Assembly: GCA_965212015.1 (NCBI GenBank)
Contig: OZ243037.1
Span: forward strand, 704,001 to 768,000
DNA: 64,000 nucleotides
Source of the DNA: Cenarchaeum sp.
GTDB lineage: Archaea; Thermoproteota; Nitrososphaeria; Nitrososphaerales; Nitrosopumilaceae
Reading direction: 5' to 3'
A program made the position numbers and the translations under genes. This document shows, one piece after another, positions 1 to 64,000 of the stretch. Every line of letters begins with the position of its first letter. Positions within the stretch are counted from its first letter, which is position 1. The notes below the pieces were generated by a model, which searched no databases, was not told the DNA's origin, and was given only the letters and a program-made list of their open reading frames with translations.

Positions 1-1759
1 CCGCCTAAAGGAGGCCACCTCAGAGGTATACGGAAAAGAGTTCTATGGCGGGATCCTAGGGGAGAACACGGCAGAGTTTGCAGGACGCAAGGTGTCCGAA
101 TCAAGGGAGCCCATAAGGGAATGGCTGGCAGCACGTGGATGCGCCGACGTCCTGCTAGAGCTGACAGAGTCAGTCAGGTGCCGCTGCGGGGCCCGGTGCC
201 TAGTCAAGATTCTTGCAAACCAGTGGTTTTTAGACTATGGGAACAAGCAGTGGAAGGCACAGGCCGCGCGGTGCTTTGATGGCATGAGCATCATACCGCA
301 GGAGATAAGAAAAGAGTTCGTCGCAGTGCTTGACTGGCTTCACGAGCGCGCATGCGCAAGGCAGCACGGCCTTGGAACCAGGCTTCCGTGGGACGGGGAC
401 TGGATGGTGGAGAGCCTGTCGGACTCTGTAATTTACATGGCATACTATACCCTGGCAAGGTTTGTAAACGACGGGACGATACGCGCAGAATCGCTCTCTG
501 GCGAGTTTTTTGACTTTGTGCTGCTCGGCTCCGGCGATGCGCAGGACGCATCAGAAAAAACCGGAATTTCTGCGGATGTCCTGCGCGAGATAAGAGGTGA
601 GTTTTCGTATTTTTATCCGGTCGATTCGCGCCACTCGGGCCGCGACCTGATTCCAAACCACCTGACGTTTTTCATCCTGAACCATGTCGCGATATTTCCG
701 GAGCGCGACTGGCCGCAGGAGATAGTAGTCAACGGCTCTGTCCTCATGGACGGGAAAAAAATGTCAAAAAGCATGGGAAACATAATCCCGCTGCGGCAGG
801 CAATAAAGGAGCACGGGGCCGATCCGATACGCCTTGCAATAATAATATCCTCCGAGCTGCTTCAGGACGCGGACTTTAACCTGGAATCCGTCGCCGGAAT
901 CAAGGGCAAGCTCGAGGCGCTGCACGAGCAGTGCTCCAGAATTGCGCCGCAGGAGCCAGAAATGCTTGCGGCAGAGGACAGGTGGATAAACAGCAAGCTG
1001 CAAGAGATGATAGCCGACGTGACTGCGTCAATTGAGGGCGTGCGCCTCCGTGAGGGGCTGCATTATATACTGTTTGCCTTTGAGGCCAGCCTGCACTGGT
1101 ATCTGAGGCGCGCAAGGGCAAAGGGCAGAAAGGACACCGACGCAATGCTGTACAGGATAAACAGGGTGCGAACCGCAATGCTCTCCCCGTTTGCGCCGCA
1201 TATCGCCGAGGAGCTGTGGGAGGCCATGGGGCAGACAGGAATGGTCTCGCAGTCCGAGTGGCCAAAAGTCGCGCACGACGGGATTGATCCTGCCGCCATA
1301 CAGGCAGAGAATCTTCTCGCCGTGCTGATGGACGACATTGCAAAGATAGTAAAGGTGACAAAGATGGCGCCAAAAAGGGCCATAATATACACGGCAGACG
1401 GCCTAAAGTCCGAGTCATACCGCACCATACTGGGGCACGTGATGGCGTCCCGGACCGACATGGGGGTGATAATGCGGGATCTCATAGCATCGCCGGATAC
1501 CGCACAGATAAAGTCCAATCCGGATTTCGTCCAAAGGGCAATCCGGGACATACTGTCAGAGACTGTCGCCATCAAAAAGGCAAGAATGCAGGCAAAAATA
1601 GACGAAAAGGCCGTAATTCTGGGCGAGCTTGCCTGCCTTGCAAGGGCCGATTTGGGCGTGGAGGTGGAGGTCTATTCAGAGTCCGACCCCGGGATATACG
1701 ATCCGCAGGGCAAGGCGCGCCACGCAAGGCCGTTCAGGCCTGCAATCTATATGGAGTGA
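1..1759 (+). CDS. leuS: Leucyl-tRNA synthetase (archaeal type), 5'-truncated by window edge
   Basis: KMSKS motif, QWFLDY and ESLSDSVIYMAYY segments; frame stays open upstream of 92 to the window start. Confidence 0.95.
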   Translation, partial: RLKEATSEVYGKEFYGGILGENTAEFAGRKVSESREPIREWLAARGCADVLLELTESVRCRCGARCLVKILANQWFLDYGNKQWKAQAARCFDGMSIIPQEIRKEFVAVLDWLHERACARQHGLGTRLPWDGDWMVESLSDSVIYMAYYTLARFVNDGTIRAESLSGEFFDFVLLGSGDAQDASEKTGISADVLREIRGEFSYFYPVDSRHSGRDLIPNHLTFFILNHVAIFPERDWPQEIVVNGSVLMDGKKMSKSMGNIIPLRQAIKEHGADPIRLAIIISSELLQDADFNLESVAGIKGKLEALHEQCSRIAPQEPEMLAAEDRWINSKLQEMIADVTASIEGVRLREGLHYILFAFEASLHWYLRRARAKGRKDTDAMLYRINRVRTAMLSPFAPHIAEELWEAMGQTGMVSQSEWPKVAHDGIDPAAIQAENLLAVLMDDIAKIVKVTKMAPKRAIIYTADGLKSESYRTILGHVMASRTDMGVIMRDLIASPDTAQIKSNPDFVQRAIRDILSETVAIKKARMQAKIDEKAVILGELACLARADLGVEVEVYSESDPGIYDPQGKARHARPFRPAIYME

Positions 1760-1839
1760 GATAAATCTAGAAAAATAGATCCAATGTTGTAATTTATTTT
1801 ATCTGATAGCTTGTTAATGAAATCCGTCAGGGAATTCTC

Positions 1840-4089
1840 GTGAAAGGCATAGCATTGGTACTGATTTTGTTCTCAATTACGCTTTATTCTGCGTCTGCAG
1901 CCGTGCCTGACAAGCCTACTGACCTTGATGCGCAGGACATCTCCCCGACCCAGATAAAACTGTCCTGGAACGCCCCAGATGACGTTGATCCTCCCATAAC
2001 GGGCTTTAAGATAGAGGTGAGTACCTCGTCGGGCAGCTATTATCCCGTGGCCGAAGATACCGGCTCGACTAGCACCGTATACGTGCACAAGGATCTTGTG
2101 ACTGACAAGACATACAATTATCGGGTTTATGCAATAAACGACGACGGCACAAGCCAGGCGTCACGGAAGGCCTCGGCTACGCCGACAGACTCGTCAAAAT
2201 CCAACGAAAATCCGCCGCCTGCGCCGACGCGGCTGACGGCAAAGGACGTGTCGCCGACAAAGATTGAGCTGAGCTGGAAGGAGCCGCCGTCAGGCGACCA
2301 TCCCGATGTCACCGGATACAAAATAGAGCACAAGATCGACTCTGGATCATACAAGGTCCTGGTCAACAATACAAAAAGCACTGATTCTGAATATTCTGCC
2401 ACCGGGCTCAAGACAAACGCGGCGCACACTTTTCGCGTCTCGGCCCTCAACTCGTTCGGGTTCGGTCCTGCATCAGACGAGGCGACTGCCACCCCGACTT
2501 CCTCGTCTGCCGGCAAAAAAGAGTCAGTCGTTCCAAGCAAGCCAGTCAGGCTCAAGGCCTCTGCAGTCTCGCCGAGTGAAATCCAGGTGACATGGAAGGC
2601 ACCCACCGCAAACAAGGGCCCGGACGTCACAAGCTACCAGATCGAAGTAAAGATAAACGACGGGGCATTCAACGTGCTGGAATACGAGTATGAAAACCTC
2701 GCATACAAGCACGAGAATCTTGATCCGAGCAACTCTTACACGTACAGGCTTGCCGCCAGAAACTCCATAGGACTGGGCGACGCCGTTACCGCAAAGGAGC
2801 AGCCCGAGCACACGCTGGTCCCCACAAACCTTACGGTGGTGGAAATCTCGCCGACAAAGGCAAGATTGGAATGGGACCCCCCGTCAGAAACCTACGGCCT
2901 GCCAATCCGCGAGTATGATGTGAAAATAAAACTCACGCTGGACAAGTACGAGACTGTGGAAAGCACGGGCAAGCCCTCGCTTGTCCTCTCTGATCTAGAG
3001 ACCGGCAAGGCGTACGTCTATGTCGTTGTTGCAAAATTCACGCATGTTGCGTCTAACCCCTCTGACGAAATCACGATAAAGCTCACAGAGGAATCCGGCG
3101 GCACGCCGGCAAGCCCGCCGAGCAAGCCGATCAACTTGCAGGCATCATCCTCGTCCCCCATCCAGGTCGACCTGACGTGGAACAAGCCGGCCAACGACGG
3201 AGGCTCGCCCATTACGGGATACAAGATTGATCTAGGGATAAACGACGGCGAGTTCATAACGCTAGTCGAGGACACAAAAAAGACGACCAGGGTGTTCTTT
3301 CATACAGAAAGGGTTCCCGACACCACCTACCACTACAAGGTGTATGCGATAAACGAGGCAGGCACGAGCCAGGCATCCAACGAGGCATCTGCCACGCCTG
3401 CAGAGCCTGTCCCGGTGCTCAAAGTCACCGTCCCTTCTGCCCCGCTGAACCTCAATGCCACTGCCGCCATGCCGGACCAGGTTGAGCTCAGATGGGATGC
3501 GCCCGAGTCCGACGGCGGCGCAATCATCAAGGGGTACAAAATAGAGGTAAAGAGGGACTCTGGCGACTTTGGCGTGCTTTTGGATAACATTGGCAAAAGG
3601 TCCTACCTGCATACGGTAAGCCCGGAGAACTCTACTTACACGTACAAGGTTTATGCCACAAACGAGGCAGGAGCAGGCGATCCGTCAAAATCCGCAACAG
3701 CGCAGATTGTCATTGAAAAAGAAGAGCCACCCGATCCCAGGCTGCGGGTTCCGGGCTTTCCGGATCCGGACACCGATCCCCAGCGCTATATAGACAGGTA
3801 CGACAACGAGACGGCATTCAGGGACTGGTTTGACGGTACCTTTCCGGATTACACCATATACGATATAGTGGGGATTCCAGAGCCCGTAGTTGAGCCGCCA
3901 ACTGAGGAGGAGATCCGGGAGAAATACTATACAGACCGACTCTCCGAGCCGGCATACAAAAAATGGTTTGACTCGTACTTTGCGGACATGGAGCTAGCCG
4001 ACATACTAGACGAGGAGCCGGAGTTTGGGCTGTGCGGCGAGGGCACGGAGCTCAGAGACGGCATCTGCCAGATAATAATAAAATCCTGA
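1840..4089 (+). CDS. Secreted/surface protein with six fibronectin type III domains
   Basis: Signal peptide; six repeats of P..P..L...W..P......Y.I......Y.Y.V.A.N; C-terminal YIDRY..WFD repeat and CGEGT..DGIC motif. Confidence 0.9.
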   Translation: MKGIALVLILFSITLYSASAAVPDKPTDLDAQDISPTQIKLSWNAPDDVDPPITGFKIEVSTSSGSYYPVAEDTGSTSTVYVHKDLVTDKTYNYRVYAINDDGTSQASRKASATPTDSSKSNENPPPAPTRLTAKDVSPTKIELSWKEPPSGDHPDVTGYKIEHKIDSGSYKVLVNNTKSTDSEYSATGLKTNAAHTFRVSALNSFGFGPASDEATATPTSSSAGKKESVVPSKPVRLKASAVSPSEIQVTWKAPTANKGPDVTSYQIEVKINDGAFNVLEYEYENLAYKHENLDPSNSYTYRLAARNSIGLGDAVTAKEQPEHTLVPTNLTVVEISPTKARLEWDPPSETYGLPIREYDVKIKLTLDKYETVESTGKPSLVLSDLETGKAYVYVVVAKFTHVASNPSDEITIKLTEESGGTPASPPSKPINLQASSSSPIQVDLTWNKPANDGGSPITGYKIDLGINDGEFITLVEDTKKTTRVFFHTERVPDTTYHYKVYAINEAGTSQASNEASATPAEPVPVLKVTVPSAPLNLNATAAMPDQVELRWDAPESDGGAIIKGYKIEVKRDSGDFGVLLDNIGKRSYLHTVSPENSTYTYKVYATNEAGAGDPSKSATAQIVIEKEEPPDPRLRVPGFPDPDTDPQRYIDRYDNETAFRDWFDGTFPDYTIYDIVGIPEPVVEPPTEEEIREKYYTDRLSEPAYKKWFDSYFADMELADILDEEPEFGLCGEGTELRDGICQIIIKS

Positions 4090-4151
4090 CAGATATTCGG
4101 ACCGTGATCGAGTTCAAATCTTAAATATTTTCAAATACAAGACACCGTAAA

Positions 4152-4841
4152 ATGCCGCGTGCAAAAACCGCCAATCTGGCAGAAAAAGTATGGGACACAC
4201 ACTACGGAAAGCCGGCCACACCGCAGAGGCCGATCCCGTTTACAAAGACGATAATGGGCATGGTCGACTCTGAATTCCGCACAGGAAGGGGGCTGTATGT
4301 GGGGTGCGGAAACGGCAGAAACTATATTCCGCTGGTGCGGCACGGGCTGGACATCGACGGGCTGGACATATCAGGGACGGGACTGGAATACATCAGGGGC
4401 AAGATCCCCGGATGCACGCTCTTGCACAAAGACATGCTAGAGTATTCTGCAAGGCCGTACGACTATCTGATATCCATACAGGTGTTCCAGCACGGGAACC
4501 TGGACACCGCAAAGAGGTACATAGAAAAATCACACGCCCTTTTAAAAAAGGACGGACTGTTGTTCCTGCGGGTAAACTCTGCATCGACAAAAATCTTTTA
4601 CGGGCACAAAACCATAGGGGGGGATATGGGCCGCACCATACTGTACACGCAGGGCCCAAAAGACGGGCTGGTGGTACACTTTTTTACAAAAGAGGGGATT
4701 CTGGAGCTCCTCGGGCCGTACTTTGAGCTGCAAGGCCAGATAAGCGAGAGAAAAATGCGGCGGGCCCCCCCAAAGAGCGGGTTTTGGGCACAGCTTGAGC
4801 TGGTGCTGCGCAGGAAACCCCGGCGCACCGGTAGACCCTGA
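4152..4841 (+). CDS. Class I SAM-dependent methyltransferase
   Basis: YVGCGNGRN motif I, GLDIS, LLKKDG post-II motif. Confidence 0.8.
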   Translation: MPRAKTANLAEKVWDTHYGKPATPQRPIPFTKTIMGMVDSEFRTGRGLYVGCGNGRNYIPLVRHGLDIDGLDISGTGLEYIRGKIPGCTLLHKDMLEYSARPYDYLISIQVFQHGNLDTAKRYIEKSHALLKKDGLLFLRVNSASTKIFYGHKTIGGDMGRTILYTQGPKDGLVVHFFTKEGILELLGPYFELQGQISERKMRRAPPKSGFWAQLELVLRRKPRRTGRP

Positions 4842-4964
4842 AATCCGCCTGCCGTCTGGCGCGGCAACAGCCGGCAGGATCCCGTCCTGTGCAAGACCCT
4901 CCGGGCCCAAATCTGCGCAACTGGCAATAACATTAATAGATGGCCGCATGGGAGCCAAGACCAA

Positions 4965-5077
4965 GCCGGCCATAGCGTTAGGGTGCGACCCAATCCCATT
5001 CCGAACTTGGAAGTCAAACCTAATGTCGCTGTTGTGCTACTAAGATGCGAGAGCTCTTGGGAAGCAACAGTGCTGGC
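4965..5077 (+). rRNA. rrf: 5S rRNA (unlinked from 16S/23S)
   Basis: GGCCATAGC...CCCATTCCGAAC..GGAAGTCAAACC conserved 5S blocks; ends GCCGGC/GCTGGC pair as helix I; T-run after; ends approximate. Confidence 0.92.
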
Positions 5078-5173
5078 ATTTTTCAATCATTCCGTACCTG
5101 CCAGTAGCGGCGCACGTTTTCAGATCACTGCAGTCAATCCAAATAAATAACACAGCCGCGTTGGCCCCGTATC

Positions 5174-6937
5174 GTGCTGGAATTTCAAGGCAAAGTCGCG
5201 CTGATAACCGGGAGCGGAACCGGGATAGGGCAGGCGATTGCAAAAAAATTCGTCGAGAACGGATCGAGTGTAGTCATACTGGGGCGCCGGCCCGGGCCGC
5301 TCGAGGAGACCGCAACAATGCTGCGGGAAATTATAGGCAGGATTCAAAGCGGCGCGTTTGTAAAAGTCTTTTCGGGCGTGGACGTTGCAGACGAAAGGGC
5401 GGTAACTGGCATGTTTGACTCGCTTGCCGCATCAGATACGGCAATAGACATTGTGGTGAACAACGCCGGCGTCTCCGGACCCGTGACGTGCTTTGCCAAC
5501 GACGATCTGGCAGAGTTTCAAAGCACCATAAACATACACCTGACTGGGACGTTTTGGACATCAAGGCAGGCCCTGAAGGTGATGAAAAAGGGCGGGAAGA
5601 TAATCACAATTTCCACGTTTTTTACAGAAGAGAGGCCGCTTGAGCAGAGGCCGTACAGGTTCAGGGATCCATATACTGCCGCGCAGGGGGCAAAAAACCG
5701 GCTTGCCGAGGCAATGTCGTGGGAGCTAAAAGACAGGGGGATAATCTCGATTGCCACAAACCCGGGCCCCGTCCACTCTGACAGGATATACAAGACCGTA
5801 TACCCAAAGGCCGCATCCGAGTTTTTGCGCGTAAGCGGCTTTAAGGATCTTGCACCGGTCAGGGTGGAGGCCATAGCACGCGACATAGTCGGGCTCTTGG
5901 GGGAGGACGACGAGACTACAAAAAAGGGAATAGCGCAGGCAGCAGAAAAATTCTCAAACGGCGACGCATCCGGGCTTGCCGCCACAATAACAGACATGCT
6001 GGCCAAGATTCAAAGCATTGCAGAAAAAATCCAGCTAAACACGTCAAGGATGATTGCAGACGAGCAGTTTTTGTCCCAGTCGCAGGTGGCAGAGACGGTA
6101 CTCATGCTGTCAGGGGACATGTCTGCCACGCTCAACGGCAAGGTGATACCCGGGGACCGCGTGTTTTATCCCGTACGGGCGCACATTGGAAACGCAACAC
6201 CGCAGGTGCACCAGCCTGATTTTTCCGGCAAGACAGTCGTCTTTACGATTGATGCCACAGATGAGTCGGATTCGGAGAGGGCCGCGTATCTTGCCAGGCA
6301 TGTAGAGAAAAACGGGGGCAAGGCAGTATGCATAGTCTCCGGGGACTGTCCCGCAGGAATCCTGGACAGCATAAGATCAGAGCTTCATCCGCATACGGCC
6401 GATCTGAAAAACCCCGCCGAGATTGACAGGCTGCTCGAGGCCGCCTCCAAAACAGGCGAGATTCTGGCAACGGTGCACATGACTGGCAACGTCCCAGAGA
6501 TGGCAAACCTGATGGAGCTGTCCAGAAAACAGTGGGACGGCTTGGTGGACAAGTTCATCAACAGTACGGCCACCATAATTCAGAGGTCCCTTGAGCACTT
6601 TGTCCCAGGCGGCGGCGGGGATCCGCGGCTGTACCGGGACAAGAGGGGGACTGTCATTATAATAGGCCCCGACCTGCCGGTGGGCAAAAAAGTCACAGGA
6701 TCCCAGAGGGCCAGAGTCGAGGTGTTTCGCGGGGCGCTAAGGCCGTTTACCGTCACGCTCAACCAGGAGCTCAGCGACGTGCTAAAGTCCGGCGTGCGCT
6801 CCTTTACGGTGTTTGCAGGCGGCATAGACGGCAGGGAGCCGGACAATGAAAGGATTGCCCGGGCGCTGAACTATCTTGTCTCACCGGGCGCCGCCTCTGC
6901 AGCCGAGGTCGTATACTGTGTAGACGAGCACAGATAG
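5174..6937 (+). CDS. Two-domain SDR-family oxidoreductase
   Basis: TGSGTGIG, NNAG, PGPV motifs in the first Rossmann domain; second degenerate SDR domain. Confidence 0.85.
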   Translation: MLEFQGKVALITGSGTGIGQAIAKKFVENGSSVVILGRRPGPLEETATMLREIIGRIQSGAFVKVFSGVDVADERAVTGMFDSLAASDTAIDIVVNNAGVSGPVTCFANDDLAEFQSTINIHLTGTFWTSRQALKVMKKGGKIITISTFFTEERPLEQRPYRFRDPYTAAQGAKNRLAEAMSWELKDRGIISIATNPGPVHSDRIYKTVYPKAASEFLRVSGFKDLAPVRVEAIARDIVGLLGEDDETTKKGIAQAAEKFSNGDASGLAATITDMLAKIQSIAEKIQLNTSRMIADEQFLSQSQVAETVLMLSGDMSATLNGKVIPGDRVFYPVRAHIGNATPQVHQPDFSGKTVVFTIDATDESDSERAAYLARHVEKNGGKAVCIVSGDCPAGILDSIRSELHPHTADLKNPAEIDRLLEAASKTGEILATVHMTGNVPEMANLMELSRKQWDGLVDKFINSTATIIQRSLEHFVPGGGGDPRLYRDKRGTVIIIGPDLPVGKKVTGSQRARVEVFRGALRPFTVTLNQELSDVLKSGVRSFTVFAGGIDGREPDNERIARALNYLVSPGAASAAEVVYCVDEHR

Positions 6938-6938
6938 C

Positions 6939-7685
6939 CTAGCCTGCCGCATCCACAAGCATCTTTACTGCAACTGCCGCCACTGCAACGGATATCATTA
7001 TCCGCAGCCACCCCTCCCTGACTTCCAGCGACAGCCTTGCGCCAAGCAGGCCCCCCGCAAAGGCGCCGGCTGCAAGCAGCAGCGCCTGGTAAAAGTCCGG
7101 ATGTCCAAGGGCGCTGTGGGCTGCCAGTCCTGCAAACGAGGCAAACAGCAGGGCCAGCTGTGATGTGGGCGCGGCCCTTTTCATCCCGAATCCCAGCACC
7201 GCCACCATCAGCGGAACAAAGACGATTCCGCCGCCTATTCCAAAAAAGCTAGAGACAATCCCGGCAAAAAAGCTCGCGCCTGCGGCAAAAAGCACGACGA
7301 GTTTTGTGTCGAACATTCCGGACTTTACCCTCCGGTGCAAAAGGACGTACGCCGCCGACGCAATCAGGACTGCGGCAAACAAGACGCCAAACGGCCCGGC
7401 GCCGACGTCAGAGGACGCAAGCGCCCCGATGACGGTTCCAGGCACCGAGGCCAGTCCCAGCTTTATCCCCGTTCCGTACTCTATTCTCCCTTGCCTGGAA
7501 TACGCGATGGTAGAGGCAGCCGCGTTGCCAAACGCCGCAAAAAGGCTGTTGCCTGCGGCAAGCGACGGCGGGAATCCCAGAAACGTCAGCACGGGCACGA
7601 TGATTATTCCCCCGCCAAGGCCGATCATTGATCCCAGAGTCCCCGCGGCAAAACCAAGCGCAACAAGCCAAACCCCGTCGATCAT
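6939..7685 (-). CDS. TauE/SafE family membrane transporter
   Basis: Two GLGGG/GIGGG..VP repeats, about 8 TM helices. Confidence 0.9.
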   Translation of the reverse strand: MIDGVWLVALGFAAGTLGSMIGLGGGIIIVPVLTFLGFPPSLAAGNSLFAAFGNAAASTIAYSRQGRIEYGTGIKLGLASVPGTVIGALASSDVGAGPFGVLFAAVLIASAAYVLLHRRVKSGMFDTKLVVLFAAGASFFAGIVSSFFGIGGGIVFVPLMVAVLGFGMKRAAPTSQLALLFASFAGLAAHSALGHPDFYQALLLAAGAFAGGLLGARLSLEVREGWLRIMISVAVAAVAVKMLVDAAG

Positions 7686-7731
7686 ACCGCCAAAAGATTC
7701 CCAGCGTATATGGTGTTTTTTATTCGGGTGA

Positions 7732-8373
7732 TCAGGCTATCAGCATCTGCCATTCGTAGCCCTGTTCGTTTGTGATTATCCTCATCTGTATGTGCTTGCC
7801 GTCGCGCACAACGGTGTTCGATGTAGTGGCGGCAAGTCCCGAGTCTATGTGGGACAGTATGTACGACTCGGCCCAGTCGTCCATGGACAGGCCGGCGCTG
7901 TTTTTTGCATCCCAGCACATGCAGACTGTGTGCTCTGTCAGCACGGAAAACACGGTCTTTGCGTCTGCCTTTTGGCCCAGCGAATAGTCGAGCTGGACTA
8001 CGCCCATGACCCTCCTTGGCTCGTCCGGACTGCCAAACGCGTGTATGTTCCCAAGAAACTCGCCGTCAGAGTCCAAAAGCTCAGTCGACGTGCAGTACCG
8101 GATTATCCTTTGCTCCTGTCCTTCAAACAGGCTGCAAAATTTCGCAATGTCGCCGGGCTCTGCCAGCCTGATCGGGGAGGACATTGTAATGCCGCTTTGA
8201 TTCAGGCTCTGCCTCGAGTTGTAATTGACGTCATTGTATGTAGTTCCAAGCCCGTCACCGAGCGGAAACGCCGGTTCGTCGCCTGCGGGATCCGGGATTT
8301 GCAGTACCGCATACACAATTCCCGCGGCGGCGACTGCGCCGATTGCCGCAAGAATTCTTAGGTCCAACTGCAC
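7732..8373 (-). CDS. Membrane-anchored hypothetical protein
   Basis: N-terminal hydrophobic helix, host-like ORF in co-oriented run. Confidence 0.7.
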   Translation of the reverse strand: MQLDLRILAAIGAVAAAGIVYAVLQIPDPAGDEPAFPLGDGLGTTYNDVNYNSRQSLNQSGITMSSPIRLAEPGDIAKFCSLFEGQEQRIIRYCTSTELLDSDGEFLGNIHAFGSPDEPRRVMGVVQLDYSLGQKADAKTVFSVLTEHTVCMCWDAKNSAGLSMDDWAESYILSHIDSGLAATTSNTVVRDGKHIQMRIITNEQGYEWQMLIA

Positions 8374-8401
8374 ACATGCGCAGGCAATCTTAGTTAAGCC
8401 T

Positions 8402-8893
8402 TTAGATGGAGATGATCTCCAGTATCGAGTCCAGCGTTATTCCAAACCGGTCCACAAAGCCCGCCGTGACCTCGATTATATACGATGCCTCGGTTCCCGG
8501 ATTGACCGAGGCGCAGCTGGCAGCCTCTAGGGCCGACTTGCAGGGCGGCACGTCCCGCTCTATGTGCACCATTCCGCCGTGCTCATCGAACCACATCATG
8601 TCAAGCGGAAACTGCATGTTTGGCATCCACAGCGAATAGACGCCAGGCGAGTCAAAGACAAAGATCATTGCCTCGTCATATGGGAGCGTTTCCTGGAACA
8701 TCAGGCCGCGCACCCTGCGCGGCTCGGTGTCGGCGATCTGGACTTTTAACACGTGGTCGTCTATCTTTACTGTCCCCTGCGGAAAATCCACAGAGTCCAG
8801 CTTTGCGTCCTCCGGTATGGTCAGTATGCCGACGATGCCAATTATTACGGCCGCAGCTGATATCGGGGCCAGAACCTGCATTCGTGTGGTCAT
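8402..8893 (-). CDS. DUF192 family protein
   Basis: IADTEPRRVRGLMF, WMPNMQFPLD, IEVTAG. Confidence 0.9.
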   Translation of the reverse strand: MTTRMQVLAPISAAAVIIGIVGILTIPEDAKLDSVDFPQGTVKIDDHVLKVQIADTEPRRVRGLMFQETLPYDEAMIFVFDSPGVYSLWMPNMQFPLDMMWFDEHGGMVHIERDVPPCKSALEAASCASVNPGTEASYIIEVTAGFVDRFGITLDSILEIISI

Positions 8894-8957
8894 GCCCGTT
8901 TTTGAGCGCCGCCTTTTAAAAAACCCGCCGCACGCCGTGCTGTCTGCCGGCCCGGTG

Positions 8958-9308
8958 CTATCCCAGCGAGTTCCTAAAGTCGCTTATCTCAGAGGTGGCA
9001 CTTTTTACCTGGTGGCCGACGTCTGCAATGGTGGATCCGTTGTATTTTTTGTCCATGTACCTTCCTGCGATTATCATGGGGGCGCCTACTGCGCACGTCA
9101 CCCCGGTGGGCTCTGGAATCCACAGCATGATAAAGCCTATTTTCTGGAGCTTTTTGCCCGGTGCGGGCGCCTTTTGCAGCGCGCCTAGCGACTGGGACAT
9201 TTTTTTGTCGCCCATGCTTGCAATGTCACAGTACAGGTCCACGCGGCGCCTGGCGGACTCCGAGTGTGCCTTTATGTCCTTTAGGCGCTTTCTTAGGGCA
9301 TCACTCAT
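8958..9308 (-). CDS. Hypothetical protein
   Basis: ORF from MSDALRKRL with IPEPTGVT..GAP hydrophobic hairpin; start inferred. Confidence 0.6.
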   Translation of the reverse strand: MSDALRKRLKDIKAHSESARRRVDLYCDIASMGDKKMSQSLGALQKAPAPGKKLQKIGFIMLWIPEPTGVTCAVGAPMIIAGRYMDKKYNGSTIADVGHQVKSATSEISDFRNSLG

Positions 9309-9427
9309 GTCTCGTATCTGGCAGAAATTAGTTAAGACTCGATGATCAAGATAGATTACTCTACGGTCAAATTTGGGTAACCAACCCGGCATAGACACGA
9401 AATTATACGGGTCCGTCCATTGGCACC

Positions 9428-9892
9428 GTGTTGGCAAAGACCAAAAACCGCCTGGAATCAATAAAGGCCGCGCACCAGTCCGAAAAGAGCTCGTCGAGCT
9501 CCAGGGTGGAGGACTATCTGGAGGTGATTGCAGAGCTAGTAGAGCTAAAGGGGTATGCCGCCACGCTGGACATCTCGAGGTACATGAACGTCAGCGCATC
9601 AAGCGTAACGCAGATGCTGCAGCGCCTGGACGAAAACGGGTATCTCGAGTATGAAAAGTACCGCGGGATAAGGCTGACGCGCAGGGGAATAAACCTGGCG
9701 CAGGCCATACGGCAAAAGCACGGAATCCTGCTAGAGTTCTTTGAGATCCTCGGCGTGGGCCACGAGACGGCCAATCGCGACGCAGAGGGCATAGAGCACC
9801 ACCTGAATCCCAAGACGATAAAGCAGCTGCGAAAGTTCATCACGTTTCTAAAGTCAAACCCAAATGTGCTAGACGGCTTTAAAAATCCCTAG
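9428..9892 (+). CDS. DtxR/MntR family metal-dependent regulator
   Basis: EDYLEVI, SVTQML, DAEGIEHH. Confidence 0.93.
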   Translation: MLAKTKNRLESIKAAHQSEKSSSSSRVEDYLEVIAELVELKGYAATLDISRYMNVSASSVTQMLQRLDENGYLEYEKYRGIRLTRRGINLAQAIRQKHGILLEFFEILGVGHETANRDAEGIEHHLNPKTIKQLRKFITFLKSNPNVLDGFKNP

Positions 9893-11687
9893 TGCGGATG
9901 CTTATCTCGTCCTGCGAGTGCGCCAGCCTCGAGATCTTTTTTGCAGCAGAGGCGCGCCTTGGCAGCTTTATCTGCCCGTTTCTTCCAATCCGCGAGGAGG
10001 CGACAAAATCCCCGCCTGCAAAGACGTCTGCGTGCATCCGGGCGTACTGTTTGTCGACTGTAAGTACCAGCGCCGACTTTGATTCGGAGAATGTGAACTC
10101 TAGATCCTGCTCCGGGGCCGAATCCGTGCTCTCCACTATGTCTATGTGTATGTTGAGTGACTTTTCTAGCTCGGCAATGTTGGAGCCGCCCCTGCCTATT
10201 ATTCCCCCCATGTGGTGCTTGGCCACATGGACCCTGACGCTGTTCTGCGAGAGTATCTCCACCCTGGCGTGCGGATCAAAGCGCCGAAACGTGTCGCGTA
10301 TGTGATCTTCGGCCAGCTTTTCTACGCCCGTCTTTGCCTCCTGGGTGACTGGAATGATTACATTCTCCTCGCCGAACGTATAGATCTCATACTCTAGCTT
10401 GCCGTCATCAAAGCTGCGTATCTCGATTACCGGCCTCGCAAGGTCCTGCTCTGCCATGCCGGAGGGAACCTTTACTTTGAGCTCCAGCCCGTACACCTTG
10501 TCTATCCTGCCGTCCCTTACGAATACGACAGTATCAAGCACGCTGGGAATCATTCCCATCTCTATCTTTCCTATGAACCGCTGGACTGCGTCTACTGGCG
10601 AGTTGGCGTGCACCACGCCTATCATGCCGACGCCGGAGAGCCGGAGGTCGGCAAAGACCCCAAAGTCCTCCCTTCTGCGCACCTCGTCAAATATGGTGTA
10701 ATCCGGCCGGACCAGCAGCAGCACGTCTGCCGTGTTCTCAAAGCTCCCGTCCAGCTTTGTATACTGGGTGATTCCCGGATCCACCTGCAAGTCGCGCGGC
10801 GACTCGAAGGTCTTTACTATCTTGCCCATGCCGTTGTAAAAGTTGGCCAGCCCGGATGCAAGCGTGCTCTTGCCGGAGCCCGGGGCACCCGATATCAGTA
10901 TCCCCTCTGCCTTTTGCTCCAGTCTTGCCATGAGTTTTTCCGATATGGTATAGTCGTCTAGCGACATCCTTGCCGTCGGATGCACTATGGTAATCTCGTA
11001 TCCCTCAGAGAAGGGCGGCTGCGTGATTGCTATCCTGTAATCGCAGTACTGGATGACTAGCGCCCCGGGCCGGGCTATCTCTGGGCCGGCATCCCTTGTC
11101 TTTGCGGCCTCGACAATCTGCGCGGCTATGTGCCGGAGATAGTCGCGCGAAAGCGCGGTCTTTTCTACTTCGGATAGCTCAAAGGCCCCCGGCGCGCCCC
11201 TTTTTGCCACCGGCGTCATTCCCTCCTTTAGGTGGACGCTCATCGTGTCCCGATCAAAAAACCTTAGAAATTCCAGCTCCTTTTGCTCGCGGTTCTGCAC
11301 GACAAGCCTTGTCGGTATCCCCTCTGCCTCTGCCACCATCGACTGGACCCTGTCAGACGTGTAAAGCGCCGCATCGTCCTGCTTTGCCACGTCCTTAATC
11401 ATTGCGTCAATCCTTCCGCGCGGGGCGAGCCTTACGTCCTCGGCAGTCGGCCTTGCCCCCTTGAAGACCATTCTTATAGAGTGCGCCGCCGAGTCGTCCT
11501 TTATCCTCCTGATCTCCTCGAGGCCGATGATGCCGTATTCCTGTTTTTGGGACGCCTGAGCTCGAAGCTCGTCTATTACCGCCTCTGGTATTATTATCTC
11601 GCATCCGTCAAGGGAGCCTGATTTTACAAGCCGGGCAATCTCGCCGTTTATTATTATGCTGGTATCTAGCACTATCTTTGACAACAT
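9879..11687 (-). CDS. PIN domain ATPase with KH domain (PINA)
   Basis: N-terminal PIN (VLDTS), GAPGSGKS Walker A, FDEVR, IIGRGG KH motif. Confidence 0.92.
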   Translation of the reverse strand: MLSKIVLDTSIIINGEIARLVKSGSLDGCEIIIPEAVIDELRAQASQKQEYGIIGLEEIRRIKDDSAAHSIRMVFKGARPTAEDVRLAPRGRIDAMIKDVAKQDDAALYTSDRVQSMVAEAEGIPTRLVVQNREQKELEFLRFFDRDTMSVHLKEGMTPVAKRGAPGAFELSEVEKTALSRDYLRHIAAQIVEAAKTRDAGPEIARPGALVIQYCDYRIAITQPPFSEGYEITIVHPTARMSLDDYTISEKLMARLEQKAEGILISGAPGSGKSTLASGLANFYNGMGKIVKTFESPRDLQVDPGITQYTKLDGSFENTADVLLLVRPDYTIFDEVRRREDFGVFADLRLSGVGMIGVVHANSPVDAVQRFIGKIEMGMIPSVLDTVVFVRDGRIDKVYGLELKVKVPSGMAEQDLARPVIEIRSFDDGKLEYEIYTFGEENVIIPVTQEAKTGVEKLAEDHIRDTFRRFDPHARVEILSQNSVRVHVAKHHMGGIIGRGGSNIAELEKSLNIHIDIVESTDSAPEQDLEFTFSESKSALVLTVDKQYARMHADVFAGGDFVASSRIGRNGQIKLPRRASAAKKISRLAHSQDEISIRTRDF

Positions 11688-11791
11688 GGTGACTGGGAAT
11701 GGGGGCGCTTTTAATCATATCTGGAGGCGGCGGGGGCCTCGTCTGGGGCGACTCGACACACTCTAAATAGCACCGCAGTGTATTTCACGCA

Positions 11792-12094
11792 TTGATTCTT
11801 TTTAACAGGAAAATGCTTGCCGGTGGATCTGCAATGCTTGCAACAGGCATACTGGTGTCGCTTTACCTCAATGCGATATCGCCGGTGGGGACGCCCGGTA
11901 TGACAGAAGACGAGGCGCTGCGGCTGATTCTGGAGCAGCAGGAAAACCAGGACTTTGGCACGCTGGCAGGAATCCTGACTGCCGTCGGCTTTATGCTGGT
12001 ACTGATCAGCTTTGGGGCAAGGCGGAGGGGCGGCGCGCCCAAAAAGGAGGAAAAACAGCCCGGCGATCCCCGCGAACCTGCCGCCGCCGGCTAG
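11792..12094 (+). CDS. Small two-TM hypothetical protein
   Basis: Two hydrophobic segments, basic C-terminus. Confidence 0.7.
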   Translation: MILFNRKMLAGGSAMLATGILVSLYLNAISPVGTPGMTEDEALRLILEQQENQDFGTLAGILTAVGFMLVLISFGARRRGGAPKKEEKQPGDPREPAAAG

Positions 12095-12096
12095 CG

Positions 12097-13194
12097 CTAG
12101 AACCTGCGGATGATCTCAAAATGCGTGTTTCTCTGCGCCGGAGTGCGCTTGATCTCCCTTACCATGTTTGCAAGCTCGACTAGCGAAGAGTTGGTGGGCT
12201 TGCCTGCCGCGCGGTAAATCTCCTCAGAGAACGCAGTCCCGACAAGATCGTTTCCGCCGTTGGAGAGCGCCACCTGCGCCAGCTTTTTGCCGTATGCCAC
12301 CCAGTATACCGAGATGTTGTCTAGCACGCCTGCCAGCATGATGCGCGAAAGCGCCGTTACCTTGAGATCGTATATCGAGGAGCATTCGTGCGTGACGAGG
12401 TTCTTTTGCTCCAGCTCTGTGTTATCAAGGCTGAACTTTAGCGGGATAAACGTGATAAAGCCGCCGGTCTTTTTTTGCAGCTCCCTGATTTTGATCAGGT
12501 GGTCTATTATGTGCTCGGGCTTTTCAATGTGCCCGTACAGCATTGTGGCGTTGCTTTTGATCCCGAGGCTGTGGGCCTGCCCGATGGTGTCCAGCCATTC
12601 CTGTCCCGTGCACTTGCCGCGTACTATGTCCTTGCGCACGTCGGGATGGAACAGCTCGGCGCCGCCGCCGGGCATTGAGTCCAGTCCGGCGTCCTTTAGC
12701 CTGCAGAGAATCTCCCTGACCGGCGTCTTTGTAAGCCGGGACAAAAAGAATATCTCGGCGGCGGTAAATGCCTTTATGTTGAGTTCCGGGTGGTTCTTTT
12801 TGATTGCCCGCATCATGTCCTCATAGTATTCCAGCGGCAGGTCCGGGTGAAACCCGCCGACTATGTGCACCTCAGTCGATCCCATTTTTTTTGCCTGCGC
12901 CGCCCTGAGCTCTATCTGCTCTGGCGTGAGCGTGTATGCGTCGTCCTCGCCGCCCTTGCGGTAAAACGCGCACATTTGGCAGCTGGCCGCGCACACGTTG
13001 GTATAGTTCATGTAGTATGATGCGGCAAACGTGACTGTCTGTCCTGCGCGCCTTTTTCTGATCATGTCGGCAAGCGCGCCTAGCACGTGCACATTGTCAT
13101 GGTTTATCAGCTCCATTCCGTCATCAAATGAAAGCTCCTCGCCTGCCTGTATCCTCTCAAAGGAGCGCAATTTTCCGACTAGCTGCTCTAACAC
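12097..13194 (-). CDS. mqnE: Radical SAM aminofutalosine synthase-like (CofH/MqnE family)
   Basis: CxxxCxxC, HIVGG.HP, KAFTAAEI, GGGAELF, SNATMLYGHIE; GTG start inferred. Confidence 0.8.
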   Translation of the reverse strand: MLEQLVGKLRSFERIQAGEELSFDDGMELINHDNVHVLGALADMIRKRRAGQTVTFAASYYMNYTNVCAASCQMCAFYRKGGEDDAYTLTPEQIELRAAQAKKMGSTEVHIVGGFHPDLPLEYYEDMMRAIKKNHPELNIKAFTAAEIFFLSRLTKTPVREILCRLKDAGLDSMPGGGAELFHPDVRKDIVRGKCTGQEWLDTIGQAHSLGIKSNATMLYGHIEKPEHIIDHLIKIRELQKKTGGFITFIPLKFSLDNTELEQKNLVTHECSSIYDLKVTALSRIMLAGVLDNISVYWVAYGKKLAQVALSNGGNDLVGTAFSEEIYRAAGKPTNSSLVELANMVREIKRTPAQRNTHFEIIRRF

Positions 13195-13367
13195 GTTGCT
13201 AGGTGTGACCCCGTTCGAATATATATCTGACACAGGGCAGCAGAAATTCCTGCGCCAAAAGACGCGCCTGACTGCGCCGACAGGCGGCATTGCGCCGGCA
13301 GGCGGCGGTTTTTGGGCGTTCTGCCGTGCAACCATAACTTTTTAAGGAAAATTCTGCACGTATCGTC

Positions 13368-13538
13368 ATGAGCGACGAGGCAGAGACCATATACGAGCGG
13401 GTGGCCAAGCTAGAAGACGAGATTGCCGTGCTCCGCAACGAGGTGGACGTGCTAAAGGGCGCGCTCAGAAACAAGATAGCCCGCCACGAGGTAAAGATGA
13501 TAAAGAGCGGAACCGACGTCAGCTCGATCATCGACTAG
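13368..13538 (+). CDS. Small coiled-coil protein (56 aa, not in ORF track)
   Basis: MSDEAETIYERVAKLEDEIAVLRNEVDVLKGALRNK...; TATA-like TTTTAAG upstream; fills intergenic gap. Confidence 0.7.
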   Translation: MSDEAETIYERVAKLEDEIAVLRNEVDVLKGALRNKIARHEVKMIKSGTDVSSIID

Positions 13539-13551
13539 CTGTTTTGCGGCC

Positions 13552-14886
13552 CTATCTTTTTGGCGGATTTGCAAACCTGTTGTCAGGATTGTTGTGATAG
13601 TCCACAGAAAGCATGGGATCCTTTTGCCTGCCAGTCAGGATGCCAACGACGGTGTCGTCCCTTTTTATTATCTCCTCGGAGGCGAGTTTTTTTATTCCGG
13701 CCAGTGCGGCGCCGGAGGCCATCTCGCAGTCAAACCCGTTGAGGCCGACTACTGCCATTCCGTCTAGCATCTCGGCGTCTGAAACGGTGGTGGCCACCCC
13801 GTCAGAGTATTCGAGTGCGCGGAGTCCCTTGAGTATGTTTGCCGGCCTTCCAATCTGTATTGCAGTGGCCATAGTCTTCGGTCTGGAGCCGCTTGCGTCA
13901 AGACTTGCGTAATACCTGGCGATCAGCTCCCCGTTTGGCCTGCCCTTGTTCCATCGCAGCTCCTCGCCTTCGAACCCTCCGTTGTACAGGTCCGAAAACG
14001 TGCTTGCCCCACTCGCGTTTACCACTGCGATTCTGGGAATTTTTTTAATCCACCCCCACTCGTAGAGCTCCATTAGCGCCTTGCCGCAGCTCGACGTGTT
14101 TCCAAGCGCGCCGCCGGGATATACAATCCAGTCCGGCGCCTCCCATTTCAGGTATTCCAGGGCCCTGATCGGGATCGTCTTTTGCCCCTCTATCCTAAAC
14201 GGGTTGATAGAGTTTACCGTATAACCCCCGCGCTTTTTTGCGTCATCCAGCGACTGTTTTAAGGCGTCATCAAAATTCCCGTCGACTTCGATTATCTGGG
14301 TTCCGAACTGGTACGCCTGGCTGAGCTTTCCGGGGGCAATCTGTCCTGCGGGAATGTACACGTCGCAGTCAATCCCCTCGTTTGCCGCAAACATGCCTGC
14401 AGAGGCCGACGTGTTTCCAGTTGACGCGCAGACGATCTTTTTTGCAGACACCATCTTTGCGTGCGTGACTGCGGTGGCCATCCCGTTGTCCTTAAAGGAG
14501 CCGCTTGGATTGTAGCCCTCCGGCTGCAGCCACAGGCCCTCCTGCGGGAATCCGACAAACTCGGATGCCTTGGTCATGTGGTACGGCTTTGACTGCCTTC
14601 CCTCTGCGCCGTCTAGCGACACTAGGTGTCTGGAGCACTCTTGCAGCTCGTCAGGCGCAATCCCGCAAAAGTTGATCAGCTCCCTGAACCTCCACACGCC
14701 GCTCTCGTTGAATATGCTTCCCCTAGAGTCCCTCCGCGCAAGAAACGTCTCCTTGAGGCCAGGCTGCGGCGCGTCTTTGTACCTTACGTCAAGCAGGTGT
14801 CCGCGTTCGCACTCTATGCGCGTGCTGTTTACCGGATACTCTAGGCCGCAGCGCGAGTCGATGCACCGGAGGTATGATTCCTGCAT
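13552..14886 (-). CDS. thrC: Threonine synthase
   Basis: NPSGSFKD PLP lysine, CASTGNTSAS, NSINPFRIEGQKT. Confidence 0.92.
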   Translation of the reverse strand: MQESYLRCIDSRCGLEYPVNSTRIECERGHLLDVRYKDAPQPGLKETFLARRDSRGSIFNESGVWRFRELINFCGIAPDELQECSRHLVSLDGAEGRQSKPYHMTKASEFVGFPQEGLWLQPEGYNPSGSFKDNGMATAVTHAKMVSAKKIVCASTGNTSASAGMFAANEGIDCDVYIPAGQIAPGKLSQAYQFGTQIIEVDGNFDDALKQSLDDAKKRGGYTVNSINPFRIEGQKTIPIRALEYLKWEAPDWIVYPGGALGNTSSCGKALMELYEWGWIKKIPRIAVVNASGASTFSDLYNGGFEGEELRWNKGRPNGELIARYYASLDASGSRPKTMATAIQIGRPANILKGLRALEYSDGVATTVSDAEMLDGMAVVGLNGFDCEMASGAALAGIKKLASEEIIKRDDTVVGILTGRQKDPMLSVDYHNNPDNRFANPPKR

Positions 14887-14972
14887 AGCTAGCATGGCGG
14901 CAAACATGTAATATTAAGTTACAAGGAAACCCGGGGCGATTCAGTTAAACTCTAAAAGAGGCGCAGCCTGCC

Positions 14973-15362
14973 TTGGGGTTGATGCTAACGTTTGGCCGGT
15001 ATGTCCACGGCGTTCTGGCGCAGATCAAATCCTCGTACGACGTCTTTGAGGGACTCGAGGATGAGCCGGGGAGCTTGGATGTGCTAAGAAGGGAGTGGCT
15101 CAAGGCCAGCGCACTGCTAAGCTCGCTGGCCAGGCGCATAGAAAGCTCCGAGAAGACAGGCGACGTGTACCTTGATCTGGCAAGGCGGTGCAGGTATTAT
15201 ACTGAAAACTATTACTTTGACAAAGAGATTGACACAATGTCCGGCCTGTACTCAGGCGACTCGCACAGGATCAAAAACATCAGGCTCAAGATACTCGACT
15301 CGTTTGCAGACAGAAAGCTCATCGAGCACATCTGCCGCACAATGGAGAAGCTGGACGGCTAG
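14973..15362 (+). CDS. Hypothetical protein
   Basis: Host-like ORF, divergent from thrC. Confidence 0.65.
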   Translation: MGLMLTFGRYVHGVLAQIKSSYDVFEGLEDEPGSLDVLRREWLKASALLSSLARRIESSEKTGDVYLDLARRCRYYTENYYFDKEIDTMSGLYSGDSHRIKNIRLKILDSFADRKLIEHICRTMEKLDG

Positions 15363-15363
15363 C

Positions 15364-15459
15364 ATGGCCGCAAAACGGTGCGTATTGTGCGGGTGCGGGG
15401 ATCACCGCCTGATTGGATGCGCAAGGCATGCGGCAAAAAAATGCAGCTGCTATGCATGA
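15364..15459 (+). CDS. Putative 31-aa Cys-rich micro-protein
   Basis: MAAKRCVLCGCGDHRLIGCARHAAKKCSCYA; ATG 1 nt after upstream stop. Confidence 0.4.
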   Translation: MAAKRCVLCGCGDHRLIGCARHAAKKCSCYA

Positions 15460-15469
15460 ACGGTCTGCG

Positions 15470-15595
15470 TCAGCCGTGCTGCGCCTTTGCCTTGGAGCCG
15501 GACCGTGTGTGAAAGTTTATGCAGCAGGCGCACTCTTTGCTGACGCACTCCTTTTCTGAAAAGTGCCCGCATATTCCGCATTCACAGCTTGACAT
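15470..15595 (-). CDS. Putative 41-aa Cys-rich metal-binding micro-protein
   Basis: MSSCECGICGHFSEKECVSKECACCINFH; TTATAAG TATA-like box about 25 nt upstream. Confidence 0.6.
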   Translation of the reverse strand: MSSCECGICGHFSEKECVSKECACCINFHTRSGSKAKAQHG

Positions 15596-15664
15596 GTGTT
15601 TGATTGCCGCCCTGTAGCTTATAACTATCGGCCTAATTTTTTGCGGTTTTTTGCTCAAAATTCG

Positions 15665-15991
15665 TCATTTTTTGGATCTTGATCTCTTTGTCTTTCTTGA
15701 GGATTCGGCGTGGTTTGAGAGCTCTTGCTCCATCTCGGCTGCCTTGCTGTCCACGACCCTGATGATCTCCTGGATGAGCCCGTCTAGGTCGCCGTCTGTG
15801 GCCTCCGGCTCTACGGCCGTGGATATCTCGCGTATGGCCGAGGATATCTCGGAGCTTACCTGCTCAAAGCCCTCAGGATCCTCGTATGCCACAGCATACA
15901 GGCTTTTGAGGTTGTTTACGTGTATTATCACTTGGTCAGTCAGCGTTATCCTGAATTTTTTGCCGTTGACCTCTATCTGCTTTGTAATCAT
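15665..15991 (-). CDS. Hypothetical protein
   Basis: Host-like ORF with TTTAAG box upstream. Confidence 0.75.
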   Translation of the reverse strand: MITKQIEVNGKKFRITLTDQVIIHVNNLKSLYAVAYEDPEGFEQVSSEISSAIREISTAVEPEATDGDLDGLIQEIIRVVDSKAAEMEQELSNHAESSRKTKRSRSKK

Positions 15992-16039
15992 GTGTGCATG
16001 TTTTTGAATCCTAGTCCTTAAAACCCTTCTTACATGTTT

Positions 16040-16576
16040 TCAAAAGACTATGTAGTCCAGCGCTATGGCGTCGCTGATAAGCGACGTATGGCGGGAGCTT
16101 GCCACGTACCCGTTTTTGATGTCATCTGCCGGCACCCACCTGTTGGTGGACGTATAGTGTCTCTTTTCTGCAAGCTCTTTTTCGATCGCCTGTATGTCAA
16201 ACTCTCCCTCCTCGATCTGCTGGGATTCCAGGTGCTTTATGGTGACTAGTATCTTGTTTATCTTGGCCCGGTTGCCAAGCTTCCACACAGTGGGGGCCTT
16301 TTCGTCGGACACCTCCAGCACCTTGATCTTCATCTCTTTTCTGCCAAACGCATCCCTGCTGATTATCATCCTCTCGTCTATGAATTCGTCAAGGACGTAC
16401 TTTTTGTCAGAATAATCAGACCTGGCCTCCCTTGGCTCTAGCAGTGATTTTATCGCATCATCAATCACCGGCTTTGCACGGTCCTGCTCTTTTTCTGCGG
16501 GCCCGTCCCCGTGCTGCTGCCCGACCGGCGGATCGTATGCCGGATCCTTGTCCCGGCCTTTTTTTCTGTCATCCAT
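16040..16576 (-). CDS. Hypothetical protein
   Basis: ORF from MDDRKKG; start inferred. Confidence 0.7.
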   Translation of the reverse strand: MDDRKKGRDKDPAYDPPVGQQHGDGPAEKEQDRAKPVIDDAIKSLLEPREARSDYSDKKYVLDEFIDERMIISRDAFGRKEMKIKVLEVSDEKAPTVWKLGNRAKINKILVTIKHLESQQIEEGEFDIQAIEKELAEKRHYTSTNRWVPADDIKNGYVASSRHTSLISDAIALDYIVF

Positions 16577-16616
16577 GCGGTATGGTTGTACCCTAGCACT
16601 AAAAAATGATGTGGAT

Positions 16617-17174
16617 CTAGGGCAGGCGGTGGCGCGATTCGAAGGGCATTTTGTGATCCGCAAGGCCGATCTGCTGCCCTCTGCCCCCGTCGTATGCGTA
16701 TGTCTTGCCCTCGTAGGTGCAGATGCAGTCGCTGAGCTGGCGCCGGGGATCCCACACCTTGAAGAATTCCCTTAGCTGCCTGCTCCTGTACACGCCCGTG
16801 CCGATTCGCTTTTTCGAGAGGAACTTGAATGCCAGGATTATGGTGCGGAACCGGTACAGCTCAAAGGTGTCCGTCCATCTGAGGCAGCGCTCTATCTGAT
16901 CGGAGGGGACGTGCAGCGTCACGGCGGTGCCTGATTTGGCCTCTATGACAAACAGCGAATTGTCCCTTGTGCTGACTGCCAGTATGTCTGGCAGCGCCAC
17001 ACTAGGCGAGCCCAGCCGGAACGCATTCCAGCCGCTGGCCGCATTAAAGCGTTTTACGATTGTGTCCTCCCAGTGGTATCCGCGCTGCCGCCGTATCCGG
17101 GAGATCTTTTGGTTGTCCTTGTGCTTTTGGAGTGTGAGTGTTTTTGGACGCTGATGCATGGGCATTGTTGTCAT
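16617..17174 (-). CDS. Hjc-like Holliday junction resolvase (PD-(D/E)xK)
   Basis: RGYHWE, LPDILAV, VIEAKS. Confidence 0.8.
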   Translation of the reverse strand: MTTMPMHQRPKTLTLQKHKDNQKISRIRRQRGYHWEDTIVKRFNAASGWNAFRLGSPSVALPDILAVSTRDNSLFVIEAKSGTAVTLHVPSDQIERCLRWTDTFELYRFRTIILAFKFLSKKRIGTGVYRSRQLREFFKVWDPRRQLSDCICTYEGKTYAYDGGRGQQIGLADHKMPFESRHRLP

Positions 17175-17235
17175 CCGTCATGTAAAACAGTGTGGTAATT
17201 ACATAATATCCCAAAAACTCTTGACTCGCGCGCAG

Positions 17236-17547
17236 CTAGTCGTCGATCGGACCCCGTACTAGCTCAAAACGATAGCGGCCAGGCGCGCCGCCTTGCAACA
17301 GCCTTACCTGCTGGCCTATCTTGGGCGCCGGCGTCAAAAGCGAGCCCATTATTCGTACCGCCGGGCCAAACTCTGCCAGGCAGAAATATACGCCATTCTT
17401 TCTAGAGAACTCGATTATTTTTCCCGTTTTTGCGAGACTCTGCCTGCCCGTGGGGCCAAAGCACCTGCTGCAGATCTCGTTGGGCGGCCAGGTGCCGGCG
17501 CCGCATCTCAGGCAGACGCTTATCTCCGGTACGCCATCTGGTTTCAT
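17236..17547 (-). CDS. DUF35-type Zn-ribbon/OB-fold protein
   Basis: CLRCG..WPP...CSRC; coupled to thiolase. Confidence 0.85.
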   Translation of the reverse strand: MKPDGVPEISVCLRCGAGTWPPNEICSRCFGPTGRQSLAKTGKIIEFSRKNGVYFCLAEFGPAVRIMGSLLTPAPKIGQQVRLLQGGAPGRYRFELVRGPIDD

Positions 17548-18653
17548 GATTCCAAGACCAGCACGGTGGAGGACGTTGCGGCAGCAGACATGTTGTGCAC
17601 CATGCCCGTACTGGCGTTTCGCACCTGCCTTTTTTGCGCCCCGTTTTGCAGCTGAGCTGCTATCTCGGCTGTCTGGGCTATGCCGGTGGCGCCCAGCGGA
17701 TGGCCAGAGCCGATAAGGCCCCCCCTCGGGTTTACAAAGTTCTCTTGTGTTTCATAGAGATTCCTCGAGAATGCCGCGCCTTTTCCCTTTTGCGCAAACC
17801 CCAGATCCTCCAGCGCCAGCGGCTCGCAGACGCTAAAGGCATCGTGCAGCTCTACTACGTCAATGTCTGCCGGGGTTTTTTTCGACATTTCAAGGGCGAC
17901 GTTTTTGGCCTCGACTGTGGATTCCATCCTTGCAAGATCCCCGCTTTTTGCAAACCCCGCAGACGTGGTCTTTTGGCCTATTCCCGTAATCCATACCGGC
18001 GAATCGGTAAATCCGGGTGCCGCAGCCTCAGAAGCAAGCAGTACCGCAGAGGATCCGGTGCAAGGCCTTGAGCAGTCGTAAAGGCTTAGATCATCTGTAA
18101 GCTTGCGGGAGCCGAGAACGTCTCCTATCGTGGGCGCCATCTCCGAGTATGCGTGCGGGTTGTGCCTTGCATTGCGGTGGTTTTTGGCAGGCACGCACGC
18201 CAGATCCTCGCTTGTGGCCCCGAACCTGCGCTTGTAGGATTTCGTAAAGATGGACGCCCAAAAGACCGGGTGCCGGAACTCGCCTCTTGATTCGTCCCAT
18301 TCCAGCACGTGGCCGGGGCCGTCAAACCTGTCTGCGCCTGCGACTAGCACCGTGTCTGCAAGGCCGGACGCTATGTATGACGCGCCGGAGACTATGGCAT
18401 TCGTGCCAGAGTTGCACATGCTCTCCACCGTATGGGATATTGCCGGTGAGATTCCCGCCATCTCTGAGAGAATCGCCGCCAGGTACTTTGTATTGTCGTT
18501 GGTGGAGACTAGCACGCCGCCGACGTCCTTTTGGGACAGGTTCCTTGTATTCTCAAACAAGTCCCTTACGGATTCCAAAAGCTTTTGTCCTATTGTCTGG
18601 TCCTCACGGGAGAATTTCGTGCCGCCAAAGCCGGCAACTGCCACCCTGTTCAA
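17544..18653 (-). CDS. Thiolase family protein
   Basis: ESMCNSG, ELHDAF, NPRGGLIGSGHPLGATG. Confidence 0.92.
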   Translation of the reverse strand: MNRVAVAGFGGTKFSREDQTIGQKLLESVRDLFENTRNLSQKDVGGVLVSTNDNTKYLAAILSEMAGISPAISHTVESMCNSGTNAIVSGASYIASGLADTVLVAGADRFDGPGHVLEWDESRGEFRHPVFWASIFTKSYKRRFGATSEDLACVPAKNHRNARHNPHAYSEMAPTIGDVLGSRKLTDDLSLYDCSRPCTGSSAVLLASEAAAPGFTDSPVWITGIGQKTTSAGFAKSGDLARMESTVEAKNVALEMSKKTPADIDVVELHDAFSVCEPLALEDLGFAQKGKGAAFSRNLYETQENFVNPRGGLIGSGHPLGATGIAQTAEIAAQLQNGAQKRQVRNASTGMVHNMSAAATSSTVLVLES

Positions 18654-19612
18654 TTCCGATCACCTGAAAAGACCGACGTCATCAGCCTGAAGGACTCGAC
18701 GGTGTCGCCCACAGGGTTGAACTGTATGATTGGAAGATCTATTCCCGTTTCCGTGAATTTTTTTAGCCCCGCCAGGCACTCGTCGGGCGTGCCGTGTATT
18801 GCAAGGGCGTCTGCCATGGAATCGGAAACCAGCCCGGCGTCACTGGCCTTTGACTTTGCAAACTCGTCATAGATGAGCTCAGTCTCCCTTTTGAATCCGT
18901 TTTGTGCGAGAAAATCCCTGTATATCTTGCCGACTGACACGTAAAAGGCGATCGTCTCCTTTGCGCGCGCCGTCGCCTTTTCCCCGTCGTGCGACATTGC
19001 GGTGATTATCTGGCACGTGGTGTCCATGTTTTTTGCGCGCATTCTTGCCGCCGTTTTTTTCAGCTCGTCGACGGGCCTGAGATAGAATATTATCCCGTCT
19101 GCTATCTCCGATGCCAGCCCGATCATCCTTTCGTTTACTGCGGCCATGTATATCGGAATCCTGTCCCGGAACGGCCTTGTGAGCAGCGAAAATCCCCTGA
19201 GGTTGAAAAACTCCCCGCTGTGATCAATCCTGCCGCCCGAGGTCACCTTTCTTATCACCTCGACGTATTCGCGCATCCTCTCAAGCGGCCTCTGAAAGCC
19301 CACCCCGTGCAGGTTCTCCGTGATTGCAGGGCTGCTTGTGCCCAGTCCCAGAACCAGCCTGCCCTGCGAGACGGTATCGACTGTTACTGCCCCCATTCCG
19401 ATGAGTGCGGGACTCCGCGAATAGACATTGATGACAGACGAGCCGATTTTGGAGCCTACCCTCTGCGATATCGCGCCAAGCATCGAAAAGCACTCCATCC
19501 CCCACGTCTCTGGAACCCATACCGTGTCGGGATTCTTTTTTCGAAGCATGTCGGCGCATTCCAGCACCTGTCCTATGGAGAGAAGCGAGCCCAAGCTGTA
19601 CGATAGCCTCAT
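18650..19612 (-). CDS. LLM-class (F420-dependent) oxidoreductase
   Basis: WVPETWG, GRLVLGLGTS, ASEIADG. Confidence 0.88.
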   Translation of the reverse strand: MRLSYSLGSLLSIGQVLECADMLRKKNPDTVWVPETWGMECFSMLGAISQRVGSKIGSSVINVYSRSPALIGMGAVTVDTVSQGRLVLGLGTSSPAITENLHGVGFQRPLERMREYVEVIRKVTSGGRIDHSGEFFNLRGFSLLTRPFRDRIPIYMAAVNERMIGLASEIADGIIFYLRPVDELKKTAARMRAKNMDTTCQIITAMSHDGEKATARAKETIAFYVSVGKIYRDFLAQNGFKRETELIYDEFAKSKASDAGLVSDSMADALAIHGTPDECLAGLKKFTETGIDLPIIQFNPVGDTVESFRLMTSVFSGDRN

Positions 19613-19823
19613 GGCTCTATGGGTGCGGCCATTCTAGTTTAACTGTTAGTCTCGAATTTTTTCTCTCGCCGGCACCGCTCCGGGCTCTGCCGATCCCAGT
19701 TGGGCGGGCAATGCCAGATGCGTGCGGGATTGCCCCAGAGAGAATGCGGCCAAGGCCGGCAGGGGGTTATGCGCGGCAATACGGCCGGGCCTGCCGCATG
19801 CAGGCGCCGGCGATGCGGCATGC

Positions 19824-21017
19824 CTAGTCCACAGTCAGGCTTGCCTCAATCTCTTCGGCAAGAAAGACCTTGCTTGTATGTACAATGTCTGTCTGCGTTA
19901 GTATTCCCGCATTGACTAGCGACTTTATCGCGTTTTTTGCAGTCGGATATGTGACATTAAGGAACGTTGCGGCTTTTGGCACGGTTATGTATGGATTCCC
20001 AAACAAATGTTCCATCAAAAACACCACATTACTACTGGTGTTTATGCCTTTTAGTGTCTCCGTATATTTTTTTTGTAAATCCGATAGTTTTTGTATGTTT
20101 TTTATCGCCTCGTCGGATTGTGTTATAAAAGCCCGAAGAAAGAATTTTATCCATTCGCGCCATTTGCGTTTCTGGCTTACTTCTAGCAGTCCGTTATAAT
20201 ATTCCTCCCTGTGTTTGTCAAAATATGCACTCATGTATAACAATGGTTGCGGCAACACACCCTTTTCATAAAGTATCAGTGGCAAAAGCAGCCTCCCAAT
20301 CCTTCCATTTCCATCCAAAAATGGATGTATTGCCTCAAACTGGTAATGGATGACTGCACATTGGATTAACGCAGACATTGCAGTGTGATCTGCTTGGAGA
20401 AAAGCTTCTAGATCTCTCAGTAATTCGTGCATTCTTTCGAGGGACGGCGGCGTGTAAATGATCTCCGATACGGTACCTCTTGTTTTGACAATCCAGTTTT
20501 GCCGATCACGAAATTTGCCAGGGGATTTGTCCTGGCCCCTTACCCCAGCCAAGAGTTTTTCATGCGCGTGTCGCAACAGATCAAGGCTGATTTTGTGTGC
20601 TCCCTGCTCTATCTTTTTCAACGAGTCAGATAACGCATCAACGTGGTTCAAAACCTCGACTAGTCTCAAATTATCTGCGTCCCTTCTCCCAATATTTCCA
20701 ATGGCTTCCTGTCTGTTTAAATCCTCAAGGGAGGCCAGCGTCCCCTCGATCTTTGAGCTTAAAACGGCCTCATTTTTCAGGTATGCCCTAATCAGAATAT
20801 CGGGGTTTGCAAGCTCGCCTCCCCTTCCCCTCAATTCACCCACCTTGCTTTCAGCCTGTGCTAGCAGCATGACTGTCTCATCATCATAATAGAGTATAGG
20901 CGGCAATTTTACAGGTACGAATGTTAACTGCTTCTCCCGGTTGCTCTCAAAGATGCCATTGGGTTTTGTGAATCGATTCCGATCCCAGTCACGCGCATTA
21001 TAGCGTTCTTTAACCAA
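19824..21017 (-). CDS. Fic family protein with C-terminal HTH
   Basis: HPFLDGNGRIGR, SSKIEG; AT-richer than neighbours. Confidence 0.95.
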   Translation of the reverse strand: MVKERYNARDWDRNRFTKPNGIFESNREKQLTFVPVKLPPILYYDDETVMLLAQAESKVGELRGRGGELANPDILIRAYLKNEAVLSSKIEGTLASLEDLNRQEAIGNIGRRDADNLRLVEVLNHVDALSDSLKKIEQGAHKISLDLLRHAHEKLLAGVRGQDKSPGKFRDRQNWIVKTRGTVSEIIYTPPSLERMHELLRDLEAFLQADHTAMSALIQCAVIHYQFEAIHPFLDGNGRIGRLLLPLILYEKGVLPQPLLYMSAYFDKHREEYYNGLLEVSQKRKWREWIKFFLRAFITQSDEAIKNIQKLSDLQKKYTETLKGINTSSNVVFLMEHLFGNPYITVPKAATFLNVTYPTAKNAIKSLVNAGILTQTDIVHTSKVFLAEEIEASLTVD

Positions 21018-21503
21018 CAGACCACCTATTAAACAAAAACGCCAATTTGTTTAATTGAGACGCTTATATTATAAAAGGATTATGTTAAATTTTAAGAGAG
21101 TCAAACCAATATGGCCATGCATGCGATATTGGGCAGATATGCGATCAGAAACATAATGCAGACCGGCCTACGCCAAAATTCGCCCCAAATCGCTAGTGGG
21201 CATGCCGGCATGTCCTGCCACACGGGGCGCCCGAGACGCACCGTATCAAAAATCACAAATCACCCATCATGGCCGGCAGAGTCGCTTGCCCCAAATGCGG
21301 CACGCCGGCCTTGGGCACTTGGCTCGCCGCCGCCTGCAGAAGAGACGGTTCCGGGCCTTTTTTCTGCCGCCGGAATTTGGCCGAGCACAAGACATGCGAC
21401 TGCCCCTCGCCAAAAGCCGATGAATGCACGGGCAAACTGTTTTAGCAATGTGTGAATTTTCATTGAGGTCATACATTATGAGATAATCCCCCGAATTCAC
21501 GCC

Positions 21504-21653
21504 ATGTCCACTGAGGCCGTGATAGAAGACGAGTCCGCAGTGCCGTCGTTTTGGATTAATGCGACAAAATACGCGCAGGCCGTGGATCGGGACGACCCGT
21601 TTGTAGAGGAGGTGGCATACATGATGGTCACGCTGCACCAGACCGGGGCATAG
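21504..21653 (+). CDS. Possible 49-aa hypothetical protein
   Basis: MSTEAVIEDESAVPSFWINATKY...; host-like codons; ends next to convergent stop. Confidence 0.4.
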   Translation: MSTEAVIEDESAVPSFWINATKYAQAVDRDDPFVEEVAYMMVTLHQTGA

Positions 21654-21654
21654 C

Positions 21655-22323
21655 TTATTTTATGATCCCCTGCATGCCGGCGCTGCACTCCTCGATGTCC
21701 TTGTAGGAGTCGATCGAGTGCCACAGCGCACCTGCAAACCTGACTCCGTACAGCCTGTTGTCTTTTGCATATCTGGGAAATACGGTCTTTTCGAGATCGC
21801 CCTTTTTCGGGACGTCCCTTAGCATTCTTTTTGAGAGGTGGTAAATTCCGGCGTTCATAAAGGCCCCCGGCAGCTCCTTTTTTTCCAAAAAATCGGAAAT
21901 CCTGTCCCCGTCTGGCAGTACCGTGCCGTATTTCGTCCTCATGGGGATATACGCAATGGAATCTGCCGTGTCCCTCATCTTTCTTATGTCAATGTCAGTT
22001 ATTATGTCGCCGTTTATCGCAAAAAACGTCTCGTCTTTTATCTGGCCCGATATCTTTTTGATTGCGCCCCCGGTTCCAAGCGGCGTCTTTTCTATTGAAA
22101 ACGTGATTTTTACGTCGGGAAATTTCGAGTCCAGTGCGTCTATTATCTGGCCTGCCCGGTATCCGGCGCAGATGATGACGTCCCTGACGCCGAGTCTTTT
22201 CAGGTGCCTTATCTGCCACTCTATTATGGGTACGTTTCTGATGGGGATCAGCGGCTTTGGCACATAGTCCGTTACCGGCCTGAGCCGCTTTCCCCTGCCC
22301 CCCGCCAGAATGACTGCCTGCAT
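21655..22323 (-). CDS. Sugar-phosphate nucleotidyltransferase
   Basis: AVILAGGRGKRLRP..PKPL, PLGTGGA, NGD. Confidence 0.9.
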   Translation of the reverse strand: MQAVILAGGRGKRLRPVTDYVPKPLIPIRNVPIIEWQIRHLKRLGVRDVIICAGYRAGQIIDALDSKFPDVKITFSIEKTPLGTGGAIKKISGQIKDETFFAINGDIITDIDIRKMRDTADSIAYIPMRTKYGTVLPDGDRISDFLEKKELPGAFMNAGIYHLSKRMLRDVPKKGDLEKTVFPRYAKDNRLYGVRFAGALWHSIDSYKDIEECSAGMQGIIK

Positions 22324-22403
22324 GGCATGTCCTTTACCTGTTCTGCATTCAAACTTTTCTAAATGCGGCCGGGCCGCCGTGCTGCCGCCCCGGACGGGCA
22401 CGG

Positions 22404-22919
22404 CTAGATGCCCTCAAACAGGGCTATCCCATAGTATCCGGCCAGAATCGTCCCCGTACTCCATATGCACGAGCCCAGAAACGTGTATGCGAGGAATTTC
22501 AAGGGCCTCATCTGCAGTATTCCCGCCGGTATGGAGATGATCTCCCTTAGCACCGGAACCATCCTCCCGAACAGCACCGCCTTGTCGCCGTGTCTCTCAA
22601 ACCACCCTTCTGCACGTCGCATGTTTTTGTCGCTTATTTTGGCGTATCTCATGTAGCGCAGCAAAAACACCCGCCCAAGCTTCCACGCGGCAAGGTATAT
22701 TGCAGTGGAGCCAATGGTGGCGCCGGCCCCCCCGATTATGCCCAGGGCGATGACTGCGGTAATGTCAAAGCCGTTCTGAAACGCCACGTATCCCGCCACG
22801 GGAAACACCGCCAGCGTCGGTATCGGGGGAAAGACCGTCTCTATTAGCGCGGCAAAAAACACGCCGGCAAACAGGTGCTCGCCTATCAGCTCCGTGACCC
22901 ACTGTACGAACGATTCCAT
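22404..22919 (-). CDS. DedA family membrane protein
   Basis: ETVFPPIP, GRMVPVLR..ISIPAG. Confidence 0.9.
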   Translation of the reverse strand: MESFVQWVTELIGEHLFAGVFFAALIETVFPPIPTLAVFPVAGYVAFQNGFDITAVIALGIIGGAGATIGSTAIYLAAWKLGRVFLLRYMRYAKISDKNMRRAEGWFERHGDKAVLFGRMVPVLREIISIPAGILQMRPLKFLAYTFLGSCIWSTGTILAGYYGIALFEGI

Positions 22920-23059
22920 ATAGCTCAACTGTCGGCCCGCTCCGTCAGATAATAGTGCAGCTCGGTATAGCACTCTGTACAGTACTGCTGATCATCCGTA
23001 TGCTCGCAGTCGCGCATCTTGTCTGCATGCTGGCCGCATTTTGCACAGGTCGGCACGGG

Positions 23060-23455
23060 TCACCTCTGTAATTTTTTTATCTTTATTGCCCCCAGCGCCG
23101 TAATGACTGCGCCGATTGCAAGCGAGAATGCAACCTCGTACGTATAGTTCCTGCGGTCCTCACCGGGTGTCGAGTCAGATACCGCCACTATGGCTATGCC
23201 GCCGATTATTATCAGGATTCCGGCCACGGCAATGAGGACGCCCAGCGCCGCAGACGGCTCCTTTCTGGAAATGAAAAACGCGATAAACGGCAGTATGACT
23301 GACGGCATGCCGAGTCCGATTCCGCGCACCATGCTGTCAAATGGAAGGAACTTTGCCCCCGCCTGATCTGCTGCCACATCCGCACCATACAATGCCAAAA
23401 GCCCGACTGATATGCCTGCAAGTATCAGCGACGCCCCGAGTGCCATGACTGCCAA
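23060..23455 (-). CDS. Four-TM hypothetical protein
   Basis: Four hydrophobic segments. Confidence 0.7.
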   Translation of the reverse strand: MAVMALGASLILAGISVGLLALYGADVAADQAGAKFLPFDSMVRGIGLGMPSVILPFIAFFISRKEPSAALGVLIAVAGILIIIGGIAIVAVSDSTPGEDRRNYTYEVAFSLAIGAVITALGAIKIKKLQR

Positions 23456-23662
23456 CCTTGGAATCTGATTAATAAACCATTGTCATGAAAATCAGGCCGC
23501 AGTGTTGCCGCAGGAAAAACGCCGGACGGCGGCAGTCCCGCAGGGCACCCATCCCTGCCGGCAGGCCGATTCGAAATGCAGCCGTCCGAAATTGCGGCGG
23601 GTGTTTCCGGGCAGTTTCAGACCAAAGTTAATATATTGAATTTTGGCCTGATTGATCTGTCC

Positions 23663-25780
23663 ATGACTTTTGCCACACAGGTGTTCGAGGATACGATTGG
23701 TACTGACCACGGGGTCATTACGGAGGAGGCGGCAAAAAAAATTCTAAAATCATACGGCATCAAGGTTCCCGGATACGCCCTGGTCCGGTCCGCAAACGAT
23801 GCCGCAATACAGGCAAAAAAGCTCGGATTTCCGCTGGTAATGAAGATAGTATCGCCGCAGATACTCCACAAGACTGACGTGGGCGGAGTCAAGGTGGGGC
23901 TGACTAACGTGGGCGATGTCAAAAAAACATTCAACGACATGCACGGCCGGCTCTCAGGGAAAAAGGGGGTCGACATTAAGGGAATTTTGCTAGAAAAAAT
24001 GGTCCCAAAGGACGACGCCGTCGAGCTCATAGTAGGACTGCAAAACGATCCGCAGTTCGGGCCCGTAATGATGGTCGGAATGGGGGGGATTCTGACTGAG
24101 ATAATGCGCGACGTGGCCTTTAGGATGCTGCCGATAACTGCGGGCGATGCAAAGTCCATGCTAAACGAGCTAAAGGCCTCAAAGATGTTCCGCGGGTTCC
24201 GCGGAAGCAAGCCCATTGATCTTGGCATGGTGGCAAAGGCGCTTGTGCAGATTGGCAAGCTCGGAGTGGATCACGCAAGCCATTTTGACAGCATTGACTT
24301 TAACCCCGTCATCGTGTACCCAAAGACCTACGCCGTAGTAGATGCAAAAATCATACTGAGAAAGGAGATAAAAAAGGACGCAATATCCAGGGCCAGGCCG
24401 GACATTTCACACATGGAAAAATTCTTTACGCCAAAATCAGTAGCACTAGTCGGCGCGTCTGCCACGCCAGGCAAGATTGGCCACTCTGTGCTCGACGCAC
24501 TTGGAAAGCAGGACTATAAGGGAAAGGTGTATCCGATAAACCCGAAACAAAAAAGCATACTGGGGCTAAAGTGCCACCCCTCGATTGCCGCAGTTCCCGG
24601 CAAGGTGGATCTGGTGGTGGTGTGCGTCGATCTGTCGGTGACACCGCAGGTGCTCAAAGAGTGCGCAAAAAAAGGCATCCACAGCGTGGTGATCATCTCC
24701 GGCGGCGGCAAGGAGCTTGGGGGCGAGCGCGCAGCATACGAGGCGGAAATAAAGAGGCTTTCAGCAGTGCATAAAATCAGGATTATCGGGCCCAACTGCA
24801 TCGGAATGTTCAACGCGGCAAACAGGCTGGACTGTGCGTTTCAGGGCCGGGACAAGATGGTCCGCGCAAAGCTCGGGCCGGTCGCGTTTCTCTCCCAGAG
24901 CGGCACGATGGGAATAAGCTTTCTAGAGACGGCCGACTCGTTTGGACTATCAAAGATGGTAAGCTATGGCAACCGCTCTGACGTAGACGAGGCCGACATG
25001 ATATGGTACCTTGCAAACGACCCGCAGACAAGGGTGATTGCACTGTACGTGGAGGGCTTTGGCGACGGGCGAAAGTTCATCAATACTGCCAAAAGGGTGA
25101 TGAAGGAAAGAAAAAAGCCCATCATAGTGTGGAAGAGCGGGCGCTCTGTGGCAGGCGCAAAGCAGGCAGCCTCGCACACCGGCTCGCTGGGCGGCTCAAA
25201 TGCGATAATCATGGGCGCATTCAGGCAGGCCGGGATAATCTCAGTGGACAGCTATCAGGAGCTTGCCGCCGTAAGCAAGGCGCTTGCATGGCAGCCCAAG
25301 GCCAAGGGCAACAGGTGCGCCCTGTGTAGCAACGGCGCAGGGCCGATGATCGGCGGCATAGACCACTTTGAGAGGCTCGGACTGTCGCTGGCAAAGGTCA
25401 CAGCACAGACCAGAACCAGGATGACAAGCCACTTTCCAAAGACCTATGTGATAGGAAAGGGCAATCCGGCAGACGTTACCGGCGGCGCGAATGCAGACGA
25501 CTATAGGTTCACGATTCAGGCGTTCATGGATGATCCCAACGTGGATATCGTAATGCCGTGGTTTGTATTCCAGGACGATCCGCTGGAGGAGGACGCAATC
25601 ATTGCGCATTTGAGTGCGTTTGCAAAAAAGCGCAAAAAACCGCTTTTGGTTGGCGGCAACGGGGGGCCGTATACGCAGAGAATCTCGCGGCTCATCGAGG
25701 CCAAGGGCGTTCCGGTGTATGACGATCTTCGGGACTGGGTTGCCGCAGCGTCTGCGCTTGCACAGTGGGGAAAAGCCTAA
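23663..25780 (+). CDS. ADP-forming acyl-CoA synthetase, probable 3-hydroxypropionyl-CoA synthetase
   Basis: ATP-grasp (HKTDVGGV) fused ahead of CoA-binding (GPNCIG, SHTGSL) domains; directly upstream of the crotonase, as in the thaumarchaeal 3HP/4HB cluster. Confidence 0.88.
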
Positions 25781-25825
25781 CAAGTCCCGTTACATCTTTA
25801 AGTCGGGATTTTTCAGTGTCTAGCA

Positions 25826-26587
25826 ATGTCGCTTGTCACCACGTCAGTTACCGAGGGAATATGCACCGTGCGCATCAACAGGCCCGACAAGCTAAACGCA
25901 ATGAACATAGACGTGGCACACCAGCTTGTAAAGACGTTCGAGGATTTGGGGAAAAAGGACGACGTTCAGGCAATCATACTTACGGGCGAGGGCGAAAAGG
26001 CGTTTTCTGCCGGGGCAGACATTGAATACATGTCAAAGATCTCACCGGACGAGTCAGTCGAGTATGCAAAGCTCGGCCAGCTTGTCACTGCCACCATCGA
26101 GCTGGTAAGGCAGCCGACGATTGCCGCGATAAACGGCTTTGCGCTAGGCGGCGGATGCGAAGTGGCAATGTCCTGCGACATCAGGCTGGCAGCAGACACC
26201 GCAAAGATGGGGCAGCCCGAAGTCACAATCGGCATTCCACCCGGATGGGGCGGCACGCAGCGGCTGATGAGGATTGTCGGAATTGCAAAGGCCAAGGAGC
26301 TCGTTTACACCGGAAGGATAATCCGCGCAGACGAAGCCAGGGAGATCGGCCTGGTCAACCACGTTTTCCCGCTCGGCTCGCTGATGGAGGAGGCAGCAAA
26401 GATGGCACAGCAGATCGCCGCAAACTCTGCGATGGGCGTGCAAATGTCAAAAATATCAATCAACAAGGGCCGGAACGCCGATCTTGACACCGGACTGGGC
26501 ATCGAGCTGCTGGCTTGGAGAAACTGTTTTACGCACGGGGATCGCCAGCAGAGAATGACGGATTTTGTAAACAAGTCAAAAAAATAG
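25826..26587 (+). CDS. 3-hydroxypropionyl-CoA dehydratase / crotonyl-CoA hydratase
   Basis: [30 protein letters not shown]; closely resembles the Nitrosopumilus enzyme as recalled. Confidence 0.92.
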
Positions 26588-26666
26588 CCCTACGTTGCAG
26601 CGCAGGGCACGGCTAGGCCGGCCGCACTAGTAAGCTTATTATAATTTGAACTGTTCGTTTTTAATC

Positions 26667-27017
26667 ATGGCAACAGAACAGACAGAAAAAATGGTGAGTA
26701 TCACGCCAAAGGCGGCCGAAAAAATCAAAGAGTTTATGGCCGAAGAGGCAGAAAAGCCACAATTTCTCAGGGTCTATGTGCAGGGCGGCGGATGTTCCGG
26801 GCTCTCATACGGCATGGGATTTGAAAAGGCAGCAGAGGAGGACGACACTGTCATCGAGGAGAGCGGCGTAAAACTGCTAGTTGACAGCTATAGCCAGGAT
26901 CACCTAAAGGGTGCCAATGTTGACTATATCGAGAGCCTGATGGGTTCTGGATTCAAGATCAACAATCCCAACGTTACAAAGTCGTGCTCTTGCGGCAGCT
27001 CGTTTAGCACAGAGTAA
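26667..27017 (+). CDS. HesB/IscA/ErpA Fe-S assembly protein
   Basis: GGGCSGLSY, CSCGSSF. Confidence 0.95.
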   Translation: MATEQTEKMVSITPKAAEKIKEFMAEEAEKPQFLRVYVQGGGCSGLSYGMGFEKAAEEDDTVIEESGVKLLVDSYSQDHLKGANVDYIESLMGSGFKINNPNVTKSCSCGSSFSTE

Positions 27018-27206
27018 CAATCCATATTTTTAGACCCCCGATTCAGGGGAGGCCTATGCACGGCTTTTTGGGCAAAACAGGCGGTTTTGGCCCTCCCGTG
27101 CCTGAAATACGCCTGTGACCGGACATTCCGGCACGCGGCAAGTCGATAAGCAAATATAGCTAAAGATTACCAGTAAACCCATGTTAGTCAAGGAGATGAT
27201 AGAATA

Positions 27207-28349
27207 TTGCCACAATCAGGAATTGTCAAATATCACGTTAAACTTTCCTACGAAGTTGATGGGCTTGTTGAACGCGCAGATATAATCGGCGCAATCTTTG
27301 GGCAGACTGAGGGACTCTTGGGCCCAGAGATGAATCTAAACGAGCTCCAGAGGGTATCCAAGGTGGGCAGGATTGCCGTAAATGCAAAATCGACTGCCAG
27401 CACCACCGGCGGCGACGCGCTGATTCCGATGAGCACCGATATCGACACGTGCGCGCTGATTGCGGCTGCCATCGAGAGCATAGACAAGGTGGGCCCGTTT
27501 GACTGCAAGTTTCATCTTGACGGCATCGATGACGTGCGTGCGGCAAAAAAAGACGACATTGTAAGGCGCGCAAAAGAGATCAAGCAGAAATGGGCGACAA
27601 AGACTGTCAGCGAGGGCGACACGATGCTAAAGGACGTCCACGAGGGCAACACGGGAAGACTCCAGACGTACGGCAAGTCAAAGCTGCCGTGCAGCTCAGG
27701 CCTGTACGACTCGCCGTGGATAATCCTGGTGGAGGGAAGGGCCGACATCATAAACCTGCTGAGGGCAGGATACGACAATGCAGTTGCAATCGAGGGCGCA
27801 AGGATTGACGAGTCGATAAAGGAGCTGTGCCGCACAAAGGACTGCGTGGTTGCGTTTTTGGACGGCGACAGGGCCGGAGGATTCATTCTCAAGGAATTAA
27901 AATCAATGGTAAACATCGACTATGAGCTGCGCGCGGATCCGACCGTCGAGGTAGAAGAGATGACCCCGCAGAGAATCTCCGAAATCCTCGGACCGGTTGC
28001 CGACGAGATAAAAAAGGAATCCGAATCCGCAACGCTGCAAAACCAGGACGACAAGCCGATTGCCGAGCTTGTCACAAAGCTGTTCCCGGATCTCAACGAG
28101 ACGCTAGACGCAATGGCGCTAGACGAGGAACAAAAGGAGATATTCAGGGTTCCAATCAGCGAGCTTGTAAGCAAGCTGTCCGGCCAGTCCGGGATCAAAT
28201 ATTTGATTCTTGACGGAATAATCACGCAGAGGCTCTTGGAGGGCGCAAAAAAGGCCGGAATAGACAGCATAGTCGGACACAGGATGACCAAACTCATAAG
28301 CACCGACGGCATGACACTGCGGACGTTCGGCGAGCTTGGCGTGTCCTAG
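27207..28349 (+). CDS. dnaG: Archaeal DnaG-like protein
   Basis: GAIFGQTEGLLG, VEGRAD, DGDRAG TOPRIM. Confidence 0.95.
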   Translation: MPQSGIVKYHVKLSYEVDGLVERADIIGAIFGQTEGLLGPEMNLNELQRVSKVGRIAVNAKSTASTTGGDALIPMSTDIDTCALIAAAIESIDKVGPFDCKFHLDGIDDVRAAKKDDIVRRAKEIKQKWATKTVSEGDTMLKDVHEGNTGRLQTYGKSKLPCSSGLYDSPWIILVEGRADIINLLRAGYDNAVAIEGARIDESIKELCRTKDCVVAFLDGDRAGGFILKELKSMVNIDYELRADPTVEVEEMTPQRISEILGPVADEIKKESESATLQNQDDKPIAELVTKLFPDLNETLDAMALDEEQKEIFRVPISELVSKLSGQSGIKYLILDGIITQRLLEGAKKAGIDSIVGHRMTKLISTDGMTLRTFGELGVS

Positions 28350-28354
28350 GATTT

Positions 28355-29032
28355 ATGTCCGATCTTAAAATCCAGCACCTTTTGACTCTGGCATACCTGC
28401 TCTCCTGCGGGGCAAGGCACAACTTTGTACCGGTCACCACCTCGTCGCTTGGGCACAGCATCAAGAAATCACAGCAGGCCGCATCCAGACACCTGATGGA
28501 TCTTGAAAAGGACGGCTTTGTTGAGAGGATAATCAGCGGAAGAAACATCCTGGTCAAAATCACCGCAAAGGGATATTCCGAGATGGCGAGGATTTCGGGG
28601 ATACTGCAAAACAACCTCGACTCGCAGCCCTCCCATGCGGTCCTAAAGGGCACGCTCACATCCGGAATGGGCGAGGGGGCGTATTACATGTCCCTCAGGG
28701 GGTACACGAGGCAGTTCAAGGCAAAGATGGGATATGTCCCGTTTCCAGGCACCCTGAACGTGAGGCTTGATCAGGACTATGTCCACGCCATATCCCAGTT
28801 TGACTCGCTGGACGGCACGATGATCAGCGGGTTCTCTGACGGAAGGCGGACGTACGGGTGGGTAAAGTGCTTTGGGGGGACGCTCAACAAGAGGATCGAC
28901 TGCAACCTCATCCGGCTGGAGAGGACGCACCATGATCCGTCCATAATAGAGCTGATATCCGAAACTGGCATCCGCAGGGCGGCAAGGCTGAGGAACGGAT
29001 CAAGGATCACGATAAGGATTCCGATGGACTAG
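28355..29032 (+). CDS. ribK: CTP-dependent riboflavin kinase with N-terminal HTH
   Basis: SQQAASR HTH, SGMGEGAYY, PFPGTLN, ERTHH. Confidence 0.93.
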   Translation: MSDLKIQHLLTLAYLLSCGARHNFVPVTTSSLGHSIKKSQQAASRHLMDLEKDGFVERIISGRNILVKITAKGYSEMARISGILQNNLDSQPSHAVLKGTLTSGMGEGAYYMSLRGYTRQFKAKMGYVPFPGTLNVRLDQDYVHAISQFDSLDGTMISGFSDGRRTYGWVKCFGGTLNKRIDCNLIRLERTHHDPSIIELISETGIRRAARLRNGSRITIRIPMD

Positions 29033-30020
29033 GCTGCCTGCGCCTCATCCTGTATGCCATCTCTAGGAGCAGTCCTGCGCCCACTACAGCTGCTGCAATT
29101 ACGGTGGGAATGACAAAACCCTCTGGGGCTGCCTCAGAGGCGTGCTCTGCTGCCCTGATTGCGCCGTCCGGTACGCCCTCAAGGGACGGGACGGAATCCG
29201 CAATGTCCGGTTCTGCAGTGGCGGCATCTGCCTGAACCGATTTTTCCGCATGGTCTGGCGGACCGGGTGCGGATTCCACAGATACAGTCCCGCCTATCTG
29301 CTGTGACTCTACTGATTCATCCATCCTGTCTGATGCGTGCGGTGCGACGTCTGGCCGAACGTCGGAATCCCGCATCATACCCGTATCATAGGCGGCATCA
29401 TCCAGCTCTGCGCCGCCTTTGAGGGCAAGAGGCGGCGAGTGGGCATCTGGTGCTACGTCTGTGAATGCCTGCGATTCGGACTCGCCGGCGGGGCGCACAT
29501 TTGCCGGCTCGTCCAAAGACTCCGAGCCAGGCGCGACATTTGTCGTACCTGACACGCCATCTGACGCAGTGCCGGAGCTCTGAATTGCCGCCGAGCCCAG
29601 CCAGGCGGCCACCCCGGCGATTGCGATTCCTGCAAACCTATAGATGGTCTTAAACGATCTGATGAGCGACTTGCTGTTGAGTGCCTTTTCTGACACGCTT
29701 GAGGGCAGGATGACTATGGCAAACTTTGTGGCCCGGTAGCACTTCATGCCCTGCCCCCTTGTGTTGGGCCGGAGACTGGACACCTTGATTACATCGAGAT
29801 CCTGCATCTTGTTGAGGTGATAGATTACCAGCGGCAGGGAAAGGCCGGTTTTTTGCGCCAGCTGCGATGCGGTCTGCTCTTCTTTCATCAGGATCTGCAG
29901 TATGGCCCTGCTGGAATCGTTGGTGAGCAGCTCTCCGAACGACTTTATCTTTTCATCCTCCGTGGAAAAAATCCTCACGTTTTCCGTATTGTCCCTTTCC
30001 GTATTGCCGCCTGAATCCAT
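29007..30020 (-). CDS. Membrane-tethered ArsR-type wHTH protein
   Basis: N-terminal wHTH (SLPLVIYHLNKM), TM, acidic low-complexity loop, second TM. Confidence 0.75.
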   Translation of the reverse strand: MDSGGNTERDNTENVRIFSTEDEKIKSFGELLTNDSSRAILQILMKEEQTASQLAQKTGLSLPLVIYHLNKMQDLDVIKVSSLRPNTRGQGMKCYRATKFAIVILPSSVSEKALNSKSLIRSFKTIYRFAGIAIAGVAAWLGSAAIQSSGTASDGVSGTTNVAPGSESLDEPANVRPAGESESQAFTDVAPDAHSPPLALKGGAELDDAAYDTGMMRDSDVRPDVAPHASDRMDESVESQQIGGTVSVESAPGPPDHAEKSVQADAATAEPDIADSVPSLEGVPDGAIRAAEHASEAAPEGFVIPTVIAAAVVGAGLLLEMAYRMRRRQPSPSESLS

Positions 30021-30225
30021 CCGTCCATACTGGCCTGCATCCGGGTAAAATTGATTTGTATCTTGTTTTTTTGGCAACCTGGTGCATCCGTACGCGGCAG
30101 TTAAAACGTTTGATTAAATCCCGGTTTAATCAAAGCCTTTATACAAAATTCACGCATGCTTGTGTATTGATTTCCAGACATTCCGGCATCCGTGCAGGCT
30201 TTGGGGACGCAGCAGGGAATAGCAG

Positions 30226-32331
30226 ATGAGCGCAAGCACATCTGCAATTCGCGCCGCAGTCATCATACTCGGCCTGTCTGCCGCAGTTGCAACCGTGCTG
30301 CTGTTTACCCACGCCGACACCGAGACGGCAGTACTGGTCTATCTCCCGCCCGCCACCATTGAGACTGATCCAAAAGCCGGGGATTTTCGCAAATTCACCT
30401 CCGTGCCGGAGCTTCGTGATTTTCTGAGCAGCTATGGATACCATGACTATCTGTTTGGGCGCGGGTTTGCGTACGGGTTTTCCTCCGGATTATTGACAGA
30501 CGAGGTGTTTACAGAAGGCGTGCGGATAGGAGCCCCGCCTAATTCCCAGAGTCTCGACGATGCAGTCATGTTTGAATCTGTGCCCCATGCCGCAGAATCC
30601 AGATCCGCCGATCCCGACTATTCCACCACCAACATACAGGTAAAAAACGTAGACGAGCCGGATTTCATAAAAAACGACGGGCAGTACATCTATGTATTGG
30701 CAGGCAGTGATCTGGTAATCATCAGGGCGCATCCGGCAGAGGACGCAGAGGTGACGTTCGAGTCGGACATGGATCCCAACGACCGCTATGTGGACATGTT
30801 TCTAAACCGGGACAGGCTGGCAGTGATGTACGAGGATTACGTCTACAAATCCGTCCCTATTGACGGCGACGAGAAAAGGACGTGGAGCACAAAGCATGTC
30901 GTGACAAACGTCCTGGTTTTTGATGTCGGCGACAGGAGCAATGCTATTGTGGTCGGGCACTATTCCGTCGACGGGGCGTACCATGACGCAAGAATGATAG
31001 GAAACCACGCATACATTATAACAAAAAACCACCTAAACGAGAATCCCGTGATTCCGCAGGTACGCGACATCGGCGAGGCCTCGCACGGCCGGATCCTGCT
31101 CGATACCGACGTGTACTATTTTGACGGCACCGAACGGCCGTCTGTAATGACTACCGTGTCTGCGATAGACGTCACGGGATCCGGAGACGGCGTCCATGCG
31201 CAGACGTACCTGCTCGGGGACAGCGACGTGATATACGTCTCTGAGGACAACCTGTATCTTACCATAGGGGCAGGCCAGCCGTCACCTGAGATCATATTTG
31301 AAAAGCTGCGGCTCAGCGGCGTTGTGGACGTGTTTGCAAGGCACTTTCCAGACGACGGCAAGCGCATACGGGACATTGCAACGGAGGATCTTGACGTGCA
31401 AGAAAAGCTGAGCGGGATATTTGAGATTATCAGGCAAAAACACGACGGCATGACGGCCGATATTGAGCAGAGCATGTGGGACTTTTACGCAGACTTGCAG
31501 TCAGGGCCGGCGCACACCATAGTCCACAAAATCGCGCTAGGCGGCGAGTCATTTGACTATGAGGCAAGCACGGAGGTTCCGGGCCTGGTCCTGAACCAGT
31601 TCTCGATGGACGAGCACGAGGGACTGTTCCGCATTGCCACGACCGTACAGCAGGGCCGGTCCGTGCACAACAACGTACACGTCCTGGGGCCGGATCTCAG
31701 GCTTGTGGGCAGCCTGGAGGGGATTGCCCCAGATGAGAGCATTTATTCTGCCAGGTTTGCAGGCGACAAGCTGTACCTGGTCACCTTTAGGCAGATTGAT
31801 CCGTTCTTTGTGATAGACCTGTCCGGCGGCGTGCCAAGAATACTCGGCGAGCTCAAGATACCGGGGTTTTCCAACTATCTTCACCCGTACGGCCAGGACA
31901 CCGTCATAGGAATAGGCCGTGACGGCGGCGTAAAGGTCGCCATGTTTGACATATCTGACTTTGATGACCCGAGGCTGAAAGACGAGGTGATAATCGGCGA
32001 TGCACGCACCGAGTCGCTGGCCCTCTACGATCACAAGGCGGTGCTAATTGACGCAAAAAAGCAGCTAATCTCGCTTCCGATATATGATTCGTATCCCGAT
32101 CTGCACAAGATACAAGGCGAGCTGTCCGGGCAGTGGGCGGGGTTTCACGTGTACGGGATAGGCGACGGCGGCTTTGAGGATCTCGGCACGGTAAGGCACG
32201 GCGATGACTATCCCTCAAGGGCGCGATCGCTGTACATTCACGAGGCGCTGTACACAATCATGGATGACACCCTCAAGATAAACGATCTCGGCGACATTGA
32301 CAGGCAGATCAAGACGATAGTCTTTGGCTGA
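30226..32331 (+). CDS. Secreted beta-propeller domain protein (Beta_propel)
   Basis: YSTTNIQV..VDEPDFIKNDG, LNQFSMDE, ELKIPGFSNYLHP. Confidence 0.92.
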   Translation: MSASTSAIRAAVIILGLSAAVATVLLFTHADTETAVLVYLPPATIETDPKAGDFRKFTSVPELRDFLSSYGYHDYLFGRGFAYGFSSGLLTDEVFTEGVRIGAPPNSQSLDDAVMFESVPHAAESRSADPDYSTTNIQVKNVDEPDFIKNDGQYIYVLAGSDLVIIRAHPAEDAEVTFESDMDPNDRYVDMFLNRDRLAVMYEDYVYKSVPIDGDEKRTWSTKHVVTNVLVFDVGDRSNAIVVGHYSVDGAYHDARMIGNHAYIITKNHLNENPVIPQVRDIGEASHGRILLDTDVYYFDGTERPSVMTTVSAIDVTGSGDGVHAQTYLLGDSDVIYVSEDNLYLTIGAGQPSPEIIFEKLRLSGVVDVFARHFPDDGKRIRDIATEDLDVQEKLSGIFEIIRQKHDGMTADIEQSMWDFYADLQSGPAHTIVHKIALGGESFDYEASTEVPGLVLNQFSMDEHEGLFRIATTVQQGRSVHNNVHVLGPDLRLVGSLEGIAPDESIYSARFAGDKLYLVTFRQIDPFFVIDLSGGVPRILGELKIPGFSNYLHPYGQDTVIGIGRDGGVKVAMFDISDFDDPRLKDEVIIGDARTESLALYDHKAVLIDAKKQLISLPIYDSYPDLHKIQGELSGQWAGFHVYGIGDGGFEDLGTVRHGDDYPSRARSLYIHEALYTIMDDTLKINDLGDIDRQIKTIVFG

Positions 32332-32332
32332 C

Positions 32333-32956
32333 TCAGAGATCGTGGATTGCCTCGCCGTATTTTTTCTCAATGCTAGAGCTGGAAATCTCGGGATCCAGTG
32401 CGTGCAGTCTTTGTATGTCCGCATCCAGGCTTATCCTTTTGCAGCCCTCGGTGATGAATTTTTCCTGGTGTGCCTGATCGTATCCGAGTGCGATAATGTC
32501 CGGCCTCACCCTGTTGACTGTCTCAAAAATGTCCGCATCGCTTCCAATCATGCACGCATCCACCACGGAGAGCGAGCCTACCAGGTTCCTTCTCTGGTTC
32601 TGGTGGTGGATTGGGGATCTCTTTTTCATGCTTTTTGCAGTCCTGTCTGTGGCCACCACCACCACTAGCACGTCTGCGAGCTTTTTTGCAGAATCCAGCG
32701 TATGGATGTGTCCGGGATGGATTATGTCAAACACCCCGCCTGCCAAGACCACCGTAAATGACGCACGGCCGAGCTTTGTCAGGCTGCGGTCCTCGTTGAG
32801 CATGCCTTTTTTTATCAGCGCGTCGATTCCCGAGGCGATTGCCGCATCTGACATGTTGCGCCCCTGCATCCTTTTTACGGGATCCGAGCAGTCCAGTGAT
32901 GACGCAAACAGTACAGTCAGAATCAGCCCGTCCGTATTCATTGCCGTTTTTTGCAA
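32333..32956 (-). CDS. ribL: FAD synthase (cytidylyltransferase family)
   Basis: GGVFDIIHPGH, PDIIALGYDQ, SSSSI. Confidence 0.85.
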   Translation of the reverse strand: MQKTAMNTDGLILTVLFASSLDCSDPVKRMQGRNMSDAAIASGIDALIKKGMLNEDRSLTKLGRASFTVVLAGGVFDIIHPGHIHTLDSAKKLADVLVVVVATDRTAKSMKKRSPIHHQNQRRNLVGSLSVVDACMIGSDADIFETVNRVRPDIIALGYDQAHQEKFITEGCKRISLDADIQRLHALDPEISSSSIEKKYGEAIHDL

Positions 32957-32978
32957 TCCGCCCTCCTTTAATTCATCG

Positions 32979-34013
32979 CTATTCCCTGGAAAGCCCCTTG
33001 GCCATCCTGAGGGCGTCGACTAGCCCGTCGGCATAGCCTATGCTCAGTACGGCCACCTCGTCTTTTCCCTGCGCAAGAAAGTCTTTTGCATCCCTGACGT
33101 AAAGCTCGGCATTTTCTATAATCTCGCGGTATTCCGGGGAATTCACATAGTGCGGGGCAATCTCCCTTATGGCGTCCTCGATCATGGGGGCGTATTTTTC
33201 AATCATCTGTCGCGCGATTTTTTTCGTCCTTTGTGAATTGTCAGACGGCTCGTCCAGGCAGTCCCCCAGCACCTTTAGCGCGCCTGATTCTGTAAAATGC
33301 ATGCTGCCCGGGATGATTACCGTGTGCGGGGGAGGCCCGAAATCCCGCCCCGTCAGGGTGGAGATTCTTCCCGCGGTGATTGACTGTGATTTGAGTCCTA
33401 TCCGGGAGGCGATTATCGCAAAAGCCGAGGGGCCGAGGATTTTTCTTTGCTGTTCTTTTTCTGTCCGGACCAAAAGATCGAGGGCGTCCTTGGGATCCAA
33501 AAAAAACCCCCCGTCCTGATCGTATTCCAAAAGCAGGATGGTATGGTTGCCCTCCAGCAGGTTTTTGTAGACTATGCCGTACGGCGTGGACGTTGTCTTT
33601 GCATCGCTCATTATTGTCGCCATTCTTCCAATCTTGTAGTGGTGCAGCCCGCATTCGCCTATCATCGACGTAATGGCCGACGCGGCGTGGATGCTGCAGG
33701 TTTTTATGCCGTCTAGTATCGCGCGCCTTCTTAATTCGACATGGGTGGTGGCGATATACGGATCCCCGTACGACATTAGGACGACGTTTTTGTCCCTTGC
33801 GTTTCCCAGAATCTCGGTGCCGTCCTCCACCATCCATCTTTTTGCGGTCCGGAACTCTCCCCCCGTGATGCTTGACATCCTTGCAATATCAGACTGTGTT
33901 ATCGGGCTTGTAAACTCTTCAAGGTACACCACGTCTGCCTTTTTGAGAATTTCCCGGGATTTTTCGGATATGGAATCCGCACCAGAGATTCCCATGCCTA
34001 CAAACCAGAGCAT
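32979..34013 (-). CDS. dph5: Diphthine synthase with C-terminal DUF357-like domain
   Basis: GDPYIATTH, GLHHYKIG, HTILLL, SIGYADG. Confidence 0.92.
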   Translation of the reverse strand: MLWFVGMGISGADSISEKSREILKKADVVYLEEFTSPITQSDIARMSSITGGEFRTAKRWMVEDGTEILGNARDKNVVLMSYGDPYIATTHVELRRRAILDGIKTCSIHAASAITSMIGECGLHHYKIGRMATIMSDAKTTSTPYGIVYKNLLEGNHTILLLEYDQDGGFFLDPKDALDLLVRTEKEQQRKILGPSAFAIIASRIGLKSQSITAGRISTLTGRDFGPPPHTVIIPGSMHFTESGALKVLGDCLDEPSDNSQRTKKIARQMIEKYAPMIEDAIREIAPHYVNSPEYREIIENAELYVRDAKDFLAQGKDEVAVLSIGYADGLVDALRMAKGLSRE

Positions 34014-34058
34014 TACATTTTACGAGCCCGGACGCCATATTTGCGTTGGCAAGCCGGT

Positions 34059-34121
34059 CCTAGTATGAAAAAGTCTTCCAAAATCGACCCAGATTGACGC
34101 CTAGGCTCTGCCGGCAATGTC
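34059..34121. repeat. Dispersed repeat module A, copy 1
   Basis: CCTAGTATGAAAAAGTCTTCCAAAA-TCGACCC-AGATTGACGCCTAGGCTCTGCCGGCAATGTC; one mismatch to 42702-42764. Confidence 0.95.
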
Positions 34122-34368
34122 AGTGATATTGTTATATGGAACCGGCTTGCTGTATATGGTATGCAAGACTTACCAAAAGGCTGGATGGCAAAAGTGTTCA
34201 AAGAGGCTGCCGAGGCAGTGAAAAAAATACCAAAAGAAGAGCGCGAATTCTATGAGCAGCATTCTAGCTAGAATACAGGCAGATTTATGAATTCTGGCTG
34301 GATCGAGTTAAAGGTATCCAATAGTTCTGTTTCACAGGTCGCTTTGTCGTGTCCGAGTGAGGCCCAAA

Positions 34369-34655
34369 ATTGGCAGATATGATGGGATCTCAAGAGGTTG
34401 GCAAATTAGGGAATTATGGGTAGGCGTAGTATAGTCTGTAAACCCGGAATTGGAACCAAAAGTTGGCAAAGTTCACAGAGTTGACAAAGTTGGTAAATTC
34501 AGAAAAAACGCCTAGGTAGGGGTCTGGGCGTAAAGTAGACAGAGTTGGCAAATGGCGGATGCCCGTGGGCAGGTGTAGTATAGTCTGTAAAGCTCCGAAC
34601 CGGAGCCAAAAGTTGGCAAATCAGGAGAGGTTGCAGGACCATATGGTCATATGAT
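34369..34655. repeat. Dispersed mosaic repeat module B (diverged copies)
   Basis: GTCTGTAAA..GAATTGGA.CCAAAAG cores, AAGTTG(G/A)CA nonamers, CGCC.AG..GGGG.TCTGGGCG hairpin shared with 42013-42690. Confidence 0.9.
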
Positions 34656-34675
34656 CCAGCGCCGTCTCATAGTTC

Positions 34676-34963
34676 TCATTCTGAAGAAGTCCGTGTTGGA
34701 CGATATAATTTTACTTTTGAATAAATTTTAAACACAATCACAGATAAAATGATGGAATTGATGATAAATAATAAGAGATCAACAAAAGTGTTTGTTGGAT
34801 AGTTTTGATAATAGGGCACAAGAGCACCGTACCCATATAAAGATATATCTTTGTATATTACCTGTCCCAGAAATATTGTTGTTGCACCAATGATGATAAT
34901 TCCACAAAAACCAAAAATAAGTCTAAAAAAACGTGGTTGCATTTCACCATCGGCCATAAACAA
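34676..34963 (-). CDS. Small two-TM protein (AT-rich islet)
   Basis: Two TM helices; overlaps stop of upstream secreted protein. Confidence 0.65.
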   Translation of the reverse strand: MFMADGEMQPRFFRLIFGFCGIIIIGATTIFLGQVIYKDISLYGYGALVPYYQNYPTNTFVDLLLFIINSIILSVIVFKIYSKVKLYRPTRTSSE

Positions 34964-35702
34964 AATCTACGCTAACAGCATACCAAGTTGTACCACCGTG
35001 TCCGTTAATAAATGCATGAAAACCTCTTCTATCCGCATGACCATCTAAACGGTAATGATCTGTTCCATATTGGACATCACCATGCATAAATTCATGTGGT
35101 ACAAAACACCAATGTAGATAGTATGGACTGCCTTCCCAATTCACATCTATGACATTTGGTTTTACTGTGGCACTAAAAACACCTTGATTAAAAGTGGCAC
35201 ATGCCGAATAGTTGTCATGTAATCTTAAAGTATTGGGAGTTCCAATCTCACGATCATACAGATTAATACTGGCACCAAAGGGGTTTGAACGACCACCACC
35301 ATCACCAGTTGCACCCCGAGACACATCCGTAAAAGTCTCCCGTATTCCAAGATTATGATTAATCAGTTTGTATGTTCCATCATCATTAGTAACAATTCTA
35401 AAGGTTTCAGTCATTAATTTCTTTCCATCTATCTTGGTTGTGGTCTTTACAACGTATCTATCATTTGTTACCTGTTTGGTTTTAGTAATCAGTGTTACAG
35501 TTTCGCCATCAATTATTTTCTCTTGAGTATTTTTGCCTGGTTGAGAAATGAGGTTTTCTATATATTGCACTACAACAGGATCATAGATTGCATTTGTTTG
35601 TTCTTCAGCTAATGTACTGTTTATACTAAACGGCACAATTATCGCAGTAATCAGTCCCGCAAATAATAATATTTGAATTGTTTTTTGATTTTCGTTTTTC
35701 AT
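34944..35702 (-). CDS. Secreted hypothetical protein (AT-rich islet)
   Basis: Signal peptide LLFAGLITAIIVPFS..LAEE; Gly-rich linker before C-terminal domain. Confidence 0.8.
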   Translation of the reverse strand: MKNENQKTIQILLFAGLITAIIVPFSINSTLAEEQTNAIYDPVVVQYIENLISQPGKNTQEKIIDGETVTLITKTKQVTNDRYVVKTTTKIDGKKLMTETFRIVTNDDGTYKLINHNLGIRETFTDVSRGATGDGGGRSNPFGASINLYDREIGTPNTLRLHDNYSACATFNQGVFSATVKPNVIDVNWEGSPYYLHWCFVPHEFMHGDVQYGTDHYRLDGHADRRGFHAFINGHGGTTWYAVSVDFVYGRW

Positions 35703-35758
35703 GGTTCAATTATGAGCATATCAGTACTATTATATAAGCAGTTATATCCAAATATGGA

Positions 35759-36139
35759 GTGCCTCTATCAAACAATTATGTTGTAAATGGGAAAATCACG
35801 CCCAAATTCCGGAAACCCCAATCTATTCAGAATGCTCTAGTAGTTGATGGTTATCATGAAATCGCTCATCCTTGGACCGACTTACGTAATGTTGGATTTG
35901 ATTATGGGGAGAAAAATCTAACTGGTATGGGTGGATGTAACGAAGGTGAATTTAGAGATCAAAATTTCATTTATCCGCCTAATAAGCCCCATCAAGGCAG
36001 TATAGGATGGCACATACTACAGCAATTAAATGAACCAAATCCAGAATTACAAGAATATGATCTACCTATTTTTTGGTGGGGTGTATACACTACTTTCTGG
36101 CACTGGCAATTAATTCACTCCTTTTTTTATTTATCATGA
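35759..36139 (+). CDS. Hypothetical protein, possibly an orphan C-terminal fragment
   Basis: 126-aa AT-rich ORF without signal peptide; ATGA-coupled to next gene. Confidence 0.5.
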   Translation: MPLSNNYVVNGKITPKFRKPQSIQNALVVDGYHEIAHPWTDLRNVGFDYGEKNLTGMGGCNEGEFRDQNFIYPPNKPHQGSIGWHILQQLNEPNPELQEYDLPIFWWGVYTTFWHWQLIHSFFYLS

Positions 36140-36438
36140 AATTAAGATCTTATATAATTATAATAATTTTGATCATTACAGCAATATATATTCTGTCATA
36201 TCATCAAACTGTTTTAAATAATTCTCAGGGATTATATGAGACGTCGGTATTTCATGACTATGGATATGATATACAGTGTGATACACATTTTTTACAAAAA
36301 CCTACAAATTGCAAAATTGTCGATGAATCAGGTATTATAGTCCCAAATGAAAAATTACTTGAAACAGATCATCACTGTCTGTTCGAAAATGAAGAAGGTT
36401 ATTTAGTGCCATGCAGGATAGATAGTGGATTTCCCTGA
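36136..36438 (+). CDS. Small N-terminally anchored Cys-containing protein
   Basis: MKLRSYIIIIILII anchor, four Cys; ATGA overlap. Confidence 0.65.
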   Translation: MKLRSYIIIIILIITAIYILSYHQTVLNNSQGLYETSVFHDYGYDIQCDTHFLQKPTNCKIVDESGIIVPNEKLLETDHHCLFENEEGYLVPCRIDSGFP

Positions 36439-36889
36439 ATATCCAGACAACAAATCGACTGCTGTTATCTAGACCGTATACGTAATTAACAAACTTCTCA
36501 ATTATTCTAGATCAACATCATTTAGATCACCCATGATCGCCGAACACGCCTGATGTCAAGTTCACAGGAGCAATTGATACGCAATCTGCAACAAAAATGT
36601 GAAAAATTCCAGTTCGAGAGCGCAAAATACCAACAAGAGAACAAAATACTGCGCGATATGTGGCATATGGCCGAGAACAAAAGCCTTGGAGGATCCTGTA
36701 CGACAGGCGGAGGGGCGCCCGTAAAGGGGATACGCGGGCAAGGCCTGATTTTTAAGGCATACATGATACGGGCTTTAATCATGCCGGGCGGGCTTGGGGG
36801 CCATGATTATGGCGGCAGGCGCATTCCGGCCTTTTTGGTTTAGAAATTTAAACACCTGCAACTATGAACCCAAACGATCAGTCCGGTTC

Positions 36890-37366
36890 ATGATGGGATA
36901 CCCAGAGTTTGTGGGCATAATGGAGGAAAACCCGTACTATCCGGTCTTAATAAAGGACTATCCGAAACTGTTTGATTTTGAACCGACCGCGGCGGGTCTT
37001 ACCTATTTCCAAAGGCTGAGGAAGGAATGGTCAGAGGGCGATCTTTCCGACAGGGAGTGCCTTTACCTTGGAATGCTGCACTTGGCGTACGCCACCTCGA
37101 TGAAAAGCGCAAGGGAGTGCAAGGAATGGCAGGCATACATGTTTTTGCTCGGGGTGCGGCCGGATCTTGAAGGCCAGGGCATCAAAACGACGCTAAAACA
37201 GATGGGATGCATCAGGGACAATCCCGCATATGATCCAAAGTTATACAAGCGCCACATATTGTGGAAAGCCGGGGTTTTTGCCGCGGCAAACAAGGTACAG
37301 TCCCAAGATTCAAAGATGCCGCAGAACAAGCCGGCACCGAACCGCCCGTATGGCCGGCAAGTCTGA
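36890..37366 (+). CDS. Hypothetical protein
   Basis: ORF from MMGYPEF after TTTAAA box; start inferred. Confidence 0.6.
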   Translation: MMGYPEFVGIMEENPYYPVLIKDYPKLFDFEPTAAGLTYFQRLRKEWSEGDLSDRECLYLGMLHLAYATSMKSARECKEWQAYMFLLGVRPDLEGQGIKTTLKQMGCIRDNPAYDPKLYKRHILWKAGVFAAANKVQSQDSKMPQNKPAPNRPYGRQV

Positions 37367-37486
37367 AACCGATCCATGCCGCGCGCATATGCCGCACGGA
37401 CTTGGACTTTCAAATGCATTATATGGCATGTGATTCAAGACCAACGCATGACCTGTGAGAAGCTAAAGTGTTCCGGAGGCCATGCC

Positions 37487-37756
37487 ATGGTGGAGATCAC
37501 GCCGGAGGAGAAGAAAAAGGCGGATCTCGGCGTCGGGGTGCTGTTTCTGGCAAAGCTGGACAAGATCGACCCGTCCAAGTTTGCAAGCTATTACTGCAAG
37601 GCATGCGAAAAAGAGTTTGAGGGGCCGCCCGAATACCGGTTCGAGACCATGGATGAAAAGGTGGCAGATGGGATTGTTCTCAGGGAACGCGGCCAGTACG
37701 TGTGCAAAAAATGCGACGGCATACTGGGCGAATACAGGCAGTTCGAGCAAAAATAA
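37487..37756 (+). CDS. Small Zn-ribbon protein
   Basis: YYCKACE and YVCKKCD pairs. Confidence 0.75.
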   Translation: MVEITPEEKKKADLGVGVLFLAKLDKIDPSKFASYYCKACEKEFEGPPEYRFETMDEKVADGIVLRERGQYVCKKCDGILGEYRQFEQK

Positions 37757-37914
37757 GGATTTTGCACGGGGGATCCGGGCCGGCGGAATTTCAGGCACGC
37801 TGTCAGACCGCCGCGACTAGGCGTGAATTTCGCATCATGTGCGTAGGCGGGACGGGGCCCCGTACAATTTCAGGCCATAAAATATTATATCCTACGGATG
37901 CGTGGGTTATTTGC

Positions 37915-38292
37915 ATGTATTCCGGCAAGCTGGTTCGCGATGTAATGAACAAGGCGCTAATCTCCGTGGATCCCAGCACTACTGTCTTTCAGGTGGCAAA
38001 AATGATGGAGCAGGGAATCGGCGCCATACTGATAAAAAAAGACGGGATACCCGCCGGGATTGTCACGGACCGGGATTATGCGATAAAAATCGCGGTAAAC
38101 AACATTGCAATGGATACGCCCATTGAACAGGTGGCCTCGTTTCCATTAATCACGATAGGCGGCGGCGAGACGCTAAGGAATGCGGCAGTACAAATGTCGG
38201 AGAAAAAGATCCGAAAGCTGGCCGTGACGGAGAACGGCAGCATTGTGGGAATAATAACGTCGACTGATCTTGTGACCCAGATGGCGGCATAG
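37915..38292 (+). CDS. CBS domain pair protein
   Basis: VRDVM, GIVTDRD, GIITSTDL. Confidence 0.9.
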   Translation: MYSGKLVRDVMNKALISVDPSTTVFQVAKMMEQGIGAILIKKDGIPAGIVTDRDYAIKIAVNNIAMDTPIEQVASFPLITIGGGETLRNAAVQMSEKKIRKLAVTENGSIVGIITSTDLVTQMAA

Positions 38293-38372
38293 CGCATCCA
38301 AAGGCCCCGTATATTGTGGAGACTGCATTTTGGCAAAGGTGTAAATTGGAACATGCCCCTGCCTGAATAGGG

Positions 38373-38789
38373 TTGAGCTACAAGCTACTGGATCATGCGA
38401 CCGATGCCGTAATCGAGGTCACGGCCAAGGATCTTGACGAGGCGTTCACGGTTGCAGGCCAGGCAGCGGCGGATATCATGCTGGATACGAAATCCGTCGC
38501 AGAGAAGCAAGAGTGGAACATTGCCGTCGCGGGCGAGGATCTGAGCCGTCTTTTGTATGACTGGCTAGAGTCGGTAATATACCAGATTATCACCGACGGG
38601 TTTGCAATAGCCAGAATCGAGGCAAGGGTGGTAAGGGACGCAGGATACGCGATTGAAGCTACGACTTTTGGCGAGCCGATCGACGTAAAGAGGCACGGAT
38701 TCAAGGTGGAGATAAAGGCGCCCACGTTCCACGAGATGGAGATCATACAGGAGGAAAATGTTAAAATGAAGTTTTTGCTGGACTTGTAG
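38373..38789 (+). CDS. Archease
   Basis: LDHATD, EIKAPTFH, LDL terminus. Confidence 0.93.
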   Translation: MSYKLLDHATDAVIEVTAKDLDEAFTVAGQAAADIMLDTKSVAEKQEWNIAVAGEDLSRLLYDWLESVIYQIITDGFAIARIEARVVRDAGYAIEATTFGEPIDVKRHGFKVEIKAPTFHEMEIIQEENVKMKFLLDL

Positions 38790-38793
38790 TGGA

Positions 38794-39183
38794 ATGGAAG
38801 ACGAGGAGATAGAGCGCATAAAGAGAAAAAAGCTGCAAGAGATGATCGACTCCCAAAGGGAGGGGGTGCTGGATCTTGACACGGCAAGCTTTGATGCGGC
38901 AGTCTCGAAAAACTGCCTGACTTTGGTGGATTTTTGGGCGGAATGGTGCGGCCCGTGCAGGATGATGCATCCCGTCTTTGAGAGGATGGCCAAAAAGTAC
39001 CCGCAAATAAAATTTGCGCGGGTAAACGTCGATCAGGTGCAGCCGGTCGCGCAGAGGTATCAGGTGCAGTCAATTCCCACGTTTCTCCTGTTCAAGGAGG
39101 GCCGGATTGTCCAAGCTTTCACTCAATGTCAAAAGAGCTCGTTCATATGCGGAGAGGATGTTTGGGGCAATTATACTGGATAA
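38794..39183 (+). CDS. trxA: Thioredoxin with replaced C-terminus
   Basis: WAEWCGPC, SIPT; homology stops at KEGRIV (~39111), then out-of-frame read into an ATPase remnant. Confidence 0.85.
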   Translation: MEDEEIERIKRKKLQEMIDSQREGVLDLDTASFDAAVSKNCLTLVDFWAEWCGPCRMMHPVFERMAKKYPQIKFARVNVDQVQPVAQRYQVQSIPTFLLFKEGRIVQAFTQCQKSSFICGEDVWGNYTG

Positions 39184-39661
39184 TTTGACAAAGAAGGAAG
39201 CATCACTGGCCATATCCAAACCGTTAAAGGATTCATCGTATAATTTTTCCAAAGATCTAATTAGTGCGATTGTTATGGATACCGGACAGTATCCATATTT
39301 TATCCAGTTTTATTGCCAGGAAATCATTTGCAATGTTCTCAAACAGAATATCGATATTGACGACTATAATTCTGTAAAGCCGATTATTATCAAGAACCTT
39401 CAAACAGCCTTTTTTGATCCACGCATTGACAATCTTACCGATCTAGAAAAAAAACTTTTGATCTCGATGGCCAAAATAAATAAAAAAGATCTTCAGTTCA
39501 GGACCATTCTCACAAAATCTCGAATCAAAAAAACATCCCTAAATAAATATCTCGATAGCTTGGAAAAGAAAGGCCTGGTGTATAATCACAAACGTGGCGT
39601 ATATCGATTCTCGCTGCCCATGTTGCAAGACTACATAGTCCAGAAATACATCCAGTCCTAG
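39101..39661 (+). pseudogene. C-terminal half of an AAA-wHTH ATPase, paralogue of 40805-42001
   Basis: ARSYAERMF and YPYFIQFY match the intact copy; Walker A/B half missing. Confidence 0.88.
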
Positions 39662-40427
39662 TATGAAAAAGTCTTCCAAAATAGAAGACAACCGGGTTCG
39701 TGCCTAGAGTATGAAAAAGTCTTCCAAAATAGAAGACAACCGGGTTCGTGCCTAGAGTATGAAAAAGTCTTCCAAAATAGAAGACAACCGGGTTCGTGCC
39801 TAGAGTATGAAAAAGTCTTCCAAAATAGAAGACAACCGGGTTCGTGCCTAGAGTATGAAAAAGTCTTCCAAAATAGAAGACAACCGGGTTCGTGCCTAGA
39901 GTATGAAAAAGTCTTCCAAAATAGAAGACAACCGGGTTCGTGCCTAGAGTATGAAAAAGTCTTCCAAAATAGAAGACAACCGGGTTCGTGCCTAGAGTAT
40001 GAAAAAGTCTTCCAAAATAGAAGACAACCGGGTTCGTGCCTAGAGTATGAAAAAGTCTTCCAAAATAGAAGACAACCGGGTTCGTGCCTAGAGTATGAAA
40101 AAGTCTTCCAAAATAGAAGACAACCGGGTTCGTGCCTAGAGTATGAAAAAGTCTTCCAAAATAGAAGACAACCGGGTTCGTGCCTAGAGTATGAAAAAGT
40201 CTTCCAAAATAGAAGACAACCGGGTTCGTGCCTAGAGTATGAAAAAGTCTTCCAAAATAGAAGACAACCGGGTTCGTGCCTAGAGTATGAAAAAGTCTTC
40301 CAAAATAGAAGACAACCGGGTTCGTGCCTAGAGTATGAAAAAGTCTTCCAAAATAGAAGACAACCGGGTTCGTGCCTAGAGTATGAAAAAGTCTTCCAAA
40401 ATAGAAGACAACCGGGTTCGTGCCTAG
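39660..40427. repeat. Perfect tandem array, 16 x 48 bp
   Basis: Unit AGTATGAAAAAGTCTTCCAAAATAGAAGACAACCGGGTTCGTGCCTAG; 768 bp; internal GTCTTC/GAAGAC inverted repeat. Confidence 0.98.
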
Positions 40428-40570
40428 ATTGACGCCTAGGCTCTGCCGGTAACGCCAAAAACCCCGAATTGGAGCCAAAAGTTGGCAAAGTTGGCAAATT
40501 AGGGAATGGTGGTGGGCAGGTGCGGGCCCGTCTGTAAAGCCCCGAATCAAAGCCAAAAGTTGACAAATTA
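40428..40570. repeat. Tail of module A plus module B copy
   Basis: ATTGACGCCTAGGCTCTGCCGG then CCCGAATTGGAGCCAAAAGTTGGCAAAGTTGGCA. Confidence 0.9.
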
Positions 40571-40574
40571 AAAG

Positions 40575-40592
40575 AGAGCGCCCTCGGCGGGA
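40575..40592. repeat. att direct repeat (tRNA-distal copy)
   Basis: AGAGCGCCCTCGGCGGGA identical to 60255-60272, covering the tRNA-Asp 3' end. Confidence 0.93.
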
Positions 40593-40804
40593 GTCTGCAG
40601 CTCAAAGTCAACGCCCTGCATCAGACTACCAGAAAAACCGTCCAAATATCGTAATTTTTGCATGATTATACACGGAATACGTGTCTCATAAGGCTTTCCT
40701 TCTTTTTGCAGCTGTAGATCGCAAATTATTTGAGCAGATCTTGACTTTTTGTCAATATACAGATGACAAACACATTAAAACAGATCCTAGGTTATTATAT
40801 AATA

Positions 40805-42001
40805 ATGAAAAATCCGTTTACCCCAGGTTCCGGGTTGGATCCCCCGTATTTGGCCGGTCGTGATACTGAGATGGAAGAATTCTTGCAAATGCTGTACAAT
40901 ATCAAAAACGGAGATGTTGAAAACCTAATGATGTACGGAATTCGGGGGGTGGGAAAAACTGTTCTTTTGAACAAATTTGCTAAACTCTGTATCAAGGAGA
41001 ATTTTCTTCCCGTGACACAGTTTCAATACAGTGAACGGTTTGCAAGCTCGAAGGAATTTATTGGGATTTTCAAGCATGATCTGGATCATGCAATTAAGAC
41101 CTTTTCAAAGGTGGAAAAGACAAAGGGCAAGATTCAATCCACTGCCAAATATCTGAAACCTGCAGATATTGGAATGCCGGGAGTAATATCCTATAAGCCA
41201 TCATATGATTCGGATGACCAGACTCCGCTGATGCATCAGATCATAAACCATATGGATAAAAAATGGAGTGTCATCAAAAACAGCAACTATGACGGCGTGG
41301 TTTTTCTCTTTGATGAGTTTCATACCGTCTATGACATAAAGGAAAAACGGTATACACTTGCGGATTTTATCGGAGCCCTGAACGAGATACAGAGGAAGGG
41401 ACGCCCATATTCGGCAGTTCTGTGCGGCCTACCCACCCTTCCAATCAATCTCAAAGCGGCACGCTCTTATTCTGAAAGAATGTTCAAAACGATGCAAATA
41501 TCCAACCTTGATGAGAATGATGCCATAAAGGCGATCACCAAACCACTTGAAAAAACCGATTGGAGTTTTTCTGATGATCTGATATCTGCAATAGTGCAGG
41601 ATACTGACCGATACCCATATTTCATCCAGTTTTATTCCAAGGAGATCATCAACAGGGTTAGGAAAAAAGACATTGGGTTGGAAGATTATACGGTAGTCAA
41701 AGTACATATAATGAAAAAGCTGGGAAAGAGTTTTTTTGATCAGCGTATGGGATCTCTAACTGATCTACAAAAAAAATTATTATACACCATGGCCAAGTTG
41801 GAAAAAACTGATATGGCGTTTGGTTTAATCCATGAATCGACAAATATGGGTAAGGGAGTACTTGGAACGAATCTGCGCCGCCTGGAGGACAGGGGTACGG
41901 TCTACAAACAGGCACATGGAGTTTACCGGTTCTCCATACCTCTGTTTCGGACGTATCTTTTAGAGCAAATTCGATCTCAAAACCCATTCGAAATAGAATA
42001 A
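40805..42001 (+). CDS. AAA/STAND-like ATPase with C-terminal wHTH
   Basis: NPFTPGSG..PPYLAGR, GIRGVGKT, FLFDEF. Confidence 0.9.
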   Translation: MKNPFTPGSGLDPPYLAGRDTEMEEFLQMLYNIKNGDVENLMMYGIRGVGKTVLLNKFAKLCIKENFLPVTQFQYSERFASSKEFIGIFKHDLDHAIKTFSKVEKTKGKIQSTAKYLKPADIGMPGVISYKPSYDSDDQTPLMHQIINHMDKKWSVIKNSNYDGVVFLFDEFHTVYDIKEKRYTLADFIGALNEIQRKGRPYSAVLCGLPTLPINLKAARSYSERMFKTMQISNLDENDAIKAITKPLEKTDWSFSDDLISAIVQDTDRYPYFIQFYSKEIINRVRKKDIGLEDYTVVKVHIMKKLGKSFFDQRMGSLTDLQKKLLYTMAKLEKTDMAFGLIHESTNMGKGVLGTNLRRLEDRGTVYKQAHGVYRFSIPLFRTYLLEQIRSQNPFEIE

Positions 42002-42012
42002 AATCCGATCCT

Positions 42013-42690
42013 CCAAAAGTTGACAAAGTTCACAGAGTTGACAAATTGGGGATGCTAGTGGGCAGGTGTGGTGCAGTCTGTAAAGCCCGAATTGGAGCCA
42101 AAAGTTGACAAAGTTCACAGAGTTGACAAAGTTCACAGAGTTGACAAAGTTGACAAATTGGGGATGCTAGTGGGCAGGTGTGGTGCAGTCTGTAAAGCCC
42201 GAATTGGAGCCAAAAGTTGACAAAGTTCACAGAGTTGACAAAGTTCACAGAGTTGACAAAGTTGACAAATCGGGGATGCTAGTGGGCAGGTGTGGTGCAG
42301 TCTGTAAAGCCCGAATTGGAGCCAAAAGTTGACAAAGTTCACAGAGTTGACAAAGTTCACAGAGTTGACAAAGTTGACAAATCGGGGATGCTAGTGGGCA
42401 GGTGTGGTGCAGTCTGTAAAGCCCGAATTGGAGCCAAAAGTTGACAAAGTTCACAGAGTTGACAAAGTTCACAGAGTTGACAAAGTTGACAAATCGGGGA
42501 TGCTAGTGAGCAGGTGTGGTGCAGTCTGTAAAGCCCGAATTGGAGCCAAAAGTTGACAAAGTTCACAGAGTTGACAAAGTTGACAAATTGGGGATGCCTA
42601 GAAAGTTGGCAAATTCAGGAAAAACGCCCAGATGGGGATCTGGGCGCAAAGTAGACAAATCAGGAGAGGCTGCAAGGCCATAGGGTTCAG
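42013..42690. repeat. Tandem array of about 5 x 112 bp (module B) with nested 9-bp repeats
   Basis: GTCTGTAAAGCCCGAATTGGAGCC at 42076, 42188, 42300, 42412, 42524; unit is a 58-bp core plus six (A/G)AGTT(G/C)ACA nonamers. Confidence 0.97.
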
Positions 42691-42701
42691 AAATACATCT
42701 G

Positions 42702-42850
42702 CCTAGTATGAAAAAGTCTTCCAAAACCGACCCAGATTGACGCCTAGGCTCTGCCGGCAATGTCTCCAAAAATTCCTGACCAGTGCCAAAAGTTGGCAAA
42801 GTTGGCAAATCGGGAATGGTGCCCAGAAAGTTGGCAGATCAGGAATCTGA
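42702..42850. repeat. Module A copy 3 plus nonamer cluster
   Basis: Near-identical to 34059-34121, followed by AAGTTGGCA repeats. Confidence 0.92.
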
Positions 42851-42899
42851 GGAGCAAGATATGGCGGTGTTCATAAACCACGAATTGGTCCAAATCATC

Positions 42900-43544
42900 T
42901 TACTGGATTAGCTGTCGTTCGTATGTCTCTACAAGTTTTATTATGTCGTCATAGTAGACCTGGATTTTCTTTTCCAAGTGCTCTGTCAAATCCTTGCTAT
43001 GTGCAGGAATATTTCTGCACGACGCTAACTCGGACAATTTTACCCTTAATGCATCCTTGTCGTGAAATATGTTCTCAAAGTATTTCTTCCAGTTATTGTC
43101 GAATAATATCAACTGAAGATCTGAGAAATAGACCTCGTCTATGAGCTTATAGTCTGGGATTAGAAGAACTTTCTTGTATTTTTCGCCCCTTTGTTTCTCG
43201 ATTGCTACTTTTTCCTTTACTTTGGGGTGGATCTTGTTGTTCCACCAATCAGGATCATCCCTAGACAATTCCTGAACGATCAATTTGCGCATCTTGATCT
43301 CAAGACTTGAGATAAGATCCATGGAAGACATATAGGCCGTTTCTGTTCCTATGTACTTGACACGGCCTGATTGTTCGTCTTCGCATTTTACCTTTATGCC
43401 AAGATCATGCTTGGCATCCTTGGTTATAATCTCCTTGACGTAGCATGGAATCATATCCGGATTTTCATCTTCCTTGATCATGACTCGCATGCCGATCCTG
43501 ATATTGGCTCTGTAGTGTGGATCCTGGGATCCTTTTTGAATCAT
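42900..43544 (-). CDS. YwbE(DUF2196)-like domain fused to Swt1-like HEPN domain
   Basis: RANIRIG..V....VKEIITK...H..GIKV..ED...GRVK then LE..MR..I..WW..YFSDL..NW..F..RNIPAH. Confidence 0.75.
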   Translation of the reverse strand: MIQKGSQDPHYRANIRIGMRVMIKEDENPDMIPCYVKEIITKDAKHDLGIKVKCEDEQSGRVKYIGTETAYMSSMDLISSLEIKMRKLIVQELSRDDPDWWNNKIHPKVKEKVAIEKQRGEKYKKVLLIPDYKLIDEVYFSDLQLILFDNNWKKYFENIFHDKDALRVKLSELASCRNIPAHSKDLTEHLEKKIQVYYDDIIKLVETYERQLIQ

Positions 43545-43551
43545 CCTATTA

Positions 43552-46104
43552 TCACAGGTCGGATTCTGCTCCAATCTGCTTGAGAGTTTCTTTGATCGAA
43601 TCAATATTGTTCTTGGACATTTTTCCATCGGAAGCCATGACATGTAGCTTGAGGATATGATAATGACTTTCTATCATCAATAGCATTTGGCTTATGTTAT
43701 TGACCTGTCCTTCGGGAATATTGAATGTAAAATCAAGTTGTTGTTGATCCAATTCTGATGGTGGTTCGGATTTGGCATCGTGTGATCGTTGATGTGTTTC
43801 CAAATTTGCTTTGTCACTTGTCTTGTATCCACAATTACTGCACACATATTCCTCCTGTTCTTCCTTACAGAGTGATTCATGAATTAATAATTCTCCGGGC
43901 CCAAAGCTTACCAACACTGGTTTTTTGAATGATTTGACAACTAGCACACCATTTCTGTTTTCACCCAGTCCAAATTCCCCATTCAATACGCCATCGGATA
44001 TGGTCTTTTCAAGAACTGACTTGTTTACGGGTCTAAGCTCCCCTGGAACTGCCAGCATGGACTTGAGGAGATCCGACGTCTCGATGGTTTTTTTGTCTTG
44101 AAGATACTTGGTTTTCAATGTCAGCGCACCGATGACCGGATTTATCGCCTCTTTGTTCAAAAGATGTTCATACATTATGTGATCAATTCCGCTGTCTGTA
44201 ACCGGAGGAGGCCTTACCTGACTTGGTTCCAACCCATCACTTTCCGGTATGTACAACACGCTATAATAGTCATTTATCAGACTGCCGAGTCGCTCGTCTT
44301 CTTTTTTTAGTTCGTGTGAAAGTGTAGCTGATTGTTCCCTATTTAACCGGATATATTGATCTTCCTTGATTTTCTCCCATGCTATCTTGCTCTTGAGTGA
44401 CTCCATGAATTGCCTCTTCTCGGCATCAGAGGGAACCAGAAAAAACACATTGTTCCTATAAGTACGATCGGATTCACCAACTCTGTCATATATCTGATGG
44501 ATTAGATCCTGGTCATCTTTCTTCATTATGACCAGCTTGAGCTGCGCCAAATCTTCTATGTCTTTCGAATTAGATGGCCAAAGAATTGTTCGTAATTCTC
44601 TAGTTCCGCCTATGCGTTTTTTGATTAGGTTCTTTTCTGCCTCATCTATGTCATTTTGCTTAAGATTGTCCATCACATCTACTTTGATCTTCAGTATGTT
44701 GGCCTCCTTGGTAAACATGTATCTGTCATTTGTCACAGTCAAATAGAACAGATTGTTTCTAAACAAATTCAATATGCCGCTTATCTGTGCTGCTGGAATA
44801 TCACGATCACATGTTGCTCTCTTTATCTCTGCCTCTGTAGCTCCGTTGATCTCCGCCCCACCCGAATGAGTGTACATAAAAATTGCCGCGGCCGCCCGCG
44901 TTCCGAGTGTTTTGCCACGAAATTGATCCGGAACCATTTCATTAACCCTGTATGCGCCGGATCCTTTTCCCACCATGTCCTTTGCAATCACGCCATTAAA
45001 CTCTGGCTCGTTTATGTAACCTACAAGCTCTTGTCGGATCGCATCATTGCTCAAGTCAAAGTCTCCTAGACTGATAAACTGTTTATCGGTTTTGGACAGT
45101 GAACCTACAACTAGGGATAACAGACGAAGGACTCCTCTAGTTCTCTGAAAGCGCCCTATTGTACCCCATCGATGATACAATACATTGATCACTTGGGGAA
45201 GAAATGGATAGCTGTTGAGGAATTCTTTTCGATATTCTGATACATGTTTTCCTTCAGGGATCAATTTCTCGTTGTCACAATAATCTACAAAATCTTTTAC
45301 AACTCCTTCTGCCCTTTCACGAATCTCAGCATCTGGAGTAGAAAACAGTCTCTGCCTGATTATTCGCGGAACGTCCTCATCAGATACCGGAGTTATGCTA
45401 TCTTTGGTTCTTCCCGCCACTTTTACCAGCATTTCGTACAGCTTGGCTGATCGTTCATCATCAAGCTGTTCATTTGCGCTGGACGGTAGTGTGGCCACAA
45501 CACATACGTTGTCCAAGTTTTTCACTGCTTCGCTGAGCTCATGCACGAATGCAATAGTGAGAATTGCAAGTGTGGTATTGTTTATTTTGACTCCTTCTGC
45601 TCTGACAACATACTGTAGTAATTCATCGATCAAGATCAGGATCGGCCTGTCTTGTTCTTCTAGCATCTTTCTAAGCTCTTCACTGCCATGCGAAACCCGT
45701 TCTTTGAATCGATTTATTTTACCAGTCAGTTGTTCTTCGATCATTCCCCAAAGTGTTTGTTCATTTGGATTCAATTTGGTGCCTACCAAAACTACCGGTT
45801 TGACATTCCATTCAGCACATTTGTGATACAATGCGATGAGTGTGTGTGTCTTACCCCCTCCGAATGGAGTATGTATGGATCGAAAATGTCCTCCACCGCG
45901 TCCGTCAAGTCGATCTTTTACAGAATCAAGTATCTTCGTCAGGTTACTTGTCAGATATGTTTTCTCAAAAAATGTCTTGGCATCGACATATTCGTCACGG
46001 CCCTTACCTATATGAACATCCCATAGATCTGCTGCATATACCTCGGCCGAATAATTGGCAGAAAGGATGTCTTGATGGGGTACTGCAATCTGATGAAATG
46101 CCAT
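43552..46104 (-). CDS. DUF499 family ATPase
   Basis: PHQDI, FFEKTYLT, TPFGGGKTH, LIDEL, YPFLP, FQRTRGVLRLL. Confidence 0.93.
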   Translation of the reverse strand: MAFHQIAVPHQDILSANYSAEVYAADLWDVHIGKGRDEYVDAKTFFEKTYLTSNLTKILDSVKDRLDGRGGGHFRSIHTPFGGGKTHTLIALYHKCAEWNVKPVVLVGTKLNPNEQTLWGMIEEQLTGKINRFKERVSHGSEELRKMLEEQDRPILILIDELLQYVVRAEGVKINNTTLAILTIAFVHELSEAVKNLDNVCVVATLPSSANEQLDDERSAKLYEMLVKVAGRTKDSITPVSDEDVPRIIRQRLFSTPDAEIRERAEGVVKDFVDYCDNEKLIPEGKHVSEYRKEFLNSYPFLPQVINVLYHRWGTIGRFQRTRGVLRLLSLVVGSLSKTDKQFISLGDFDLSNDAIRQELVGYINEPEFNGVIAKDMVGKGSGAYRVNEMVPDQFRGKTLGTRAAAAIFMYTHSGGAEINGATEAEIKRATCDRDIPAAQISGILNLFRNNLFYLTVTNDRYMFTKEANILKIKVDVMDNLKQNDIDEAEKNLIKKRIGGTRELRTILWPSNSKDIEDLAQLKLVIMKKDDQDLIHQIYDRVGESDRTYRNNVFFLVPSDAEKRQFMESLKSKIAWEKIKEDQYIRLNREQSATLSHELKKEDERLGSLINDYYSVLYIPESDGLEPSQVRPPPVTDSGIDHIMYEHLLNKEAINPVIGALTLKTKYLQDKKTIETSDLLKSMLAVPGELRPVNKSVLEKTISDGVLNGEFGLGENRNGVLVVKSFKKPVLVSFGPGELLIHESLCKEEQEEYVCSNCGYKTSDKANLETHQRSHDAKSEPPSELDQQQLDFTFNIPEGQVNNISQMLLMIESHYHILKLHVMASDGKMSKNNIDSIKETLKQIGAESDL

Positions 46105-46127
46105 AATGTCTTTTGAGAAAGGCCGGG

Positions 46128-48785
46128 TTAAAATATCTTGGTCTGATCTGGGTCATGTGATACGCCAAGAGAGCCTGTAAACATCCCATCAATCCAGATC
46201 TTCTCCTTACTTGCAGAGTCAGATAGTGACTCGGAGATGGCCTGTGCTACCCGTTTTAGAACCTCACTGTGCTTGTATCCTTTGGATGTCAGGAATTTCT
46301 CTGATTCTTCTGTCATTTGATTCCTCCACAGTATAAGGGCATGATGCAATATGTCTATCAGCTCACCAGAATCTTTCAAATTCTCGGATTCCCTCTCATC
46401 TGGGCCCGCCATATGCACGTATTCCTTGTCTTTTCTGATAAATCCTTTGTCCAACTCTTGTGTTAGATCAATTCCGACACTGTGTGCAAGCTTTAATGCA
46501 TCATCAAATGGTGCCTTGGCATCACCATGTGCCCATCTCCATAGTATGTAAAACCGAGTTAAAGGCGATATCTTGCCAGCAAACTCGCCTCGTATTACCT
46601 TGTCTATTGCATAATTGGTTACCATAGTTCTTGTGTCTTCAAGCAATTTCAAGATGGGTACATCTTTATCCTGGTTGTCTATGACCTTGTCATATTTTCC
46701 GTACACTTCTATGGCAGATCCTATAGATGCAATAAAAAAATCAGCGCCCGCGATCTTCTCATTCCATAACTGATCTAGCTTTTTGTCAAGATATTGTTTT
46801 AGATCCCGCCTTATGTCTTGATAGAATCCTACTGGTTTCCTTTTCCATTTTCTGCACACCATATATATCGATGATAATAATGCAGCTGATTTGTTGGATC
46901 TCAATCTGCTTTTCATTTCCGTATGTATTGGCCATGCGGCTGTAACTACCAAACCAGCTTGAAGCAATGATTCAATTAATGTTTCCCAGCCATCAATGGA
47001 TTTGTGTGCATATACTATCACTGCTATGCCATTTGGTTTTAGAACTCGATGGATCTCTTGGAATGATTTTGCCAATGTTTCTTGAAAGAATTTTTTACCT
47101 GCTTCTATTCCACCAGGCCCGTTAGAGTACGTTACAATCTCATCACTCTTGGGAGTCAAAGGCGTTGAAAACATATCTGAAAATCTACTACCCATTATCC
47201 TCTTAAGCCACACGTAAAAGAAATCCGATAGATGAGAGTATGGAATATTGTCGTAATATGGTGGATCCGTAATCACTGCATCAAAGAACTCATTGGAGAA
47301 CGGCAATGCGGTAGCCGATGTACATTTTACGACTGCCGGTTTGGCGTCTATAATCGACAAATGCTCTAGCACTCCTAGAACCCATTTCTCCATGTTTGGC
47401 CAACCTATGCTAGTAAATGGATTAATTTCCGTATAGTCCCATATCATAGGTAATGCCAGACGACTAAAAATCTGTTCTACATTTTCTCTCGCCACATTAT
47501 ATCGAGCTAAATTAACATTCTTTGCTACAAGACGATCAAATATTATTCCCAGATATGGTAGAGTTTGTACATATTTGGGCGAATTTTCCTTCTCTATCAT
47601 TTTTGCAGCCTCGAGAATTTTTTCTACAAATGTAAGTTGAACGAGTTTTTGTCTATCGTTAAATAAATCTCCCCATGTATTCATATTATATAGTCTAATA
47701 GAAAATGCTCGTTCAGCACCACTACCTTTTCCTTCGGGAGTGGATTCATTTGGTATTAGATCAACACCATATTTTTGTTGGATTCTTCTTTGTTTTTTCT
47801 TTAATGTCTGCCGAGCTTTTACAAACACATCTAGATGATTTTTGGTTGCAATCTTGTATGTTTTACCGGATCTCTCTTTGTTATTGATTATCACAACATT
47901 CATGTTTTCAGTATTTTCATTATTAGTAAATAGTGCCTTAACTCTGTCACCATCCATTCTATGACCGCATATCAAACAACTAGCCTTACCTCTGGATATC
48001 GTTCCCCTTTGTGGATCAAAATCTTGGGGAATTTCATCCTTTCCATATTCTGCAATCTTGAATGAGATCTTTTTGTTCTGAACAGAGGGCAGTAATACAA
48101 TTTTTTTATTCCGAGTTCTAACCAACCAAAATTGCATCATTAGAGGAATAGTTGCACCACATCTAGGATTTTGGCAAGGAATACATCTTGACCACATATA
48201 TCCTACAGGCTCTCCTTCTTTTTCAGTTGGAAAGAATGCTGCAAGATCTTTTTTTGCTTCTTCCAATACCCATTGACTCCATTTTTTTACACATATGATC
48301 AGAGGTGAATCCTCATGTTGTTTATGACCGTGATTTTGCATCCCTCCCAGAAACGGATATTCTATGGCAGCTTTCACGATCAGACTGGCTACAGGGTTAT
48401 AATCTGATGCATATGTCTCACATCCCAATCGTAGAGCTTCTAGTGGTATACTCCCTCCTCCTGCAAACGGGTCAAGCACTCTAGGTGGTGTCTTGTTGTA
48501 ATCCATTATGCGTTTTCTTGCTCTGTCTACCAATTCGGAACGTATTGGATTTGACCACCTTGACAGTTCGGCAATCTCTTGCTTTAGGGTTTCCACTTCC
48601 TTCTTATTCTTTGGAGCAGGAATTAGTGATGCATATATGGTTGCCCGTGACGCTGCAAGAGGACGCCTTGCCCACCACAAATGCATGGTGGATATGTGTC
48701 CATGTCTTACGCTCTTGTCTCTAATTGATTCCTCACTGACCTTCTCAACTGGAAAATGTTCTTCGATGAATCGCCTTTCTGTCAT
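46128..48785 (-). CDS. DUF1156-containing amino-DNA methyltransferase
   Basis: HLWWARRPLA, DPFAGGGSIP, TDPPYYDN, Zn-ribbon insert. Confidence 0.93.
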   Translation of the reverse strand: MTERRFIEEHFPVEKVSEESIRDKSVRHGHISTMHLWWARRPLAASRATIYASLIPAPKNKKEVETLKQEIAELSRWSNPIRSELVDRARKRIMDYNKTPPRVLDPFAGGGSIPLEALRLGCETYASDYNPVASLIVKAAIEYPFLGGMQNHGHKQHEDSPLIICVKKWSQWVLEEAKKDLAAFFPTEKEGEPVGYMWSRCIPCQNPRCGATIPLMMQFWLVRTRNKKIVLLPSVQNKKISFKIAEYGKDEIPQDFDPQRGTISRGKASCLICGHRMDGDRVKALFTNNENTENMNVVIINNKERSGKTYKIATKNHLDVFVKARQTLKKKQRRIQQKYGVDLIPNESTPEGKGSGAERAFSIRLYNMNTWGDLFNDRQKLVQLTFVEKILEAAKMIEKENSPKYVQTLPYLGIIFDRLVAKNVNLARYNVARENVEQIFSRLALPMIWDYTEINPFTSIGWPNMEKWVLGVLEHLSIIDAKPAVVKCTSATALPFSNEFFDAVITDPPYYDNIPYSHLSDFFYVWLKRIMGSRFSDMFSTPLTPKSDEIVTYSNGPGGIEAGKKFFQETLAKSFQEIHRVLKPNGIAVIVYAHKSIDGWETLIESLLQAGLVVTAAWPIHTEMKSRLRSNKSAALLSSIYMVCRKWKRKPVGFYQDIRRDLKQYLDKKLDQLWNEKIAGADFFIASIGSAIEVYGKYDKVIDNQDKDVPILKLLEDTRTMVTNYAIDKVIRGEFAGKISPLTRFYILWRWAHGDAKAPFDDALKLAHSVGIDLTQELDKGFIRKDKEYVHMAGPDERESENLKDSGELIDILHHALILWRNQMTEESEKFLTSKGYKHSEVLKRVAQAISESLSDSASKEKIWIDGMFTGSLGVSHDPDQTKIF

Positions 48786-51700
48786 GTAGATTTTTCCCGT
48801 ATCACTTCAGTGTCAACTATGTAATGTACGTCCTTCTTTGGGTTTATGGTGTGAGCCGGATCTTGGATTACTCTGGGCACCATATCAGTTTCTGGATGAT
48901 CCTTGGTGTTCCAGACCACGTACAGGTAATAGTCTGTTCCCAGATGCAGTGCCTTGAACCATTCATTGCGGGTGAGGGCTACCCTTCCCTCCTTGTGGCG
49001 ACCCTTTACTTCGATGTATCGAATCCCCCCATCACCAGTAGATTTTATGTCATATCCTAGACCTATGGTTTTTGATACGTCAGTAGGTTCCCTGCCATGT
49101 GCCCTCTCAAATTCCATGGCAGCCCTCATGGCAACCATTTCAGATTCCGTATTTTCTCTCATAGCATCAGGGATTACATCGGATGGTATCACTTTGATTA
49201 TTCCAAGAAATGTGGGCGTGCTAATTGTCAAATTTTTCTCTCTTTTTATGAGGTCTTCAAGGCGCTGCTTGCTGTCAATATACTGTCTCTGTCTTTCCTC
49301 CTTGCGCCTTATTGCAATGTCTACATTCTCCCCTTGTCTACGTCTTTCTCGAAGTGACAACAGATCCGCATCATGATCGTGGATAAGTTTCTGCATAGAC
49401 CGGATTCCATATTTTTCCTTGATCTGTGCCTGTCTCTCCCTTTCGTCTAGCAGTTCCTTTTGATAGTCCCTGAGTGTGGCTATTACCCCTGTTTGCACTG
49501 TAGCTTTCTGGCCCACTAGATCTACTGGTTCTGTATGTCCTCCTATCGAATCATCCAGATCCCACAGGATCGTAGTGGGTATGTGCTCTGCCGTGCCAGT
49601 TGCCGCATCCACATAATACGAGAACAGTCGCTTGCCTGCTATGCGTCCCGTACCATCCTGGATGATTCCCTCAAAGAACAACACCGTGCCGTTTAGCTGT
49701 CCAGAATGGTCCACAAACGTGGCTCCTCGTTGTAGGTTGGTGGTAAACTCCTTCGAGATCCACTCCAATACGGCCTCAAAGAGTGGATGTCCGAATGTAA
49801 GAAATTCAGCATCTTGATCCTTTGCACTGACCTCCTTACCGAAGGTTATCTTTCGGTATCCACTCTGTAATGTTCCAAATGATCTCCTGAAGTGATCCTC
49901 TCTTGCAATATTGCGAATCTGGTATGGAATAGAATCTATCGCATACAGTCCTCCCTGTCTAATTCTTATCTTGCCTTCAGCTTTGGCAAATGCTTTGATG
50001 AAAAAATCTGATGTATATTCAGGCATTAGTCTATTCTCTCTGGCCACCTCTTTAATGTCTCCAATCTTACGAAAATCTATGTTGCGGGTTGCTAGCGTGT
50101 CTGTCAAATTTTCCCTGATCTTTCGAATATAATCGTGATCTACAGTAATCTCCATCTCTTTTAGAACTTCTTCTTCTGTCTTTGCACCCATTGCTGCGTC
50201 TGACAATAGCTGCGCAAGATCCCGCCCATGGTATATGTCTCCTATTATATCATACACACGGTCACTACCCATTTTGGATCGTATTTCGGCCAGTTTTTCA
50301 AATAATCTCCTAAAGATCCTTCCCTCTATGGTATCTTGGGCCATCAGGTTGTAGACGAATACTTCGTATTTTTGTCCATATCTGTGGATTCTTCCCATCC
50401 TTTGTTCCAGTCTGTTTGGATTCCATGGTATGTCATAGTTTATCATTAGGTGGCAAAATTGCAAATTTATACCCTCTCCTGCAGCCTCTGTCGCAATCAT
50501 TACTCTGCTTTGATTCTTGAATGTCTTCTCTGCCTCTATCCTTTCGGCCAATTTCATGCCACCATGAATAGTGCTTACCATGTGACCCCAACTGATGACT
50601 CGTTTCTTGAGATACTCTAATGTATCCCTTGATTCCGTAAAGATGAGAATCTTGTCATTTACATGCTTTCTGTCAAGCTCCTCCATGGTTTGTTTGAGTG
50701 CCTTTAATTTTATTTCATGTTCACCATCAATCACGTCCTTGGCAACACCAATTAGCTCCTCTATCGTATGAATCTCTTTTCTGAGTTCATCCCTGTTCTC
50801 TGCTATGCTAAGAGTTTCCCATATTTGTTCGTGCTTCCACCTATCTTCCTCGCTCATATCTTCTACTTCTTCAAAGTCGACTACATTGGGCGCAGTCTGT
50901 TTAGATCTCTCAAAGTCTTTGAGCAGAACTGATAATCTGTCCCTCCTGCGCTGAAGTGATCTCCAAAGTGCAAAGCTACTGGATGCTAGTCGACGTTGAA
51001 GTACTATAACCGCAAACCCTATGTTTCTCTTCTTGTCTGGTGACAAGGCCTTGTTGAATTGGTTCCTGACGTATTCGGTCACACTTCTATACAGATCACG
51101 TTCTGGATTAGACAAACTGTAAGCCGGTGTAGAAACATGTCTGGGCAGGAATAAAGGCTTGCCATCAAAATCTTTCATGTCTTCCTTGATCTGTCTTAAG
51201 AAAAGCGTATTCTCGTCTTTTTTCAATGACTCCTCTAGCATCTCCGTGGTGGCAAAAAATCCAGGCTCCAGCAAATCTAGGAAAAGTCGAAAATTCTCAT
51301 TATCTCCTTTATGAGGTGTAGCTGTAAGGAATAACAAATGCTCCGAGTTAGTCGACAGTATCTCACCCAGTCTATATCTACTGGTTTTGGTAACTTTGTC
51401 GCCGTACCTGTACGCGGCCATCTTGTGAGCCTCATCTACTATAACTAGATCAAATTGAGCCGTCTGCATAGATGAAGCAACTTCTTCTCTCTTGGCAAAA
51501 TCTATCGATGTGATGAGCTGATTTTCCTTGTGCCAGACATTCTCTCCGTACAAAGCGTCTGTAGTTCCTCTGTCGGCGATCACGAACGACTCTTCAAATT
51601 TATCCTTCAACTCACGTCGCCATTGATCCTTGAGGTGTCCTGGTACGACAATCAATATTCTCCTTGCCAAGTGCCTCAGTTTCAGCTCTTTGATTATGAG

Positions 51701-52114
51701 GCCAGCCATAATCGTCTTACCCGCTCCCGGATCATGTGCTAATAGGAATCTAATACGCGGTATCTTTAGAACATGCCCGTATACCGCATCGATCTGATGT
51801 GGAAGTGGATCTATCTTGGACGAGTTCATGGCTAGTAATGGGTCATATAGGAACGCAAAACGGTATCTGATGGTCTCCAGTGCCAGGAATACCTTCCACG
51901 GCTCACTGGAAAAATCACAGTTGATCTTCTTGAGGCTGATATGGGTTAATTCCTCAGCAGCTAGGACAGCATCCACATGTGTGCCAGACTGTGTTAGTGA
52001 ACCGATTATTCTCACCATACCGTCTAATTGATCTACTTTTTTGATTTCTACTGGTTCTAACCACTTGGGGCCCTCAATCAATACACCGGCTTCAAGATCA
52101 GTGACATTCAACAT
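48782..52114 (-). CDS. SNF2-family helicase with C-terminal DUF3883 nuclease domain
   Basis: PLPHQ, DPGAGKT, DEAH, TATPH, QRMGRIHRYGQ; GYDIKS...IEVKG. Confidence 0.93.
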   Translation of the reverse strand: MLNVTDLEAGVLIEGPKWLEPVEIKKVDQLDGMVRIIGSLTQSGTHVDAVLAAEELTHISLKKINCDFSSEPWKVFLALETIRYRFAFLYDPLLAMNSSKIDPLPHQIDAVYGHVLKIPRIRFLLAHDPGAGKTIMAGLIIKELKLRHLARRILIVVPGHLKDQWRRELKDKFEESFVIADRGTTDALYGENVWHKENQLITSIDFAKREEVASSMQTAQFDLVIVDEAHKMAAYRYGDKVTKTSRYRLGEILSTNSEHLLFLTATPHKGDNENFRLFLDLLEPGFFATTEMLEESLKKDENTLFLRQIKEDMKDFDGKPLFLPRHVSTPAYSLSNPERDLYRSVTEYVRNQFNKALSPDKKRNIGFAVIVLQRRLASSSFALWRSLQRRRDRLSVLLKDFERSKQTAPNVVDFEEVEDMSEEDRWKHEQIWETLSIAENRDELRKEIHTIEELIGVAKDVIDGEHEIKLKALKQTMEELDRKHVNDKILIFTESRDTLEYLKKRVISWGHMVSTIHGGMKLAERIEAEKTFKNQSRVMIATEAAGEGINLQFCHLMINYDIPWNPNRLEQRMGRIHRYGQKYEVFVYNLMAQDTIEGRIFRRLFEKLAEIRSKMGSDRVYDIIGDIYHGRDLAQLLSDAAMGAKTEEEVLKEMEITVDHDYIRKIRENLTDTLATRNIDFRKIGDIKEVARENRLMPEYTSDFFIKAFAKAEGKIRIRQGGLYAIDSIPYQIRNIAREDHFRRSFGTLQSGYRKITFGKEVSAKDQDAEFLTFGHPLFEAVLEWISKEFTTNLQRGATFVDHSGQLNGTVLFFEGIIQDGTGRIAGKRLFSYYVDAATGTAEHIPTTILWDLDDSIGGHTEPVDLVGQKATVQTGVIATLRDYQKELLDERERQAQIKEKYGIRSMQKLIHDHDADLLSLRERRRQGENVDIAIRRKEERQRQYIDSKQRLEDLIKREKNLTISTPTFLGIIKVIPSDVIPDAMRENTESEMVAMRAAMEFERAHGREPTDVSKTIGLGYDIKSTGDGGIRYIEVKGRHKEGRVALTRNEWFKALHLGTDYYLYVVWNTKDHPETDMVPRVIQDPAHTINPKKDVHYIVDTEVIREKST

Positions 52115-52221
52115 GGTTAATTCATACCCTCAATGAATAAATCTTGCCCCATAGATGTCGATGGTTTTGAATTATTATGATCCGACTCGTACATAACCTC
52201 CCGATCATGTGATTTATGGCC

Positions 52222-52449
52222 GGCCTTGGTGACCTGTACGGGCCTTGGTGACCTGTACGGGCCTTGGTGACCTGTACGGGCCTTGGTGACCTGTACGGGC
52301 CTTGGTGACCTGTACGGGCCTTGGTGACCTGTACGGGCCTTGGTGACCTGTACGGGCCTTGGTGACCTGTACGGGCCTTGGTGACCTGTACGGGCCTTGG
52401 TGACCTGTACGGGCCTTGGTGACCTGTACGGGCCTTGGTGACCTGTACG
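52222..52449. repeat. Perfect tandem array, 12 x 19 bp
   Basis: Unit GGCCTTGGTGACCTGTACG, 228 bp. Confidence 0.98.
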
Positions 52450-52487
52450 GGCTTGTGCGGGCTTTGTGTATGTGATTTGTATCCTGT

Positions 52488-52583
52488 CCGGGCCGGGACT
52501 CCGGCCCGGGATGGTTCTGGGCAAGAGGGCCGGCTCTGCCGGCCCGATGATGTGATGGGATAGGGCTCCCGTCAGGGAGCCCT
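52488..52583. other. Three consecutive GC-rich perfect hairpins
   Basis: CCGGGCCGG-gact-CCGGCCCGG; GGGCCGGC-tct-GCCGGCCC; AGGGCTCCC-gtca-GGGAGCCCT. Confidence 0.85.
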
Positions 52584-52711
52584 GGAGGAAAAGACGTTGA
52601 GATTACCGAGTCAGAGTTCGTTGTTGGAGACTTGTGAGGTAACTGCGAGCTGGAAAATCTGCCGGCTCAGGCATAACAGCCCGTCCGGGGCACATTCAAT
52701 CATGCCCTAAA

Positions 52712-52876
52712 TGCATATTATGCATGACCCTCATGCATGTTCTGCACCATACAAGTGCATATTCTGCATGGGAAAAAACGCCCATTATGCCAAATATGCA
52801 CCGCCCTCATGCATGTTCTGCATACGGAAAACATGTCTCATGCTAAACATGCACCATCCTGGTGCATTTTATGCAT
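52712..52876. promoter_or_regulatory. Seven phased TGC-N6-TGCA sites (operator/centromere-like)
   Basis: Copies at 52712, 52734, 52756, 52788, 52810, 52841, 52863. Confidence 0.7.
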
Positions 52877-52912
52877 TTTTTTGGCCTTTTATGTAAACCG
52901 ATATTATACAGC

Positions 52913-53239
52913 ATGGAACTTGAAGACATACAGCGAAAGATCCAATTCCGCCAGGGCTCATATATGGTGACCATACCGCTCCAGATAATCCACATGCTGG
53001 GAATCCGCAAGGACCATCATGTGAAGTTTGCCGTCTCCAAAAACAAGATTGTCATAAAGCCAATCGAGTCCAACATTACCAAAAAGGATCTGAGCGAGGC
53101 CGAAAAAGACTCTGCCATACTGGATGAATCCCACACTCCCGGATACCGGGAGGATCTTGCCATAGCGCTGGGACGAAAGACCAAACCTGAAAAAGATAGT
53201 GCAGAGCCCAGCCGCCTTGAAAAGCTCAGGATGAAATGA
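52913..53239 (+). CDS. AbrB/MazE/SpoVT-fold DNA-binding protein with charged tail
   Basis: RKIQ..GSYMVTIP..I...LGI......IVIKP. Confidence 0.85.
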   Translation: MELEDIQRKIQFRQGSYMVTIPLQIIHMLGIRKDHHVKFAVSKNKIVIKPIESNITKKDLSEAEKDSAILDESHTPGYREDLAIALGRKTKPEKDSAEPSRLEKLRMK

Positions 53240-56200
53240 CTACGGTCGATACCTTTTTTCTTTCCTCATCATCAAGGCCGTCGCGGATCTGCCTTATTTT
53301 ATAGCTCTTGGACCACACGTGGCACTCGGAGAATCCAAGCTTTGGCCACTTTGTCATGTTGTATCTTACGTGCTCCTGGTGGCTCTGCACCTCGCTGAGA
53401 GACTCTATCTCTACACTGATTGCGATTTCCTCTGTATAGTTATAGGCTACCAGATCAGTCCGGTCCCTTCCCTTTTTGATGCGCTGGGATGCCATTGCCA
53501 CAAACAGGCCCTCGTCCAGATACGCCTCGATTGCCTTTTTGGAGACCTCCGGTATGTCAGGTGCCGTGCCAATCTGTGCATAGTCAAACTCAAAGTATGC
53601 CTTTTGGGTCTTTTCAGCAAGCCTGTACGGCGAGGTTCGCTCCGCACCGGTCCTCTCTATCCTGCCGTGCTCCTCCATCTCTTTGAGAACGGGCACCACC
53701 TCGTCCCTGTTCTGCACCTTGAGGGCATTTACAATCTGGGCCTGCCTCATCTCCTCCCCGGACAGCAGGCGCATTATATCCCACTCCATCTTGGTCGGAA
53801 ACTCGACTTCAATGTTTTCAATCCACCTGTTTCTCTCCCTGCCGGCCTGCGCTATCGAGTTCTGGCCTATGCTGCCGCCGCCGTACCTTGCCAGCTGTGC
53901 CGCAATATACGCGTCATACTCTGCTTCCCCTACCAGAATCTCCGGCGGCGGACTGAGCCAGAACTGCATGGGCGGGGGCTGCTCCTGGCCCGGCGGCGCC
54001 TTTTCGCGCACGGTCCAGTGAAAGTACTCCTGGCTGGCAAGCTGCTGTAGGAGCTCCCTTTGGAACTGGGGATCCCATATCTGGGCTATCCGGGATGCGT
54101 CCTTGCCGTTGACTTTGCCTATCATCTGCGTGCCAGAGTTTCCTGATATTATTCCAAGCTGCTTGTCGCTTATCTGCTCGGTGGTCTGGTGGGATAACAC
54201 GAGCCCCAGTCCCAGTGATCTTGCCTGCTCGAGCATCAGCTGTAATACCTGGAGGTCCTTTACTATCTGAAACTCGTCTAACGCCAGAACCACCTGTGTT
54301 CGTTCCGACTCGTCCGGAACACGGTTTGCCCTCTCTTGTATGGTAAACCACAGTTTTAGTATGAACGCCTGCATGGCCAGCGGCTGGACGTGCTGCGGCA
54401 TGTTGAGCGGGGATATCCGGACAATGGTCTGCCGTCCAGGCTTTATTAATTCGCCAAAGTCTACCGTTCCCCTACGTACAGAGAACATGCGCTTTAGCAC
54501 GGGGTCGGTAGCAAACTGCTCCACGCGGTTGAGCAGGGGCGTAAAGGCATCCCCCTTTAGGGTGGCAATGCTGGTAAGTGCCTGCTTCATCTCGGGATCC
54601 GGCGTGCCAAACGTCTGTATGATATGCGGCATGGCGCGCACGCCATTATCCTGTAGTCGCAATATGATATCGTGAATGTCTAGGAACGTGGGGGCATCGT
54701 GCCTCATGTAAATATAGAACAGCAAGGCCCGGAATATTCGCTCCATCTGCACATAGCTTGCCGACTGCTGGTACCATTCCTCTATGGTCTTCATGAAATA
54801 CCCGACATATCGAGACACGACCTCCTCGCGCTCCCACGGGGAATGCGCCGGCAATTCCAGTGGGTTTATCGAGAATTTGGTCTTTTGTGGATCCAAAAAG
54901 TGTATGCGCTCGCCTGTCAGGGATTCTGCCTCACACTGCCGGACAAACTTGTGTGAGTCGTCCCCCTTGGGGTCCACGTATATGAACGCGTTTGGAAACT
55001 TGCCGTTGTGGTTCCACATTTCCAGATGCTTGGCAAACAGCCTGATCAGCGAGGTCTTGCCGGAGCCCGATGCCCCGACGGCATAGACGTGCGTGGCAAA
55101 GTCGGTAGGCGATATGACTGCGGCATTTAGGTCCTTTGACCTATCAATCCCGCCCCACAGAGACTTCCAGTCAAAGCCTTTTTCCGGATTCTTGAAAAAC
55201 CCGACACATGCCCCCGCCTTTAGCGACGGCTTTGAGGGGATCATTACTCCGCGCGTGGTATCGATGTTTGGCGTGACAGGCTCTGGCAAATGCACCAAAA
55301 GAGGAATCTCCTCCAGGTTCAGTATGAGAAACGGAAGCGGCTCGCGCTCGCGGTACCCCAGTATCCCCTTGTCAAAATAGCGCCCGATCGCACCGTCCAG
55401 AAACTTGCCGGGGTCCGGAAGCAGCCTGTGCCTGAATATGCCTATTCTGGGCATCTTTTCCCTGCTGTCTGCCACCCGAATCCGCGTCTTTTTGGGCTCA
55501 TCTGCCAGAAAATTTTGATACTTGTATCGGAATTTTGTAAGGTGCTCGTGGCCGGAATGGATGTTCTCGACTGGCAGGGCCTCTATTTCGTCAAAATTGA
55601 GGTCTATATCGCGATCGCTCCTTATCATGCCCCTTATGCTCATGAGCAGCTGGGCAGACTGCATCTTGAGCGTGGCATGCTTTTGAAGGCCGCCGTAATT
55701 GTTGGTAAAGTCGTACCCCATCTCAGGGTGCTCGTGGGGCTTTTTGTCCGGATTCATGATAATCTCGGTATTGCTGAGGTATCTGCCGCGCTTGATCTCG
55801 CGCACCTTTTCATCCAGCCTGCCCACGTGTTTGCGCAGGAACGGGCCGAACGTGTGGTGCTTGAATACGATCTGTATCCAGGCGTGCCTGGAGAGCTGTA
55901 CGGTGTTTGCCACCTGCGTGATCAGCTGGTGCGCGCGGGCCCGGTCAAATACGGCCGAATAATGGCCGTGATATGTCCCCACGTCAAATATCTGGCACTC
56001 GGACTCGTCAAACCACCCCGGCACCGTGTTTGACATGTCAGAGAATACGGAATTTGGATACATGTTTAGAAATGCCTGCTTGTAGGCGGCAAGGTCGTTT
56101 TTTTCCGCTACCAGGACAAACTCCATTTTTTTCTCATCGGCGTCCCACCACACCTCAAAGCTCCGAATACCTGCGCTGGCAAGCCCGCCGGCTGCCAGTA

Positions 56201-56342
56201 CTGCCTTTTTTTCATTCATGTCTATGGGGACGACAATCGAGCAGGCGGCCAGCTCCCCCGGCGTGGCAAGAAAATCCTTGACCTGATCCAGCCTGCCTGA
56301 TGGTTTTTTCTTGTTGGCAAGGCGCCACCGTTTTGAACCCAC
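53226..56342 (-). CDS. VirD4/TraD/HerA-like ATPase with C-terminal wHTH and putative nuclease-fold domain
   Basis: GASGSGKT, VDPKGD, INPL, LALDEFQ, RSLGLGLVLSHQ; tail TDLVA...SVEIE. Confidence 0.85.
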   Translation of the reverse strand: MGSKRWRLANKKKPSGRLDQVKDFLATPGELAACSIVVPIDMNEKKAVLAAGGLASAGIRSFEVWWDADEKKMEFVLVAEKNDLAAYKQAFLNMYPNSVFSDMSNTVPGWFDESECQIFDVGTYHGHYSAVFDRARAHQLITQVANTVQLSRHAWIQIVFKHHTFGPFLRKHVGRLDEKVREIKRGRYLSNTEIIMNPDKKPHEHPEMGYDFTNNYGGLQKHATLKMQSAQLLMSIRGMIRSDRDIDLNFDEIEALPVENIHSGHEHLTKFRYKYQNFLADEPKKTRIRVADSREKMPRIGIFRHRLLPDPGKFLDGAIGRYFDKGILGYREREPLPFLILNLEEIPLLVHLPEPVTPNIDTTRGVMIPSKPSLKAGACVGFFKNPEKGFDWKSLWGGIDRSKDLNAAVISPTDFATHVYAVGASGSGKTSLIRLFAKHLEMWNHNGKFPNAFIYVDPKGDDSHKFVRQCEAESLTGERIHFLDPQKTKFSINPLELPAHSPWEREEVVSRYVGYFMKTIEEWYQQSASYVQMERIFRALLFYIYMRHDAPTFLDIHDIILRLQDNGVRAMPHIIQTFGTPDPEMKQALTSIATLKGDAFTPLLNRVEQFATDPVLKRMFSVRRGTVDFGELIKPGRQTIVRISPLNMPQHVQPLAMQAFILKLWFTIQERANRVPDESERTQVVLALDEFQIVKDLQVLQLMLEQARSLGLGLVLSHQTTEQISDKQLGIISGNSGTQMIGKVNGKDASRIAQIWDPQFQRELLQQLASQEYFHWTVREKAPPGQEQPPPMQFWLSPPPEILVGEAEYDAYIAAQLARYGGGSIGQNSIAQAGRERNRWIENIEVEFPTKMEWDIMRLLSGEEMRQAQIVNALKVQNRDEVVPVLKEMEEHGRIERTGAERTSPYRLAEKTQKAYFEFDYAQIGTAPDIPEVSKKAIEAYLDEGLFVAMASQRIKKGRDRTDLVAYNYTEEIAISVEIESLSEVQSHQEHVRYNMTKWPKLGFSECHVWSKSYKIRQIRDGLDDEERKKVSTVVISS

Positions 56343-56394
56343 ACAGACAAAACCCCGGTTGTATTTAAGGCGGTTTTATCGTGCAAAAAAAAAA

Positions 56395-57207
56395 TTACTC
56401 TACAAGCTTGTAGAGGCCGGCGGCATTGCTCATCACCGGATTGACGGGGACGCTGATCTTGAACTTTTTGAGCCGCGCCTCGAGCTCGTCGCGCACGCCG
56501 GGAATCAACAGTCCCCCGCCGGATAACGCAAGCTCGTACGAGCCATAGTTTGAGGCCACGTCGGTTATCTCCGTTGCCAGGTTTTCTGCAAGCACCTTTG
56601 CGTATTTTTTGCACGTCTCCTTGCGCCGTACCAGAAGGTCCCTGTACAGGTGGGCAAACTTGCCCACTTTACGGGTTATGAACTCCGATGCCCACCTCGA
56701 GCTCTCACCGTCGATCACCTCATTGTCGTCAATGACCACTATCTCTGTGGTCCCCTGTCCGATGGATACGACCATGCCGGTGCTCTTTCCGAGGTCGATG
56801 AGTGTTCCTACTGCCTGGGCGACCACGTCGCACCTTTCCACGTCCGTCGATCTTTTGACGATCTTGGAGATGGATTCGCGGCAGTCAGATGCCTCGTATG
56901 GCAGCCCCACGGCTATCCGGGTCTTTTCCTCCTTTTCTGTGCCGCAGAGCCTGTCAATGGCCTCGCGGATCAGCAGCTCTACCTGTTTTTGATATCTGGG
57001 ATCCGGCCTTCCGCGCACTATGGGCCTGACTATGGAGGTGCCGGTGCTCTCTAGCATCCTTAACGCCCCCTCGCCTACTGCCTCCGATGCCTTGCCGGTC
57101 CAGTCGCCGTTTGTCCTCTTGACGTACAGCGACGGAAACGTGACAGAGCCCCGGTTGGATACGCACTTTACAAAGCCGGTTCCGATATCCAGTCCTAACT
57201 TTAGCAT
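56395..57207 (-). CDS. Actin-fold ATPase (ParM/MamK/MreB-like)
   Basis: GLDIGTGFVK phosphate-1, SIGQGTTE phosphate-2, LSGGG adenosine motif, NPVMSNAAG. Confidence 0.85.
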   Translation of the reverse strand: MLKLGLDIGTGFVKCVSNRGSVTFPSLYVKRTNGDWTGKASEAVGEGALRMLESTGTSIVRPIVRGRPDPRYQKQVELLIREAIDRLCGTEKEEKTRIAVGLPYEASDCRESISKIVKRSTDVERCDVVAQAVGTLIDLGKSTGMVVSIGQGTTEIVVIDDNEVIDGESSRWASEFITRKVGKFAHLYRDLLVRRKETCKKYAKVLAENLATEITDVASNYGSYELALSGGGLLIPGVRDELEARLKKFKISVPVNPVMSNAAGLYKLVE

Positions 57208-57464
57208 TACAATACAAATGTGAGATGGATTTAAGGCCAAAAATTTATGGCAGTTTAGTGTACGAGGTCACCTGTCCTGCCTAAAAGACATCTTGTGATG
57301 CGAAATTCACGCCTAATTACAGTAAGACGTGACCTCACACAGTTTAGTGTATTTAAAGTATAAATATTATAAATACATATGCAGCCTGATAATTCTAGAG
57401 GCTCAGAAAATATACAAAGAATGGAAAAGACAAAATAAGGCGACAAGAATTATTTGATATCATA

Positions 57465-57620
57465 TTGGCATCAGATGAAAGCAATGAAGTTGTTAAGAAG
57501 GATGAACTGGACAAAATCATCGATAGTCTAGTTGCTCAAATGTGTTATGCTCTTAATGAAGATAAGAAACGGATGGATAAGATAGAAGATCGAATCAAAA
57601 ATCTAGAACCCGATGACTAG
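57465..57620 (+). CDS. Possible 51-aa coiled-coil protein
   Basis: TTG-start ORF MASDESNEVVKKDELDKIID...RIKNLEPDD. Confidence 0.4.
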   Translation: MASDESNEVVKKDELDKIIDSLVAQMCYALNEDKKRMDKIEDRIKNLEPDD

Positions 57621-57750
57621 CTCTTGATTACGTAACAGAACCTCAAATCATCCTCCATGTTTAACGATATTATCGGCATAAAGCCAAAAATTGATCCGGT
57701 AGGCTAGATGATTTTACATGCATTATTCCGGATGTTTTTTCAGAGGCCAG

Positions 57751-58626
57751 TCACATGTCGGATGCCGCATCTGCAAGCTTTGTTTTTTCCTCCTCCTCCT
57801 GCCTTATGATCTCGTTGTATTTTTTCATGTCGAGGTGTTTTTTGATGTTGGTTTCAAGTAGTCTTACGAGCTTTTTTGGATCTAGTGCGTCAAGCTCCCA
57901 TGATTGATCCCCGTATATCTCCCTGTACTGTCCGGATCTGGGATCGGACATCTTTGTGGGGTTTGGGGGCGGCTCGTATTTTTTTATCTGATCCATTGTA
58001 AGGGCAATCCTCTGTATGTCGACTGAGCATCTAAAATCGGCCAGCCGCATGTTCATGTCACGCACCATGTCGATTCCGCTCGGATCGTGGTCGCCCAGAT
58101 ATAGAATGTGGCATATCTTGCCGTTCTCTTCGTCCTGTTGGTTTATCCTCTGTGCCAGATCATGCATGGCACTGGCAGACGCGTATCCCTTGTTTGCAAG
58201 CAGCGAGACGTGATACTTGTCGGCTACCGGCTCCAGGATTCCGGCCAGTGCCTCCTTTTCAACTATGACCTCCACATAGTGCGGCTGGTCATGCCATCTG
58301 TGCCTTCGATATGAATAGGTGGCCGCATTGACGAGGTCGGACAGATTCCAAAACTGGCTGGGCATTATCCGCTTTCTTACCCTGTCCACTATGGTGTCCC
58401 AGTCGATCTCGCCGTTCATCCGGCCTATGTTGAGGAGCTTGCTTGTACGCTGATACATATTGTCCACATTTGCCAGTATAAGGCGCGTCACCATCTGATA
58501 GTATACCTGCCTGACGGTGAGGAGATAATTCAGAGCCTCGTATTCCTCTATCACGTGGATCATCTTGTCTAAAAGTATCCTACTAGCTTTGTGGATGTTT
58601 TTTTCTGCATATTGTATTTTGGCCAT
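57751..58626 (-). CDS. Stand-alone Topo VI-A/Spo11-like wHTH-TOPRIM protein
   Basis: TVRQVYY, VEVIVEKEAL, KGY, LGDHDPSG, WELDAL. Confidence 0.85.
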   Translation of the reverse strand: MAKIQYAEKNIHKASRILLDKMIHVIEEYEALNYLLTVRQVYYQMVTRLILANVDNMYQRTSKLLNIGRMNGEIDWDTIVDRVRKRIMPSQFWNLSDLVNAATYSYRRHRWHDQPHYVEVIVEKEALAGILEPVADKYHVSLLANKGYASASAMHDLAQRINQQDEENGKICHILYLGDHDPSGIDMVRDMNMRLADFRCSVDIQRIALTMDQIKKYEPPPNPTKMSDPRSGQYREIYGDQSWELDALDPKKLVRLLETNIKKHLDMKKYNEIIRQEEEEKTKLADAASDM

Positions 58627-58925
58627 GATAAAGTACCATAACATACCGTACTGGGTATATATTATTGTAACGATCAGGGTGGTCGGCAGGCGGATTACGG
58701 GTTTGGGTTCGGCTAGAGTCATGATTGGGTAGGACTATATGTTCAGATAAATCACTCTGCCGGTGCAATTCGGGCCGATACGAAATATGACGGCCTTTTA
58801 AGCTGCCCGTATTTCACAGATATGGAAGAATTCATTCAGGTTCCAAAAAGCATGCTGCTACAGTTACAGCAATTAATCCTGGAATACAGGACCGAGGTTG
58901 AAAGGATGAAAAAGGCATTTACCGG

Positions 58926-60185
58926 CTAGGTCTGCAGGGATTTCTGCTTTAAAAGCTCGCCAAAGATCAGGTCAAGTTTTTTCTCTACCTTTCTGATGCG
59001 CTCAAGGCCCGCGTTCATCTCGTCTATCACGCCCTGCTGCGTCTTTGCATCCTGCGGCAAGAGCGCCCCGTCGAGAATGTATCCGCACTGGGAGCATCTC
59101 TGGTTATCCGGGGTGTTTTGTGTGCTGCACCGGGGACACGTATCAAGCCGTATTATCCCGTTGGAATCATCCTTGATTCTTATCCCGTGCATCTCCAGTA
59201 TCGCCTCGTCAATGTCCTTGCCTGACAGGTGGACGTATTTTTTTGCCATGTTTGAGTTTGGACTCCAGTTGCCATACACGCGAAGCGTCTGGTCTGAGAG
59301 CTTTTTGGCAAGAAGCGTCAGCTGCGTGTGCCGCATCAGATACAGCCACACCTTTTTTGTAATACCGGCATCCGTTGCATACTGCCTGAGGTGACAGCGC
59401 AGATAGCTGTACGATACCCTGGCCACCCCGCTCCGCGATGTTGTAGAGTGCCACAAAAACGCATCCGGATTGTCCCTTTCGGGGTGTTCCCTGAGCCACT
59501 CCAAAAGTGGCTTAAAGGATAGCACGAGTGCCACGCGCTTTGAACCAGTCTTGCCTCCATGTGTGGTAACCAGGACATGGTCGTCCTTGAAATCAATGCC
59601 GCCGACCTTGAACTTTAAGAGCTCACCGGTACGAAACGCACCCTCAAAGAGAACCCAGTACATTGCGCGGTCCCGCTTGTTTGATATCTTTCCCAAGAGG
59701 GCGACCACCTCGTCTGCAGTCAAAAGATCCTCTGGCCTTACTGTAACCTCGTTTTTGTCAAGGTACCGCGACGGCTTTATCCACGACACCTCTTTTGCGT
59801 ATCCGTCCTCCCGAGTTCCAATCTCGCCGGTCTTTACAAAATGGATGAATTTCAACAGGGCAAGGGCGTACGCCTTTTTCGTCTCGCCGCTGTATGCCTC
59901 GTTTGATATTATCTCAGACAGTATGGACTCGCAGTGATGTTTTTTGACGTTTTTTAGGCGTGTTTTTGCAAATTTCTTACCGTACAGCCGCAGTATGAGG
60001 GCCATCCTGTCGCCATAATAGCATATACGGCCGTCCCGGATTCCAGATATCTTTAGGTGCTCCAAAAATCTTACTGCCGCATCCCCCTGCGGTATCGTGC
60101 CAAACTGTCGCTTGAGACGCCTTATCTTTCCGGTATAGTTGTAAATATCGTCCTCGGATCTTGCGGTGTTATGTTTGACGTTCAT
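58926..60185 (-). CDS. Tyrosine integrase with C-terminal Zn ribbon
   Basis: GAFRTGE, GKTG, YLMRH (Y at the HxxR position), GNW..S.M...YVHL, CPRC..CSQC. Confidence 0.93.
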   Translation of the reverse strand: MNVKHNTARSEDDIYNYTGKIRRLKRQFGTIPQGDAAVRFLEHLKISGIRDGRICYYGDRMALILRLYGKKFAKTRLKNVKKHHCESILSEIISNEAYSGETKKAYALALLKFIHFVKTGEIGTREDGYAKEVSWIKPSRYLDKNEVTVRPEDLLTADEVVALLGKISNKRDRAMYWVLFEGAFRTGELLKFKVGGIDFKDDHVLVTTHGGKTGSKRVALVLSFKPLLEWLREHPERDNPDAFLWHSTTSRSGVARVSYSYLRCHLRQYATDAGITKKVWLYLMRHTQLTLLAKKLSDQTLRVYGNWSPNSNMAKKYVHLSGKDIDEAILEMHGIRIKDDSNGIIRLDTCPRCSTQNTPDNQRCSQCGYILDGALLPQDAKTQQGVIDEMNAGLERIRKVEKKLDLIFGELLKQKSLQT

Positions 60186-60258
60186 GGCGGCACACTCCAA
60201 GTATCGGTTAGTATAAAAGCCCGCTTTTTTCTGCAGGGCGTTGACCAAGAAGTTAGAG

Positions 60259-60333
60259 CGCCCTCGGCGGGATTTGAACACGCGTCTCAGCCGTGACAGG
60301 GCCGAATTCTAGACCGGGCTATACTACAAGGGC
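60259..60333 (-). tRNA. tRNA-Asp (GTC), integration site
   Basis: GCCCTTG/CGAGGGC acceptor, CGGCC-CTGTCAC-GGCTG anticodon arm, TTCAAAT loop; no encoded CCA. Confidence 0.95.
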
Positions 60334-60359
60334 GCAACTATACAAGACAAATTTGCCAG

Positions 60360-60370
60360 TTTAAAGCTTT
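60360..60370 (-). promoter_or_regulatory. BRE/TATA of tRNA-Asp
   Basis: AAAGC-TTTAAA on the minus strand about 27-32 nt upstream of the tRNA. Confidence 0.55.
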
Positions 60371-61932
60371 GCTCAACGGGGTGGTGAACGGTTAAATTCG
60401 ATGCCTGCGGAATCAAAATCCCTCCTGGAGCCAACCCGTTCTCACAAGGTTCATGGGTGCTTTATATATGGAAAATTTCCCAAAAATCAGACCGTTTGTA
60501 AAGTGCCATACTGCAAAACCCGCTTTACAAAGTTTGAGGGCGTTCTGATCGCACAGGCCGTCCATCAAAGTCAGGGGCAAAAAAATCCAGGCCCCCGATA
60601 ACAGGCCCCGTCATGATGTAGTCCCGATGGTAAATGATCCCGCGTCTTTTTCCACCGTCCGAATGTCCGGTTTATGTATCCCAATCCAAAATTCTAGATC
60701 AAAAATCACATATTCCAAACGCGCAACAAAACGGCCGATTGCGGATATTGAAAATACGCGCATGCCGTCACGTTTGCACCAGGACCGGAGCTTGCAAACT
60801 TTGGATCATGTCCATACATCCAAGGATTTTCAGACCCGTGTTTTGCCGTCCCGTCGTTTGGCGCGCCTCGCTGACTGCCGTCCCGACAGCGGGCATCAGC
60901 CGTCCATTTGGGTTTTATTCGGATCTCAAATATTCCGAATCAAGTTCGCAGGCTTTGGCTCAGATTGACGGAGGGATTGTTCCGGGTCTTTCCAACACCC
61001 GAGGTTTACCGTTTTGTCATGCGCGTATCGCATGTTTGTCTCACAGTTTTCAGTCCACTCCGAATTTTTGATCTCAGGCTTTGGATTGAGGCCGTGTTAC
61101 AAATCACACATGATGGAACAGTATTCCAGACACGATCTCTTTGGATCGAGGGACGGATTCCATTTAAAACGAGTCCGTGCCGGCAGTGTCCGGGAATCAA
61201 ACGCCGGATCCTGCGGACTGTGTTGCAATCCCGCGTGCAGGGCAGGCCATATCATCATGCCCCGCGCGTAAATGGATAAAATCACGATTCGACACTAGCT
61301 TTTAGCATTGGCGGCCGGATTTCAATTGTGGGTTTTTGCCTATTGCGCACGGGATAACAGGTTGGGTTCAAGAGGGATATTTGGATTACATGTATGGGAC
61401 CTAACCGGTTACCGCACAGGGTCTGCCGGAATTAAATTACACCCGGCGGCTCTGCCGTCGAGGAATTCTAGCGACGCGGGTTTGAAAATTACGCCCATTA
61501 AACTGCAATCGGACAGTCCCCGTACTCGTGCAGCCATTCCAAAAGTGCATGGCGCACAAAGCGGACGTCCCGGCAAAACAGGCAATCCCGCGCACACGAA
61601 ACTATGGCATGATCCGGCCAGTCCCCGGCAAAGGCCGGAATCAGAATTCTCAAACCAGAACAGGGTAAAAGGCGTGCCGTGGCCTCATAACTACATCAGA
61701 CATGCCGCCGGCCCCACAAACTGCAAGGCCTGCCGGCGTCAGGCGCCGCCGGAATCACGGCCGCAGACAGGCCCCGTATTTGGAAGGCACGCCAGATATT
61801 GCAGGCAGGCCGCATGGCCTGTCTGCCGGCCCCCATTCTAGGCGCAACACGCCGGTTTTTGCGGTTTAGGCGCTTTATTGGGCGCCGGCAAAGCTCTAAG
61901 TTATTATACTAATGCACAGGTGTAATGTAGAG

Positions 61933-62136
61933 ATGGTTAAAGCTAAAACCAAACCCAAATCAAAATCCAAATCAAAAGCTAAACCCAAGAAAAAGGCATT
62001 TGGCGGATATGCAATCAGCTTTGCGGGTCGCAAAGATACCGTAGAGCAGATATTTGGCAAAAAGCCAATCCCCCCAAGTGAAATGACGAAAAGGATTTGG
62101 GCTTATGTAAAGGCCAAAAAACTGGCAAACAAATAA
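61933..62136 (+). CDS. Small basic protein with SWIB-like C-terminus
   Basis: Lys-rich N-tail; IFG..P...SEMTKRIWAYVKAKKL. Confidence 0.75.
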   Translation: MVKAKTKPKSKSKSKAKPKKKAFGGYAISFAGRKDTVEQIFGKKPIPPSEMTKRIWAYVKAKKLANK

Positions 62137-62217
62137 CCCCGGTATTTTTTTAACCAAGCAACAGGCGGCTTTGGTAAAGCCGATTAATTTCTACAGCCAG
62201 CACTTGCATGTCCAGAG

Positions 62218-62733
62218 TCAAAACGTCTGTTGCATGTCTTTTTTTATCATGTCGATTTTTTTGGCAAACGCCTTTTTCGGCCTGTCGTTTTTCTTGAGGT
62301 TCAAAACCTTTCCGCACGACGGGCATTTGAACATGTCCTCGAGGGCGTTTTCAAATGTCACCCGCTGGCAGTCATCATTACCGCAGTGGTAAAACTCTGA
62401 CGAGTTTTCATAGTCCAGCCTCTGCTGCAGCCTCTCGCCGATCTTCTTTTTTTGATTCTCGATAAAGTTCTCCACCTCCTCGCGCCTTGAGCGCCACCTG
62501 TACACAAACCAGCCCTTTCTCTCATCCTTGACGCGTATTCCGGTGATGAGCGACTTGCCAAACAGGTCGTACAGGACCTTTCTTACCATGTTGATTCGAA
62601 GGCCCGTCGAGCTTGCAATCTCTTCGTCCGTAGAGTCCTCCGCCTTTAGGAGGGATCGCGCCACTTTGAGATATTCGTCGCCGCCAATCATGGTGGCAAT
62701 CCTGACAAATGGATCCTCGTACTTGTCAACCAA
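62218..62733 (-). CDS. tfe: Transcription factor E
   Basis: TDEEIA..TG..IN.VRKVLYDL, GWFVYRW, CPSCG. Confidence 0.93.
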   Translation of the reverse strand: MVDKYEDPFVRIATMIGGDEYLKVARSLLKAEDSTDEEIASSTGLRINMVRKVLYDLFGKSLITGIRVKDERKGWFVYRWRSRREEVENFIENQKKKIGERLQQRLDYENSSEFYHCGNDDCQRVTFENALEDMFKCPSCGKVLNLKKNDRPKKAFAKKIDMIKKDMQQTF

Positions 62734-62759
62734 TACGCACCCCTGCCGTCTTGGCAATA

Positions 62760-63290
62760 TTAATCCCTTGTTTCATCCACCAGCACGTTTTTGCCCCGGC
62801 GGGCCGGAATGATTGTCCTTTTGGCGTCCTGGTACGTCCTTGAGAACTGGCCCCCCTCCTGTATCCTGTCCAGAAATACCGCAAGCGCGCTAATCTCCGA
62901 GTGCGGCTGGCTTCCAACTGAGACGTTATAATCGGACATGTCATATACCTCCCTTGGAACCTTTTCGGCCCCGACTATAACCAGGATGTTCTTCTCACCC
63001 CTTATCCTGCCAGATACCTTGTTTATCTCCTCGCCATACATTGTAAGGTGTATGATTTTGGCCGAGTCCTTCTTTTGCTTGAGTAGCCGCCTCCAGCTAT
63101 CGACAATGTCAACCTGAAAGTCTCCCCCCCACGTCTTGTTAATCTTGGCAATAGTCTGCCTGATGTCGGGGTTTACCTCGTCCATGAATATTTTGCTTGC
63201 CCCAAACGCCCTGGACACCAGGGCCACGTGCGTAGTCACCCTGTCGTCGCGCACCAGCCTCTGTCCAATCCTCAGCACCTCAATCCTCAT
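62760..63290 (-). CDS. trm56: tRNA (cytidine(56)-2'-O)-methyltransferase
   Basis: [33 protein letters not shown]. Confidence 0.95.
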
Positions 63291-64000
63291 ACGGCATCCC
63301 TGCCCCCTGGGCTTTTTTGGCCTTTGAATCGTGCGGACCTCCCACCATGTCCTCAACTAGCCGCATTAGCCGCGCCAGGTTGTATCCCGTGACAGCCGAC
63401 ACCGGCACCCATTTCTTGTTCTCTGCCAGGCCAAGCTCTTCTGCCCTGCGCACAATCTCCTGCCTGCTTGCCAGATCCGACTTGTTTAGCGCAAAGATAA
63501 TCCTGTCGGGCTGCACTCCAATCTCCGTCAGGGTTTTTTTGCAGCTCTGGAATTTCTTTTGCAGATCCGCTGCCGAATCGCTAATGTCGACTATTAACAG
63601 CACTGCGTCCGTATGCAGGAGCTCCTCTAGCGTGGATCTGAACGCCTCCACCATGTATGCGGGCAGCTTGCTGATAAAACCCACCGTATCTGAAAGCAGG
63701 TACGCCTTTTGGTTGGCAGTTACCCTCCTCGTAGTAGTCGAAAGCGTGGTAAAAAGCTCGTCGCTGCGCTCCTTGTGCTCGCCTGTCAGCCTGTTGAACA
63801 GGGTGGTCTTTCCGGCAGACGTGTATCCTGCCAGGGAGATTGTCGTAAAGCCGGTTTTTTTTCTCGCCTGGCGGTGAAGATCCCTCTGCTTTCCGGCCTT
63901 GCCAAGCTTTGATTTTACCGTGTTCATCCTGTGCCGGATGTCGTTGGTATAGACGTCTGCCTCGAACTTGCCAATCCCCATGAATCCGGGCTGCTCGCCC
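63280..64000 (-). CDS. hflX: GTPase HflX, 5'-truncated by window edge
   Basis: [28 protein letters not shown]. Confidence 0.93.

Follow-up and report, generated by a model that had tools for sequence, protein, structure and literature searches.

A possible ParMRC-like segregation cassette, comprising an actin-like ATPase, an AbrB-fold protein and iterons, in an integrative element of Cenarchaeum sp.

In the stretch of the Cenarchaeum sp. genome analysed here (64,000 nucleotides; the window), the genes for a compact actin-like ATPase, a large TraG/VirD4-type ATPase and an AbrB-fold DNA-binding protein make up the conserved core of an integrative element of 19.7 kb that lies in tRNA-Asp. The reading that we favor, with a probability of about 0.5, is that the actin, the AbrB protein and the iterons constitute a ParMRC-like segregation cassette lying beside an inherited archaeal TraG-like translocase. 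The first-pass annotation had proposed a ParMRC analog with an AbrB-fold adaptor, coupled to a DNA translocase; the adaptor design and the co-variation of the iterons speak for the analogy, whereas the idea of the three genes as one obligate machine does not stand. The positions of the features are given in Table 1.

Table 1. Features of the element, in window coordinates
Feature	Position	Strand	Basis
attL, left copy of the 18-nt att core	40575-40592		exact repeat of 60255-60272
Cargo region	40763-52114		Pfam, PADLOC, GC content
STAND-type ATPase (cargo)	40763-42001	+	Pfam
HEPN protein (cargo)	42900-43643	-	Pfam
HmaC, Hma defence gene (cargo)	43552-46104	-	PADLOC 5.3e-96
HmaB, Hma defence gene (cargo)	46128-48785	-	PADLOC 1.8e-111
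HmaA, Hma defence gene (cargo)	48782-52114	-	PADLOC 3.5e-208
Dispersed host-genome repeat: 19-bp perfect tandem x12.2, then GC-rich hairpins	52219-52662		tandem-repeat search, genome copies
Iteron array, 8 TGC-N6-TGCA sites	52703-52875	+	site counts, spacing, sequence
AbrB/SpoVT/MazE-fold DNA-binding protein, 108 aa	52913-53239	+	family matches, alignment of 18 homologs
TraG/VirD4-type (FtsK-HerA superfamily) ATPase, 1038 aa, GTG start	53226-56342	-	Pfam, NCBIfam, AF2, Foldseek
Compact actin-like ATPase, 270 aa	56395-57207	-	Pfam, PHROG, invariant columns, AF2/Foldseek
Stand-alone Topo VI-A-like protein ('Mini-A' type), 323 aa	57751-58722	-	phrog_6247 'DNA topoisomerase' 8e-88
Tyrosine integrase, C-terminal zinc ribbon	58926-60281	-	Phage_integrase 1.9e-12, Zn_Ribbon_1, XerA-like 1.4e-16
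attR core (60255-60272), overlapping the 3' end of tRNA-Asp (60258-60333)	60255-60333	-	exact 18-nt repeat, tRNA call

The att boundaries that had been assumed are there: the element is bounded by an exact 18-nt repeat whose right copy overlaps the 3' end of tRNA-Asp, and this att core occurs only twice in the 1.76-Mb genome. Junction contigs from public runs, X3 (side 111) and X4 (side 30), join position 60258 back to 40580 ('goes back 19679'), with attL at the joint; they all come from one study and a related strain, and a tandem duplication would yield an identical joint. The element probably excises, and an episomal, circular state is plausible. The integrase likely starts at an ATG near 60185, and the Mini-A-type protein, a kind described in the available part of PMC7671362, is 41-42% identical to the products of phage 'putative DNA topoisomerase' genes. 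The GC content of the cargo is 0.37-0.46, versus ~0.55 in the flanking host DNA. Within the interval first annotated, the 19-bp tandem repeat and GC-rich hairpins are a dispersed repeat of this genome, which has several more copies, with none in the loci of other genomes, and are ruled out as part of the module. Between the att sites we found no VirB4, VirB6 or pilin genes and no MCM, primase-polymerase or rolling-circle Rep genes. A scan of open reading frames of at least 50 residues in 40000-61000 revealed no hydrophobic 19-residue window except in two short, probably spurious frames, in agreement with the earlier statement that no transmembrane channel gene lies within these boundaries, nor did it find a membrane anchor on the ATPase. 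The element is best explained as a reduced relative of the integrative-conjugative elements (ICEs) found in thaumarchaea.

The actin gene lies directly upstream of the ATPase gene on the same strand, and the ATPase and AbrB genes converge, an arrangement annotated from the outset; the three fold assignments made with it hold. The two convergent genes overlap by 14 nt (53226-53239). The open reading frame of the actin spans 56395-57240 (-), and its start was taken as the ATG at 57207, where the homologs begin. Among the ParM/Alp family cut-offs of Pfam and NCBIfam, the protein reaches only MreB_Mbl (2.5e-14; 53.3 bits, cut-off 27) and ALP_N (1.3e-6; 29.1 bits, cut-off 26.3), and by NCBIfam it is not a member of ParM (19.3 bits versus a cut-off of 417). 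It matches PHROG 691, 'partition protein', at 1.3e-18, and its nearest Atlas clusters carry ALP_N. The AF2 model (pLDDT 94.2), which has only helices over residues 171-225, matches MreB and actin in Foldseek (TMq 0.63-0.77). The phosphate-1 (D7, G9, T10), phosphate-2 (G150, G152, T153, E155) and adenosine (S229, G230, G231, G232) motifs are invariant in 36 sequences, and from sequence and model together the protein is a genuine actin that looks active.

The N terminus of the large ATPase agrees with the family consensus, and the protein matches Pfam TrwB_AAD_bind (2.6e-5; 23.7 bits, cut-off 20.5) and carries a TraG-D_C signature. It consists of a soluble N-terminal domain (1-400), a P-loop core with a helical insertion, a winged-helix domain (~850-908) and an alpha/beta C-terminal domain (~930-1035) which may, as a weak lead, be PD-(D/E)xK-like or nuclease-like; its AF2 model (pLDDT 84.8) matches VirB4, TrwB, HerA and DndH-C in Foldseek. 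Residues 349-1031 match TraG-like proteins of ~1025 residues from Sulfolobus conjugative plasmids (22-26% identity, E down to 3e-50), and the ATPase is a known TraG-like protein of archaeal conjugative plasmids rather than a novel partner that arose for the actin. The AbrB reading frame (52862-53239, +) has its probable ATG at 52913; the protein matches Pfam MazE_antitoxin/AbrB below the cut-off (2.3e-4), and a profile built from 18 homologs matches solved AbrB, MazE and SpoVT proteins at 9.5e-5.

The charged tail reported for the AbrB protein is present: it ends in PSRLEKLRMK behind a charged linker, and in the 18 aligned homologs the C terminus is kept as S[RK][LM]EKL[RK][MIL][KR], while the DNA-binding domains have diverged to 26-30% identity and the linkers differ in length and composition. 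The adaptor-like design, in which a variable linker joins the DNA-binding domain to a conserved C-terminal peptide, holds across these homologs. Co-folding of the actin with AbrB residues 66-108, in three runs with controls, gave a median of 0.34 (0.21, 0.77 and 0.34) versus 0.09 for the best control, with at least 77% of contacts agreeing and a partner pLDDT of at least 43. In benchmarking, 58 of 80 solved complexes and 2 of 110 mismatched pairs reached the co-fold mark; at 0.60 or below, only 7 of the solved complexes did so, along with both of the mismatched pairs. With one run at 0.21, the predictions lend weak support to contact between the tail and the actin, as the annotation had envisaged.

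The actin family is matched in 33 of 301 genomes of the host family, a count that takes in the unpublished genomes G077 and G257, and in 9 of 27 genera, with at most seven matches per genome; in this distribution it appears to behave like a mobile-element gene. A second copy in the same genome has the identical layout (integrase-actin-ATPase-AbrB), does not include Mini-A and shares 64% (actin), 71% (ATPase) and 30% (AbrB) identity with the window copy. The expected linkage of the three genes is strong in other genomes: among 34 loci of the close clade whose actin is full-length, 28 carry the ATPase gene on its downstream side, and an AbrB homolog converges on the 3' end of the ATPase gene in 24 of the 25 loci where that gene is complete. 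The trio is, however, not obligate. Four of the remaining close-clade loci have no ATPase over the ~7 kb or more examined downstream (two are too short to judge), and no ATPase was found anywhere in four genomes carrying actin and AbrB. The AbrB homolog is nevertheless within 2 kb of the actin in all five ATPase-less loci, three of which (L045, L055 and L063) also have Mini-A and encode AbrB tails ending MLDGLRM, VMEGFRM and KFEGLRM; the actin-AbrB link outlasts the loss of the ATPase. Conversely, the ATPase with a convergent AbrB gene occurs without actin on ICE-type backbones (5/5 loci, L105-L109), where the related AbrB tails are NPLKDLDL, NPLDEVF and NPLDRIDNL. The convergent AbrB-ATPase pair is thus conserved more widely than its pairing with actin, and the original partner of the tail need not have been actin. 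Behind the more distant actins (a clade at 33-40% identity), 16 of the 28 loci examined encode, on the strand of the actin, an unrelated small protein of ~95 residues with a conserved C-terminal tail; the logic of these loci is the same, an actin with a small tailed protein.

The seven TGC-N6-TGCA sites first seen upstream of the AbrB gene were all found, together with one that overlaps them. Spacings of 22, 22, 32, 22, 31 and 22 bp separate the seven in-register sites, which are therefore phased, and a TATA-like GGCCTTTTATG box preceding the AbrB gene lies just downstream of the array, 8-20 bp from the last iteron. On both strands of the window the motif occurs 38 times, 14 of them within the 173 bp of the array; shuffled sequences give 13.8 +/- 3.7, and none of 100 shuffles reached 38. 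A 7-mer is repeated at least six times in 14 of 21 AbrB upstream regions (shuffles peak at 4-8), and a sliding scan located arrays next to seven further loci. Homologous loci carry their arrays at the equivalent place upstream of AbrB, and the repeated word is not the same at every locus: ATGCAT, CGCTTTC, CTAGCTA, AGCGCAC, ATCCCCG, GCATTTA, AGCGCGC (x24) and CTTTACA (x12, exactly 22 bp apart). L045 and L063, which lack the ATPase, have theirs immediately upstream of the actin gene. By 7-mer counts and sliding scan, none of the five actin-less loci L105-L109 has an array, whereas the actin-less locus L114, from a genome (G109) with no actin match, carries an array of GGATCCC (x12) next to an AbrB-like gene. 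These comparisons support a co-variation of the arrays with the AbrB domain; the correlation of arrays with actin comes from a few, mutually non-independent clades. Copies resident in one metagenome-assembled genome can share a word (L034 with L036; L038 with L059 and L072), which counts against a centromere, as one would expect replicons resident together to have different centromeres.

On the favored reading, a type II (ParMRC-like) cassette would position the DNA of the excised, circular element. AbrB dimers or tetramers would coat the 7-8 phased iterons, at the same time repressing the AbrB promoter that abuts the last of them; the flexible linker would offer the C-terminal peptide to the actin, and ATP-dependent actin filaments would move or hold copies of the element. 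The ATPase, co-transcribed with the actin, would be a separable unit, an archaeal TraG/VirD4-type dsDNA translocase inherited with AbrB from a conjugative backbone; its candidate roles in an element without a type IV secretion system are mobilisation by a helper element or DNA pumping. Counting against the favored reading are the wider conservation of the AbrB-ATPase pair, the array at the actin-less locus L114, the gene order, the weakness of the co-fold and the low ParM score of the actin.

AbrB on the iterons could instead mark an oriT- or clt-like site and, by way of its C-terminal peptide, pass the DNA on to the TraG-like ATPase, much as TraM of F-like plasmids, bound near oriT, contacts the coupling protein TraD, with the actin as an accessory that positions DNA or ATPase. 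We regard this as doubtful. It fits the convergent, overlapping AbrB-ATPase pair, which persists across ATPases of 50% to 81% identity whether or not actin is present, as well as the homology to Sulfolobus TraG-like proteins, the winged helix and possibly nuclease-like C-terminal domain, and the position of ATPase relatives behind TFIIB-like and prepilin-peptidase-like genes, comparable with ICEs in the accessible text of PMC6563490. However, just those ICE-type loci that keep ATPase and AbrB without actin have no arrays, AbrB retains the same type of tail in the four genomes that yielded no ATPase, VirB4, VirB6 and pilin genes are missing from the window's element, and no helper backbone turned up in this genome when proteins from a single ICE backbone (L106) served as queries. 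A purely regulatory role, which we consider unlikely, would make AbrB an autorepressor or a switch for excision or transfer, the repeats its operators and the tail a means of oligomerisation or turnover, with the actin acting independently, e.g. by positioning the excised element for replication in the manner of AlpC. AbrB/SpoVT/MazE proteins, to judge from the profile matches, are typically regulators, actin and AbrB are in separate transcription units, and, as the array abuts the AbrB promoter, autoregulation alone would also account for repeated sites; moreover, in what is available of PMC5539076, AlpC of prophage CGP3 helps replication and not classical partition. Yet 7-24 phased sites over 170-260 bp are far above the usual need of an operator, a short peptide that stays conserved behind a disordered linker, while the DNA-binding domains diverge so far, has the hallmark of a docking motif, and the ICE clade without actin is also without arrays.

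That the iterons are a replication origin, at which AbrB as initiator brings in the large ATPase and/or Mini-A for opening or processing the DNA, seems improbable. Iteron-type origins typically have arrays that vary from one related element to the next, no recognisable replication gene lies between the att sites, and 8 of the 34 close-clade loci have Mini-A adjoining the actin; but Mini-A is absent from the second copy in this genome, the ICE-clade relatives keep ATPase and AbrB without iterons, and FtsK/HerA/VirD4-type ATPases are dsDNA translocases and are not known as replicative helicases. Least of all do we expect a toxin-antitoxin-like defence unit, in which the tail of a MazE-like antitoxin would hold a HerA-type effector in check, as in HerA-based defence. 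The AbrB protein does have MazE-type best family matches, the ATPase matches PADLOC mad8 (3.3e-14) and HerA-Sir2 and HerA-DUF4297 structures, and defence genes make up the cargo; these ATPase matches, however, cover the generic P-loop core only, no effector gene (Sir2, nuclease, MazF) is adjacent, and the genes adjoin the integrase in the conserved backbone, outside the variable cargo.

The proposed segregation cassette shares with ParMRC of plasmid R1 and AlfA/AlfB/parN of pLS32 an actin-fold NTPase, a small DNA-binding adaptor and repeats at the adaptor promoter, and, as in type II partition, where ParR docks on ParM via its C terminus, the adaptor has a short C-terminal peptide behind a flexible linker. 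It differs in its archaeal host, in an integrative element as replicon, and in the swapped-hairpin AbrB fold of the adaptor, ParR being a ribbon-helix-helix protein. The gene order is also other than parC-parM-parR, with AbrB convergent and separated from the actin by the 3.1-kb ATPase gene. At 270 residues the actin compares with AlfA (275), termed the smallest actin-like protein in 2017 in the available part of bioRxiv 10.1101/190744. AlpC/AlpA/alpS of the Corynebacterium prophage CGP3, as far as given in the accessible part of PMC5539076, likewise combines an actin-like protein, a non-homologous adaptor and repeats in the promoter region, originates from an integrated element and acts on excised circular DNA; CGP3 is, however, a bacterial prophage, its adaptor is co-transcribed with the actin and the operon has no translocase gene. 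The ATPase is homologous to the TraG-like ATPases of pARN4 and pNOB8 and to VirD4/TraG of thaumarchaeal ICEs, and its relatives at 50% identity lie in backbones with TFIIB, ParB-like and prepilin-peptidase genes, a content also described in the portion of PMC6563490 available. Unlike in archaeal conjugative plasmids and ICEs, it has no membrane anchor and no VirB4, VirB6 or pilin alongside, and its gene shares an operon with that of an actin. In pARN4 there is also a small convergent gene, which is not AbrB-like.

The archaeal partition systems characterised to date, SegAB, the AspA-ParB-ParA system of pNOB8 and HpaAB, resemble the module in using a DNA-binding adaptor and an NTPase on repeated sites of an archaeal replicon, but, as the annotation had stated for the first two, and according to the available parts of PMC9178275, PMC11381335 and PMC13722703, all employ Walker-type ParA ATPases rather than an actin fold. 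The literature searched yielded no description of an actin-driven segregation system of this kind in archaea. A mobile element of an ammonia-oxidising archaeon carries a layout that resembles the actin-driven plasmid-segregation machines of bacteria.

The actin, TraG/VirD4-type ATPase and AbrB-fold genes lie, together with an array of iterons, in a 19.7-kb integrative element (Table), and the actin, the AbrB-fold protein and the iterons may constitute a ParMRC-like system, a reading to which we assign a probability of about 0.5. The element is flanked by an exact 18-nt direct repeat (attL and attR) that is absent elsewhere in the 1.76-Mb single-contig genome; the right repeat overlaps the 3' end of a tRNA-Asp gene and is adjoined by a zinc-ribbon tyrosine integrase, and the cargo has a GC content of 0.37-0.46 versus about 0.55 in the flanks. 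In its integrase, its att repeats at a tRNA gene and its deviant composition the element matches the thaumarchaeal integrated elements, i.e. the cryptic integrated elements and integrative-conjugative elements (ICEs), of Krupovic et al. 2019 (PMC6563490). An Rfam scan of 39000-61000 returned tRNA only. The cargo comprises a STAND-type ATPase, a HEPN protein and a complete Hma defence system (HmaA 3.5e-208, HmaB 1.8e-111, HmaC 5.3e-96), whereas the backbone beside the integrase encodes, all on the minus strand, a protein resembling the stand-alone Topo VI-A-like protein Mini-A, the actin and the ATPase. The AbrB gene is convergent with these, its last 14 nt overlapping the end of the ATPase gene.

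Table. Features of the integrative element and its surroundings
Feature	Position in window	Strand	Remark
Integrative element	40575-60272		19.7 kb, in tRNA-Asp
STAND-type ATPase	40763-42001		cargo
Complete Hma defence system (helicase, methylase, ATPase)	43552-52114		cargo
19-bp tandem repeat and GC-rich hairpins	52219-52662		rejected as part of the module
TGC-N6-TGCA iterons	52703-52875	+	putative centromere
AbrB-fold gene	52913-53239	+	108 aa
TraG/VirD4-type ATPase	53226-56342	-	1038 aa
Actin	56395-57207	-	270 aa
Mini-A/actin spacer	57252-57776		low GC
Stretch replaced in the X3/X4 element	57253-57775		71 other letters
ORF with hydrophobic stretch	57255-57446		63 aa, looks spurious
Dispersed repeat	57260-57340		about 80 nt
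Mini-A-type gene	57751-58722	-
Low-GC stretch	34000-37000
Units related to the tandem arrays	34417-34630; 40455-40577		45-83 nt
ORF resembling part of the STAND-type ATPase	39107-39661		just outside attL
Perfect tandem array	39660-40428		48 bp x16, just outside attL
Perfect tandem array	42016-42585		112 bp x5, inside the element

When contigs of four public sequencing runs (X1-X4) were mapped on 40450-60400, a contig of X3 and X4, which come from one study of a related strain containing about 45% of the sampled words, was found to run through 60148-60258 and then 40580-40756, thus going back 19,679 letters, its two sides measuring 111 and 30 letters. An excised circle would be expected to yield this junction (60258-40580), as would a head-to-tail tandem arrangement; we regard the element as probably active. 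X1 and X2, in which the window is present almost exactly, contain the integrated form only, these being assembled contigs that are not informative on abundance. The summed contig depth of the Hma cargo in X3 and X4 is several-fold below that of the backbone genes, which hints that related elements share the backbone, not this cargo. Just outside attL, an ORF resembles by eye the C-terminal half of the STAND-type ATPase; this likeness, together with a low-GC stretch further upstream, suggests that a previous insertion there has left remnants. Two perfect tandem arrays lie one on either side of attL, and units related to them occur at two further places.

The proposed actin fold is well supported: in Pfam, MreB_Mbl scores 53.3 bits against a threshold of 27 and ALP_N 29.1 bits against 26.3, the AF2 model has a pLDDT of 94.2 and matches MreB and actin in Foldseek, and the nucleotide-binding motifs are invariant among 36 sequences. 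The protein is thus an actin-fold NTPase with intact nucleotide-binding motifs, as found in type II partition systems. It lies outside the ParM family proper (NCBIfam ParM equivalog PRK13917, 19.3 bits versus a cut-off of 417) and is no member of ParM, MreB, EutJ or salactin in NCBIfam, although the NCBI pipeline names a few distant relatives 'ParM/StbA family protein' or 'rod shape-determining protein'. None of the 51 pattern matches among IMG/VR viral contigs encodes an actin relative, and neither PLSDB plasmids nor INPHARED phages gave an actin match at E <= 1e-3.

Analysis of the ATPase reveals the FtsK-HerA-type P-loop core of coupling proteins, with Walker A and B residues (G423, G428, K429, T430 and D689, E690) invariant in 36 sequences and a helical bundle (502-620) inserted between the two motifs (model pLDDT 84.8). 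TrwB_AAD_bind scores above its Pfam cut-off and Foldseek returns TrwK/VirB4 (4e-13), DndH-C, TrwB (TMt 0.52-0.56) and HerA. The first-pass description of the protein as VirD4/HerA-like therefore stands as regards its core, but the membrane anchor and mating channel of such systems are missing: the protein has no 19-residue hydrophobic window, its residues 1-400 are modelled as a soluble alpha/beta domain, and no VirB4, VirB6 or pilin gene was found within the att sites, where a hydrophobicity scan of ORFs also bore out the proposed lack of any membrane-protein gene. A tblastn search of the genome for a helper ICE with six proteins of the ICE-type locus L106 (five backbone proteins and the AbrB-like c9), one query set of limited sensitivity, returned nothing.

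Residues 349-1031 of the ATPase, which take in a C-terminal winged helix and an alpha/beta end domain, have 60 plasmid-encoded matches at 22-26% identity, the best E value being 3e-50. These come from conjugative plasmids of Sulfolobus (among them pARN4 and pNOB8), one Thermococcus plasmid and haloarchaeal plasmids, indicating a known kind of protein. The pARN4 homologue, the only plasmid protein checked, has 1025 aa and is presumably the 'TraG-like' ORF of those conjugative plasmids; the ATPase of the window has an additional soluble domain at its N-terminus, and it lacks a membrane anchor. A small convergent gene beside the pARN4 homologue was considered as an AbrB counterpart and proved not to be AbrB-like, so that an ancient origin of the convergent layout is not established. 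Residues 1-400 and 915-1038 have no Pfam match, and a PDB sequence search with the C-terminal 239 residues gave chance-level matches only. Atlas scores of 0.82-0.84 to PD-(D/E)xK families, which are leads only, and the invariant D963, E978 and E980 read in the alignment suggest that the end domain might be a nuclease of this type.

The small convergent protein is predicted to have the AbrB fold, as had been proposed: its single sequence falls below the Pfam cut-off (21.5 versus 24.7 bits), but a profile of 18 homologues matches 7d2n at 9.5e-5, followed by MazE, PemI and AbrB chains. The predicted adaptor fold is hence AbrB rather than ribbon-helix-helix. Among the 18 homologues, domain identity falls to 26-30% and the linker, charged or Gly/Ser-rich, ranges from about 35 to 60 residues, yet the nine C-terminal residues keep the pattern S[RK][LM]EKL[RK][MIL][KR]. 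The AbrB protein of the second module of this genome (C1:318-324 kb) ends in the same tail (PSRLEKLRIK), ATPase-less variants end in [ML][LMF][DE]G[LF]RM, and five actin-less, ICE-type loci (L105-L109) have convergent AbrB-like proteins ending in NPLKDLDL, NPLDEVF or NPLDRIDNL. Co-folding of the actin with AbrB residues 66-108 lent weak support to contact between them, with a median of 0.34 (runs 0.21, 0.77 and 0.34) and a best control of 0.09; contact agreement was at least 77% and partner pLDDT at least 43. The mark applied is reached by 58/80 solved complexes and 2/110 mismatches, and at values of 0.60 or less by 7/80 and by both mismatches.

TGC-N6-TGCA sites are clustered upstream of the AbrB gene, where eight plus-strand sites lie within 173 bp. 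This array accounts for 14 of the 38 matches in the window, against an expectation of 13.8 for the whole window and with 38 reached by none of 100 shuffles. The clustering and phasing noted in the first-pass annotation thus hold, its count of seven becoming eight; spacings of 22, 22, 32, 22, 31 and 22 bp place successive sites on about the same helix face. As repeated, phased sites beside adaptor or actin genes, such arrays resemble a type II centromere. Between 8 and 20 bp beyond the end of the last site comes a GGCCTTTTATG box, which also precedes the second-copy AbrB gene and which we infer to be the AbrB promoter. Since iteron counts based on stop-to-stop frames misplace several promoters, arrays were assessed by counts in the 300 nt upstream of the AbrB start and by a sliding scan. 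By the former, 14 of the 21 loci have a 7-mer repeated 6 to 24 times, mostly with a period of 22 or 33 bp, whereas shuffles give at most 4-8; the latter located arrays next to another seven loci. The repeated word differs by locus, being ATGCAT for the window and the four loci closest to it, CGCTTTC for the second copy (iterons of CGCTTTCG type), and CTAGCTA, AGCGCAC, AGCGCGC, ATCCCCG, CTTTACA or GCATTTA at others. Neither method detected an array at L105-L109, and among the distant actins (33-40% identity to that of the window) none reached the threshold of six copies except L097; in L045 and L063 the array immediately precedes the actin gene. The association of iterons with actin has one exception, L114 (G109:C1:1245000-1263000, about 11487-12358), where GGATCCC occurs 12 times beside an AbrB-like gene and a fragmented ATPase, no actin being found in that genome.

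The adjacent perfect tandem repeat (19 bp, 12.2 copies), together with the GC-rich hairpins behind it, was considered as a cis element of the module and rejected, because other copies in the genome (C1, near 324.6k, 647.8-650.3k, 1134.2k and 1162.6-1164.0k) include sites without the module and none was found in the loci of other genomes. This dispersed repeat family is nearly identical beside both actin modules, though the neighbouring proteins are just 30-71% identical. On the other side of the module, the Mini-A/actin spacer contains a dispersed repeat with 10 further copies in the genome, and a 63-aa ORF there was set aside as apparently spurious; relatives have 71 other letters in place of that stretch. 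The Mini-A-type protein matches phrog_6247 'DNA topoisomerase' (8e-88), has no Pfam match and displays a Toprim-like ExxA...GDHDPSG motif read by eye; its gene adjoins the actin in 8/34 close-clade loci. At 41-42% identity it resembles products annotated as 'putative DNA topoisomerase' or as hypothetical in phages of Pseudomonas, Salmonella, Listeria and others (84 records), which is a broad spread for a gene of a thaumarchaeal element.

Within a Nitrosopumilaceae-level set, the actin family is present in 33/301 sampled genomes (31/299 without the unpublished G077 and G257) and in 9/27 genera, with up to seven matches per genome; the ATPase is likewise present in 33/301, and both are present in only 10 genomes. 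Species-representative genomes gave 72 loci, 34 of which, the window and the second copy included, are full-length with an actin at least 53% identical to that of the window (the close clade). In 28 of these 34 the ATPase follows downstream on the same strand (25 complete, 3 cut by a contig end), four have none in the roughly 7 kb or more inspected on that side, and two are too short to judge. In 24 of the 25 complete cases the 3' end of the ATPase gene faces a convergent AbrB homologue, and this putative DNA-binding adaptor is also present in 5/5 ATPase-less loci. The identities of actin, ATPase and AbrB to those of the window fall together across loci, as expected of a co-inherited module; in the second copy, which has an integrase and no Mini-A gene, they are 64%, 71% and 30%, respectively.

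The linkage of the three genes is thus real, although it is not obligatory: the module recurs as separable units. Of the ATPase-less loci, L045, L055 and L063 hold AbrB, a divergent Mini-A and the actin, and L040 and L058 keep AbrB within 2 kb; no ATPase was found anywhere in the four genomes with this variant, one of about 2.0 Mb. Conversely, L105-L109 carry an ATPase of about 50% identity and no actin, behind TFIIB-like, prepilin-peptidase-like and other conserved genes, a set corresponding to the backbone described for thaumarchaeal ICEs in the text of Krupovic et al. (PMC6563490). The distant actins (Nitrosotalea, Nitrosotenuis and others) likewise follow TFIIB-like and prepilin-peptidase-like genes, near an ArdC-like gene, with no ATPase within 8 kb; at 16 of the 28 loci examined, a same-strand gene behind the actin encodes an unrelated basic helical protein of about 95 aa with its own conserved C-terminal tail (e.g. 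...SLSKFENW, ...SILDMNKMA). In L085 (9410-9592) and L096 (9383-9607) a gene for a 60-75-aa AbrB/MazE-domain protein (Pfam 2.4e-9 in L085) comes after the actin and tailed partner. Genes also intervene between actin and ATPase, i.e. a GIY-YIG nuclease in L048 (8858-9433, minus strand) and three small ORFs in L050 (9031-10570), indicating that tight operon coupling is not universal.

The ParMRC-like reading is favoured by the conservation of the tail over diverged AbrB domains and linkers, which is the design of an adaptor, by locus-specific iterons in arrays that track the actin, by the recurrence in the distant clade of an actin with a small tailed protein of different fold, and, weakly, by the co-fold. 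The claimed analogy to ParMRC accordingly survives in its actin-fold NTPase, putative adaptor and phased repeats, but not in ParM membership or in the centromere-actin-adaptor operon order, AbrB being convergent and beyond the ATPase. We keep the reading at about even odds, alongside four rivals, on account of this gene order, the missing NCBIfam membership, the wider AbrB-ATPase pair, L114, the sharing of an iteron word by some co-resident copies, the hypothetical nature of polymerisation, and the fact that the compared clades are few and related, so that the correlation of iterons with actin is not a statistical test.

As the AbrB-ATPase pair is more widely conserved and related tails occur without actin, the first partner of the tail may be the ATPase or a host protein. 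The iterons might then serve transfer-site recognition for the TraG-like ATPase, whose relatives at 50% identity sit in ICE-type backbones; L105-L109, which hold this pair, have no array, and ATPase-less loci keep AbrB, and we consider this rival unlikely. Plain regulation by AbrB, with the array so close to the likely promoter of its own gene, has to be set against the absence of arrays from the actin-less L105-L109 and against the conserved tail, and appears less likely again. An iteron origin of replication, to which the locus-specific repeats could belong, is improbable, the second copy having no Mini-A and L105-L109 no iterons. A defence or antitoxin-like unit, recalling the MazE-type matches and the Hma cargo, has very little in its favour, the genes lying beside the integrase in the backbone and not in the cargo. 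The ParMRC-like reading could also be extended to a single machine, in which AbrB on an iteron centromere would engage both the actin filament and the soluble TraG-type translocase via its C-terminal peptide; this we think doubtful, scarcely more probable than an origin, and coupling of the module to the translocase is unproven. Were it so, a minimal actin would position the excised element in step with the pumping of its DNA, the destination of which would be either a recipient or, by way of the Cdv division site, a daughter cell, in an actin-plus-translocase segregation/transfer device without bacterial or eukaryotic counterpart.

The known examples of type II partition, which is driven by actins, are bacterial plasmids and a single prophage. 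The module would work most like ParMRC or AlfAB-parN, as the latter is presented in a preprint (bioRxiv 10.1101/190744), and its integrated-element setting likens it to AlpAC-alpS of prophage CGP3 (in the account of PMC5539076); compared with ParMRC, the actin is not ParM proper, the adaptor does not have the ParR fold and the operon layout is different. The characterised archaeal DNA-segregation systems that figure in PMC9178275, PMC11381335 and PMC13722703 use Walker-type ParA, in agreement with the first-pass annotation. Full-text literature searches returned no actin-based partition cassette on an archaeal element, no thaumarchaeal element-borne actin and no AbrB-fold centromere-binding adaptor, an absence from searches that is not proof. 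The words actin, ParM, MreB and AbrB are absent from the main text of PMC6563490, the supplementary annotations of which may already include these genes, named differently.

The overall results point to a conserved backbone of one class of thaumarchaeal element, consisting of integrase, Mini-A, actin, TraG-like ATPase and AbrB, for which maintenance and transfer genes are listed as unknown in the text of the 2019 survey (PMC6563490), and should be of interest to researchers on archaeal mobile elements and on the prokaryotic cytoskeleton. The system is compact and testable, its three parts taking up the actin gene and some 1.5 kb besides, and would let one ask how filaments and adaptors evolve by exchange of the DNA-binding fold with the tail being kept. 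If the ParMRC-like reading is correct, actin-driven partition would extend to archaea, with an adaptor of a different fold (AbrB) and an actin, at 270 aa, among the smallest actin folds known, and its carriers, often several to a genome, would be integrative elements in ammonia oxidisers of ecological dominance (33 of the 301 sampled genomes).
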